From positions 1 through 64,000 of the forward strand of contig JAPDFW010000094.1 in NCBI GenBank assembly GCA_028826165.1: a DNA stretch of 64,000 nt, given 5' to 3'. Shown here in pieces: positions 1-64,000 of this stretch. Made by a program: the position numbers and the translations under genes. Within the stretch, counting starts at the first letter, position 1; each line of letters begins with the position of its first letter. Under the pieces are notes generated by a model that was not told the DNA's origin, made no database searches, and saw only the letters and a list, made by a program, of their open reading frames with translations. The DNA comes from Anaeramoeba ignava BMAN (taxonomy: Eukaryota; Protista; Anaeramoebae).

Positions 1-1493
1 GCCAAAGGATATTATATTAATCCAAAAATTCCAAAAATTTATCAATATTTCATCATTAATTAAAAGATGCAAATGATAGAATAATTGAAGATATTGTTTC
101 TGGAATTCACTCAATTTACTTATTAACTTCAAACCAAAATGCTTATGGAATTGGTTCAAATTATTCTAACCAACTTGGTTTTGATTCTGAAAGACTTAAA
201 AAAACAGAAAAACCAATTTTAATGATGAAAAATGTTTCTAAAATATTTTCAGGAAATTCTTCAGAATTTGTTTTTCTTTTAAATCCAAATCAAGAATTAT
301 TTGGATGCGGTTGGAATAATTCTGGTCAAGTTGGATTAGGAGAATCAAGAAAAGAAGAAACAGAAATCCAAAAATTAACCAAAATCAAAAATATTCCAAA
401 AGGCAAAATAATTGATATTCAATGTGGATTATCTCATTCAATAATGTTGATTGAAAATGAAAATGAAAATCCAAAAAGAAAACTTTATTCATGTGGAAAT
501 TATCTATCTAATGGACTTGGCCAAGATGAAAAAACTTATGAATTTACTGAAATCAAATCATCTTTATTTGAAAATGATGATAATATTCTTGAAATTTCTG
601 TTGGTCATTCTCATACTTTGATTTTAACATCCAATTCAAAATTAATTGGATTTGGATATAATGATTATGGTCAATTAGGAACTGGAAATACAATAGATCA
701 ATTAATTCCAATTCAAATTGAACTTCCTAAATTAAGATTTAATGAAAATATTTCTAATTATCATGTTCTTTGTGGTGATGGAGATTCATTTCTTTATTAT
801 TCTCCTTCTTCTTTTTCCAATCTTGAAGAAGATTTGATAAAAATATTTAGAAGAAAAGAATTTTGTGATATTTCATTTAAAACAGAAAATGGAGAAATAA
901 TTGAAGCTCATAAATTAATATTGAAATATAGATTAAATCAAAATGAAAATGAAATTGAAAAACTTCAAGAAATTATTTCAAATAAATCAATTAAAGAATC
1001 AAATCAAATATTTGAAATGATTTATTCAAACAGAATAATAAATCCAAAATTATATTCTGAAATTAAAGAAATTATAAATTTAAATGAAAAAATTGAAGAA
1101 ACAATGAAAAGAATTTATTTAAATGAAAATGAAAAAGATTTTATTATTGAAAGAAAAGAAAAACAATATAAATTCCTAAATTAATAATTAATAATGAAGT
1201 GAATTATATCGAGGAATGTTTTTATCTGTAACAGAAGATAAATCAAATAAAGTTACAGATTATAGTGAATTAAGTAATAAATCATTTCAAATATTAGAAT
1301 ATTGGATTTATTCAAATCAAATCATAGAAGAAATTCAAATTACACAAGAAATAATTGATGAAATTAAAATTGGAATTGATTATTTTCAATTAAATCAAAC
1401 AAATCCAAATTTATTTGATTTATTAATTAACAAATTTAATAATCAAAATCAAATTGGAAAAAGAAAAAGAAAGAAAAAATGTTTAATTTTTAA
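1..1493 (+). CDS. RCC1-repeat + BTB/POZ protein, copy A (5'-truncated by window; homopolymer frameshifts; probable CaaX end)
   Basis: ORFs 222-1184 and 1216-1554. RCC1 motifs (GYNDYGQLG, SVGHSHTLILT) are followed by BTB-like FCDISF...IEAHKLILKYR and RGMFLSV. It ends KKKCLIF, one T short of the TAA seen in copy B. Confidence 0.85.
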
Positions 1494-1499
1494 AAAAGA

Positions 1500-2075
1500 A
1501 ATTAAAATTAAAATTAAAATTGTAAAATTAAAATTAAAATTAAAATTAAATTAAAATCAAAATTAAAAGTAAAAATTAAAATTAAAAACAAAATTAAAAA
1601 TTAAAATCAAAATTAAAATTAAAATTAAAATCAAATTAAAATTAAAATCAAAAATTGAAATTTAAAATTAAAATTAAAAATTAAAATTCAAAATTAAAAT
1701 CAAAATCAAAATTAAAAATTAAAATTAAAATAAAAATTAAAAATTAAAATTCAAATTAAAATCATTTATAAAATTAAAATCAAAATTAAAATTAAAATTA
1801 AAATAAAAATCGGATAAAACTAAAATTAAAATCAAATTCAAAATTAAAATTAAAATCTAAAATTAAAATTAAAATTAAAATTAAAATTAAAATTAAAATT
1901 AAAATTAAATTAAAATTAAAATTAAAATTAAAATTAAAATTAAAATCAAATTAAAATTAAATCAAAAGTTAAAATCAAAATTAAAATTAAAATTAAAATT
2001 AAAATTAAAATTAAAATCAAAATTAAAATTAAAATTAAAATTAAAATCAAATTAAAATTAAAATCAAAATTAAAA
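1500..2075 (+). repeat. (AAAATT/AAAATC)n hexamer tract in the A-B spacer
   Basis: Visible tandem hexamers. The unique islands ATCATTTATAA and ATCGGATAAAAC recur in the B-C spacer. Confidence 0.95.
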
Positions 2076-2217
2076 TTTGTTTTTTGTTTCTTTTTTTTTT
2101 CCAAATATCATTCAAATTTTGTTTTTTTTGGAAAGTTTTTACAATTCAAAATCAAATTAAAAAAAATCAAAAATTTTTCATTTTTCATTTTTCATTTTTC
2201 ATTTTTTCTTTTCCAAA

Positions 2218-4017
2218 ATGAATGAAATTATATTTTGAAGTTCAAATAATTCACCAAAACTTATCAAAAATGAATCAAATATAATAACAAAACCAATTCA
2301 ATTTAAATTTGAAAATGAAAATGAAAATGAAAAACAAATTAAACAAATTTCATCGAGTTTATTTTCAACAATTTTCCTTTTTAAAAATGGAAAAGCAATA
2401 GAATATTTAAATGAAAATGATTCAAAACAAAATCCTCAAAAAATACAAATTGAAGAAAATATTCAAAAAGTATCTGTTGGTTATGAAAACGAAACTATTT
2501 TAACAAAAGAAGGAAATGTATTTGCCAAAGGGAGATATATTAATAAAAATAATCCAAATCAATTTATCAATATTTCATCATTAATTGAAGATATAAATGA
2601 TAGAATAATTGAAGATATTGTTTCAGGAAGAAATTCAATTTACTTATTAACTAGAAATGAGAATCTTTACTCTTTTTTTTCAGGAATTAATCTAGTTGAT
2701 AATAATTCTCGAAAATTCAAGAAAACACAAAAAACAATTTTAATGATGAAAAATGTTTCTAAAATATTTTCAGGAAATACTTGTTTTTCTTCCCTTTTTC
2801 TTTTAAATTCAAATCAAGAATTATTTTCATGCGGATTTAATCTTAATGGTCAACTTGGATTAGGAAAATCTATAAAAAAAATGATCGAAAATCCAACCCA
2901 AATCCCAAATATTCCAAAAGGCAAAATAATTGATATTAAATGTGGATATTCTCATTCAATAATGTTGATTGAAAATGAAAATGAAAATCCAAAAAGAAAA
3001 CTTTATTCATGTGGATATTATATACCTAATGGACTTGGCAAAAATGAAAATACTTATGAATTTACTGAAATCAAATCATCTTTATTTGAAAATGATAATA
3101 ATATTCTTGATTTTTCTGTTGGAAGATCTCATACTTTGATTTTAACATCCAATTCAAAATCAATTGGATTTGGAAGTAATTTATATGGTCAATTAGGAAC
3201 TGGAAATAAACAAAAAGATGAATTAATTCCAATTCAGATTGAACTTCCTAAATTAAGATTTAATGAAAATATTTCTAATTATCATATTTCTTGTGGATAT
3301 AACAATTCATTTCTTTATTATCCTCCTTCTTCTTTTTCCAATCTTGAAGAAGATTTGATAAAATTATTTAGAAGAAAAGAATTTTGTGATATTTCATTTA
3401 AAACAGAAAATGGAGAAATAATTGAAGCTCATAAATTAATATTGAAATATAGATTAAATCAAAATGAAAATGAAATTGGAAAACTTCAAGAAATTATTTC
3501 AAATAAATCAATTAAAGAATCAAATCAAATATTTGAAATGATTTATTCAAACAGAATTATAAATCCAAAATTATATTCAGAAATTAAAGAAATTATAAAT
3601 TTAAATGAAAAAATTGAAGAAATAATGAAAAGAATTTATTTAAATGAAAATGAAAAAGATTTTATTATTGAAAGAAAAGAAAAACAATATAAATTCCCTA
3701 AATTAATATTAATAATGAGAAGTGAATTATATCGAGGAATGTTTTTATCTGTAACAGAAGATAAATCAAATAAAGTTACAGATTATAGTGAATTAAGTAA
3801 TAAATCATTTCAAATATTAGAATATTGGATTTATTCAAATCAAATCATAGAAGAAATTCAAATTACACAAGAAATAATTGATGAAATTAAAATTGGAATT
3901 GATTATTTCCAATTAAATCAAACAAATCCAAATTTATTTGATTTATTAATTAACAAATTTAATAATCAAAATCAAATTGGAAAAGAAAAAAAGAAAGAAA
4001 AATGTTTAATTTTTTAA
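2218..4017 (+). CDS. RCC1-BTB protein, copy B, with polybasic + CaaX (CLIF) C-terminus; in-frame TGA at codon 7
   Basis: ATG 2218 (MNEII) is in frame with ORF 2743-4017. TGA at 2236-2238 replaces the FG of copy C. It ends GKEKKKEKCLIF*. Confidence 0.85.
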
Positions 4018-4019
4018 AA

Positions 4020-4870
4020 AGAAATTAAAATTAAAATTAAAATTAAAATTAAAATTAAAATTAAAATTAAAATTAAAATTAAAATCAAAACAAAATTAAA
4101 ATTAAAATTAAAATCAAAATTAAAATTAAAATTAAAATCAAAATTAAAATTAAAATTAAAATTAAAATTAAAATAAAAATGAAAATGAAAATGAAAATGA
4201 AAATTAAAATTTAAAATCAAAATCAAATCAAATTAAAAATTAAAATTCAAATTAAAATCATTTATAAAATTAAAATCAAAATTAAAATTAAAATTAAAAT
4301 CAAATTAAAAATCAAAATTAAAATTAAAATTTAAAATCAAAATCAAATTAAAAATCAAAATTAAAATTAAAATTTAAAATCAAAATCAAATTAAAAATCA
4401 AAATTAAAATTAAAATTAAAATTAAAAATTAAAATTCAAATTCAAAATCAAATTCAAAATTAAAAATTAAAATTAATATTATAAATCAAAATTAAAATTA
4501 AAATTAAAATCAAAATCAAAATTAAAATTAAAATTAAAATTAAAATAAAAATCGGATAAAACTAAAATTAAAATCAAAATTAAATTCAATTTAAAATTAA
4601 ATTCAAATTCAAAATTAAAATTGAAATTAAAATTAAAATTAAAATTAAAATTAAAATAAAAATCGGATAAAACTAAAATTAAAATCAAAATTAAAATTAA
4701 AATTAAAATTAAATTCAAATTCAAAATTCGAATTCAAAATTAAAATTAAAATTAAAATTAAAATTAAAATTAAAATTAAAATTAAAATTAAAATTAAAAT
4801 CAAATTCAAATCAAAATTAAAATTAAAATTAAATTCAAATTCAAATTTAAATTTAAATTTAAATTTAAAA
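4020..4870 (+). repeat. (AAAATT/AAAATC/AAAATG)n hexamer tract in the B-C spacer
   Basis: Visible tandem hexamers, homologous to the 1500-2075 spacer. Confidence 0.95.
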
Positions 4871-4999
4871 TTTGTTTTTTGTTTCTTTTTTTTTTCCAAA
4901 TATCATTCAAATTTTGTTTTTTTTGGAAAGTTTTTACAATTCAAATCAAATTAAACAAAATCAAAAATTTTTCATTTTTTCATTTTTTTCTTTTCAAAA

Positions 5000-6748
5000 A
5001 TGAATGAAATTATATTTTTTGGTTCAAATAATTATCCAAAACTTATCAAAAATGAACCAAATATAATAACAAAACCAATTCAATTTAAATTTGAAAATGA
5101 AAATGAAAATGAAAAACAAATTAAACAAATTTCAACAAGTTTATTTTCAACAATTTTCCTTTTTAAAAATGGAAAAGCAATAGAATATTTAAATGAAAAT
5201 GATTCAAAACAAAATCCTCAAAAAATACAAATTGAAGAAAATATTCAAAAAGTATCTGTTGGTTATGAAAATGAAACTATTTTAACAAAAGAAGGAAATG
5301 TATTTGCCAAAGGAAAATATATTAATAAAAATAATCCAAATCAATTTATCAATATTTCATCATTAATTGAAGATATAAATGATAGAATAATTAAAGATAT
5401 TGTTTCAGGAAGAAATTCAATTTACTTATTAACTAGAAATGAGAATCTTTACTCTTTTTTTTCAGGAATTAATCTAGTTGATAATAATTCTCGAAAATTC
5501 AAGAAAACACAAAAAACAATTTTAATGATGAAAAATGTTTCTAAAATATTTTCAGGAAATACTTGTTTTTCTTCCCTTTTTCTTTTAAATTCAAATCAAG
5601 AATTATTTTCATGCGGATTTAATCTTAATGGTCAACTTGGATTAGGAAAATCTATAAAAAAAATAATCGAAAATCCAACCCAAATCCCAAATATTCCAAA
5701 AGGCAAAATAATTGATATTAAATGTGGATATTCTCATTCAATAATGTTGATTGAAAATGAAAATGAAAATCCAAAAAGAAAACTTTATTCATGTGGATAT
5801 TATATACCTAATGGACTTGGCAAAAATGAAAATACTTATGAATTTACTGAAATCAAATCATCTTTATTTGAAAATGATGATAATATTATTGATTTTTCTG
5901 TTGGAAGATCTCATACTTTGATTTTAACATCCAAATTCAAAATTAATTGATTTGGAAGTAATTTATATGGTCAATTAGGAACTGGAGATACAAATGAACA
6001 ATTAACTCCAATTCAAATTGAACTTCCTAAATTAAGATTTAATGAAAATATTTCTAATTATCATGTTCTTTGTGGATATCAGAATTCATTTCTTTATTAT
6101 TCTCCTTCTTCTTTTTCCAATCTTGAAGAAGATTTGATAAAACTATTTAGAAGAAAAGAATTTTGTGATATTTCATTTAAAACAGAAAATGGAGAAATAA
6201 TTGAAGCTCATAAATTAATTTTGAAATATAGATTAAATCAAAATCAAAATGAAATTGAAAAACTTCAAGAAATTATTTCAAAAAAATCAATTAAAGAATC
6301 AAATCAAATATTTGAAATGATTTATTCAAATAGAATAATAAATCCAAAATTATATTCTGAAATTAAAGAAATTATAAATTTAAATGAAAAAATTGAAGAA
6401 ATAATGAAAAGAATTTATTTAAATGAAAATGAAAATGATTTTATAATTGAAAGAAAAGAAAAACAATATAAATTTCCCAAATTAATATTAATAATGAGAA
6501 GTGAATTATATCGAGGAATGTTTTTATCTGTAACTGAAGATAAATCTAATAAAGTTACAGATTATAGTGAATTAAGTAATAAATCATTTCAAATATTTGA
6601 ATATTGGATTTATTCAAATCAAATCAAAGAAGAAATTCAAATTACACAAGAGATAATTGATGAACTTCAAATTGGAATTGATTATTTTCAATTAAATCAA
6701 ACAAATCCAAATTTATTTGATTTATTAATTAACAAAATTAATAATTAA
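5000..6748 (+). CDS. RCC1-BTB protein, copy C (frameshift near 5933; no CaaX)
   Basis: ORFs 5000-5950 and 6134-6748 join if the extra A in CCAAATTC is removed. It ends LLINKINN*. Confidence 0.85.
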
Positions 6749-6878
6749 AATTAAAATCAAAATTAAAATTAAAATTAAAATTAAAATCAAAATTAAAATC
6801 AAAATTAAAATCAAAATTAAAATCAAAATTAAAATTCAAATTCAATTATTCTTTATTCAAATTGTTTTAAAATGATTT

Positions 6879-9800
6879 TTAATCTCTTAAAAAACTGAAA
6901 TATTCTCTTTTTGTATCTGTTAATTTGGAACCAAATGAAGATAATGATTTTTCAATTAATTTAAGGAAAAAATATTTTGATTCTTGTTCTGATAAATTTG
7001 AACCCATTCTTTCTTGAATTTTCAATAAACAATCATCATTTCTTGATAAATCTGGAATATTTGCGCCAATCATCATAGAAAATAAATTCAGAAATAAATT
7101 TGTTGATTTTCTAAGAATATTATAAGCAGTTGTGCAATAATTTTTGAAATTATTAAAATGTTCCCCTTTTTTTCCTCCCATTGGTTCGATCATTTCAGAA
7201 GTGAGTTTGAAAGGAGGAGGAAAAGGCATAGGATCTCTTCCCAAAATAAATCCAAAATCAATATGAAGAAGATGACCATCTGATGTTAAAAGAATATTAT
7301 CTAAAAGAAAAATATGAAGATATGAAAAGATTAAAATCAATCCATTTTTTTTTTAATTGTGAGAATTATTAACCTAAATGTCGATCTCCAATCCCTAAAA
7401 TATATGTAATTACACAATATCCTGCGCAACTTTTTGTGTATTTTTCAATAACTTCTTCTTTGATTCTGTTTTTTGAATTTGGAATTAAATTTTTTTCGTT
7501 TTTCTTCAACCAGTCAATAATTTTTCCATTTTTGATAATTTCAGAAAGAGGACAAACATTAGGAACTTTTTCTATCATTCCGACAGAAGATGAAATTGCC
7601 AATATTTTATAAGGAGTGAGTTCCAAATCAAGATTTTGTTTTTTTAACAGTTTATCCATTAAATTAATAATTTGCATTACAAATTGATCTTGACGTAAAT
7701 CATCGCCTGATTTGAATAGAATTCCGTAATAAATTTTTTGGATCAAATCTTTTTCTTTTTCTTTTTCTTTTTCTTTTTCTGTGGAGATTTTCAATTCTAA
7801 TCCAAGTGGCTGCATTGAACTGCGAAATATTTTCACTTTTTTATTATCAATTCCAATGATTTTATAAGAAGGATCTAATGGCAAAACAAGTTCTTCAAAA
7901 GAACTGAGATCTGAGTATTTTCCTTTTTGAGATAAAAATTCTTTCAATCGGATAATTTTCTGTTCTCTTTTGATATTCATGCTTTTCAAGGAATTGTTAA
8001 TTTCAACAAGATCTCGAATAAAAGTTTTTTGTTTCATTAAAATGGAATAAATATCTGGGCGATTTTCATGCATTTCCTGTTCGAATTGATCCAGTATTTT
8101 CTTGAAAGTTCTCCCAAAAACAGAGTCTTCAGTTTCGACATTTAGGTACCAATAAAGATAATTGGCAATCTTGGAGTTATTAATTGCTTTATTGATTAAA
8201 AATCGTTTCAGATCCGATTCAAGTGGATTCTTTTCGTGTCTAATTGCAGAAACCAATTGTAACATGTAATTCAATAATTCACTATTCTTGATTTTGGACA
8301 AATGCTTGATTGAAAATTTTCTAACAATTTCTGACTTAAATCGTGATGTGAGAAGTTCAATGCAATCCTCGACATCAACCTCTTTCCAATTCTCAATGAA
8401 TTTACTGATGTATTCTTCTTCTTCAGGATCTGTGAAATCCACACATTTCAAAAATTTTGTGAGTGCTTTTTTGTTTTGAATCAAAGAATGCCGAAAAGTG
8501 AATAAAAGATTTTTATCTTTATCTGTCAAAATATAAAGAGGAGATGCTGAAATGATTTCGGCAATTTGCTGGCTCTGTTTGATATTTGGTTTCAAAGTTA
8601 CATTTACTGATCCCTTGATAAAATTTCTATCCAAAATTCCAATTATTTTCCTATTTTTAAGTTCAACAGGATTTTCTTTTGAATTTTCTGGATCATAAAC
8701 ACAAAAGAAACTTGAATCCTCAATTAATTCATTATTATCTTCATTATTATTTTCATTTATTTTTTCAGTGTTTGTCGTTGGTTCAAAATGATAATTTTGC
8801 TCTTTTTCTTTCATTTTTATATCGGATGTTGGTGAATAATAAACCTCAATTTTCTCGTTGTTTAAATAAAAATTCTGGAATTCCACATTCAAAAAAACAT
8901 TTGAATCTTCAAGCTTGGATTTGATTTCCTTGATTTTGTTTTTAGTGAGTTTATTCAACTCAAAAATGGGTTTTTCATCAGAAAAAAATTGAGAATTTGC
9001 GAAATGTTGGTTTTTTAAATTGGAAATGTAAATTAAAGAATTGGAATTTTTTGGATTGGTTTCAATAAGTGATTCTGTATCTAAATATTTATGTGAATTG
9101 ATTTGGTGTTGAAAAGGAAGAATGTAATTTCCTGATTTGAGTTTTAAATTGTAATCAAACATTGGAATGTTGGCTTGAGTTAATAATATTTTAGGTCTTT
9201 TTGGAAAAATATGATAAATTGAAAAAACAATAATTGAATCTAAAGGACAATTTTGAATAGAAATTGGGAATTGTATTAATTCATTCCATTCGCCAATTTC
9301 TGAATAAATTTGAAATCGTGTTTTTTGTTCGTCACAAATTTCTTTTCCTTTACTTATCATTTTAACACTAATATAATAATTAGTTGATTCTTGAATTGGA
9401 TTTAAAGAATTTTTTGTTGATCTAAATTATATTTCAGAAATAATTTTAATTTGAAATAAATTTGATTTGAAATGAATTTAATTAGAAATAAATTTAAATT
9501 TGAAATGAATTTAATTAGAAATAATTTTAATTAGAAATAATTTTAATTTGAAATGAATTTAATTTGAAATGAATTTAAATTTGAAATGAATTTAATTTGA
9601 AATAAATTTAATTTGAAATAATTTTAATTTGAAATAATTTTAATTTGAAATGAAATAATTTTAATTTGAAACGAATTTAAATTGAAATAATTTTAATTTG
9701 AAATGAATTTAAATTTGAAATAATTTTAATTTGAAATAATTTTAATTTGAAATAATTTTAATTTGAAATAAATTTAATTTGAAATAAATTTAATTTGAAA

Positions 9801-10465
9801 TAATTTTAATTTGAAATAATTTAAATTTGAAATGAATTTAATTTGAAATAAATTTAATTTGAAATAATTTTAATTTGAAATAAATTTAATTAGAAATAAA
9901 TTTAAATTTGAAATGAATTTAATTAGAAATAATTTAAATTTGAAATGAATTTAATTTGAAATAATTTTAATTTGAAATGAATTTAAATTTGAAATAAATT
10001 TAATTTGAAATAAATTAAATTTGAAATAAATTTAAATTGAAATAATTTGATTTGAAATAAATTTAATTTGAAATAATTTAAATTAGAAATAATTTAAATT
10101 AGAAATAATTTAATTTGAAATAGTTTTAATTTGAAATAAAAACCTAAAATTAATTGGAAATTTTGAATTGTAAGGTATAAAAATTTTTCTTAAAAAGTTT
10201 TCAAATCCATCAATTCTTTTTCTAAAATTGTTTAAAATGTAATTTAAATTTAAAAATTTTATCAATTCTTTTTAATTAATTTTTTTTTAAAGAATAAAAA
10301 CATTATTAAAGTAAATAATAAATTTAAATCACAAGAAAGCAAAAATCTTTTTTCAATAATAAATTTTGTTTTTTTTTGTGTTTTATGATGTTTTTTTTGT
10401 TGTTTAGTATTATTTTTTTGTTCTTCTTTTTTCTTTTTTTTTGTGAAAAAAGGAAATTTAATCAT
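6879..10465 (-). CDS. VPS34: Class III PI3-kinase Vps34; exons 10465-10302, 10221-10144, 9421-7374, 7300-6879
   Basis: N-terminal FLLSCDL, C2 and helical regions, FKSGDDLRQDQ, SCAGYCVITYILGIGDRHL|DNILL, HIDFGFILGRDP. Three GT-AG introns restore the frame. Confidence 0.95.
9430..10140. repeat. ~16-17 bp tandem repeat (TTTGAAATAATTTTAA) filling Vps34 intron 2 (9422-10143)
   Basis: Visible tandem array bounded by the minus-strand GT and AG. Confidence 0.9.
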
Positions 10466-10534
10466 TTGAAAAAAAAAATTAAAAAAAAAAATGAAAAATT
10501 AAAATTCATTTTTTCATTTTTTTTCTTTTTAAAA
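10466..10534. promoter_or_regulatory. Putative minimal bidirectional promoter, Vps34 / RCC1-BTB copy D
   Basis: 69 bp between the divergent ATGs, with TTTCATTTT motifs on both strands (~10487-10498 minus, ~10505-10522 plus). Confidence 0.5.
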
Positions 10535-12308
10535 ATGAATGAAATTTTATTTTTTGGTTCAAATCAATATCCAAAACTTATCAAAAATAAACCAGAAGAA
10601 ATAATAACAGAACCAATTCAATTTAAATTTGAAAATGAAAATGAAAATGAAAATGAAAAACAAATTAAACAAATTTCATCAGGTTATTTTTCAACAACTT
10701 TCCTTTTTAAAAATGGAAAAGCAATAGAATATTCAAGAAATTCAAAACAAAATCCTTCAAAAATCCAAATTGAAGAAAATATTCAAAAAGTATCTGTTGG
10801 TTATCAAAATGAAGCTATTTTAACAAAAGAAGGAAATGTATTTGCCAAAGGAATAGATATTAATCCAAAAAATCCAAATCAATTTATCAATATTTCACCA
10901 TTAATTAAAGATAAAAATGATAGAATAATTGAAGATGTTGTCTCTGGATACAGTTCAATTTACTTATTAACTTCAAATCATAATGCTTATGGAATTTGTT
11001 CAAATTATTATGGTCAACTTGGTTTATATTCTAAAACACTTAAAAAAACACAAAAACCAATTTTAATGATGAAAAATGTTTCTAAAATATTTTCAGGAAA
11101 TTCTTCAAATCATGTTTTTCTTTTAAATTCAAATCAAGAATTATTTGCATGTGGTTTAAATATATATGGGATGCTTGGATTAGGTGAATCAAGAAAAGAA
11201 ACAACAATCAATAAATTAACCAAAATCCAAAATATTCCAAAAGGCAAAATAATTGATATTCAATGTGGAAATATTGATTCAATAATGTTGATTGAAAATC
11301 AAAATGAAAATCCAAAAAGAAAACTTTATTCATGTGGATATTTTCAATATAATGGACTTGATAAATATGAAGATACTTATGAATTTACTGAAATCAAATC
11401 ATCTTTATTTGAAAATGATGATAATAATATTCTTGAAATTTCTTGTGGAAATGCTCATACTTTGATTTTAACTTCCAAATCAAAATCAATAGGATTTGGA
11501 TATAATGAATATGGTCAATTAGGAATTGGAAATACAATAGATCAAATAACTCCAATTCAAATTGAACTTCCTGAATTAAGATTTAATGAAAATATTTCTA
11601 ATTATCATGTTTCTTGTGGATATCGAAAATCATTTCTTTATTATTCTCTTCTTTCTTTTTCCAATCTTGAAGAAGATTTGATAAAATTATTTGAAAGAAA
11701 AGAATTTTGTAATATTTCATTTAAAACAGAAAATGGAGAAATAATTGAAGCTCATAAATTAATATTAAAATATAGATTAAAAAATGAAAATGAAATTGGA
11801 AAAACTTAAAGAAATTATTTCAAAAAAATCAATTAAAGAATCAAATCAAATATTTGAAATGATTTATTCAAACAAAATAATAAACCCAAAATTATATTCT
11901 GAAATTAAAGAAATTATAAATTCAAATGAAAAAATTGAAGAAACAATTAAAAGAATTTATTTAAATGAAAATGAAAATGAAAATGAAAAAGATTTTATAA
12001 TTGAAAGAAAAGAAAAACAATATAAATTTCCAAAATTAATATTAATAATGAGAAGTGAATTATATCGAGGAATGTTTTTATCTGTAACAGAAGATAAATC
12101 TAATAAAGTTACAGATTATAGTGAATTAAGTAATAAATCATTTCAAATATTTGAATATTGGATTTATTCAAATCAAATTAAAGAAGAAATTCAAATTACA
12201 CAAGAAATTATTAATGAAATTGAAATTGGAATTGATTATTTTCAATTAAATCAAACAAATCCAAATTTATTTGATTTATTAATTAACAAATTTAATAATC
12301 AAAATTAA
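10535..12308 (+). CDS. RCC1-BTB protein, copy D (frameshift near 11800)
   Basis: Starts MNEILFFGS like the other paralogues. ORFs 10376-11809 and 11784-12308. It ends NKFNNQN*. Confidence 0.85.
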
Positions 12309-12535
12309 AATCAAAATTAAAATTAAAATTAAAATTAAAATTAAAAATTAAAATTAAAATTAAAATTAAAATTAAAATTAAAATTAAAATTAAAATTAAA
12401 AATTAAAATTAAAATTAAAATTAAAATTAAAATTAAAATTAAAATTAAAATTAAAATTAAAATTAAAATTAAAATTAAAATTAAAAATTAAAATTTAAAT
12501 TCAAAATTAAAATTAAAATTAAAATCAAAATCAAA
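12305..12535 (+). repeat. (AAAATT)n tract directly after the copy D stop
   Basis: Visible tandem hexamers. Confidence 0.95.
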
Positions 12536-12590
12536 ATTTTTTTCATTTTTTTCATTTTTTTCATTTTTTCATTTTTTTCTTCTTTTTTCA

Positions 12591-13874
12591 ATGTTTCCCT
12601 CAAATTATGGTTATCCTCTTCCAGATTCTTTAACAGAGAGTGATAAAAATCAATTTGAAGATCTTCAAAGAAGATTCCAATTACAACAATCAGGTTTTAA
12701 TTTAATAAAAATTTTTAAAAAAAAAAATAAAAAAAATTAATTTTTTCAATTTTCAAAATTTAAAAATAAAATACATAAAAGATACATTTATGGAGTAAGA
12801 GAAAATGAAAGAAGAATTATTTTTCTATTCAATTAAAAACAAATTTATATTTTATTATTTTATATTATATTAATTTTTAAAGTGATGAATATGAATATTC
12901 AGATGAAAGTAAAAGTTTTACAAATTTTCAAGAAAGTCGTTCAAAAACACCAAATAGTACAAGTGATTTGCTTGTGTAATTTTAATTAGAATTTTAATTT
13001 ATAAATGAATTTTAATTTTATAAATAAATTTTATAAATGAATTTTAATTTATAAATGAATTTTAATTTATAAATGAATTCTAATTTATAAATGAATTTTA
13101 ATTTTAATTTATAAATGAATTCTAATTTATAAATGAATTCTAATTTATAAATGAATTCTAATTTATAAATGAATTCTAATTTATAAATGAATTCTAATTT
13201 ATAAATGAATTATAATTTATAAATGAATTTTAATTTATAAATGAATTTTAATTTTATAAATGAATTTTAATTTATAAATGAATTTTAATTTTAATTTATA
13301 AATGAATTTTAATATTGATTTTGATTTTAATTTATAAATGAATTTTAATTTTAATTTTGATTTTAATATTGATTTTGATTTTAATTTATAAATGAATTTT
13401 AATTTTAGTCGAGATTCAGAAACAAAAAAAATGAATTCAGGAAGAGAAATGATTAATAGATTAATTGAAGAAAATAAAATTTTAAGAAAACAACAAACAG
13501 AATATTTACAAACAATTCAACAATTACAAGCAGAATTAAATTATGAAAAACAATTAAGAAGACAACATGAAAATGATTTACAAAGATATCAACAAATGCT
13601 TTCCTATTTATCATCAAATCAAATGCAAAATGATCAAATTTATCAACAAAATCCAAATTCTCAAAATTATTCAAATTATATCCAAAATTCAAATCAAAAT
13701 ATGGAAATTCATTCACAAAATCAAATTCAAAATGAAAGATATTCTCCATTTATTGTTCAAGATTCACGAAATCAAAATCTTAATCAACAACAAACTCAAG
13801 TTAATGTTCTTGATTCTGAAAATTTTAATTTACTTGTTAGTGAATTGAATAAACTTCAAGGAAATTCAAATTGA
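12591..13874 (+). CDS. Hypothetical coiled-coil, Q/N-rich protein; exons 12591-12693, 12782-12794 (13-nt microexon), 12883-12975, 13409-13874
   Basis: Hand-splicing at GT-AG sites gives an uninterrupted frame: MFPSNYGYP...QQSDTFMDDEYEY...DLLVRDSETK...LIEENKILRKQQTEYLQTIQQLQAEL. Confidence 0.65.
12990..13400 (+). repeat. ~18 bp tandem repeat (TTTATAAATGAATTYTAA) filling intron 12976-13408
   Basis: Visible tandem array. Confidence 0.9.
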
Positions 13875-14128
13875 AAATTTGGATTGTTATTTTTATTTTT
13901 ATTTTTATTTTTATTTTTATTTTTATTTTTATTTTTTTTAAAATCATTTTTTCAATTTATTTTTTATTAAAAAAAGGAGAAACAAAGTTTTAAAAACATT
14001 TACAAAACATTAAGTAAGTTTTTTTAATTTAATTTAATTTAATTTAGTTTGTTTACTTGGTGAAAAAAAAAAATTTTTTTTGATTGTTTTTTTTTTTTGA
14101 TTGTTTTTTTTTAAATAATAAATAGAAA

Positions 14129-16204
14129 ATGAATAAATTGGTTTTTTTCTTTCTGTTATCAATTTTGCTCTTTTTGTTCGTTGATTCAGTTACTTTGAAA
14201 AATTACATTGAACTCCCATTAGGAATGCAATCCACTAGACTTTCTTTAATTGATTCACAATCACATTATGTTTACTTTGTGAGTTCAAATGATGAAGTTC
14301 GTTCTTTCCTTTTCAAATTTGATACATTGATACTTGAATTTGTGGAAAAATTAGATCTTGGACAAAACGAAGTATATTGTGGAGTTGTTGATACTAATAC
14401 AAATTTTGGATATTTTGGAACAGATAATTCAGAAGGTTATATTATCAAAGTGGATCTCACTGGGATGTCAGTTATAGGAAGTATCCAAGTCAGTGGAGGA
14501 GGAAATTTTAAGACAGCACAAATTGATCCTACCAATCATTATGCATATTTCATTTCTTATGATCCACCGATTCCAGATGTTTTCAAAATTGATTTGAACT
14601 CGTTCACTCAAGTAGGTAGTTTAACAGTTTCTTCTGATTATCGTTATGGATCTGCTATTGATCTTGGTTCACAAAAGCTTTATATTATTGGATATTCATC
14701 CAACACAACTATTTACACAGTTGATTTGGCCAATTTCGTTTCTGGAGATTCACTTGCTTTAGAACAAGATGATGGAAGAGCTAGTTGTGCAGTGATTGAT
14801 ACTACCACAGGACAAATGTATCTTGGAACAGCGACTCAACCACCAAAAGTAATCAAAGTTGATTTGACTTCTTTTTCTCGAGTTGGAAGTTATCTAATGG
14901 GTGATTATTATTCAATCAGTCATGCTGCTATTGATATTCCCAATTCTTTCGCTTATTTCCTAGTTGAAGATGAACCGTATCTTCTGAAATTCAATCTGGC
15001 ATCTTCATCTCTTGTTGGTGATTTAAAACTTAATTCAAGCAGTGCAAGATCAATGTCCTTCAATCAAACAAACCAAACCCTTTTCATTGGGATGAGTGGA
15101 TCTCAAGTAATCAAAGTGAATGTTCAATCAATGAATAAGGAAGACTATGTTGTGCTGCCAGATTATGAAAATCCAAAAACAATCCTTATTGATGAAGCTG
15201 CTCAAATTGCTTATGTTGGATTTTATACTAATTTTGCATTGAATGCAAAAATCAATCTTACTTCACTTGAAATTCTCGACTACTTAATCACTGAAGATCC
15301 TGAGCAGTATATTCTATATGGAGAAATTGATTTGGATAATGAAGTTGTTTATTACTTCACTTATGAAGGACTAACCATTATCAAAATTAACATTTCGGAT
15401 TTTTCCATTTCTGAAATCAAAGAAATTTCTGCACCAGGAGGTTCAAACGGAACACTTGGAACAGCATTTGATAATCAAACTCATTTTCTCTATGTTGGAT
15501 TTCAAGCCAATGATAACAACACCATTTTCAAATTTAATTCCCCTGATTTAACATTAGTTGATGAATTGAATCTTGGAGAAAAGGAAATTCGCGCCTTATC
15601 CATTCATTCCAGTCAAGGATTTCTTTATGTTGCTTATCGGAACTATTCAACCGGTTATTTTACTCTGCTTGAAATTCTCTTATCTTCTTTCACTGAAAAT
15701 CGAAATCTTAACTTATCGGATTATGTTGTTGATACACTTCTTCTTGATACAAAACACGATTATTTGTATTTGGGAACTAATACTGATGATTCTGTTGCTC
15801 GAAATTCTGTTTCTGCCGAACCCACTTTCGCAGAAATTTGTCGAATTGATTTATCCAGTTTAATGATTCTTGATTGCAATCAACTCCAAAATGTTGATAC
15901 TGTTGAAATGGCTGTTTTGAGTTCTAATCAAGATTATGCATATTTTTTCACTCATTCTTCAACATCAAAAGTATTTGAAGTTACAACTTATAATAATGTT
16001 ATCACTTCATCTCAAACATTTGATTCTCTCTCATTTATTGAAGCTGCAGCAACTGATTCCACTCATCAAATGTTTTATGTTTCCACTGATGATGCTCCTG
16101 TTATTTTTGCTCAATTTTCTGAATATTCACCAGGAGATTCAAGTCAACAAATTCTTTTTTCATTTTGGATTTTTGGATTAATGATTTTATTCTTCTTTTT
16201 CTAA
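14129..16204 (+). CDS. Secreted multi-blade beta-propeller protein with probable GPI-anchor signal
   Basis: Signal peptide MNKLVFFFLLSILLFLFVDS. ~43-45 aa repeats of the type AxIDxxxxxxY(F/L)G...xKVDLxSF. Terminal hydrophobic stretch with no cytosolic tail (PGDSSQQILFSFWIFGLMILFFFF*). Intronless. Confidence 0.75.
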   Translation: MNKLVFFFLLSILLFLFVDSVTLKNYIELPLGMQSTRLSLIDSQSHYVYFVSSNDEVRSFLFKFDTLILEFVEKLDLGQNEVYCGVVDTNTNFGYFGTDNSEGYIIKVDLTGMSVIGSIQVSGGGNFKTAQIDPTNHYAYFISYDPPIPDVFKIDLNSFTQVGSLTVSSDYRYGSAIDLGSQKLYIIGYSSNTTIYTVDLANFVSGDSLALEQDDGRASCAVIDTTTGQMYLGTATQPPKVIKVDLTSFSRVGSYLMGDYYSISHAAIDIPNSFAYFLVEDEPYLLKFNLASSSLVGDLKLNSSSARSMSFNQTNQTLFIGMSGSQVIKVNVQSMNKEDYVVLPDYENPKTILIDEAAQIAYVGFYTNFALNAKINLTSLEILDYLITEDPEQYILYGEIDLDNEVVYYFTYEGLTIIKINISDFSISEIKEISAPGGSNGTLGTAFDNQTHFLYVGFQANDNNTIFKFNSPDLTLVDELNLGEKEIRALSIHSSQGFLYVAYRNYSTGYFTLLEILLSSFTENRNLNLSDYVVDTLLLDTKHDYLYLGTNTDDSVARNSVSAEPTFAEICRIDLSSLMILDCNQLQNVDTVEMAVLSSNQDYAYFFTHSSTSKVFEVTTYNNVITSSQTFDSLSFIEAAATDSTHQMFYVSTDDAPVIFAQFSEYSPGDSSQQILFSFWIFGLMILFFFF

Positions 16205-16214
16205 TTCAAAAATT

Positions 16215-17130
16215 TTTTTTTTTCAATAAGAAATTCAAAAGCAATTTCAAAAACAATTTCAAAAACAATTTCAAAAAGAAATTCAAAAAGAAATTCAAAA
16301 ACAAATTCAATTTTAATTTTAATTTTAATTTGATTTTAATTTTGATTTTAATTTTGATTTTAATTTTCATTTTCATTCAAATTTTGAATTTTAATTTCAT
16401 TTTCATTTTCATTCAAATTTTCATTCAAATTTTGAATTTTAATTTGATTTTAATTTTCATTTTCATTTTCATTCAAATTTTGAATTTTAATTTCATTTTG
16501 ATTTTAATTTTCATTTTCATTCAAATTTTCATTCAAATTTTCATTCAAATTTTGAATTTTAATTTGATTTTGATTTTCATTCAAATTTTCATTCAAATTT
16601 TGAATTTTAATTTGATTTTGATTTTCATTCAAATTTTGAATTTTAATTTGAATTTGATTTTCATTCAAATTTTGAATTTGATTTTGATTTTAATTTTAAT
16701 TTGATTTTAATTTTGATTTTCATTCAAAAACAAATTCAATTTTGATTTTAATTTTAATTTGATTTTAATTTTGATTTTCATTCAAAAACAAATTCAATTT
16801 TGATTTTAATTTCATTCAAATTTTGAATTTTAATTTCATTTTGATTTTCATTTTCATTCAAATTTTGAATTTTAATTTTAATTTGATTTTCATTTTCATT
16901 CAAATTTTGAATTTTAATTTGATTTTGATTTTCATTCAAATTTTGAATTTTAATTTGATTTTCATTTTCATTTGATTTTAATTTTGATTTTAATTTTGAT
17001 TTTCATTTTCATTCAAATTTTGAATTTTAATTTCATTTTGATTTTCATTCAAATTTTCATTTTGATTTTCATTCAAATTTTCATTTTGATTTTCATTCAA
17101 ATTTTCATTTTCATTCAAATTTAAATCAAA
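16215..17130 (-). repeat. Composite AAAATG/AAAATC/AATTTG repeat spanning the LRR-PP2C C-terminus and 3' spacer
   Basis: The same units encode NENQNENL and continue past the TAA at 16990. Confidence 0.9.
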
Positions 17131-20100
17131 ATCAAAATGATTATTTAAATCCAAATTTTCAATTTTATTCTTTTTCCGATTTCGATTTCTTTTTTTCTTT
17201 TTTATAAGAACTTGTGAATTTTTATTTTTCCAAGGATTCAAAGAAATAACAATAACAGAAATATTATCAGTACTTCCAAGAGCATAAGCAGTATTTCTCA
17301 AAAGCAAAGCAGCTTTAGAAGGAGAACGAGAATAAACAGCGATATCAGCAATTTGTTGGTCTGAAAGAACATCAGAAATTCCATCACAAAAAATAATTAA
17401 AAATTGATCATTTTCGGAAACAGAAAAAGAAGAAACATGAGGTTTGCAGGTAACAAGAGGAGAGAATTCCAAGTCGCCAAGCGCACGTGAAATGGCGAGA
17501 CCACCATTGACTCTTCCATCGCTTGAAATACACCCGCCAAGTCCGCGGATGCGCCGATATTCCTTAGCGAGATTTGGATGATGATCTTGAGATACTCGGA
17601 TTGCTTTTGAATTTCTCACTAAAATTGCTCGTGAATCCCCTGTATTCGCTACATAACATTCATCCTTGATAAATACGGCAACAACTGCTGTGCTTCCCCC
17701 TTGCTCTTTTCTCTCGTCAATATGGTTGTTGAACTCTTGGAAAATTTTATTGAACATTGATTTGATTTCTTGTTTTTTTCCATTTTTTTCATCGTGATTT
17801 TCAAATTGATATTTCAAAATATTTGGATGATTGATTTTTTTTGCAGGAGAAATAAATCGAGTTTTATGCATTTTTATGCGTGAGTTTTTGGGGATTTTGA
17901 GGATAAATTGACTTGCGGAAGGCATTTTGGGTTGATTTTGGAGTTTTGACAATCGCGAGTTGATGAAAAAATCTGATTGATTTTCTGGCTGAATAAAATG
18001 AACAAGATGGTTTGTGAGATGGTGAAGAATTGAAGGAGGAATTATTTTTGCCGCAAGCGATGAGACAATATCATTTCCATGTCCATCAAAAAGGGAATAA
18101 ATATCGATGTTTGAGAAAGTGCCCATTCCCGCTTTTATATCAAAAGCGTCTTCCATGAACTCTCTTTTGCCGCGCATATCCGCATAGCCCACTTTTCTGC
18201 GGAGTGATTTAGTGCTAATACAACGGGCATTCGGGGTTTTCTGATAGAAAGAAACAAGCAGACGCTTTAGACAAGGAAAATACGACAAGGAATGCATTGT
18301 CAGATAAATCGTGTCGATATTGTTTGTTTGCAAGCTGATATTGCTTAGATTATCCACAATTGTTTGTTGCATTCTTTCTTGGCTGTCGATATTATCCCCC
18401 AAATAATTTTCAATTGTTTTTGTGAATTTTGTCGACAGCGTGTTTCCTTCAAGACATAACGTTTGAAGATGAGGTAGTCTTTTAATCGATGAGAGATCTA
18501 CTCTCTGTGTTTTGTTATGCGCAAGTTTGAGTGATTCTAGTTGCATTTCTTTCGAGAATTTTCCTCCCGAAATTTTTCCGATTTTGTTTCTTGATAGATC
18601 AAGTTCTTTCAAGTGATCCATTTTGTACCATTCAGCATGGAACTCTGTGAGAAGATTGTATGAAAGATCAATCGAAAGGGTGGCTTTTCTAGCGGGAAAA
18701 TCAAGTGCAAAAAAATCTGCTGGTAAATTTTGAATCAAATTTCCGCTCAAATTAATCACACTTAAGCTCTGTATCTTTCCAAGTGTCTCTGGGATCGAGC
18801 CTAGCTTGTTGCAGCTTGCATCCAGCTCGATTAGATGAGAAAGATTTTGGATATCGTTCGGCAGTGTGGTCAGGAAACACAATGAAATGTGCAAAATTTC
18901 CAATCTTTTCAATTTTGTGATTACGAGAGGAAAATTTTTGAATTTATTTCCTGACAGAATAAGCACACTCAAATTCCGCAAATTGGAAAAAGATTCGGGG
19001 AGCTTTCTGAGATTGTTGTTGTCCAAAGAAAGTTTGGAAAGGTTCTGCAACCTGCCGATGTCTTTTGGAAGAACATTTATCAAATTTGAAGACAAAGAAA
19101 TTTCTTCAAGTTTTTCTAAAACACAAAAAGTGTCCGGAAGTTTTTGTATCTTATTTGAGGACATGTACAGAATGCGCAGACAGGCCAATGCGCCTATTGA
19201 AGAGGGAACATGAGATATATTGTTGTGATCCATGAACAAGTACTCCAATTTTGTGAGACTTGAAAGCGCCGATGAAGAAATGTTTGAAATGCTATTTTTG
19301 GATAAATCAAGACCTTTCAAGTTTTCTAGCTCGATTGTGAACTCCTTTATATTATTTCGGTTGAGTGAAAGATCAATAAGCGATCTCATCTCCTTGAATA
19401 TTGCAGGTATTTGCTCGAATTGGTTCTCATTTAGTGATAAAGTGATTAATGAATTAGCAACAACTTGTGGATTTTCGGGAAAATTTTTCAGTTCGTTCCG
19501 ATCCAATTTCAAAACTTCAAGATCCCCAAGTTCGTGGATCAACGGACTCACTTTAGAAATCTTGTTCCGATTTGCGATCAAGATCTTAATTTTTTTAAAC
19601 GAGGAAACGGAATCAGGAAGTTCGGTTAAAAAATTGTCCGAAATATCAAGATTCAACAATTTGCTCATTCCAGCAATCTCCAATTTCTCAGGCAACTTTG
19701 TAATCATATTCTGTGAGATCTTAAGAACACGAAGCTTGCGCAGAAGCGAGATTCCAGGGCTCCATTTCTCGAGTTTGTTGACATCGAGATGAAGCTCTTT
19801 TAAATTTCTCAATGATCCAATTTGGAACGGCAAAGCGCCTATCCTGTTTCTATATAGCCCAAGTACCTTCAGGCTCATAAAATCCGATAGTATATCTTTT
19901 GGTATCTCAGATATTCTGTTTATTGAAAGATCCAATTGCTTTAAATTTCGTAAATTTTTCATTTTTTCTGGCACATCCTTGATATTATTATTGCTTAAAT
20001 CTAATGTTTCAAGACTCGTAAGTCCAAATAGCCCATTTGGTATTGTTTCTATTTTGTTCTCGCTGAAATTTAATGTTGTGAGTGTCCGTAATTTACTCAT

Positions 20101-20250
20101 AAATTGTGGGATTTTTTGGATCTCGTTTTGTTGAATTAGGAATGTTTTTAATGCTTTTGTTTTTTTTATTTCTTTTGGAATTTCTTTTAAATTTTGATTC
20201 GAAATATCAATTTTTTCTGTTTTTTTAATATCTTCTATATTTTGAGACAT
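16990..20250 (-). CDS. Leucine-rich repeat + PP2C phosphatase (PHLPP/Cyr1-like LRR-PP2C module)
   Basis: More than 20 LxxLxLxxN repeats, then PP2C motifs MED, FDGHG, NTGDSRA, GLAISRALGD, CDG and TDNIS. The likely start is MSQNIE at 20250; the ORF extends to 20316. Confidence 0.9.
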   Translation of the reverse strand: MSQNIEDIKKTEKIDISNQNLKEIPKEIKKTKALKTFLIQQNEIQKIPQFMSKLRTLTTLNFSENKIETIPNGLFGLTSLETLDLSNNNIKDVPEKMKNLRNLKQLDLSINRISEIPKDILSDFMSLKVLGLYRNRIGALPFQIGSLRNLKELHLDVNKLEKWSPGISLLRKLRVLKISQNMITKLPEKLEIAGMSKLLNLDISDNFLTELPDSVSSFKKIKILIANRNKISKVSPLIHELGDLEVLKLDRNELKNFPENPQVVANSLITLSLNENQFEQIPAIFKEMRSLIDLSLNRNNIKEFTIELENLKGLDLSKNSISNISSSALSSLTKLEYLFMDHNNISHVPSSIGALACLRILYMSSNKIQKLPDTFCVLEKLEEISLSSNLINVLPKDIGRLQNLSKLSLDNNNLRKLPESFSNLRNLSVLILSGNKFKNFPLVITKLKRLEILHISLCFLTTLPNDIQNLSHLIELDASCNKLGSIPETLGKIQSLSVINLSGNLIQNLPADFFALDFPARKATLSIDLSYNLLTEFHAEWYKMDHLKELDLSRNKIGKISGGKFSKEMQLESLKLAHNKTQRVDLSSIKRLPHLQTLCLEGNTLSTKFTKTIENYLGDNIDSQERMQQTIVDNLSNISLQTNNIDTIYLTMHSLSYFPCLKRLLVSFYQKTPNARCISTKSLRRKVGYADMRGKREFMEDAFDIKAGMGTFSNIDIYSLFDGHGNDIVSSLAAKIIPPSILHHLTNHLVHFIQPENQSDFFINSRLSKLQNQPKMPSASQFILKIPKNSRIKMHKTRFISPAKKINHPNILKYQFENHDEKNGKKQEIKSMFNKIFQEFNNHIDERKEQGGSTAVVAVFIKDECYVANTGDSRAILVRNSKAIRVSQDHHPNLAKEYRRIRGLGGCISSDGRVNGGLAISRALGDLEFSPLVTCKPHVSSFSVSENDQFLIIFCDGISDVLSDQQIADIAVYSRSPSKAALLLRNTAYALGSTDNISVIVISLNPWKNKNSQVLIKKKKRNRNRKKNKIENLDLNNHFDFDLNLNENENLNENQNENLNENQNENLNENQNEIKIQNLNENENQN

Positions 20251-20358
20251 TTTTGTTAATAAAAAGAAGAAATAAACAATAATATTAAGAAAAAAAATGA
20301 TTTTAATTTTTTTCATTTTTCATTTTTCATTTTTCATTTAAAAAAAAATTTTTTTCTT

Positions 20359-20390
<32 letters not shown>

Positions 20391-20411
20391 AAAAATACAA
20401 ATATTATTCAA

Positions 20412-23400
20412 ATGATTACAAAAAGTTTTCTTTTATTTTCAATTTTAGCATTTCTTATTCGAATTGGTTTTATTATTTATGGAGAATGGCAAGATAAAAA
20501 TTGTAAATTATAAATAAAATTATAAATAAAATTATAAATAAAATTATAAATTAAATTATAAATTAAATTATAAATTAAATTATAAATTATAAATAAAATT
20601 ATAAATTAAATTATAAATTAAATTATAAATTAAATTATAAATTAAATTATAAATTAAATTATAAATTAAATTATAAATAAAATTATAAATAAAATTATAA
20701 ATAAAATTATAAATTAAATTATAAATAAAATTATAAATTAAATTATAAATTAAATTATAAATAAAATTATAAATTAAATTATAAAATTATAAATTAAATT
20801 ATAAATTAAATTATAAATAAAATTATAAATAAAATTATAAATTAAAATTATAAATAAAATTATAAATTAAATTATAAATAAAATTATAAATAAAATTATA
20901 AATTTAAAATTATAAATAAAATTATAAATAAAAATATAAAAAATAAAAAAAAATTATAAAATAAAAAAAATTAAATTATAAATAAAAATTATAAATAAAA
21001 TTATAAAATTAAATAAAATATAAATTAAAATTATAAATAAAATTAAATTATAAATAAAATTATAAATAAAATTATAAATAAAATTATAAATAAAATTATA
21101 AATAAAATTATAAATAAAATTATAAATTAAATTATAAATAAAATTATAAATAAAATTATAAATAAAATTATAAATAAAATTATAAATAAAATTAAAATAA
21201 AATATAAAAAATAAAATAAAATATAAATTAAAATAAAATTATAAATAAAATTATAAATAAAAATTATAAATAAAATTATAAATAAATTATAAATAAAAAT
21301 TATAAATTAAAATTATAAATAAAATTATAAATTAAATTATAAATAAAATTATAAATAAAATTATAAATTAAAATTATAAAATTAAATAAAATTATAAATA
21401 AAATTATAAATTAAAATTATAAATTAAATTATAAATAAAATTATAAATAAAATTATAAATAAAATTATAAATTAAAATTATAAATTAAATAAAATTATAA
21501 ATAAAATTAATAAATTATAAATAAAAAATTATAAATAAAATTATAAATAAAATTATAAATAAAATTATAAATTAAAAATTATAAATAAAATTATAAATTA
21601 AATTATAAATAAAATTATAAATTAAATTAAATTAAAATTATAAATTAAATTATAAATAAAATTAAATTATAAATAAAATTATAAAATAAAAATTATAAAT
21701 AAAATTATAAATTAAATTATAAATAAAATTATAAATAAAATTATAAATTAAATAAATAAAATTATAAATAAAATTATAAATTAAATTATAAATAAAAATT
21801 ATAAATTAAAATTATAAATAAAATTATAAATAAAATTATAAATAAAATTATAAATTAAATTATAAATAAAATTATAAATAAAATTATAAATAAATTAAAT
21901 TATAAATAAAATTATAAATTAAATTATAAATAAAATTATAAATAAAAATTATAAATTAAATTATAAATTAAATTATAAATAAAATTATAAATTAAAATAA
22001 AATTATAAATAAAATTATAAAATAAATTATAAAAAAAAATTATAAAAATAAAATTATAAATAAAATTATAAATAAAATTATAAATAAAATTATAAAATAA
22101 AATATAAAAAAAATTATAAAAATTAAAATTATAAATTAAATTATAAATTAAATAAATTATAAATAAAATTATAAATTAAATTATAAATTAAATTATAAAT
22201 TAAATTATAAATAAAATTATAAATAAAATTATAAATAAAATTATAAATTAAAAAATAAAATTATAAATAAAAATTATAAATTCAAATTATAAATAAAATT
22301 ATAAATAAAAATTATAAATAAAATAAATAAATTATAAATTAAATAAAATTATAAATAAAATTATAAATAAAATTATAAATTAAATTATAAATAAAATTAT
22401 AAATAAAATTATAAATAAAATTATAAATAAAATTATAAATAAAATTATAAATAAAATTATAAATAAAATTATAAATTAAATTATAAATTAAATTATAAAT
22501 AAAATTATAAATTAAATTATAAATTAAATTATAAATTAAATTATAAATTAAATTATAAATTAAATTATAAATTAAATTATAAATTAAATTATAAATAAAA
22601 TTATAAATAAAATTATAAATTAAATTATAAATAAAATTATAAATTAAATTATAAATTAAATTATAAATTAAATTATAAATTAAATTATAAATTAAAATTA
22701 TAAATTTATAAATAAATTAAAATATAAATAAAATTATAAAATTTTAGTAACTGTAAAATATACAGATATCGATTACATTGTATTCACAGACGCATCAAGA
22801 TTTGTAACCAAAGGAGAATCACCATACAATAGAGCAACCTACAGATACACACCACTTCTAGCATATATTTTAACTCCAAATATATATTTAAATCAATTGT
22901 TTGGAAAAATAATTTTTAGTATTTCTGACATTCTTGTTGCTTACATCCTCTTTTCAATATCAAAACTCCGTAGCTTCAACCTGAAAACAGCTACAATTCT
23001 CATCTCATCTCTATGGTTGTTTAACCCGATCATCATCAATATTTCTACTCGTGGAAACGCAGAATCAATTGTCTGTCTCCTTGTTGTTCTTACTATTTAT
23101 CTTCTTTTATCCCAACTTGTTTTCCTTGGTTCAATTATATTCGCTCTTGCTGTGCATTTTAAAATCTTCCCCATTTTATATGCTCTCCCCTTTCTTCTTA
23201 TGATGGATGATAATTACTCCAAAAAACCAGCAAACAAAGACTCAAATAATCGGAACGATCCAAAAAATTCTGAAACAAAAAAATCAAAAAATTTCTTCAT
23301 GTCAATTCTTTCCTTCTTCAACAGAAACAGATTGGAATTTGGATTTGTCAGCGCAATCACATTTCTTGGATTGACGGCTTTATTCTATTATATATATGGC

Positions 23401-23955
23401 TTTCATTTCCTATATGAAGCCTACTTGTATCACGTTGTGCGACACGACAATCGGCACAACTTCTCAGTTTATTTTTATCAATTATACTTGATGAGCGGGT
23501 CGCAAGCCCCTCAAGAGACAGACAGTTCTCCTATACTGGCAATCCTCGCCTTTTTACCCCAGCTAGTTTTGCTTGGTGTCTTCTCAATCAAGTTCTCTAA
23601 AGACACAATTTTTGCTTGTTTTTTAAATACTTTTACTTTTGTTATGTTTAATAAAGTTTGTACTGTTCAATATTTCGCTTGGTATTTCGCCTTGATTCCT
23701 CTTATACTCTCTGATTCTTCACTCAAAATTTCACGCGGTTTGTTCTCTCTTCTTATTTGGTACGCATCTCAATTGCTTTGGCTTTATTTTGCTTATCAAT
23801 TAGAATTTTTGGGAAATAATACTTTCTTTTTTGTTTGGTTTGCCGGGATTTTATTCTTTTTTGCTAATCTTTGGGTTTTAATTGAATTCCTTATTTCTCA
23901 TAAAGATACTGTTTTGTTTTTAAATGGAAAAATTAAGAAACAAAAAGAGGATTAG
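20412..23955 (+). CDS. PIGM: GPI mannosyltransferase 1; exons 20412-20502 and 22748-23955
   Basis: YGEWQD|..VKYTDIDY, SPYNRATYRYTPL, ISTRGNAE, HFKIFP, RHNFSVYFY, FNKVCTVQYF. Multi-TM protein with a C-terminal KKQKED. Confidence 0.95.
20503..22747 (+). repeat. 2245-bp intron made almost entirely of an 11-bp A/T repeat (AAATTATAAAT/AAATTATAAATT variants)
   Basis: Runs from GTAAATT at 20503 to TTTTAG at 22747. Essentially no G or C inside. Confidence 0.95.
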
Positions 23956-24082
23956 ATTTATTTTTTTTTACCAAAAATATTCAACAAAAATTTTTTCAAT
24001 TAAAAAATTCAAATCAATTTAATTCTTTTGGAAAATCTTTTTTTTTTTTGTTTTTATTGATTCTTTTCTTTTAAAAAAAAGA

Positions 24083-26212
24083 TCAATTTAAATTCCAAAA
24101 GAAATCATCAAGAAAATCCTCATTTGAAGTTGAATGACATAAAGCTTCATAATTTTGAGGGATAATTTGATAAGAAACACTTTGGAAAAAATCAAAATCA
24201 CAATAAGTTGAATCACAACCAGGAATTTGTAAAGGATTTCCATTATAAATCATTTGAACATAATATTTTTGAACATCTTCATCATAATAGAGTTCCAAAA
24301 CAATATGACCTGCATAAGCTATTATTATTCCATCATAAACATTATAAGCCTGTAAAAAAGGAGCAACAGAAGAATCATGAGCCGAATAAAAAAGATATTT
24401 CAATTCACTTGTTTTATTGATTGATGCTTCCATTGCTTGAATCATATCTCTCACAAGTAATCCTATTGAAAGATTTGCTACTTCTTGATAAGCATAAATA
24501 GCAGCTAATTCCCATTGAGCTTCATCATGAACCTTTATTTTAATTTAATTTTATTTTAATTTTAATTTTAATTTAAATATTTTAATTTTATTTTATTTTA
24601 AATATTTTTATTTTTACTTGTTCTGCAATTTCAGTTGTAACTCCATCAGGAAAAGAAATATTATGTGCTTTTCTACATGTTAAATCATCGTTAATCCAAA
24701 TATAACTTATTTCCGATTCACTTACATTAAAAATTTCCATAAGTTCTTCAGTTAATGTTTGAATTTGAGTCATATGATTAATCCATTCACTTGAACGAAA
24801 AAGATTTTGAGCAAGAAAACCAATTCTTGGGCATAAAACAGAATTTGCATATCTAAATAAATTTTTCAATTCAAATCAAATCAATTTTCAATTCAATTCA
24901 ATTTAATATTCAATATTCAATCCAAATTAATATTTAATTGAATATTTAATATTTAATTCAATTCAATATTTAATATTCAATTTAATATTTAATATTTAAT
25001 TCAATTCAATTCAATTCAATTTAATATTCAATATTCAATTTAATATTTAATATTTAATTTAATATTTAATTCAATTCAATTCAATATCCAATCCAATTCA
25101 ATTTAATATTTAATATTTAATATTTAATCCAATATTCAATATTCAATATTTAATATTCAATCCAAATCAATATTTAATTCAATTCAATTCAATTCAATTC
25201 AATTCAATATTCAATTCAATATTCAATTCAATATTTAATATTCAATATTCAATTCAATATTCAATTCAATATTTAATTTAATTTAATATTCAATATCTAA
25301 TTCAATATTAAATTCAATATTCAATATTCAATATTTAATTTAATTCAATTCAATATCCAATCCAATTCAATTCAATATTCAATTTAATTCAATATTTAAA
25401 TCAATAAAATATTTAATATTTAATATTTAATTCAATTCAATTTAATATTCAATATTCAATATTTAATTTAATATTTAATTTAATATTTAATTCAATATTT
25501 AATTCTATTCAATATCCAATCCAATTTAATTTAATATTTAATTCAATCCAAATCAATAAAATATTCAATTCAATATTTAATATAAATACATCCAATCAAA
25601 ATCAAAATCAACTGTATAAAGTGGAAACACTTCATCATAAGAAAGAGAAGTCTGAGGAGGATATAAACCACGGAAATTATTCTGTACAGAATCCCTTGTT
25701 CTTGGAATATCTGTTGATCTAATCCAAATCAAATTAGAATCAAATTGATCAGGAAGAAATTTCATATTTTTTATATAAGTTTGTCTAAATTGTAAACCCA
25801 TTTGATAATGTTGTTGAGCTCCTATTGATGTTAATTGACCTGCAGAACAATTTCCTGCTAATAATTCTCTATCCTCTATATAAATTCTTTTGTGAATTCT
25901 GTTTAATTTTGTTGTGTTTTGATTCATTGAACTTGTTGTTGGATAAGTTTCATCAGTTAGTTTACAATACCAAGATACAGTTTTACTTGGTAATGGAAAT
26001 ATTGGTGTTCTATCTCCATGACGAGTAAGCACTTTTATTATTATTTTTTGCAAATTATTATTTTTAATTTTGAAATAAATTTGTTTACAAAAAATTTTAT
26101 AAATTATTTTTTTCTTTTTTTTTTCTTTTTTACCTTGAAGAAGTTGTAATTCTTTTGTTGCTAAATTAAAAGATAGAAAAATTCCTAATAAAATTATAAT
26201 TTCAACTTTCAT
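24083..26212 (-). CDS. Secreted/lysosomal histidine acid phosphatase; exons 26212-26134, 26031-25590, 24852-24618, 24532-24083
   Basis: Signal peptide, RHGDRTP, GQLTSIG, RSTDIPRTRDS, YSAHDSS. Three GT-AG introns give a consistent frame. Confidence 0.92.
24870..25580. repeat. Degenerate (AATTC/AATATTY)n repeat filling phosphatase intron 2 (24853-25589)
   Basis: Visible 5/7-mer array. Confidence 0.9.
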
Positions 26213-26281
26213 CAAATTTTTTTTGTTTTGCTTTAATTTGGAAGAAGAAAAAAAAATGAAAAAATTTTTCTTCTTTTTTTT

Positions 26282-28098
26282 TCATTTTTTAATAAAATTT
26301 AATTTGTAAATTTCTCTCATTTCTTCTTCTTTAATTTTTTCAATTTCTTCCACTAAATCAATTTCATTTTTCTTTAAATCTTTAATTTCATTATTTTTTT
26401 GAATAAATTCTTTGAATGAATTTTGAATTTTTTTTAATTTTTTTTGTTCCACTTTTGAAATAAAGGAATTTTCTTTAAAATCTTGAATAAAACGAATTAA
26501 TTTAAGAATAACTAAGTTTTCACAATTTAAAATTTCTTTAAAATAAGAAATAAATTTAGAAGGATTATTTAAAACTTGAACAGCTTCTTCTCTAAAAAAA
26601 ATTTCTTTTAAACATCTTTTAGGTTTTGGATCTTTTTGAATGAATCTAATAACACCAATTCCTCTTAAAATTGCAAGAATATCTGAAACTCTTCTTCTTG
26701 GCAAACCTGATTCCTTTTTTTCCATTTTATTTTTGAATTATTTTTGATTTTGATTTTGGATTATTTTGAATTATTTTGGATTATTTTGATTTTGATTTTA
26801 ATTTTGATTTTGATTTTGATTTTGATTTTGGATTATTTTTGAATTATTTTTAAATTATTTTTAAATTATTTTTAAATTATTTTTAAATTATTTTTAAATT
26901 ATTTTTAAATTATTTTTAAATTATTTTTAAATTATTTTTGAATTATTTTTGAATTATTTTGAATTATTTTTGAATTATTTTTGAATTATTTTTGGATTAT
27001 TTTTGAATTATTTTTGGATTATTTTTGAATTATTTTTGAATTATTTTTGGATTATTTTGATTTTGATTTTAATTTTGATTTTGATTTTGATTTTGATTTT
27101 GGATTATTTTTAAATTATTTTTGAATTATTTTTGAATTATTTTTGGATTATTTTGGATTATTTTGATTTTGATTTTAATTTTGATTTTGATTTTGATTTT
27201 GATTTTAATTTTGATTTTGATTTTGATTTTGATTTTGATTTTTAAATTATTTTTAAATTATTTTTAAATTATTTTTGAATTATTTTTGATTTTGATTTTG
27301 GATTATTTTGAATTATTTTTGAATTATTTTTAAATTATTTTTAAATTATTTTTAAATTATTTTTGATTTTGATTTTTGAATTATTTTTGAATTATTTTTG
27401 AATTATTTTTGAATTATTTTTGAATTATTTTTGAATTATTTTTGTATTATTTTGAATTATTTTTGATTTGAATTATTTTTAAATTATTTTTGGATTATTT
27501 TGGATTTTGATTTTGATTTTGATTTTGATTTTGATTTTGATTTTGATTTTATTTACTTTTGTGATCTTATCTTGAAATATTTGTTTTTCATTTTTCATTT
27601 TTTCAACAATTTTTAATCCAATTTCTTTTAATGAATTTTCATTCATTTTTTCTAATTTTTCATTATATGATGGAAAATTATGTTCATTTTCTCCAAATAA
27701 TATTGAATTTAAAGAAATTTTTGATTCTTCTTCTTCTTCTTCTTTTTCAAAATTTGTTTTTAATTTGGAATAAATTTTTTTCCAAAATTTTTCATTTTTA
27801 AATTGTTTTGAGATATTCTTTCCAAATTTTTTAAGAAAATCTTCAATTTTATCTTCAATTTCTTTCTTATTTTTTTTATTTTTATTTTTTAATTTGATCT
27901 TTTTTATTTTTAAAATCTTTAATTAAATTTTTTTTTTAGATTTAAAATTTCTTACTTTTTTGATTTTTCTTTTTCTTCTTTTTCTTTTCTTTTTCTTTCT
28001 TTTCTTTCTTTTCTTTCTTTTCTTTCTTCTGGAATTGAAATGTCATTTAAAGAAGAAAGTAAAAAATTATCAAAATCTTCTGTATCAAAAAATTCCAT
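26282..28098 (-). CDS. Divergent E2F/DP-like winged-helix protein; exons approx. 28098-27956, 27865-27557, 26713-26282
   Basis: SLKEIGLKIVEKM...ITK|ESGLPRRRVSDILAILRGIGVI resembles the E2F/DP motif RRxYDxxNVLxxxGxI and is followed by a coiled coil. The exon 1/2 phase is off by one base in a poly-A-rich region. Confidence 0.55.
26730..27550 (-). repeat. 12-bp (AAAAATAATTYA) plus (AAAATC)n repeats filling intron 26714-27556
   Basis: Visible array between the minus-strand GTAAAT and AAAAG. Confidence 0.9.
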
Positions 28099-28555
28099 TT
28101 TAAAAAAGAAATTTAAAAAGAAATTTTGTAAATTGAAAAATGTCAAAAAAAATCAAATTTTGATCAAATAAAATATTTTTTAAATCAATTTCATTTTTGT
28201 TTTTTTTTTAAATCAATTTCATTTTTGTTTTTTTTTTTAAATCAAGATTAATTGAAAAAAAAAAACTTCATCAAAAAAAAATTTTTTTTTTCACATTATT
28301 TTTAATTTTGTTTTTCACATTATTTTTAATTTTGTTTTTAATTTTGTTTTTAATTTTGTTTTTAATTTTGTTTTTAGTTTTGTTTTTAGTTTTATTTTTA
28401 ATTTTGTTTTTAATTTTATTTTTAAACTTTCCAAAAATTAAATTTTCATTTTTTTTTTTTCATTTTTTTTTTTTCAAAATAATTTATTAATTGTTTCTTT
28501 ATTTTTATTTTAATTTATAATTTATAATTTAAATTTAAATTTATTTTTTTAACAA

Positions 28556-31500
28556 ATGGAAACAAAATCCTTAAACTTAGTTTTATGGAAACCAATAAAA
28601 GTAATTGATCATTCAATTACAAAAATTTTATTATCAAATAATTTTGAACAAATTTTAACAGGTTCAAAAAACGGAAATGTTATTGTTTGGAAAGTTTATA
28701 AAAATCAAATTATCCCCCAAATGTTTCTTTTAAATCATCATTTAGAAATTACATCAATTATAGAATCTATTTATTTTTCTGAACATGTTTTTATTATTGG
28801 TATATTCAATTCCAAAATATTTAAATATAAAATATTTAATTATAAAATATTTAATTATAAAATATTTAATTATAAAATATTTAATTCCAAAATATTTAAT
28901 TAATATTTAATTATAAAATATTTAATTAATATTTAATTATAAAATATTTAATAATAAAATATTTAATTATAAAATATTTAATTATAAAATATTTAATTAT
29001 AAAATATTTAATTCCAAAATATTTAATTCAAAAATATTTAATTATAAAATATTTAATTATAAAATATCTAATTATAAAATATTTAATTATAAAATATTTA
29101 ATTATAAAATATTTAATTCCAAAATATTTAATTCCAAAATATAATTCCAAAATATATAATTCCAAAATATTTAATTAATATCTAATTACAAAATATTTAA
29201 TTATAAAATATTTAATTATAAAATATTTAATTACAAAATATTTAATTATAAAATATTTAATTACAAAATATTTAATTATAAAATATTTAATTATAAAATA
29301 TTTAATTCCAAAATATTTAATTCCCAAAATATTTAATTATAAAATATTTAATTATAAAATATTTAATTATAAAATATTTAATTATAAAATATTTAATTAT
29401 AAAATATTTAATTATAAAATATTTAATTATAAAATATTTAATTATAAAATATTTAATTATAAAATATTTAATTCCAAAATATTTAATTATAAAATATTTA
29501 ATTATAAAATATTTAATTATAAAATATTTAATTATAAAATATTTAATTACAAAATATTTAATTAATATTTAATTCTAAAATATTTAATTAATATCTAATT
29601 CTAAAATATTTAATTATAAAATATTTAATTATAAAATATAAAAGTATCAATCGATGGATCTTTATCCATTTGGAAATCTCAAGACGGTTCTTGTATAAAA
29701 TCTCTCAATAATTTCCTTTCTTCTTCTCCAACAAATATCCAAAAAATTCCAAATCATACTTTCCTTTTTATCGCTATTGGAAAAAGTAATAAAATTGAAA
29801 TTATTGATTTGGAAAAATTTCAAGTAATTCAAATCTTATCAAAACATACTTCTTGGATTTCAAATATTTACATCTCTTCTCATTTATTTAAAGATAAATG
29901 TAAATATTTCTTTTCTTTCTTTTTTTTTTGAATTCAAAAATCAAAATTAATATTATCACTTTTATTCATTCATTTATTCATTTTTTTTTTTAAAAGCAAA
30001 CTTAATTTTATCTTTGGGAAATGATGGAGATTTATTTTTTTGGAAAATATTTATCGATCAAAATTCTACTCAAAATCCTCGCAGAATAGAAACAACTTTA
30101 ATTAGAAAAATTTCATTTAATTTTGAAAATATCATTTCATTCACATTTTCTCAAAATGAGGATTTAATGATAATATTTAGTAATCAACTTATCAATATAT
30201 ATGATTGTCTTGGAATCCAAAAATTTTGTCAAATTCCCGCTTTTAGAAACACATCTTGGAAATATGTACATTTTTTAGATCAATTTCATCTTTTTGCAGG
30301 TGATTCTTTTGGTAGAGGCTATATATTCAAAATTACAAGAATTAACTCTGAAAATATAATATCACTTTTACAAGCATTTTCTTTATATTCTGAAAATAAT
30401 AACCAAAATGATAACCAAAACGATGACAACCAAGTTTCTCTTCAAGATATCGATATTTTTAGACCAAATTTAATTGCCATTTTAGAATCAGAAAAAAACC
30501 AAAAAGATCAAATTCATCATTTTCATATTCAAAGATTTGCTTTTAATTGGAAAAAAAGTGTTATCATTTCAGGAAATAATTTAGCACAGATTTTTCTTTG
30601 GGATTTCTCATTAAAATGCAAAGATTCTGATCAAAAATTGATTAAATATTTCCCTTCTATAGAAAATCACTTCAATACTCAATGGGAAATGAACAAACTC
30701 CAAAAATCAAATATTGCAAAAAATCAAGGAAATAAAAAATCTCATCAATCTTTTATCACTTGCCAATTAATTTACGATGATCAATACAGAAAACAATTAT
30801 TCTCTATAAATGGATACTCAAATGGGGAAATCAAACTTAAAAAAATACCCAAAATCAAAAAAAACCAACATATTCAATTTCTTAATGGGCATTCACAAAG
30901 AATTGTCTCTTTATTTATTATTGAAAATGAAGACTATTTGATATCAACCTCTCAAGATTACGTTATTTGTGTTTGGGAACTTTTCACAGGCCAAAAAATA
31001 TCAACATTTTTTCATCACGAATCTATTGTTCGCCATATAATATATCCTCAAAACAAATCAGAAAAACAACCAGATGATTTGGTTATTTTCATTGATGATC
31101 ATAATGTTGTTTCGCTTTGTGATTTTTTGGAGGGAAAAATTTTGTACATTTTCAACCAAAATCAATGCAAAATTACAAAAATATTTTGGACAAACCCAGA
31201 TTTGTGTCTTGCAATCCAAACTGAGAATCTGCAAATATATGTATGGGATTTGAAAACAGGATTTTTGGAAAGGATTATCACAGATCAAGAGCAAATTTAT
31301 TTTTACAATAATTCCAGATTTGATGATATTATCGCTTCAACATATATTTTTGATCAGAAACAAAACCAATTCATTTTGCAAGAAAATCAAACAGAAACAA
31401 AAAATTACTTATCAATTTACTCATTTTTTCTTGGTCGCAAGATTACGGCATCGGTTATTGTAATAAATACCCAAATTCTGATAACCAAAATCATTGATCA

Positions 31501-33058
31501 TCTCAAAAAAAACAAAAAACTTTCTCGAAAATTGCAAATAATTTACTCTCTTTTCACCAAAACAAAGAATCACAATATCCAAAATTTACTCAAGAAAAAT
31601 CTTCAATTCCCAAATTTTACACAAAAAGAGTTCCATTTTGGATTGATAAACGAAACCAAAGCATTGACACTTTTTTTCCCATTTCCGTATAAAGAAACAG
31701 AGCAAAAAACTCTTTTGCAAAATTCTCCTTCGGCACAATGGGAATCATACAATCTGGAATGCCAAATATTACTTTCACAAGTTTTTTTTGGGATGGAACT
31801 TTCCAAATTAGAAGTAGATAAATATCAAGTTTTTGGAACAGAATTATCACTTTATTGCATTAATTCGATAATTCAACAAATTCCGAAAGAAAAATTATTG
31901 ATTTTGTTTGAAAACTTGTGCTTTTTTTGGACACATTCAGATCCAGAAATCCAAAAAACTTGCCGTTCTATTATCGGATTATTGCAAGATCATATCAACA
32001 AGGAACAAGTTCTTCAACTTGCAGCAAAATGGAAAGATAATTTGGAGCATTCTTACCAGCAATCCAAAATCATAGAAAATACAGTGTTATCAGGAATTTT
32101 ATGCTATTATTTTCCAGCATCGATTGGACAATATTTTTTTAATGAAATTGTTGTAAATTTGATTGGAATTATTGAAGAAAAAGCAGAGCAAAGTTTGGTC
32201 TCAATTGAATTGCTTTCTTTTTTATTTAGTTTCAAACAAAATCAATTACAAAATTTGGATCGCTTCATTTCAACACTTTTCCAGTTTATGTTTGAAGGAA
32301 ATAACGAAGAAAATTTCACAGTTTCTAAATCAGCAATATTTTCAACAGCATTCCTTAATCCTGGATTAGTATTGCTTTCTATTGAAAAGGAAGTACATAA
32401 AAAATGCCTAAATTCATCGCAACTAGAAACAAATATTTCAATTGTTTTTGAACTTATGGAGCAAAATCCTGTTGCTTTTCTGGAACACATTTCAACATTT
32501 GCTCAAATCATCATCCAAGTTTTCTCTCAAAATCAAACAACCCAAATCAAAGAATGGGAGAAAATAGAAAATCTGTTTAAATCCTTGCGCAAAATATACC
32601 CGATGATCGACTATCATGGCTCAACCCATAAAATTGCAATCGGAACTTCAAATGGAAAATTGATTTCGTTTTTTTTGGATGATTTGGCATTCCAGCCTTT
32701 ATCTTCAATTCATCATTCTCAAATCAATTGTGTTTGTTTTTCTCAAGATGCAAATTTTTTGGCTTCTTTTTCTCTCCAGGATTTGCTTCTTTGTATTTGG
32801 CAATTACCTTATTTGTCTGAATCTTCCCAAACAGAAAAAATATTATTTAAATTTGGGAAATTAATTGATAAATACAAAATATCTTCAATAAACCAAAATT
32901 TTCGATCAGAAGAAAAATTAAGGAATATTCATTTATTTTGGAAATCTTCTTTTATAATTAGTTTAATTATTGCAAATATTCAATTTGAAATTATTTTAAA
33001 ACAAGGAAAACAAAAAATGAAAATTATTAAATGTCGAAATTTTGTTCAAAAATTATAA
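28556..33058 (+). CDS. WDR7: WD40 protein, WDR7/rabconnectin-3 beta-like; exons 28556-28799, 29645-29899, 29997-33058
   Basis: N-terminal LVLW...HSIT...TGSKNGNVIVW, SIDGSLSIWKSQDGSCI, GYSNGEI, GHSQRI, IYVWDLKTGFLER, YPMIDYH..KIAIG. This architecture is typical of WDR7. Confidence 0.75.
28805..29640 (+). repeat. 15-bp tandem repeat (TATAAAATATTTAAT) filling WDR7 intron 1 (28800-29644)
   Basis: Visible array. Confidence 0.95.
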
Positions 33059-33130
33059 AATAAATTAAGTTCAATTCCAAAAAAAAAAAATTTGATTTTA
33101 TTTATTTGTAAAGTAAAAAAAAAAAAGAAT

Positions 33131-36100
33131 CTAGACTATTCCAACTTCTTTGATTGTATCAAGAAATAAAGTAACATTTTGAGAAAAAATGTTCCTATTT
33201 TCAGGTTCTAAATTTTTTTCAACGCCTCTCATTAAAATTTGAAATATTTCAACACCTTTTGGTTGAGATTCTTGGTCAAGTTCAGAGATGAAACGGTTTT
33301 TCATTTCTTCGAAAAATGTTTCATCAATAACAATAAGATCCAAAAGAGCTCGAGAAAGAGACCAATGAGAATAATAGAGTTCGTAAATCAATTTATCCAT
33401 TAGAACCTTCATTGATTCTCTCAGAATATCAGGATTATTTGCGAAATGAGAGTTGAGAAGATTTGCGATATTGATTTTTTCGATATTTCTTTGCAAAGGA
33501 TTGTTGTAAATATTGGAGTAGAATGAGAAAATATGGTCCAAAGTGAAACAGCAACGGGAAACGATGATTTTGTTATTAATTTTCAATCCAATATGGATTT
33601 TTTTAATCAAATTGGAGAATTCTTCTGAAGTCAATTCTGCGATATGTTCCAGATGAATATCAGTTACAATCTCAAGAAAATGATAGAATCTCTTTGTAAA
33701 TTCAGGAAAAGCTGGGATTGCCTCGTTCGGGATTGCTTTCATAAGAAGAATACCTGAAACAACCATATTTTTCACAAGGGAATCATTGTAATATTTGAAG
33801 TATCCAAATGTGATTAATTCGGATGATAAACAAAACGACAAAATTCGGTGGCAATTAGCGATTGATTTGAATTTCCATCGCATTTCCTCCATATTTGACA
33901 AGCGAGTTTCAATGGAGTTTATTGACTCAACAAGCGAGAGCATATCACCAAACTCGCCTGTTGTTTCCATGCCTGATTGAAGAGACTCTTCCTTTTCGAA
34001 AATAAACTGGCAGTAATTCAGAACAATTTCGCCGACTTGTCTAAACACTTTGAAGCTGATTGAGGAATTTCCTGATGAGTTTATTCTGTTGTATCTGTTG
34101 TGTGAAAACTCGATCCAAAATTTCAGGAATGAGTCGAGAAGTTCTGGATTTTCGAAGGAGTTTTTTGTTAATTGCTTGAAAAATTCTGAGTATTTTGGGG
34201 AAAACCACTCAAAAAATCTTGTGAATTGTTTTTGAGTAATAATTGAGCTCAAAAACCCTCGGAAATCATCGGAAATCACAGCCAACATAAACTGCAGTTT
34301 GTCGGTTGTTATTTCGTTGTTGCTGTTATTGATGATGTTGTTGTTGTTGTTTTCTTCTCCTTCTCTTTTGGAAGTGATTAATTTATCAAATTGATTCAAA
34401 CGAAACTCAAAATTGGAAACTAAATTTCTTAAGGGTTGGTTCACATCACTTGTTTCTGAAGAAATAAACAGGCCTCTTGAGACAATCTCCATGAATTTCC
34501 TTCTGAAAGTGCGATTTCTTGATGAGCTCAAAAGGAAGAAGTTTTCTCTGATAAATTCAGAGACAATCAGATCAAGCAGCTGAGGAGTTGTTGAGAGGCT
34601 TTTGAATGTTCTTGAAAGAATTATTGAGGAAAATAAGGTGATTGATTCTGAGATGATTTGCTCAGAATCGGACCAGAAGATGAAATTTTTGATGGTTCTT
34701 TGGAGAATTATCGTGTATTTTTTACTTTCTTCATTATCCATCAATTGCTCTGACAAATTGAGCAAATCAACTTGTGTATTTTGCAAGAAATGCAAAAAAC
34801 TAAGCTCAACAAAACCGAGAAAAGACGGTAATGAATGATTTTCCAAATCGACGAATTGATTTGGACTCAAATTGAGATTCAAACTTGTGCTCATATTTTT
34901 GCTTTCATTATCATTATCATTATCGTTATTATTAATATCCTCTTCATTTGAATAAAAAAACTCATTTATATGGAAATAAAAATCGTAAACCAAAGAAGAG
35001 AGTTTTGAAACGAATTCCATTCTAGCCTCGAGTGGAGTGATTCCCACTGAGTTCTTGATTGAGGATGTGATGAATAAATTGAGCACAGAAATTTGCATGC
35101 TTGGAATAACGAGAGAAGAAAGATCTTCTCCGTAAAATTTGGGCAATTTACTATTTGCATTTTGATTATTTGCTGTATTATCCCGGAAATCTTGCGATGA
35201 TCTATTGACATTCAATTGGGAAAGATTAATAAGCAGATTTGTGGAGAAATTGCGGAAGGATTCGAGATTTGGACGGTAAAGTTGCTCGTAAAAATTGATT
35301 GTTGAAGAGACGTTTACTTTCCCTAATTCTGCACCAATTTGAATTTTTTCCAAAAGCATTGAATCCAAAATCCATGATTGATCTTCAAACAGATTTCCTG
35401 ATTCGAATTGGTGTTTCACGACGTTGATGATGAGCTGAACATATGATTCGAATATGATTTGGATGTAATTTGCAAACTCGCTTCTGTTTATTCCCAAGTT
35501 CGAGTTGATTATATTCGCAGAAATACTTGGATCGATTGAAGTTGATGAAAAATACAAGTGCTTGTAAAGTTGGATCCAAAAACGGATCAAATAATCGATT
35601 CCGTTTTGGAAGTAATTGAAGTAACTCTCGAGATTTCCTGAGCAATTTTGGAGTATGTCGAGAGTAAGAAAGGCAGTCAATTCGAGAAGATGTGGAGCCG
35701 ATTTGAGATTGGAAAACTCCAAAATGCTTAATGAAGTGACAATTTTAAACAGCAAACGCGAGAGACTGTGGAAATTCTCGATTGTATCAATTCCACGTTT
35801 TGACTGGATTATTGTTGATATTCCAGAAATAACATCCTCAAAAAATTCATCGCGTTTGGATTCCTTGGAAAAAATAGAGGCTCGTGTGCTTGAAATAAGA
35901 AACAAAACCTCCAGGATCTTGGACCCAAGATTTGAGGGATGGAGATTGTAATAATCAAACAATAATTTGATCGTTGTTTGCGATTCAAAAAGATATCGCC
36001 ATGAATTTGGGAATTGGATTGTTATAAAATCGGAAGATGAAGCCTTTTCCGATGAGCGAGTTGCATGAAAATTATAAGAAAAGCAAGTAAAAACAACATC

Positions 36101-36901
36101 AATACAAATGTTGATGATATTGATACTTTCATTCGAATGTTGGTTTGACATCCGATTTTTTCTTATTGAGTATTGTTGATTTTGCTCGTTTATTAAAGAA
36201 TTAAATTTTTTCTCCTCGAAGTCATTAAATTCATCATAAAAAACAGAATTTTCAAAAGGCGAATAGTCTGCGTTTGAATTGTGGAATGCTAAATAAGTCA
36301 AAGCCTTTTGCAAAATGAAAATTAATTGGTGATCCCGAAAAGAAGCTGATTTTCTTTTATGAAGAATTAATGTTTCCTTTTGCTGGATAATGTTTGAAAA
36401 TTGGTAGATCATTTCCATATAAACTTTAAAACCCAAAACTGAATTATCTCCCAAAAAATTTGGGTCGTTAAAAAAATCGCGTGAAGAAAACAATCTCTTT
36501 TGAATTTGATTAACAAATTGCGAATTATGATTTAAAATATCCCAATCAAGTTTAATTATTCTTCCAATTGTTTTTATAAGAGATTTTTCTGCATTTGGAT
36601 CTAATGATTTCTGAGTAAATATATTCATAATCGTGTTGAAAATGGCTTCAATTTGCTCGTGTTGAATTGAATGCCAATGTTTTGTTAAAAGATTAAATAA
36701 TTCATTCGAAATAAATATTTGAGTGTATTTGCAATTTGTTTGTTGAAGAAAAAATGGTCCTTCATCAATAAATATGATTGAATTTGTTAATGAACGCAGT
36801 TTCACTTCTGCATTTTGTCTTTTTGTTGGATCTTGTGATGTTAAACATTGAGTTGCTAATTCGTTAATTTCTTCAATTTCTTTTTTTCTTAAATTTGTCA
36901 T
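33131..36901 (-). CDS. XPO7: Exportin-7 / RanBP16-17 family importin-beta-like protein (intronless)
   Basis: Importin-beta N-terminus, HKRKSASFRDHQL, QFPNSWR, ENFHSLSRLL, LKFWIEFSHNRYNRI, FGYFKYYND, WSLSRALLDLI, ENRNIFSQN. Confidence 0.85.
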   Translation of the reverse strand: MTNLRKKEIEEINELATQCLTSQDPTKRQNAEVKLRSLTNSIIFIDEGPFFLQQTNCKYTQIFISNELFNLLTKHWHSIQHEQIEAIFNTIMNIFTQKSLDPNAEKSLIKTIGRIIKLDWDILNHNSQFVNQIQKRLFSSRDFFNDPNFLGDNSVLGFKVYMEMIYQFSNIIQQKETLILHKRKSASFRDHQLIFILQKALTYLAFHNSNADYSPFENSVFYDEFNDFEEKKFNSLINEQNQQYSIRKNRMSNQHSNESINIINICIDVVFTCFSYNFHATRSSEKASSSDFITIQFPNSWRYLFESQTTIKLLFDYYNLHPSNLGSKILEVLFLISSTRASIFSKESKRDEFFEDVISGISTIIQSKRGIDTIENFHSLSRLLFKIVTSLSILEFSNLKSAPHLLELTAFLTLDILQNCSGNLESYFNYFQNGIDYLIRFWIQLYKHLYFSSTSIDPSISANIINSNLGINRSEFANYIQIIFESYVQLIINVVKHQFESGNLFEDQSWILDSMLLEKIQIGAELGKVNVSSTINFYEQLYRPNLESFRNFSTNLLINLSQLNVNRSSQDFRDNTANNQNANSKLPKFYGEDLSSLVIPSMQISVLNLFITSSIKNSVGITPLEARMEFVSKLSSLVYDFYFHINEFFYSNEEDINNNDNDNDNESKNMSTSLNLNLSPNQFVDLENHSLPSFLGFVELSFLHFLQNTQVDLLNLSEQLMDNEESKKYTIILQRTIKNFIFWSDSEQIISESITLFSSIILSRTFKSLSTTPQLLDLIVSEFIRENFFLLSSSRNRTFRRKFMEIVSRGLFISSETSDVNQPLRNLVSNFEFRLNQFDKLITSKREGEENNNNNIINNSNNEITTDKLQFMLAVISDDFRGFLSSIITQKQFTRFFEWFSPKYSEFFKQLTKNSFENPELLDSFLKFWIEFSHNRYNRINSSGNSSISFKVFRQVGEIVLNYCQFIFEKEESLQSGMETTGEFGDMLSLVESINSIETRLSNMEEMRWKFKSIANCHRILSFCLSSELITFGYFKYYNDSLVKNMVVSGILLMKAIPNEAIPAFPEFTKRFYHFLEIVTDIHLEHIAELTSEEFSNLIKKIHIGLKINNKIIVSRCCFTLDHIFSFYSNIYNNPLQRNIEKINIANLLNSHFANNPDILRESMKVLMDKLIYELYYSHWSLSRALLDLIVIDETFFEEMKNRFISELDQESQPKGVEIFQILMRGVEKNLEPENRNIFSQNVTLFLDTIKEVGIV

Positions 36902-37047
36902 TTTGTTTTATTCTTATTTTTCAATTTAAAAAAAAAAAAGCAAAAAGAAAAAAAAATGAAAAAAAAAATGAAAAAAAAAACTTTTTATTTTTTTCTTTTC
37001 TTTAAATATTATTTTTTTTTTATCTAAATTTCCAAAAATTCCTAAAA

Positions 37048-40000
37048 ATGAAACTTTTTATTTTCTTATTAATCTTTATTTTATTCTTATTTTCAAACAC
37101 ACAACTTTGCTATTTTGAATCCAATTCATTTTATAATTATTCTTCAATAATTGAATGTGCAAAATCAATTCCTTTTCAAGAAAATAATACAGTTATTGAA
37201 ACAGTAAATCAAATGATTGAAGAATATGTTTTTAAAGATATTGTTCAAAATATTTCAACTGAATTTCATCATTTCCAAATCAATTTAACAGAAGAATTTA
37301 ATCAAATTAATCAACAAATGTTTTCAAATGATTTTGATTTTCAACAATCAATATCTGATGTTTTTGATTCACTTTATGATGCTCATACTATTTATATTAA
37401 ACCTCAATGTTATGTTTCTCTTTATCTCGTTTTTCCATTACAATTGTCTTTGAAAGAAAATCAATATTCAAATCCAGAAGTTTATGTTTCAGGTATTCTT
37501 GCAAATTCAGATAATATTGCTAATATTTATGAATCTATAACAGGAATTGATCCAAGAGATTATATTGGAGAAACTATTATTACAATTGATAATCAAGTAA
37601 TTTTTTAAAATATTCAAAATATTTAAAATATTCAAAATATTCAAAATATTCAATATATTCAATATATTCAATATATCCAATATATTCAATATATTCAAAA
37701 TATTCAAAATATTCAAAATATTCAAATATTCAATATATTCAATTTATTCAAAATATTCAAAATATTCAAAATATTCAATATATTCAATATATTCAATTTA
37801 TTCAATATATTCAATATATTCAATATATTCAATTTATTCAATATATTCAATATATTCAATTTATTCAATATATTCAAAATATTCAAAATATTCAATATAT
37901 TCAATATATTCAATATATTCAATATATTCAAAATATTCAATTTATTCAATTTATTCAATTTATTCAATATATTTCAAAATATTTAAAAATATTCAATATA
38001 TTCAATATATATTCAATTTATTCAATTTATTCAATATATTCAATACATTCAATTTATTCAATATATTCAATACATTCAATTTATTCAATATATTCAAAAT
38101 ATTCAAAATATTTAATATATTCAATATATTCAAAATATTCAATACATTCAATTTATTCAATATATTCAATTTATTCAATTTATCCAATTTATCCAATTTA
38201 TCCAATTTATCCAATTTATTCAATTTATTCAATATATTCAATATATTCAATATATTCAATTTATTCAATATATTCAATATATTCAATATATCCAATTTAT
38301 TCAATTTATTCAAAATATTCAATTTATTCAATATATCCAATTTATTCAATTTATTCAAAATATTCAATTTATTCAAAATATTCAAAATATTCAAAATATT
38401 CAATATATTCAATTTATTTAATATATTTAATATATTCAAAATATTCAAAATATACAATATATTCAAAATATAAATAGGATGCTTGGTATTATCTTTTAGT
38501 TGAATCTTCAAAACTTTCAATTTCAAAAGATCCTTCTTCTTGTTTAAATGAATATCTTCAAAATGATTTTATGGCATTAAATCTTGGATATTCTCCAATA
38601 CCTGAAAAAGAAAACAGAACTATTCAATTTAATTCAGGTTTTGTTGATTTTCCTTTTATTGGAATGTGTACAAGTAATTTTAGTTCACAATCAGATTTTC
38701 AAACACAATGTCTTTGTAAGTATTATTAGTTATTTTTATTTATTTTTATCATTTTTAATTATTTTAATTATTTTTATTATTAATTATTTAGCTGGATTAA
38801 GTGCAAAAATTTAGAAAAATCCAAATCAAAAAATTTTAAAGAGAAAGAAAGAAAAGAAGTTTTATCTCCTGTTTTAGAAAAAAGAAAAAGAATAAAGCAA
38901 ATGATTCGTGAATATTTTACTTCAAAAGATAATGAAAATAAAAATGAAAACCAAAAAGAAGAACAAGAAAATGTTATTGATGGAAGTGTTATTATTTTTA
39001 ATACATCTGATTCTGTTAATTTTGAAGTTTTTACAGGTGATTCAGGAATTCAATATGGAATATTACAAGTTATTTCATTTATGCCAGATGATCTAAATGA
39101 ATTTGGAGAAATTATAGATTATGGAATGGAATATATTCAATCAAACAATATTGATTATTTAGTTATTGATCTTAAACAAAATGGAGGAGGTTATATTGAT
39201 TTAAGTTATCAATTATTCCATTATTTTTTCAATTTAACAAACGAACCAATTTTTGGAAATTATGATTTCAGACATTCAAATCTTAATGATCAATTATTTA
39301 TTAAATGTGCTGAAAATGAAAATTGTAAAGGAGATTCTGAAAGTTTATATTCACCATTACTTTGGTATAATCAAACAGAACAACAGTTCAACAATTCAGA
39401 TTACTATACACCAGGAATTAGTTATTTAAGAGGAGAAGAAGTTTCACAATATTCAATACCAATTCATGAAGTTTCAAATATTTCTTACAAAAGTCCAATT
39501 CAATTTGATAAAAATCATTTTATATTATTATCAGATGGAATTTGTGGAAGTTCATGTGCAGTTTTTTCATCTAAAATTATTCAAAACAATTTATCAACAA
39601 CATTTACTATTGGAGGAATTCCAAATTCAGAAATGGGATTTAATAGTTTTCCAGGAGGACAAGTATATAATTCAGAAAGTTTACTTTATGATCTTTTAAT
39701 TCAATTCCCTTATATTTATGGAATTACAATTGATAATCCACCAACACCATTTGAATCAGATAATGAAGTTAGTTTTACTTATCGAGAGATTTATCCATTT
39801 GATACAAATGAAATTAACAATTCAACAATTCCACTTGAATTTATGTTTTTACCAACAGAAAATAAATTGAATATTTGGGATTTTTCAAATGAATCATTAA
39901 TTTATCAAGGAATTGATAGTTATTTAAATCCAATTCCATCTCCAACTCCAACTCCAGCACCTGTAAATGGAAATTCTAAGTCAAGTAAAACTGGATTAAT

Positions 40001-40127
40001 TGTTGGAGTTATTATTGTTATTATTGTTATTATTGGTTTATTGATTGGTTTTGCTACTTATCGACTCAAAAAGAAAAAGAATTTAGAAACTCAAATGTAT
40101 TCACAATTAATTGATGATCAATTATAA
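37048..40127 (+). CDS. Secreted S41-family peptidase-like protein, copy 1 (type I TM, YSQL tail); introns 37597-38477, 38716-38791
   Basis: Signal peptide, [47 protein letters not shown] followed by a basic stop-transfer segment. One 1-nt frameshift near 38805. Confidence 0.8.
37605..38470 (+). repeat. 9-bp tandem repeat (AATATATTC/AAAATATTC/AATTTATTC) in copy 1 intron 1
   Basis: Visible array. Confidence 0.95.
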
Positions 40128-40512
40128 ATCAATAAGAAAATAAAAAAGAAAAAAAGGAAATTCTAAAAAGAAAAATAACCCCTTTTTTATTAATTTTCAA
40201 TTTAATTTTTAATTTAATTTTCAATTTAATTTTTAATTTAATTTTTATTTAAAGAGATCAAATTAATTTTTAATTTAATTTTCAATTTAATTTTTAATTA
40301 AAGAGATCAAATTCCAAAAAAAAAATAAAAGAAAAAGAAAAAGAAAAATTCAAGTAAACAATTAAAAAGAAAAAACCAAATAAAAAAAATTTTTTTTCTC
40401 ATTTTCATTTTTCACACCCTCAAAAAAAAATAACTAATAATAACACCCAAATTCAATTAAACAAAAACATTGATTAAATTTTCCTTTTTTTTATCTAAAT
40501 TTAAAATCCAAA

Positions 40513-42696
40513 ATGAAAGTTTTTATTTTCTTATTAATTTTCCTTTTATTTTCATTTTCAAATACACAACTTTGTAATTTTCAAGCTAATTATGTTCAAT
40601 ATTATTCTTCAATAGTTGAATGTGCAAAATCGGTCCCTTTTCAAGAAAATAATACAGTTATTGAAACAGTAAATCAAATTATTGAAGAATATGTTTTTAA
40701 AGATATTGTTCAAAATATTTCAACTGAATTTCATCATTTCCAAATTAATTTAACAGAAGAACTTAATCAAATTAATCAAGAAACATTTTCAAATGATTTT
40801 GATTTTCAACAATCAATATCTGATATTTTTGATTCACTTTATGATGCTCATACTATTTATATTAAACCTCAATGTTATGTTTCTCTTTTCTTCTTTTTCC
40901 ATTACAATTAGCTTTGAAAGAAAATGGATCTTCAAATCCAGAAGTTTATGTTTCAGGTATTTATGCAGATTCAGATAATTTTGCTAATATTTATCTATAT
41001 ATAACAGGAATTGATCCAAGAGATTATATTGGAGAAACTATTATTACAATTGATAATCAAGTAATTTTTTAATTTATTCAAAATATTTAATATATTCAAA
41101 ATATTAAAAATATTTAAAATATTCAATATATAAATAGGATGCTTGGCATTATCTTTTAGTTGAATCTTCAAAACTTTCAATTTCAAAAGATCCTTCTTCT
41201 TGTTTAAATGAATATCTTCAATGGGATTTTCTACAAATAAGTCTTGGATATTCTCCAATACCTGAAAAAGAAAGTAGAACTATTCAATTTAATTCAGGTT
41301 CTGTTGATTTTCCTTTTATTGGAATGAGTACAAGTAATTTCAATTCACAATCAGATTTTGAAACACAATGTCTTTGTAAGTTTTATTATTATCATTTTTA
41401 ATTATAATTTGATTTTAATTCTAATTCTCATTTTGATAATTATTTAGCTGGATTAAATGAAACAAATTTAGAAAAATTCAAATCAAATAATTTTAAAGAG
41501 AAAGAAAGAAAAGAAGTTTTATCTCCTGTTTTAGAAAAGAAAAGAATAAAGCAAATGATTTATGAATATTTTACTTCACAAGATAATGAAAACCAAAATG
41601 AAAAAAAAGATGTTATTGATGAAAGTGTTATTATTTTTAATACATCTGATTCTGTTAATTTTGGAAGTTTTTACAGGTGATTCAGGAATTCAATATGGAA
41701 TATTACAAGTTACTTCATTTTCACCAAATAATCTAACTGAATTTGAAGAAATTATAGATTATGGAATGGAATATATTCAATCAAACAATATTGATTATTT
41801 AGTTATTGATCTTAGTCAAAATGGAGGAGGTTATATTGATTTAAGTTATCAATTATTCTATTATTTTTTCGATTTAACAAACTGAACCAATTTTTGGAAA
41901 TTATGATTTCAGACATTCAAAATTTAGTGATCAATTTTTTATTAAATGTGCTCAAAATGAAAATTGTACAAATGATATGTATCTTTTGTATTCACCATTA
42001 CTTTGGTATAATCAAACAGAACAACAATGCACTAATGAAGATTGGTATACACCAGGAATTAGTTATTTAAGAGGAGGAGAATTTGTACAATATTCAATAC
42101 CAATTCATATGAATCATGATATTTCTTGGAAAAGTCCAATTCAATTTGATAAAAATCATTTTATATTATTATCAGATGGAATTTGTGGAAGTTCATGTGC
42201 AGTTTTTTCATCTAAAATTATTCAAAACAATTTAGCAACAACATTTACTATTGGAGGAATTCCAAATTCCGAAATGGGATTTAATAGTTTTCCAGGAGGA
42301 CAAGTATATAATTCAGACTATTTAGTTTATGATATAAGTGATTTAGAATATTATTATGGAATTACAATTGATGGCCTACCTCCACCATTTGAATCAGATA
42401 ATGAAGTCAGTTTTACTTATCGAGAAATTTATCCATTTGATACAAATGAATTTAACAATTTAACAATTCCACTTGAATTTATGTTTATACCAACAGAAAA
42501 TAGATTGAATATTTGGGATTTTTCAAATGAATCATTAATTTATCAAGGAATTGATAGTTATTTAAATCCAATTCCATCACCAACTCCAAGTTATTCACCA
42601 ACACCAACACCAACACCAAGTGAAGCTTCAAATTTTTCAATTTCTTTCTTAATCAAATTGATTTTTGGTTTATTTTTGATTGATTTTTTCTTTTAA
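40513..42696 (+). CDS. S41-like peptidase copy 2 (GPI-type C-terminus); introns 41061-41137, 41376-41447
   Basis: Paralogous exons with DAHT, DLSQNGGG and CGSSC intact. It ends PTPSEASNFSISFLIKLIFGLFLIDFFF*. Frameshifts near 40895, 41660 and 41883. Confidence 0.75.
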
Positions 42697-43262
42697 AATC
42701 CTTTTTTTTTTCATCTTCAAATTCTTTTTCTTTTTAATTTTCTTTTAAAATCCAATTTCTTTTTTTTTTCTAAATTCCTTTTTCTAAACTCCAAACAAAC
42801 AATCAATAAAACCAAATTCAAAAACAAATTTTTTTTTTAATTTTTTTTTTTAATTTTTTTTTTAATTAATTTTAAATCTAAAAGAAAAAAAGTAGGAAAA
42901 ATTTAAATGAAAAAAAAATTTTTTATTTATTTTAAATTATTTAATAAAAGGGATCATATTATAAATCAAAAAGAAAAGAAGAAAGTAAATAGTAAAAAAA
43001 AAAAGAATAATAACAATTTTTTATTTTTATTTTCAATTTAATTTTTAAATAAAAGGATCAAATTTCAAACAAAAAAATATTGAATCCAACTCATCATAAA
43101 CAAAAATAAAAAAATAAAAAAAATTTTTTTCTTTCATTTCTCTGTTTTCCAAAAAAAAAATAGTCATAACAAAAACAACAAAAATAATAACACAAACAAA
43201 ACTCAATTAAACAAAAACATTGATTAAATTTTCCTTTTTTTTAACTAAATTTAAAATCCAAA

Positions 43263-45981
43263 ATGAAAGTTTTTATTTTCTTACTAATTTTCCTTTTATT
43301 CTCATTTTCAAACACACAACTTTGTAATTTTCAAGCTTATTATGTTCGCTATTATTCTTCAATAGTTGAATGTGCAAAGATCAGTTCCTTTTCAAGAAAA
43401 TAATACAGTTATTGAAACAGTAAATCAAATGATTGAAGGATATGTTTTTAAAGATATTGTTCAAAATATTTCAACTCAATTTCATCATTTCCAAATCAAT
43501 TTAACAGAAGAATTTAATCAAATTAATCAAGAAACATTTTCAAATGATTTTGATTTTCAACAATCAATATCTGATGTTTTTGATTCGCTTTATGATTACT
43601 TTACTTTTTACAATAAACCAGAATGTTATGTTTCTCTTTATCTTCTTTTTCCATTACAATTAGCTTTGAAAGAAAATGAATATTCAAATCTAGAAGTTTA
43701 TGTTTCAGGTATTTATGCAAATTCAGATACTTTTGCTGATATTTATGTATATATGACAGGAATTGATCCAAGAGATTATATTGGAGAAACTATTATTACA
43801 ATTGATAATCAAGTAATTTTTCAAAAATATTCAATATATTCAAAATATTCAAAATATTCAATATATTCAAAATATTCAAAATATCCAAAATATATTCAAA
43901 ATATTCAAAATATTCAATATATTCAAAATATTCAAAATATTCAATATATTCAATTTATTCAATATATTCAATATATTCAAAATATTCAATATATTCAAAA
44001 TATTCAATATATTCAATATATTCAATATATTCAAAATATTCAAAATATTCAAAATATTCAATATATTCAATATATTCAATATATTCAATATATTCAATAT
44101 ATTCAATTTATTCAATATATTCAATATATTCAATATATTCAATTTATTCAAAATATTCAAAATATTCAAAATATTCAAAATATTCAATATATTCAATTTA
44201 TTCAAAATATTCAAAATATTCAAAATATTCAAAATATTCAAAATATTCAATATATTCAATATATTCAATATATTCAATTTATTCAATTTATTCAAAATAT
44301 TCAATATATTCAAAATATTCAAAATATTCAATTTATTCAATTTATTCAATATATTTAAAATATTCAAAATATTCAAAATATTCAAAATATTCAATATATA
44401 AATAGGATGCTTGGCATTATCTTTTAGTTGAATCTTCAAAACTTCCTATTTCAAAAGATCCTTCTGCTTGTTTAAATGAATATCTTCAATATCATTTTAT
44501 GGAAATATGTCTTGGATATTATCCAATACCTGAAAAAGAAAGTAGAACTATTCAATTTAATTCAGGTTCTGTTGATTTTCCTTTTCTTGGAATGAGTACA
44601 AGTAATTTCAATTCACAATCAGATTTTGAAACACAATGTCTTTGTAAGTTTTATTATTATTATTATTTTTAATCATTTTTAATTATAATTTGATTTTAAT
44701 TCTAATTCTCATTTTGATAATTATTTAGCTGGATTAAATGCAACAAATTTAGAAAAATCCAAATTAAAAAGTTTTAAAGAGAAAGAAAGAAAAGAAGTTT
44801 TATCTCCTGTTTTAGAAAGAAAAAGAATAAAGAAAATGATTTATGAATATTTTACTTCAAAAGATAATGAAAACCAAAAAGAAAAACAACAAGAAGATGC
44901 TGTTGATGGAAGTGCTATTATTTTTAATACATCTAATGCTGTTAATTTTGGAGTTTTTACAGGTGATTCAGGAATTCAATATGGAATATTACAAGTTACT
45001 ACATTTTCACCAAATAATAAAACTGAATTTAAAGAAATTATAGATTATGGAATGGAATATATTCAATCAAACAATATTGATTATTTAGTTATTGATCTTA
45101 GTCAAAATGGAAGAGGATATGTTGATTTAAGTTATCAATTATTCCATTATTTTTTCAATTTAACAAATGAACCAATTTATGGAAATTATGATTTCAGACA
45201 TTCAAGTTCTAGTGATCAATTCTTTATTAAATGTGCTCAAAATGAAAATTGTACAAATGATATGTATCTTTTGTATTCACCTTTATATTGGTATAATCAA
45301 ACAGAACAACAATGCACTAATGAAGATTGGTATACACCAGGAATTAGTTATTTAAGAGGAGGAGAATTTGCTCAATTCTCAACTTTGGTTCATGAAGCTC
45401 CAGATATTTCTTGGAAAAGTCCAATTCAATTTGATAAAAATCATTTTATATTATTATCAGATGGAATTTGTGGAAATATGTGTGGTACGTTTTCATCAAA
45501 AATTATTCAAAACAATTTAGCAACAACATTTACTACTGGAGGAATTCCAAATTCTGAAATGTCATTTATAAGTTTTCCAGGAGGAGGAACATATGATTCA
45601 AACCATATATTTTATGATATAAATGTTTTACAATATTATTATGGAATTACAATTGATAATCCACCAACACCATTTGAATCAGATAATAAAATTGGTTTTA
45701 CTTGTCAAGAAGTTTATCCATTTGATACAAATGAAATTAACAATTTAACAATTCCACTTGAATTTATGTTTATACCAACAGAACATAGATTGAATATTTG
45801 GGATTTTTTAAATCAACCATTAATTTATCAAGGAATTGATAGTTATTTAAATCCAATTCCATCACCAACTCCAAGTTATTCACCAACACCAACACCAACA
45901 CCAAGTGAAGCTTCAAATTTTTCAATTTCTTTCTTAATCAAATTGATTTTTGGTTTATTTTTGATTGATTTTTTCTTTTAA
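43263..45981 (+). CDS. S41-like peptidase copy 3 (GPI-type C-terminus; predicted catalytic motifs substituted); introns 43813-44405, 44644-44728
   Basis: DYFT replaces DAHT, NGRG replaces NGGG, and CGNMC replaces CGSSC. One homopolymer frameshift near 43376. Confidence 0.75.
43820..44400 (+). repeat. 9-bp tandem repeat in copy 3 intron 1
   Basis: Same unit as 37605-38470. Confidence 0.95.
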
Positions 45982-46175
45982 AATCCTTTTTTTTTTCATC
46001 TTCAAATTCTTTTTCTTTTTAATTTTCTTTTAAAATCCAATTTCTTTTTTTTTTCTAAATTCCTTTTTCTAAACTCCAAACAAACAAACAATCAATAAAA
46101 CCAAATTCAAAAACAAATTTTTTTTTTAATTTTTTTTTTCATTTTTTTTTTCATTTTTTTTAATTTAAAACCCAA

Positions 46176-48456
46176 ATGAAACTTATTTTCCTATTAATTT
46201 TCCTTTTATTTTCATTTTCAAACACACAACTTTGTAATTTTCAAGCTAATTATGCTGAATATTATTCTTCAATAGTTGAATGTGCAAGATCAGTTCCTTT
46301 TCAAGAAAATAATACAGTTATTGAAACAGTAAATCAAATTATTGAAGAATATGTTTTTAAAGATATTGTTCAAAATATTTCAACTGAATTTCATCATTTC
46401 CAAATCAATTTAACAGAAGAACTTAATCAAATTAATCAACAAACATTTTCAAATGATTTTGATTTTCAACAATCAATATCTGATGTTTTAGATTCACTTT
46501 ATGATGCTCATACTAGTTACGTTAAACCTCTTTGTTATGTTTCTCTTTATCTTATTTTTCCATTACAATTAGCTTTGAAAGAAAATGGATCTTCAAATCC
46601 AGAAGTTTATGTTTCAGGTATTTATGCAAATTCAGATAATATTGCTAATATTTATCAATCTATGACAGGAATTGATCCAAGAGATTATATTGGAGAAACT
46701 ATTATTACAATTGATAATCAAGTAATTTTTTAATTTATTCAAAATATTCAAAATATTCAATATATTCAATATATTCAATATATTCAATATATTCAATTTA
46801 TTCAATTTATTCAATATATTCAATATATTCAAAATATAAATAGGATGCTTTGGATTATCTTTTAAATGAATCTTCAAAACTTTCAATTTCAAAAGATCCT
46901 TCTTCTTGTTTAAATCAATATCTTCAAAATGATTTTATGGTTATAAGTCTTGGATATTCTCCAATACCTGAAAAAGAAAACAGAACTATTCAATTTAATT
47001 CAGGTTCTCTTGGATTTCCTTTTATTGGAATTAGTATAAGTACTTTCAATTCACAATCAGATTTTCAAACACAATGTCTTTGTAAGTTTTATTTTAATTA
47101 TAATTTGATTTTAATTCTAATTTTTATTTTGATAATTATTTAGCTGGATTAAATGCAACAAATTTAGAAAAATTCAAATCAAAAAGTTTTAAAGAGAAAG
47201 AAAGAAAAGAAGTTTTATCTCCTGTTTTAGAAAAAAAAAGAATAAAACAAATGATTTATGAATATTTTACTTCAAAAGATAATGAAAATCAAAAAAAAGA
47301 AAAAGAAGAAAAAGAAAATGTTATTGATGGAAGTGTTATTATTTTTAATACATCTAATGCTGTTAATTTTGGAGTTTTTACAGGTGATTCAGAAATTCAA
47401 TATGGAATATTACAAGTTACTTCATTTGTTCCAAATAATCAAAATGAATTTGAAGAAATTGTAGATTATGGAATGGAATATATTCAATCAAACAATATTG
47501 ATTATTTAATTCTTGATCTTAAACAAAATGGAGGAGGTTATATTGATTTAAGTTATCAATTATTCCATTATTTTTTCAATTTAACAACTGAGCCAATTTA
47601 TGGAAATTATGATTTCAGACATTCAAATCTTAATGATCAATTCTTTATTAAATGTGCTCAAAATGAAAATTGTACAAATGATATAGCGTTTTTGTATTCA
47701 CCATTACTTTGGTATAATAAAACAGAACAACAATGTACTAATGAAGATTACTATACACCAGGAATTAGTTATTTAAGAGGAGAAGGTGTTTCACAATATT
47801 CAACACCAATTCATGAAGTTTCAGACATTTCTTGGAAAAGTCCAATTCAATTTGATAAAAATCATTTTATATTATTATCAGATGGAATTTGTGGAAGTTC
47901 ATGTGCAGTTTTTTCATCTAAAATTATTCAAAACAATTTATCAACAACATTTACTATTGGAGGAATTCCAAATTCTGAAATGGGATTTAATAGTTTTCCA
48001 GGAGGACAAGTATATAATTCAGAATATATATTTTATGATATAAGTGATTTAGAATATTATTATGGAATTGTAGTCGATAATCCACCAACACCATTTGAAT
48101 CAGATAATGAAGTTAGTTTTACTTATCGAGAAATTTATCCATTTGATACAAATGAAATTAACAATTCAACAATTCCACTTGAATTTATGTTTTTACCAAC
48201 AGAAAATAAATTGAATATTTGGGATTTTTCAAATGAATCATTAATTTATCAAGGAATTGATAGTTATTTAAATCCAATTCCATCACCAACTCCAAATCCT
48301 AATTACACAAAATCAGAATCTTCTGAAGCTGGTTTAGTTGCTGGTCTTATTATTTCAACTATTGCTATTCTCGCAATTATTTTGGTTTTTGGTTTCTATT
48401 CTGCAAAAAAGAAAAAAGATTCTCAAAAAATTTATGAAACAGTCGATGATAATTAA
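46176..48456 (+). CDS. S41-like peptidase copy 4 (type I TM, YETV tail); introns 46722-46843, 47082-47143
   Basis: All motifs intact. TM AGLVAGLIISTIAILAIILVFGFY, tail KKKKDSQKIYETVDDN*. Confidence 0.82.
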
Positions 48457-48654
48457 CTTTCTTTTCTTTCATTTTTTTTTCCTCTTTTTTTTTCCACTTT
48501 TTAAATTTCATCAATTTTACCATTTTTTTTTTCTAAATTCCTTTTTCTAAACTCCAAACAAACAAAAATCAATAAAAACCAAATTCAAAAACAAATTTTT
48601 TTTTTAATTTTTTTTTTCATTTTTTTTTTTCATTTTTTTTAATTTAAAACCCAA

Positions 48655-51359
48655 ATGAAACTTATTTTCCTATTAATTTTCCTTTTATTTTCATTTTCAA
48701 ACACACAACTTTGTAATTTTCAAGCTAATTATGCTCAATATTATTCTTCAATAATTGAATGTGCAAAATCAATTCCTTTTCAAGAAAATAATACAGTTAT
48801 TGAAACAGTAAATCAAATTATTGAAGAATATGTTTTTAAAGATATTGTTCAAAATATTTCAACTGAATTCCATCATTTCCAAATCAATTTAACAGAAGAA
48901 CTTAATCAAATTAATCAACAAACATTTTCAAATGATTTTGATTTTCAACAATCAATATCTGATGTTTTAGATTCACTTTATGATGCTCATACTATTTATA
49001 TTAAACCTCTTTGTTATGTTTCTCTTCATCTTATTTTTCCATTACAATTAGCTTTGAAAGAAAATGGATCTTCAAATCCAGAAGTTTATGTTTCAGGTAT
49101 TTATGCAAATTCAGATAATATTGCTAATGTTTATCTATATATAACAGGAATTGATCCAAGAGATTATATTGGAGAAACTATTATTACAATTGATAATCAA
49201 GTAATTTTTTAATTTATTCAAAATATTCAAAATATTCAATTTATTTAAAATATTCAATATATTCAATTTATTCAATATATTCAATATATTCAATTTATTC
49301 AATTTATTCAATATATTCAATTTATTCAATATATTCAATTTATTCAAAATATTTAAAATATAAATAGGATGCTTTTGATTATCTTATAAATGAATCTTCA
49401 AAACTTTCAATTTCAAAAGATCCTTCTTCTTGTTTAAATCAATATCTTCAAAATGATTTTATGGTTATAAGTCTTGGATATTCTCCAATACCTGAAAAAG
49501 AAAACAGAACTATTCAATTTAATTCAGGTTCTCTTGGATTTCCTTTTATTGGAATTAGTATAAGTACTTTCAATTCACAATCAGATTTTCAAAACACAAT
49601 GTCTTTGTAAGTTTTATTTTTATTTTTAATTCTGATTTTAATCAATTTAATTTTAATTCTAATTTTTATTTTGATAATTATTTAGCTGGATTAAATGCAA
49701 CAAATTTAGAAAAATTCAAATCAAAAAGTTTTGAAGAGAAAGAAAGAAAAGAAGTTTTATCTCCTGTTTTAGAAAAGAAAAGAATAAAACAAATGATTTA
49801 TGAATATTTTACTTCAAAAGATAATGAAAATCAAAAAAAAGAAGAAAAAGAAGAAAAAGAAAATGTTATTGATGGAAGTGTTATTATTTTTAATACATCT
49901 GATTCTGTTAATTTTGGAGTTTTTACAGGTGATTCAGGAATTCAATATGGAATATTACAAGTTACTTCATTTTCACCAAGTAATCTAACTGAATTTAAAG
50001 AAATTGTAGATTATGGAATGGAATATATTCAATCAAACAATATTGATTATTTAATTCTTGATCTTAAACAAAATGGAGGAGGTTATATTTCTTTAAGTTA
50101 TCAATTATTCCATTATTTTTTCAATTTAACAAACGAACCAATTTATGGAAATTATGATTTCAGACATTCAAATCTTAATGATCAATTCTTTATTAAATGT
50201 GCTCAAAATGAAAATTGTACAAATGATATAGCGTTTTTGTATTCACCATTACTTTGGTATAATAAAACAGAACAAGAATGTACTAATGAAGATTACTATA
50301 CACCAGGAATTAGTTATTTAAGAGGAGAAGGTGTTTCACAATATTCAATACCAATTCATGAAGTTTCAGATATTTCTTGGAAAAGTCCAATTCAATTTGA
50401 TAAAAATCATTTTATATTATTATCAGATGGAATTTGTGGAAGTTCATGTGCAGTTTTTTCATCAAAAATTATTCAAAACAATTTATCAACAACATTTACT
50501 ATTGGAGGAATTCCAAATTCCGAAATGGGATTTAATAGTTTTCCAGGAGGACAAGTATATAATTCAGAATATATATTTTATGATATAAGTGATTTAGAAT
50601 ATTATTATGGAATTGTAGTCGATAATCCACCAACACCATTTGAATCAGATAATGAAGTTAGTTTTACTTATCGAGAAATTTATCCATTTAATACAAATGA
50701 AATTACCAATTCAACGATTCCACTTGAATTTATGTTTATACCAACAGAAAATAAATTGAATATTTGGGATTTTTCAAATGAATCATTAATTTATCAAGGA
50801 ATTGATAGTTATTTAAAACCAACTCCAACACCAACACCAACACCAACACCAACACCAACACCAACACCAACACCAACTCCAACACCAACACCAACACCAA
50901 CACCAACTCCAACACCAACACCAACTCCAACACCAACTCCAACACCAACTCCAACACCAACTCCAACACCAACTCCAACTCCAACACCAACACCAACTCC
51001 CAACACCAACACCAACTCCAACACCAACTCCAACTCCAACACCAACACCAACTCCAACACCAACACCAACTCCAACACCAACTCCAACTCCAACACCAAC
51101 TCCAACACCAACACCAACTCCAACTCCAACACCAACACCAACACCAACTCCAACTCCAACTCCAACACCAACACCAACACCAACACCAACTCCAACACCA
51201 AATTACACAAAATCAGAATCTTCTAAAGCTGGTTTGATTGCTGGTGTTGTTATTTCAGTTATTGTGGTTGTTGCTGTTGCTTTGGTTTTTGTTTTCTATC
51301 GTTATAAAAAGAAACAGAATACTGAGATCAATTATCATTTAATGGAGGATAATGTTTAA
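48655..51359 (+). CDS. S41-like peptidase copy 5 (long Pro-Thr stalk, type I TM, YHLM tail); introns 49201-49367, 49607-49685
   Basis: Motifs intact. There is a frameshift at ~49591 and an extra C at ~51001 in the PT repeat. After correction it ends [43 protein letters not shown]. Confidence 0.8.
50818..51200 (+). repeat. (CCAACA/CCAACT)n coding repeat, ~60+ Pro-Thr dipeptides
   Basis: Visible hexamer array within the copy 5 CDS. Confidence 0.95.
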
Positions 51360-51645
51360 AAGTCTTTTTTTCATCTTCAAATTCTTTTTTTCAAATTCAA
51401 ATTCTTTTTTTTCAAATTCGAATTCTTTTTTTTTCAAATTCGAATTCTTTTTTTTCAAATTCGAATTCTTTTTTTTTCATCTTCGAATTCTAATTTTTCA
51501 TCTTTTTTTCAAATTCGAATTCTTTTTTTTCAAATTCGAATTCTTTTTTCATCTTCAAATTCTTTTTTTCATCTTCAAATTCTTTTTTTTTCAAATTCAA
51601 ATTCTTTTTTTTTCATCTTCAAAATCTTTTTTTTCAAATTCAAAA
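51360..51645 (+). repeat. (TTCAAATTC[GAATTC]TTTTT)n degenerate repeat in the copy 5-6 spacer
   Basis: Amplified version of TCATCTTCAAATTCTTTTT, which occurs once after copies 2 and 3. Confidence 0.8.
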
Positions 51646-51702
51646 AAAGCAAAAAAAATTTTTCATTTTTCATTTTTCATTTTTTTTAATTTTAAATCCA
51701 AA

Positions 51703-53952
51703 ATGAAAGTTTTTATTTTCTTATTAATTTTTCCTTTTATTTTCATTTTCAAACACACAACTTTGTAATTTTCAATCCAATTTATTTTATAATTATTCTT
51801 CAATAGTTGAATGTGTAAAATCAGTTCCTTTTCAAGAAAATAATACAGTTATTGAAACAGTAAATCAAATTTTTGAAGAATATGTTTTTAAAGATATTGT
51901 TCAAGATATTTCAACTGAATTTCATCATTTCCAAATTAATTTAACAGAAGAACTTAATCAAATTAATCAAAAAACATTTTCAAATGATTTTGATTTTCAA
52001 CAATCAATATCTGATATTGTTGACTCACTTTATGATGCTCATACCAGCTATCAAAAACCACTCTGTTATAATTCTTTCACATTTTATTTTCCATTACAAT
52101 TATCAATTAAAGAAAATCAATATTCAAATCCAGAAGTTTATGTTTCAGGTATTTATGATAAAATTGAAGGTTTTGCTAATATTTATGAATCTATAACAGG
52201 AATTAATCCAAGAAATTATATTGGAGAAACTATTATTACAATTGATAATCAAGTAATTTTTTAATTTATTCAAAATATTCAAAATATTCAAAATATTTAA
52301 TATATTCAAAATATATAAATAGGATGCTTGGGATTTTCTATTGATTGAATCTTCAAAACTTTCAATTTCAAAAGATCCTTCTTGTTGTTTAAATCAATAT
52401 CTTCAAAATGATTTTATGGAAATAAGTCTTGGATATTCTCCAATACCTGAAAAAGAAAACAGAACTATTCAATTTAATTCAGGTTCTGTTGATTTTCCTT
52501 TTATTGGAATGTGTACAAGTAATTTTAGTTCACAATCAGATTTTCAAACACAATGTCTTTGTAAGTTTTATTTTTATTTTTAATTCTGATTTTAATCAAT
52601 TTAATTTTAATTTTAATTTTTATTTAGCTGGATTAAATGAGACAAATTTAGAAAAATCCAAATTAAAAAGTTTTGAAGAGAAAGAAAGAAAAGAATTTTT
52701 ATCTCCTGTTTTAGAAAAGAAAAGAAGAAAACAAATGATTTATGAATATTTTACTTCACAAGATAATGAAAAAGAAAATGTTATTGATGGAAGTGTTGTT
52801 ATTTTTAATACATCTAATTCTGTTAATTTTGAAGTTTTTACAGGTGATTCAGGAATTCAATATGGAATATTCCGAATAATAACATTTTCACCACCAAATC
52901 AAACTGAATTTGAAGAAATATTGAATTATGGAATGGAATATATTCAATCAAACAATATTGATTATTTAATTATTGATCTTAGACAAAATGAAGGAGGTAT
53001 TATTGCTTTAAGTTATCAATTATTCTATTTCTTTTTCAATTTAACAAATTCACCAATTTATGGAAATTATGATTTCAGACATTCAAGTATAAATACTCAA
53101 ATGTTTACTAAATGTGCTGAAAATGAAAATTGTACAGAAAAGCAAATGTTTTTTACACCTTTATATTGGTATAATCAATCTGAACAACAATGGACTAATG
53201 GAAATTGGTTTGATCCTGTTACTTATTTAAGAGGAGGAGAATTTGCTCAATTCTCAACTTTGGTTCATGAAGCTCCAAATATTTCTTGGAAAAGTCCAAT
53301 TCAATTTGATAAAAATCATACTATATTATTATCAGATGGAATTTGTGGAAGTTCATGTGCAGTTTTTTCATCTAAAATTATTCAAAACAATTTAGCAACA
53401 ACATTTACTATTGGAGGAATTCCAAATTCAGAAATGTCATTTATAAGTTTTCCAGGAGGACAATCTTTTTATTCAGGAGGTTTAATTGAATATATCAATA
53501 TACTTGAAGAAACTTATGGAATTGTAATTGATAATCCACCAACACCATTTGAATCAGATAATGAACTCATGTTTACTTATCGAGAAATTTATCCATTTAA
53601 TACAAATGAAATTACCAATTCAACGATTCCACTTGAATTTATGTTTTTACCAACAGAAAATAAATTGAATATTTGGGATTTTTCAAATGAATCATTAATT
53701 TATCAAGGAATTGATAGTTATTTAAATCCAACTCCATCTCCAACTCCAAATCCTAATCAAAATTCAAGTTCTTCAGGAAATAAAAAAGTTACAATAGCTC
53801 TTGGTGTTGTTATTCCTATTGTTTTTATTTCCGTAATTATTATAGTAATAATTATTTATCGAAAAAAAAACAAAAAAACTTCATATATAGATTTAAGTTC
53901 TGAAGAGATTAAAAATGAAAACAAATTTTTGGTTGATTTGGGTTTAATTTAA
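51703..53952 (+). CDS. S41-like peptidase copy 6 (type I TM, YIDL tail); introns 52253-52322, 52561-52627
   Basis: DAHT, DLRQNEGG, CGSSC. TM IALGVVIPIVFISVIIIVIII, tail RKKNKKTSYIDL...FLVDLGLI*. Poly-T frameshift in the signal peptide. Confidence 0.8.
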
Positions 53953-54001
53953 TTTGATAAAAAAAAGAATAAAGGAGAAATGAGAAGAAAAGATTTTAAT
54001 T

Positions 54002-55817
54002 TTAATTTTGATTTTGATTTTGATTATTAAATTTTTTAATTAATAAATTAAATAAATTTGGATATGTTTGATTTAATTGAAAATAATCAATTCCAATTTG
54101 AATTTCTTCAATTATTTCTTGTGTAATTTGAATTTCATCTTTAATTTGATTTGAATAAATCCAATATTCAAATATTTGAAATGATTTATTACTTAATTCA
54201 CTATAATCTGTAACTTTATTAGATTTATCTTCTAGTAACAGATAAAAACATTCCTCGATATAATTCACTTCTCATTATTAATATTAATTTTGGAAATTTA
54301 TATTGTTTTTCTTTTCTTTCAATTATAAAATCTTTTTCATTTTCATTTTCATTTTCATTTAAATAAATTCTTTTCATTGTTTCTTCAATTTTTTCATTTA
54401 AATTTAAAATTTCTTTAATTTCAGAATATAATTTTGGATTTATTTTGGAATTATTTGAATAAATCATTTCAAATATTTGATTTGATTCTTTAATTGATTT
54501 TTTGAAATAATTTCTTTAAGTTTTTCATTTTCATTTTGATTTTGATTTAATCTATATTTCAATATTAATTTATGAGCTTCAATTATTTCTCCATTTTCTG
54601 TTTTAAATGAAATATCACAAAATTCTTTTCTTTGGAATAATTTTATCAAATCTTCTTCAAGATTGGAAAAAGAAGGAGGAGAATAATAAAAAAATGAATT
54701 GTTATATCCACAAGAAATACGATAATTATAAATATTTTCATTAAATCTTAATTTAGGAAGTTCAATTTGAATTGGAAGTAATTGATTATTTGTATTTCCA
54801 TTTCCTAATTGACCATAACCATTATTTCCAAATACTATTAATTTTGATTTAGATGCTAAAATCAAAGTATGAGCATTTCCAACAGAAAAATCAAGAATAT
54901 TATCATCATTTTCAAATAAAGATGATTTGATTTCAGTAAATTTAGTTATTCTGTCTCCCATCTTATTTAATCCTGATAAATTTATTTCTCCACATGAATA
55001 AAGTTTTCTTTTTGGATTTTCATTTTCATCTTCATTTTCAACCAGCATTATTGAATGCCAAAATCCACATTGAATATCAATTATTTTGCCTTTTGGAATA
55101 TTTTGGATTTTGGTTAATTTTTGGATAAAATACAAATCATTTCCAATTCCCATTGAACTATTGAAATTATTACCGCATCCAAATAATTCTTGATTTGAAT
55201 TTAAAAGAAAAACCAGATTAGAAGTATTTCCTGAAAATATTTTAGAAACATTTTTCATTATTAAAATAGGTTTTTCTGTTTTTGTAAGTGTTTCATAATC
55301 AAAACCAAGTTGACAAAATTTATTTGAACCAATTCCATAAACATTTTGATTTGAAGTTAATAAGTAAATTGAATGAGATCCAGAAACAATATCTTGAATT
55401 ATTCTATCGTTTGTATCTTCAATTAATGATGAAATATTGATAAATTCTTTGGATTTTTGGATTGATATCAATTCCTTTGGCAAATACATTTCCTTCTATT
55501 GTTAAAATAGCTTCATTATCATAACCAATAGATACTTTTTGGATATTTTCTTCAATTTGGATTTTTTTAGGTTTTTGATTTGAATCTTTTTCATTTAAAT
55601 ATTCTATTGCTTTTCCATTTTTAAAAAGGAAAATTGTTGAAAATTTTGATGATGAAATTTGTTTAATTTGTTTTTCATTTTCATTTTCATTTTCATTTTC
55701 TTTTTCATTTTCATTTTCATTTTCAAATTTAAATTGAATTGGTTTTATTATTTTATTTGGTTTATTTTTGATAAGTTTTGGATATTCATTTAAACCAAAA
55801 AATAAAATTTCATTCAT
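54002..55817 (-). CDS. RCC1-BTB protein, copy E (three 1-nt frameshifts)
   Basis: ORFs 55419-55817, 54464-55489, 54225-54467 and 54002-54268 are collinear with copies A-D. Confidence 0.82.
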
Positions 55818-55908
55818 TTTTAAAATGAAAAAAATGAAAAAAATAATTTTTAAAATTTTAATTTTTCATTTTTTTTCTTTTCAAAAAATTAAAAAAAAAA
55901 TAAATAAA
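55818..55908. promoter_or_regulatory. Putative bidirectional promoter, RCC1-BTB copy E / DBR1
   Basis: 91 bp between the divergent ATGs, with back-to-back TTTTCATTTT motifs on opposite strands. Confidence 0.5.
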
Positions 55909-58900
55909 ATGGAAAATCAATCAATTAACGTATTTAAAATTAAAATTAAAAATTAAAATTAAAACTAAAAAATTAAAATTATTTTTTAGATTGCAGTTGT
56001 TGGATGTATTCATGGATCATTAGAAGAAACATATAATGCAATAAATATAATGGAAAGAGAGAATAAAATCAAGATAGATTTAGTTATTTGTTGTGGAGAT
56101 TTCCAAGCAGTTCGTGATTCTTTTGAATTAGAAACTGTTGTTTGTCCTAGAAAATATAAAAATATGAGATCTTTTTATAAATATTATTTAGGTCAGAAAA
56201 AAGCTCCAATTTTAACTATTTTTGTTGGAGGAAATCATGAAGCATCATCTCATCTTCAAGAATTGTAAATTAAAATTCATTTTATAATTAAATTAAAAAT
56301 TAAAATTAAAATTAAAATTAAAATTAAAATTTAAATCAAAATTAAAATTAAAATTAAAATTAAAATTAAAATTAAAATTAAAATTTAAAATTAAAATTAA
56401 AATTAAAATTTATTTATAAAATTAAAATTAAAATTAAAATTAAAATTAAAATTAAAATTAAAATTTATTTATAAATTAAAATTAAAATTAAAATTAAAAT
56501 TAAAATTAAAATTAAAATTAAATTAAAATTAAAATTAAAATTTAAAATTAAAAAAATTAAAATTTAAAATTAAAATTAAAATTAAAATTAAAATTAAAAT
56601 TAAAATTAAAATTAAAATTAAAATTAAAATTAAAATTAAAAATTAAAATTAAAATTAAAATTAAAATTAAAATTAAAATTAAAATTTAAAATTAAAATTA
56701 AAATTTAAATTATTTATAAAATTAAAATTAAAATTAAATTTAAAAATTAAAATCAAAATTAAAATTAAAAATTAAAATTCAAAATTAAAATTAAAATTTA
56801 AATTTAAATTAAAATCAAAATTAAAATCAAAATTAAAATCAAAATTAAAATCAAAATTAAAATTTAAATTAAAATTAAAATTAAAAATCAAAATTTAAAA
56901 TCAAAAATTTTCTTTATTTGGATACATTTATCAAGAATTTTTGGAGGTTGGGTTGCACCAAATATTTATTATATGGGATTAGCAAGTGTTATTAATTTCC
57001 GAGGTTTAAGAATTGGAGGAATATCAGGAATTTATAAAAATCACGATTTTACAAAATCTTATTATGAAGAAAATCCATTTAATCAAAATAGTTTAAGAAG
57101 TATTTATCATGTTCGGAGTTTGGATGTTTTTAAATTAAGTCTTTTGCAGAGAAATCAAATAGACATTTTTATGTCACATGATTGGCCTGTTGGAATTACT
57201 TCTTTTGGAGATGTTCAAAGTTTATTAAGAATAAAACCTGATTTTCAAAAGGATATTAATAATAATTCACTTGGAAATCCTTATTTATCAAACTTACTTT
57301 TTCAATTAAAACCTTCTTATTGGTTTGCTGCTCATTTACATTGTAAATTTGCTGCTTTAGTTCCCCATTATGATACTATTCCTGCTAAAAAAACAAAATT
57401 TCTTGCTCTTGATAAATGCTTACCTTTTAGACATTTTTTACAATTAATTCATATTAAAGATTCTTATTTTAAAAAAAGAGAAAACCAAAATGAAATTCAA
57501 ATTGAAATTCAAAATCAAAATCAAAATGAAATTGAAAATCAAAATGCAAAATCAAAATCAAAATCAAAATCAAAATGAAATTGAAAATCAAAATGAAATT
57601 GAAATTGAAAATCAAAATCAAAATGAAATTCAAAATCAAAATCAAAATCAAAATGAAATTGAAAATGAAATTGAAAATCAAAATCAAATTCAAAATGAAA
57701 ATCAAAATCAAAATGAAATTCAAAATCAAAATGAAATTCAAAATGAAAATAAAAATGAAATTCAAAATGAAATTCAAAATCAAAATGAAATTCAAAATCA
57801 AAATGAAATTGAAAATGAAATTGAAATTCAAAATCAAAATCAAAATGAAAATCAAAATCAAAATCAAAATCAAAATCAAATTCAAAATAAAAATAAAAAT
57901 AAAAATCAAAATAAAAATAAAAATCAAAATAAAATTGAACAAGATAGTTTATATTATGATATTGAATGGATTGCAATTCTTCGTGCAACTGAACATTTAT
58001 TTTCTCGAAAACAAGAACTTTTTAGTTTTGAACAATATAAAGAAAAAGAAGAAGAAATTTTACAAAAAATTAATGAAGAAATAGAAAATATTAAAAAAGA
58101 AAATATTGATCTTAAAATTCCTTTTAATTTTAAACAAAAACCAAAAAAATTTCAACATAATTTTAAAGGAGTTTATGCCAATCCACAAAGAATTGAATTT
58201 TGCAAATTAATATCAATTACAGATCCATTTGATAACAAAAACAATTATAATCAAAATTTTAATCAAAATTTTAATCAAAATTATCAAAATTATCAAAAAG
58301 CTCAAGAATTAAAAAATCAAAATTATAACCAAAATTACAATCAAAATTATAACCAAAATTTTAATCAAAATTATAACCAAAATTATAATCAAAATTATAA
58401 CCAAAATTTTAATCAAAATTATAATAAAAATTATAATAAAAATTATAACCAAAATTATAATCAAAATTATAATCAAAATTATAATCAAAATTATAATCAA
58501 AATTATAACCAAAATTTTAACCAAAAACGAATGATTGATGAAAATGATTCTTTACTTTCATTAATGTATCCTGTTTCTCAAAATCAAAATCAAAATCAAA
58601 ATCAAAATCAAAATCAAAATCAAAATCAAAATCAAAATCAAAATCAAAATCAAAATCAAAATCAAAATCAAAATCAAAATCAAAATCAAAATCAAAATCA
58701 AAATCAAAATCAAAATCAAAATCAAAATCAAAATCAAAATCAAAATCAAAATCAAAATCAAAATCAAAATCAAAATCAAAATCAAAATCAAAATCAAAAT
58801 CAAAATCAATTTAAAAATCAAAATTTAAATCAAAATCAAAATCAAAATCAAAATCAAAATCAAAATCAAAATCAATTTAAAAATCAAAATCAATTTAAAA

Positions 58901-59058
58901 ATCAAAATCAATTTAAAAATCCAGAAGAAATTAATTTAGATGAATTAGAAAATTTATTAGAAAATCAATTTAAAAATTCAGAAGAAATTGATTTAAATTT
59001 AAATGAAAATGAAAATAATAAAAATAAAGATGAAATTGATTTAAATTTATTTGATTAA
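55909..59058 (+). CDS. DBR1: RNA lariat debranching enzyme with Q/N/Y-rich expansions; exons 55909-55929, 55990-56264, 56936-59058
   Basis: IAVVGCIHG, CCGDFQAVR, GGNHEAS, GGWVAPNIYY, SHDWP, WFAAHLH, TKFLALDKC, LYYDIEW, NPQ. Frameshift at ~57548 inside a repeat. Confidence 0.95.
56290..56910 (+). repeat. (AAAATT)n filling DBR1 intron 2 (56265-56935)
   Basis: Visible array. Confidence 0.95.
58245..58920 (+). repeat. Coding repeats (NYNQ/NFNQ)n and (QN)n in the DBR1 C-terminus
   Basis: 12-bp AATTATAATCAA units, then a perfect (CAAAAT)n run from ~58579. Confidence 0.95.
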
Positions 59059-59103
59059 ATAAAAAATTCTTTCTAAAATTTATTTTTATTTTTAAATTTA
59101 TTT

Positions 59104-62100
59104 TTATTTTTTTTTTGAATTTAATCTATTTTTTGAAAAAGCAGTTTTTCTTGCAAAAAATCTATGTCTAACTTCAGCTCTTCTAAGAGCAAATTCTTTT
59201 TCTTCTTTATCTTTTTTTCTTTTTTTTTCAATATTTTTCTTTTGAGATAATTGTTTTTGTTTTTGAGCTTTATCTTTAGAAATTTGAGTAATTTGATTAA
59301 CAAGACCAACAACCTTTTTTTCATGGTCATCAAGAACAACAGCTCTTGTTTGATTTTTTTGGATTTTACTGAATTTCGGTTTGAGTTCAAAAGGTAATTG
59401 AGCTTGTAATTTTTTGGGGATTTTCAAAGAATTAAAAAGAGGTTCTTTTCGATCAACATTTTTATAAAGAGAGTCCTGGTTAACAACAGGACCAACGCCT
59501 TGTTCTCTTCGAAGCTGAACAACAGTCTTCATTGGTTGCCATGAAACAGAATCTGTTGGTGATTGAACATTTTCATTTTCAGAAATTTCCAAGTTGTTTT
59601 TTTGTGGTTTTCTTTTCATAAGATGAGAAGTAACTGGATTATAAAAATTAAACGGTTTAACTGGAAACCAAGTTCTCATAAACACAATATCACTGGTGCG
59701 AATTTTGTCTTCAAAAGTTGCTCTAAAAGCTCCAGGTGGGGATTTAAGTGCTTTTTTAATTTGACCCCGAATTCCACTTACTGTCCGAATTTTTGCTCTT
59801 TCGAATTTTGCAACTTCAAGTTGAGTTGAGAACATATTTTGAATAAACGCAGTGTTTTTGAATATTTTAAATGGATAACCGACTAGTTTGAGTTTCTTTA
59901 CAACAGAAACAGATTGATCGAGTTCCAAAACAACTCCAGTTGCAGAAATGCGGAATCCTGCAAGATTATCATCAATATATTGGAAACCAACAAACCCCGT
60001 ATTTTGTGGTGTGATTGGCCCATAAAAAAACGCCTCGCAATGCATGTGCTCAGGCGTATATTTAAGTGCTCTTTGGCGATTGTTTTGATCCGTGATGAAG
60101 TAAAGTGGGATTGTCTGGAATCTTCTCCATCCAATTGATATAATTAATGGGTCGTTGGTTTTCAGAATTTTTTTGTACCATCGATGTCTCTTGATTCTTA
60201 CATGCACAAACCCCATTTGATCTTCATGGCTCTGCAATCCTCCAACAATTATTGGGTAATGTGCATCAAAATACTCAACAAATTCCACTGGGATTTCTTC
60301 AAACTCCATACGCACATAAGTTCCCGGTGGACATCCTGTATATATTGCTCTTGTTTGTAAATCCTGCTCCTCAAATTCTTGCTTATTGACTTGGTTTTGT
60401 TGTTCGGAATTTTCCTGTAATTCTCCAAAAAATGTTGGTATTTTTTCATCCATTTTAAATGCTTTATCGTTTCTGTGTTTTCTACTATGACTTTTTTCGT
60501 CTCCATCCTCGTATTCTTGTTTAGTATCGTATTCTTCATCAAATTTTTCTTTTTGGAGAATTTTCTTTTTATGATAATCATTTTCATTTTCATCTTCATT
60601 TTCATTTTCATCAAAATTTTCAACTTCATTTTCATTTCCATTTTCATTTCCATCAAAATTCCCTTTTTTTCCTTCAAATGTTTCTCCTGTTTCAAGATCT
60701 TCAAAATCTCCATAAATTTCTTCATCATTATCATTATCATTTTCATTTTCATTTTCATTTTCATTTTCATCATCATTTTGACCAATTTTTGTTTGTGAAA
60801 TTTTTTGACGAATTATTTTCATTAGTTCTTCTTGATTAAAAAAATTTTCTACATTTATATCTGTTGTGTTATCCCAAGAAAACACAGAACAATCATTTCT
60901 CAATTTTGTTTTTGGATCATTTGAATCATTAGATTTTTTAACAGGAATGAAAAATTCTTCATCTGAATTTTCTTCATTTTCATATTGAATCTTATTTGTA
61001 TCCATAGTTGATAGATTTGTGATCTTTTTAGATTCATTATGATCATTATTATCATCTCCATATATTAATTTACTAAGATTAATATTAATATTTGGTGCTA
61101 GAAGTGATTCATGAGCTGCAATTTTATCTGTGTTATAAACTTCATTATAATCAATTTCATCTTCATCTTCATCTTCATCTTCTTCATCATCATCAAAAAC
61201 AAATTCATTTTTTTGTTTATTATTTTTTTGAGAATTTTCTTCAAAAATTGCTTTTCTTCTAACTCTTCCATCATCCATAACAATTTTCTCTTCTTTTGGA
61301 AGTTTTTTAAAAGTGATTTTTCATTTTCATTTTCATTTTCATTTTCAATCTCATCAATAGATTTTGTAGAATCGGAAATTAAAGTTAAATTCCCTTTTTT
61401 AATTTTTTCATCAATAGTAATATCTGCTTGTTGTAATTTTTTCACAAGATTTTCTCCTGGTCCATGATCAGTAATATTATCAGAAGAAAAACGAATTTGT
61501 TCATCTGGGATATCAATATAAACAGCATCCTTATCAAAAAAAACACCACCAACATTACTCATTGGACAATATAATATTTTTTCTCTTTCATTCAATGTTC
61601 TTCTTTTTAATTCTTGTTCTTTTGTTGGTAAAGGACAAGGATCAGGCAATAAAGTTATATTTTGTATTCTAAAATCTCCACAACCTGGAATGTGTACTTT
61701 AATATCTTTTTTGAAGTTCATTCCGTGAACATATCCATATAATGCTACTTTTCTATCTCCTTTTGGATTTTTTCTAATTTCTTCAGGTTCTGTTATATCT
61801 TCGAATCTATCAACAAACACAAATGGATGTGTGTTTCTCCAAATGAGTGGTCTGAATTTCATTACAGAAATAAATCTGGATAAATTGAGAATTTCTCTTT
61901 TTGGATATCTTTTAATTTTAATATTAATTTTATAAAAGATTTAAATTTTAAATTTTGATTTTAATTTTAATTTTAATTTTAATTTTAATTTTAATTTTGA
62001 TTTTAATTTTAAATTTTGATTTTAATTTTAAATTTTGATTTTAATTTTAAATTTTGATTTTAATTTTAATTTTCTACCTTCCATATATAATTCCAGATAA

Positions 62101-63509
62101 ATAAAAAAGTTTAGCTCCTTGATATATTTCTGTCCAAAATCTTTTTTTTAAAATTTTTTTAGTTCTTCTAAGTGTTTTATTTTCTTTAAATTTATCTAAA
62201 TGTGTTAAAATTCCCATAACTCTTGGAAATCCATGAGCTTGAAGTAAATTTAAAAATTCAAATGTTTCCTATTTATTTATAAATATAATTATAAATTTAT
62301 TTATAAATTTTGATATGAATTTAATTATAAATATTATTATAAATTTAATTATAAATTTAATTATAAATTTTGATATAAATTTTATTATAAATATTATTAT
62401 AAATTTAATTATAAATTTAATTATAAATTTAATTATAAATTTTGATATAAATTTAATTATAAATTTTATTATAAATTTAATTATAAATATTATTATAAAT
62501 TTAATTATAAATTTAATTATAAATATAATTATAAATATAATTATAAATTTAATTATAAATTTAATTATAAATATAATTATAAATATTATTATAAATTTAA
62601 TTATAAATATTATTATAAATTTAATTATAAATATAATTATAAATTTAATTATAAATTTAATTATAAATTTAATTATAAATTTAATTATAAATTTAATTAT
62701 AAATTTAATTATAAATTTAATTATAAATTTAATTATAAATTTATTTCAAATTTTGATTGTAAATTTAATAAATGAATTTTATACCATTTCAAATCCAAAT
62801 GATGCATCAATTAAAAGTAATATTAAATCTGCAATTTTTGCAATATCAACCATAGAATTAAGATCATTTTTTGATTCAAAAAAAGTTAATCTTCTATTTT
62901 TTCCACTAATTAAAGTAACTTAATATAAATTAAAATATAAATAAATTAAAATATAATAAAAAATATAAATATAAATATAAATTAAAATATAAATTAAAAT
63001 ATAAATTAAAATATAAATTAAAAATATAAATTAAAAATATAAATTAAAATATAAATTAAAATATAAAAAATAAAAATAAATAAATCTTACTTGGCCCTTT
63101 GATTTCATTTATATTTTGTTTTGTATAACGTTTAACAAGAGAACTTTTTAATAAAAAAAATTTTAATTTAAATAAAAAGAAAAAAAAAATTTTTTTTAAA
63201 ATTTAAATTTAAATTTTAATTTTACCGAATTAATGTGCTCTTTCCTGTTGATGGAGGTCCAACTACCCCAACAATAATTGGTTTATCATCTGTAGAACGT
63301 TTTACAATTGGATAATGAAGTTTTTTTTCAATTCTATCTGTTCTTCTTTGAGCAATTTTTTGGAAATTTACTGAAGATCTAACAGAAAATGCTTTTTCAT
63401 TTTTATGTTTTGGAAATTGTTTATTCTTTTTCATTAATTTTTTTTTCTTCGCAAATTTTCCACCAACATTTTTTTTATTATGTTTTTTATTTTCTTGTTC
63501 TTCATTCAT
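59104..63509 (-). CDS. BMS1: Ribosome biogenesis GTPase BMS1; exons 63509-63226, 63143-63091, 62918-62785, 62268-62078, 61908-59104
   Basis: [20 protein letters not shown]|[70 protein letters not shown]. One frameshift near 61290-61310. Confidence 0.96.
62280..62760. repeat. 12-bp tandem repeat (ATAAATTTAATT) filling BMS1 intron 3 (62269-62784)
   Basis: Visible array. Confidence 0.95.
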
Positions 63510-63588
63510 TTTATAAAAGAAAAAAAAAAAAAAAAGTCTTGTAAAAGAAAAAAAATGAAAAAAATTTTTTTTGATAAATTTTTTTTTT

Positions 63589-64000
63589 CTAACTCAACCA
63601 ATTTAAAAATAATAAAGAAAAAGAAGCTATCATTAAAAGAACAAAAACTAAACGGAAACATGAAAACTTCCGATTTCTTGTTATTAAAAGTTCTTCTTTT
63701 GCTAATTTTAAGTGTTCAGTTGCACTAACAGTTGAATCATAAATATAATCAATTTCTTGTGATTGTTCAATTATTTTATTTGCAAATAAATCTTGCAATT
63801 TTGATATTTCAATTAATTTCACTTCAATTTCTTTAACTTGATCAACAGTATCCATTAATTTTTGTTTTACTATTAAATTTTCTTGCATTAATTTTTTTGA
63901 TTCATTTTCATCTAATTCTTCTTCAATCATTTTCCATTCATTAAAATAATTTGGATCATTTTTTTCCAAATTGATTTTTTGATTTTCTTTTTCAAAAAAT
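63589..64000 (-). CDS. STX18: Syntaxin-18/Ufe1 ER Qa-SNARE, 3' portion
   Basis: SNARE motif VKEIEVKLIEISKLQDLFANKIIEQSQEID, and C-terminal TM FSLLFLNW matching the STX18 pattern. Confidence 0.85.
   Translation of the reverse strand, partial: FFEKENQKINLEKNDPNYFNEWKMIEEELDENESKKLMQENLIVKQKLMDTVDQVKEIEVKLIEISKLQDLFANKIIEQSQEIDYIYDSTVSATEHLKLAKEELLITRNRKFSCFRLVFVLLMIASFSLLFLNWLS

Follow-up and report, generated by a model that had tools for sequence, protein, structure and literature searches.

The window analysed here, a 64,000-nucleotide stretch of Anaeramoeba ignava BMAN DNA (contig JAPDFW010000094.1), carries at 37048–53952 six tandem plus-strand paralogues that, on the account we consider fairly probable, form an array of transmembrane-anchored CPAF-like S41 peptidases with tyrosine sorting tails, a separately evolving tail cassette and mostly erroneous frame breaks. 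The array is a real, annotated yet uncharacterised protease family: its proteins correspond to A. ignava M0811_10778–10781 and one 'peptidase s41 family protein', and NCBI already names the genes as S41/tail-specific protease proteins. Each gene consists of three exons. Intron 1 follows directly after the ...IDNQ codons in phase 0 (881 nt long in copy 1) and intron 2 directly after ...QCL in phase 1; donors are GTAATT and GTAAGT, acceptors are TAG throughout, and both exon junctions of copy 3 are verified by the transcript-derived protein P0159. An earlier note on this DNA had described six tandem paralogues with two common intron positions that diverge abruptly after YQGIDSYL, and this description is confirmed: the ectodomain exons share 86–98% DNA identity up to these codons and diverge sharply immediately past them, copy 6 being the most divergent. 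Copy 4, the sole copy with an uninterrupted frame as assembled, served as the reference, and its hand-built model is identical to P0001. Elsewhere in the A. ignava genome lie one more close copy, the seventh, and two that are divergent.

Coordinates of the array genes and their features (positions in the window; equivalents lie in the other copies)
Feature	Copy	Position	Strand	Remarks	Equivalents
Gene (M0811_10778, P0002)	1	37048..40127	+	exons 37048-37596, 38478-38715, 38792-40127	
Gene (M0811_10779, P0005)	2	40513..42696	+	exons 40513-41060, 41138-41375, 41448-42696	
Gene (M0811_10780, P0003; transcript protein P0159)	3	43263..45981	+	exons 43263-43812, 44406-44643, 44729-45981	
Gene (M0811_10781, P0001, 698 aa)	4	46176..48456	+	exons 46176-46721, 46844-47081, 47144-48456	
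Gene	5	48655..51359	+	exons 48655-49200, 49368-49606, 49686-51359	
Gene (P0004, 'peptidase s41 family protein')	6	51703..53952	+	exons 51703-52252, 52323-52560, 52628-53952	
Catalytic His motif LYDAHT (His112)	4	46497..46514	+	Asp110 and His112 invariant in 40 relatives	37372-37389; 40837-40854; 43588-43605 (DYFT, copy 3); 48976-48993; 52028-52045
DLxQNGGG loop	4	47515..47538	+	part matched by PF03572 and PDB S41 proteases	39168-39191; 41808-41831; 45094-45117 (NGRG, copy 3); 50060-50083; 52975-52998 (NEGG, copy 6)
Nucleophile motif SDGICGSSC (Ser513)	4	47878..47904	+	Gly509 and Ser513 invariant	39531-39557; 42172-42198; 45457-45483 (GNMC, copy 3); 50423-50449; 53332-53358
Glu591 (REIY), candidate third triad residue	4	48127-48144	+	32/40 relatives	
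YQGIDSYL codons, last conserved ectodomain block	4	48247..48270	+	start of divergence	39903-39926 (copy 1); 42541-42564 (copy 2); 45826-45849 (copy 3); 50792-50815 (copy 5); 53701-53724 (copy 6)
TM helix and putative cytosolic tail	4	48328..48453	+	YETV 48433-48444	39993-40124 (copy 1, YSQL 40098-40109); 51228-51356 (copy 5, YHLM 51333-51344); 53788-53949 (copy 6, YIDL 53884-53895)
Tail-less hydrophobic C-terminus	2	42631..42693	+	21 residues, identical in both copies	45916-45978 (copy 3)
Tract of 100% identity	2/3	42540..42837	+	linker, hydrophobic end, stop codon, about 140 nt of 3' flank	

The proposed S41 identity is borne out by both of the checks suggested with it, a profile search against Peptidase_S41 and structure prediction. 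The Pfam model PF03572 scores 24.5–30.5 bits, just above its cut-off of 24, for five of the six copies tested and 23.5 bits, under the cut-off, for copy 3, the match spanning only the first third of the profile; the CPAF-like PDZ Pfam model reaches 22 bits, short of its cut-off of 27. In a sequence-profile search of the PDB the top matches are tail-specific/C-terminal processing proteases (E 1.6e-8). The AlphaFold model (mean pLDDT 86.9) finds CPAF as its best Foldseek matches, with E-values down to 1.5e-15, and in VIA-align Chlamydia CPAF is the best solved match (Z 18.8, 450 residues aligned, model residues 40–642). Invariant in 40 relatives are Asp110, His112, Asp386, Asn390, Gly392, Gly393, Gly509 and Ser513, the last at the start of helix 513–524 shortly past strand 503–507 of the model, and judging by its conservation Glu591 is likely the third triad residue. 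The His, the Ser and the NGGG loop are all intact in copies 1, 2, 4 and 5, and copy 6 keeps His and Ser with NEGG in place of NGGG. A conserved Lys after the Ser is absent. The ectodomain is supported as CPAF-like, of the His/Ser S41 type and not the Ser-Lys tail-specific type; of the tail-specific/tricorn hallmarks claimed previously, the S41 fold and motifs stand, but the His/Ser type fits better than the Ser-Lys type. The UniProt label 'tail specific protease domain' thus denotes fold and not mechanism, because an invariant His is present instead of a conserved Lys. The ectodomain of copy 4 contains 15 N-x-S/T sequons.

Beyond the ectodomain, copies 1, 4, 5 and 6 possess a hydrophobic helix of 22–23 residues (in copy 4 AlphaFold predicts a helix at 654–697) followed by a Lys patch and by YSQL, YETV, YHLM and YIDL, respectively, the Tyr-x-x-hydrophobic pattern that had been noticed after a basic patch. 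The view that these tails are largely dissimilar is not borne out: they align with each other at a Tyr, the Lys patch, YxxPhi and acidic residues, and by this alignment they read as diverged homologues and not as unrelated modules. Since the four tails are homologous, the YxxPhi common to them is partly inherited, which lends something to an explanation that we regard as unlikely, namely that the proteins are plain surface ectoproteases whose TM helix serves as an anchor at the plasma or symbiosome membrane, whose tails evolve freely and whose YxxPhi reflects inheritance and a Tyr- and Ile/Leu-rich proteome. A random tail holds the motif with a chance of 0.19–0.35, and in copies 7 and 9, the closest paralogues outside the array, as in the A. 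flamelloides proteins, the tail is long and acidic and contains no YxxPhi past the membrane-proximal Tyr. However, the product of the chances is 0.003 for four lineages, in these lineages Tyr and Phi stay in place while the x positions and flanks vary, and across 48 relatives below 50% identity YxxPhi occurs in 17, against 6.5 +/- 2.1 in shuffled tails and 7 for the reversed motif, mostly 6–16 residues from the membrane and near the C-terminus in a LAMP-like position. Some of these tails end in GYSPI or hold KYQTI, and the taxa with YxxPhi tails include Capsaspora, Andalucia, Blattamonas and Monocercomonoides. Because it persists in four diverged tails (copy 8 also has it) and is about 2.6-fold enriched in the 48 distant relatives, the tyrosine motif is likely functional. 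The architecture is not special to the A. ignava array: Capsaspora, Andalucia, Preaxostyla and Amoebozoa have it as well. Leaving aside a delta-COP-like locus on C86, the A. ignava genome contains six or more additional loci with an AP mu-type homology domain, as well as genes for GPI transamidase subunits. Copies 2 and 3, described earlier as ending in GPI-type signals, do share the same tail-less hydrophobic stretch, expressed in copy 3, which would represent a putative signal of GPI type or a plain membrane anchor; of the two, copy 3 is catalytically dead and copy 2, its catalytic motifs intact, is frame-broken as assembled.

The history of anchor and tail differs from that of the ectodomain in three cases: copies 2 and 3, copies 5 and 8, and copies 7 and 9. 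Copies 2 and 3 are identical throughout the tract given in the table and 83–97% identical upstream of it, the pattern of a putative conversion or duplication tract beginning at the ectodomain/linker border. Copy 5 shares 98% DNA identity with copy 4 in the ectodomain but only 72% in the tail, whereas with copy 8 it shares 57% in the ectodomain and 84% in the tail (70% at the protein level); at third positions the copy 5/copy 8 tails are 82% identical and the ectodomains 59% (p 0.01, 34 codons). Copy 7 is nested within the array clade, yet bears a long acidic tail of the copy 9 type (E 9e-9). On the strength of these mismatches in identity we take the anchor and tail to be uncoupled from the ectodomain by movement between gene copies. 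The linker is a coding Pro-Thr microsatellite in copies 5, 7 and 8, the long repeat of copy 5 (about 50816–51200) preceding its TM helix and tail. Exon shuffling is ruled out, as no intron separates ectodomain and tail. Of the modular system with interchangeable anchors that the earlier note envisaged, the uncoupled history survives, but the tails are homologous and exon shuffling is not the means.

Called relative to copy 4, nine single-base frame breaks in total are spread over copies 1, 2, 3, 5 and 6. They include a 1-nt deletion within an A run near 38806 in copy 1, where the NCBI model preserves the frame via a donor 4 nt downstream; 1-nt indels near 40888, 41665 and 41883 in copy 2, which NCBI annotates as the truncated 377-aa fragment P0005 and which has zero in-frame stops when read in the copy 4 frame; an extra A near 43379 in copy 3, absent from the transcript-derived ORF of P0159, which otherwise equals copy 3; two insertions in copy 5, an A near 49591 and a C at 50999–51001, which switch the repeat to an Asn/Thr/Ser frame ending in a stop at 51226, the TM helix and tail being open in the Pro-Thr frame; and in copy 6 a surplus T within a T run near 51728, inside the signal peptide. 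Owing to these single-base indels the copy 6 signal peptide and the copy 5 TM tail need frame correction; the signal peptide said to be common to all copies depends on such correction, and as assembled the start codon and signal peptide of copy 6 are off-frame. The assembly derives from 2017-era Nanopore data polished with Pilon (PMC11550330). Were the indels real, the array would be decaying, with full protein made from copy 4 alone (and from copy 1 via the shifted donor), the others young pseudogenes and the tail variety debris. We give this still less credence, even though copy 7 adds a 4-nt frame-shifting insertion, a counting method yields dN/dS of 0.7–1.2, NCBI has altered N-termini for copies 3 and 6 besides the copy 2 fragment, and transcript-derived proteins were not found for copies 1, 2, 4, 5 and 6 in the collection searched, which holds those of copy 3 and copy 9 only. 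Seven of the nine breaks lie within runs of at least three identical bases (the exceptions being 41665 and 40888), the sole testable break is missing from the mRNA-derived ORF, and seven copies contain 0 in-frame stops versus about 48 expected with the observed substitutions placed at random (4–11 per copy, P <= 0.01 each); for these reasons most or all of the breaks are probably Nanopore/assembly errors rather than decay. Moreover, the copy 5 tail is still open and similar to that of copy 8, and a maximum-likelihood codon model that accounts for AT bias gives an omega of 0.32. The lack of stops, this omega and the transcript protein without the genomic extra A indicate that the open frames are kept by selection.

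Copy 3, in which DYFT, NGRG and GNMC replace the three catalytic motifs, is expressed with an open frame and appears from these replacements to be a catalytically dead pseudo-protease. That the whole array consists of non-enzymatic binding proteins, using the S41 fold as a ligand-binding or adhesion module like vertebrate IRBP and diversifying recognition, is very improbable: copy 3, the IRBP modules among the structural matches (Z 12.4–13.5) and the fairly fast evolution of the ectodomain speak for it, but 40 relatives show no variation at His112, Ser513 or the NGGG loop, the rest of the array retains them (with NEGG in copy 6), and the best match across the whole ectodomain is CPAF, an active protease.

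On the preferred reading of sorted, membrane-anchored peptidases, the products would be type I membrane glycoproteins exposing a CPAF-like family-S41 serine peptidase to the outside or the lumen. The fold and the domain order are shown: a signal peptide leads into a helical N-domain whose DAHT motif supplies the catalytic His; next come a PDZ-like domain, a disordered insert rich in Lys and Glu, and the S41 core with its DLxQNGGG loop, Ser nucleophile (GICGSSC) and probably Glu591 (REIY), and then a Pro/Thr stalk, one TM helix and a predicted cytosolic tail of 19–31 residues made up of the Lys patch, YxxPhi and acidic residues. The motif may act as a LAMP-type tyrosine signal recognised by AP mu subunits, in which case the enzymes would shuttle from the surface to endosomes, lysosomes or phagosomes, cleaving proteins within the lumen. 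Linker, TM helix and tail would form a cassette that evolves apart from the ectodomain and moves by gene conversion or recombination with its border at the linker; the derived tail-less end of copies 2 and 3 may take a GPI anchor. Delivery to different membranes and a role on prey or symbionts, as put forward in the earlier note, would be speculative additions to this reading.

Among known systems CPAF (CT858, MEROPS S41) is the closest, matching the whole ectodomain in structure and in domain order, an N-domain with the His, a PDZ-like domain and the S41 core with the Ser. CPAF has a self-removed inhibitory segment between PDZ domain and core, the place where the disordered charged insert sits in the A. 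ignava protein. Sequence identity is just 12–13%, however, and CPAF is a secreted bacterial effector, whereas the A. ignava protein is eukaryotic, intron-containing, predicted to be N-glycosylated and TM-anchored with a putative sorting tail. Prc, CtpA, CtpB and D1 protease (S41A) likewise have the DxxxNxGG loop and the core fold of S41 but use a Ser-Lys dyad, the role of whose Lys is taken in the A. ignava family by the invariant N-domain His. In lysosomal membrane glycoproteins of the LAMP/CD63 type, too, one TM helix joins a lumenal domain with heavy glycosylation to a short tail that has YxxPhi close to the C-terminus; these proteins are non-homologous non-enzymes, and the resemblance is limited to the sorting tail. 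The type I membrane protease ESCP of Giardia, which reaches lysosome-like vacuoles via YRPI and AP-1 (PMC6115752), is papain-like and of an unrelated catalytic class, and its sorting is established by experiment where that of the A. ignava proteins is inferred; yet it too is a lumen-facing, TM-anchored metamonad protease with a short YxxPhi tail, and it works in the way proposed here.

Six S41-like genes of Anaeramoeba ignava, a metamonad amoeba that is free-living and anaerobic, stand in tandem at 37048-53952 (copies 1 to 6, with copy 4, the sole uninterrupted frame, as reference for residue numbers), and the array is real, as the earlier note had described: with copy 4 as query, tblastn located six genes of this type in the window and no more, each of them on the forward strand. 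The three exons of every copy are parted by two introns whose positions and phases do not differ between copies; the donors read GTAATT and GTAAGT, the acceptor TAG. Three further paralogues occur in the genome, copies 7 and 8 in tandem on contig C106 and copy 9 (P0006) on C81. The hand-made model of copy 4 equals the database protein P0001 (698 aa), and the NCBI protein M0811_10781 is 100% identical to the product of its third exon; given this match and the named neighbours of copy 4 on the 264,610-bp contig (M0811_10778-10780 and a 'peptidase s41 family protein'), the array genes have already been annotated automatically as S41 or tail-specific protease proteins. They are annotated yet uncharacterised: the A. 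ignava genome paper and the supplements consulted with it do not mention the family (PMC11550330), and a literature search on eukaryotic membrane-anchored S41 enzymes found none. Whole-protein searches used the database records P0001, P0002 (copy 1), P0004 (copy 6) and P0159 (transcript-derived copy 3), all other searches were run exon by exon, and for the statistics the codon columns of the three exons were pooled by local scripts.

Intron 2 measures 62-85 nt across the copies; intron 1 varies 12.6-fold among homologous introns (70-881 nt) because it holds an AT-rich microsatellite with an 8-9-nt unit, the reverse strand of which gives long NIL/NKL pseudo-ORFs. On one side of the array stands an RCC1-repeat/BTB gene, on the other a 1256-aa ORF without Pfam match.

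Coordinates of features in the array, its flanks and two loci elsewhere in the genome (window positions unless L001, G000:C106:66500-75500, or L003, G000:C86:180500-184000, is named)
Feature	Copy or locus	Position	Strand	Remark
Single-base indel relative to copy 4	copy 1	near 38806		
Single-base indels relative to copy 4	copy 2	near 40888, 41665, 41883		
Single-base indel relative to copy 4	copy 3	near 43379		extra A
Single-base indel relative to copy 4	copy 5	near 49591		
Single-base indel relative to copy 4	copy 5	50999-51001		extra C within Pro-Thr repeat
Single-base indel relative to copy 4	copy 6	near 51728		within signal peptide
Intron 1	copy 1	37597-38477	+	881 nt
Intron 1	copy 2	41061-41137	+	77 nt
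Intron 1	copy 3	43813-44405	+	593 nt
Intron 1	copy 4	46722-46843	+	122 nt; microsatellite includes 46753-46797
Intron 1	copy 5	49201-49367	+	167 nt
Intron 1	copy 6	52253-52322	+	70 nt
Exons 1-3	copy 4	46176-46721, 46844-47081, 47144-48456	+	
Hydrophobic end	copy 2	42631-42693	+	
Hydrophobic end	copy 3	45916-45978	+	
1256-aa ORF	array flank	33131-36901	-	no Pfam match
RCC1-repeat/BTB gene	array flank	54464-55489	-	
Paralogue	copy 8, L001	8027-5034	-	
Paralogue	copy 7, L001	4465-1056	-	
Repeat of tail end	copy 8 3' flank, L001	near 4800	-	
delta-COP-like ORFs	L003	567-1034, 1048-2262		

Five of the six copies carry single-base indels relative to copy 4, and the type of assembly, the transcript-derived ORF of copy 3 and the stop-free copies together argue that most of these breaks are assembly errors. 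Polishing with short reads performs poorly among tandem paralogues. The BMAN assembly was built from 2017-era Nanopore reads, with Racon, Nanopolish and two Pilon rounds for correction (PMC11550330). P0159, a complete ORF of 681 aa from the EukProt transcriptome, matches copy 3 exactly from residue 39 onwards except for one Pro-Thr unit; where the genome has the extra A its frame continues without a break, and its signal peptide is intact. In the frame of copy 4 there are no stops in any of the seven close copies, whereas random placement of the observed substitutions would create between 4 and 11 in each copy, some 48 altogether (P of zero stops no greater than 0.01 for each copy). This argues against decay, because real pseudogenes at 20% GC would gain nonsense changes as well as indels. 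A counting estimate put dN/dS at 0.7-1.2, but the neutral or positive selection that this would imply is rejected as a composition artefact: a maximum likelihood codon model with position-specific base frequencies gives an omega of 0.32, and on that basis we argue for purifying selection of moderate strength rather than positive selection. The array is a warning against reading frame breaks in this Nanopore-era assembly as marks of pseudogenes.

The sole array copy with a full-length ORF in the published transcriptome is the tail-less, hydrophobic-ended and catalytically dead copy 3; word-based protein searches recovered no transcript fragments of copies 1, 2, 4, 5 or 6, and no record at all for copy 5. 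In genome and transcript alike DYFT, NGRG and GNMC replace the three motifs DAHT, DLxQNGGG and GICGSSC, and judged by these residues copy 3 is an expressed, dead paralogue.

The S41 assignment proved right and can be narrowed to a CPAF-like type. The Pfam family PF03572 matches copies 1, 4, 5 and 6 and P0001 with 24.5-30.5 bits against a cut-off of 24 (copy 3, at 23.5 bits, falls just below), the match covering only profile positions 2-60 of 165 and being confined to the DLxQNGGG region. The CPAF-like PDZ model PF23658 scores 22 bits on P0001 and 28.4 bits on the relative P0020 (cut-off 27). An exhaustive HMMER search gathered 930 representative clusters at E <= 0.001, and in a 40-sequence alignment Asp110, His112, Asp386, Asn390, Gly392, Gly393, Gly509 and Ser513 are invariant, Cys511, Cys515, Gly534, Gly535, Gly548, Val551 and Tyr593 nearly so, and Glu591 is found in 32 of the 40. 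Structure prediction bears out the fold. The top Foldseek and VIA-align matches of the AlphaFold model (pLDDT 86.9, pTM 0.83) are all S41 proteins, the best being CPAF (Foldseek E 1.5e-15; VIA-align Z 18.8, rmsd 4.4 A over 450 residues), followed by other S41 proteases and IRBP; the alignment places residues 40-642 of the model on 33-597 of CPAF and spans the whole length, the N-domain and PDZ domain included.

Ser513 opens the helix 513-524 after the strand 503-507 of the model; copy 3, with GNMC, has no such Ser. An S41A-type catalytic Lys would be expected about 25 residues past the Ser, but alignment columns 528-599 contain no invariant Lys, the conserved residues there being Gly534, Gly535, Gly548, Val551, Glu591 and Tyr593; the enzymes therefore fall in the His/Ser branch rather than the Ser-Lys tail-specific type, and the catalytic set is probably His/Ser/Glu. 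Profile pieces around His112 and Ser513 found no match in the PDB, CPAF included, so that the equivalence of this triad to the CPAF residues is a putative one, drawn from position only. CPAF has an inhibitory segment between its PDZ domain and core that it removes itself. A low-confidence Lys/Glu-rich insert (residues 262-335) occupies the same place in our model, a likeness that is an analogy only. The copy 4 ectodomain also has 15 N-glycosylation sequons and 10 Cys. Peptidase activity of the array proteins, the dead copy 3 aside, is predicted.

Downstream of YQGIDSYL the proteins continue into a Pro/Thr/Ser linker, short in copies 1-4 and 6 and about 65 Pro-Thr units long in copy 5, and, in the copies with a cytosolic tail, a TM helix of 22-23 residues. 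The tails of copies 1, 4, 5 and 6 had been called largely dissimilar; in fact a membrane-proximal Tyr, a Lys patch, a YxxPhi motif and acidic residues are common to all four. The motif (YSQL, YETV, YHLM and YIDL, respectively) lies 9-13 residues into the tail, and copy 8 has one too. The chance of a YxxPhi in a random tail of the same length is 0.19-0.35, and the product for the four lineages, 0.003, is weakened by the shared descent of the tails. Firmer support for a tyrosine signal comes from the wider family: of 48 non-Anaeramoeba relatives (one per 50%-identity cluster, each having a TM helix and 8-60 residues of tail), 17 bear the motif, a count that none of 5000 shuffles reached; shuffled tails give 6.5 +/- 2.1, and 7 relatives show the motif reversed. 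Most YxxPhi motifs of the relatives are placed like LAMP-type signals, at 6-16 residues from the membrane and close to the C-terminus. Capsaspora, Andalucia, Blattamonas and Monocercomonoides are the sources of the named relatives with the motif. The family is also present in Amoebozoa. This excess sustains the idea of a tyrosine signal, while the binding of AP complexes that was proposed with it stays at the level of inference. A different sorting signal may reside in the conserved acidic block, an Asp/Glu run with GFGF or EFEFE, in the long cytosolic tails of P0008 and P0009 (A. flamelloides paralogues) and P0010.

Copies 2 and 3 lack a cytosolic tail and end, by inspection, in Ser/Ala/Ser/Asn followed by an 18-residue hydrophobic stretch that contains one Lys and one Asp; similar tail-less ends are found in six relatives. 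These copies would be GPI-anchored. The genome encodes the transamidase components GAA1 (E 2.3e-63), PIG-T/Gpi16 (E 1.8e-66) and a C13 peptidase (E 2.4e-21), and at least six mu-homology-domain loci besides a delta-COP-like one on C86, so both sorting routes are possible. The AP mu genes contain introns; the single-exon mu-homology match is the delta-COP-like gene (L003), which has a longin-type N-terminus and a mu-homology domain, is interrupted once (by a short intron or a frame break) and is not an AP mu subunit.

The cassette of linker, TM helix and tail has a history of its own, and here the modularity proposed in the earlier note stands as an evolutionary pattern, visible in the pairs 5/8, 7/9 and 2/3, rather than as a demonstrated targeting system. 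In the ectodomain tree copies 1-7 form a clade with 100% support, within which copy 7 nests among the array copies; copy 8 is the sister of this clade. At the DNA level the copy 5 ectodomain is 98% identical to that of copy 4 and 57% to that of copy 8, whereas its TM helix and tail are 72% identical to those of copy 4 and 84% to those of copy 8 (70% protein identity, E 7e-30); for third codon positions alone, the identity of copies 5 and 8 falls from 82% (tails) to 59% (ectodomains; Fisher p 0.01). Copy 7 carries no Tyr tail; its long acidic tail is homologous to that of copy 9 (34% over 100 residues, E 9e-9, z 6 against shuffles). Copies 2 and 3 are 100% identical over ~42540-42837 (linker, hydrophobic end, stop and 3' flank) and 83-97% identical upstream. 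A match between the C-terminal ends of copies 3 and 7 was rejected as low-complexity T-rich DNA. It is only possible that the end of copies 2 and 3 derives from a copy-4-like TM helix by deletion, on the basis of a ~20-nt match in T-rich sequence.

Exon shuffling does not account for this pattern, since no intron separates ectodomain and tail. Recombination within the Pro-Thr repeat fits, though it is not proven: the long microsatellite is found in copies 5, 7 and 8, the copies of the cross-locus cases. Transfer of tails and homogenisation of ectodomains by conversion explain the pattern equally well. The C106 pair itself has a tail-swap-like arrangement, in which copy 8 combines a divergent ectodomain (42% to the array) with an array-type Tyr tail and its downstream neighbour, copy 7, an array-type ectodomain with a copy-9-like long acidic tail, each with a Pro-Thr repeat of ~65-70 units. 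About 225 nt past the stop of copy 8 the last ~40 nt of the coding tail, the stop and a T run are repeated, apparently a short tandem duplication of the end of the tail. In this array nature provides a clear case in which an address cassette and its enzyme body have evolved separately.

To our knowledge, S41 peptidases have been studied almost only in bacteria and organelles. In many free-living eukaryotes the CPAF-like branch described here takes the form of type I membrane proteins whose tails are LAMP-like, and none of these proteins has been characterised. A broader reading, which we put forward as speculative and consider rather unlikely as a whole, is that of an old, pan-eukaryotic, uncharacterised family of membrane-anchored CPAF-like proteases addressed to lysosome or phagosome, in which Anaeramoeba would shuffle the cassette among paralogues at a coding Pro-Thr microsatellite; one scaffold would thereby reach surface, phagosome and symbiosome, depending on whether it bears a Tyr tail, a GPI-type end or a long acidic tail, and the dead but expressed copy would act as decoy or as binding protein. 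The sulfate-reducing bacteria of Anaeramoeba live in a symbiosome, which the genome paper likens to an arrested phagosome (PMC11550330). This makes lumen-facing proteases with different address tails plausible for telling food from partner; the array proteins would then act on prey or symbionts. Among metamonads, Tyr-tail sorting of a membrane protease has a working precedent in Giardia, where YRPI and AP-1 send the type I membrane protease ESCP to lysosome-like vacuoles (PMC6115752).
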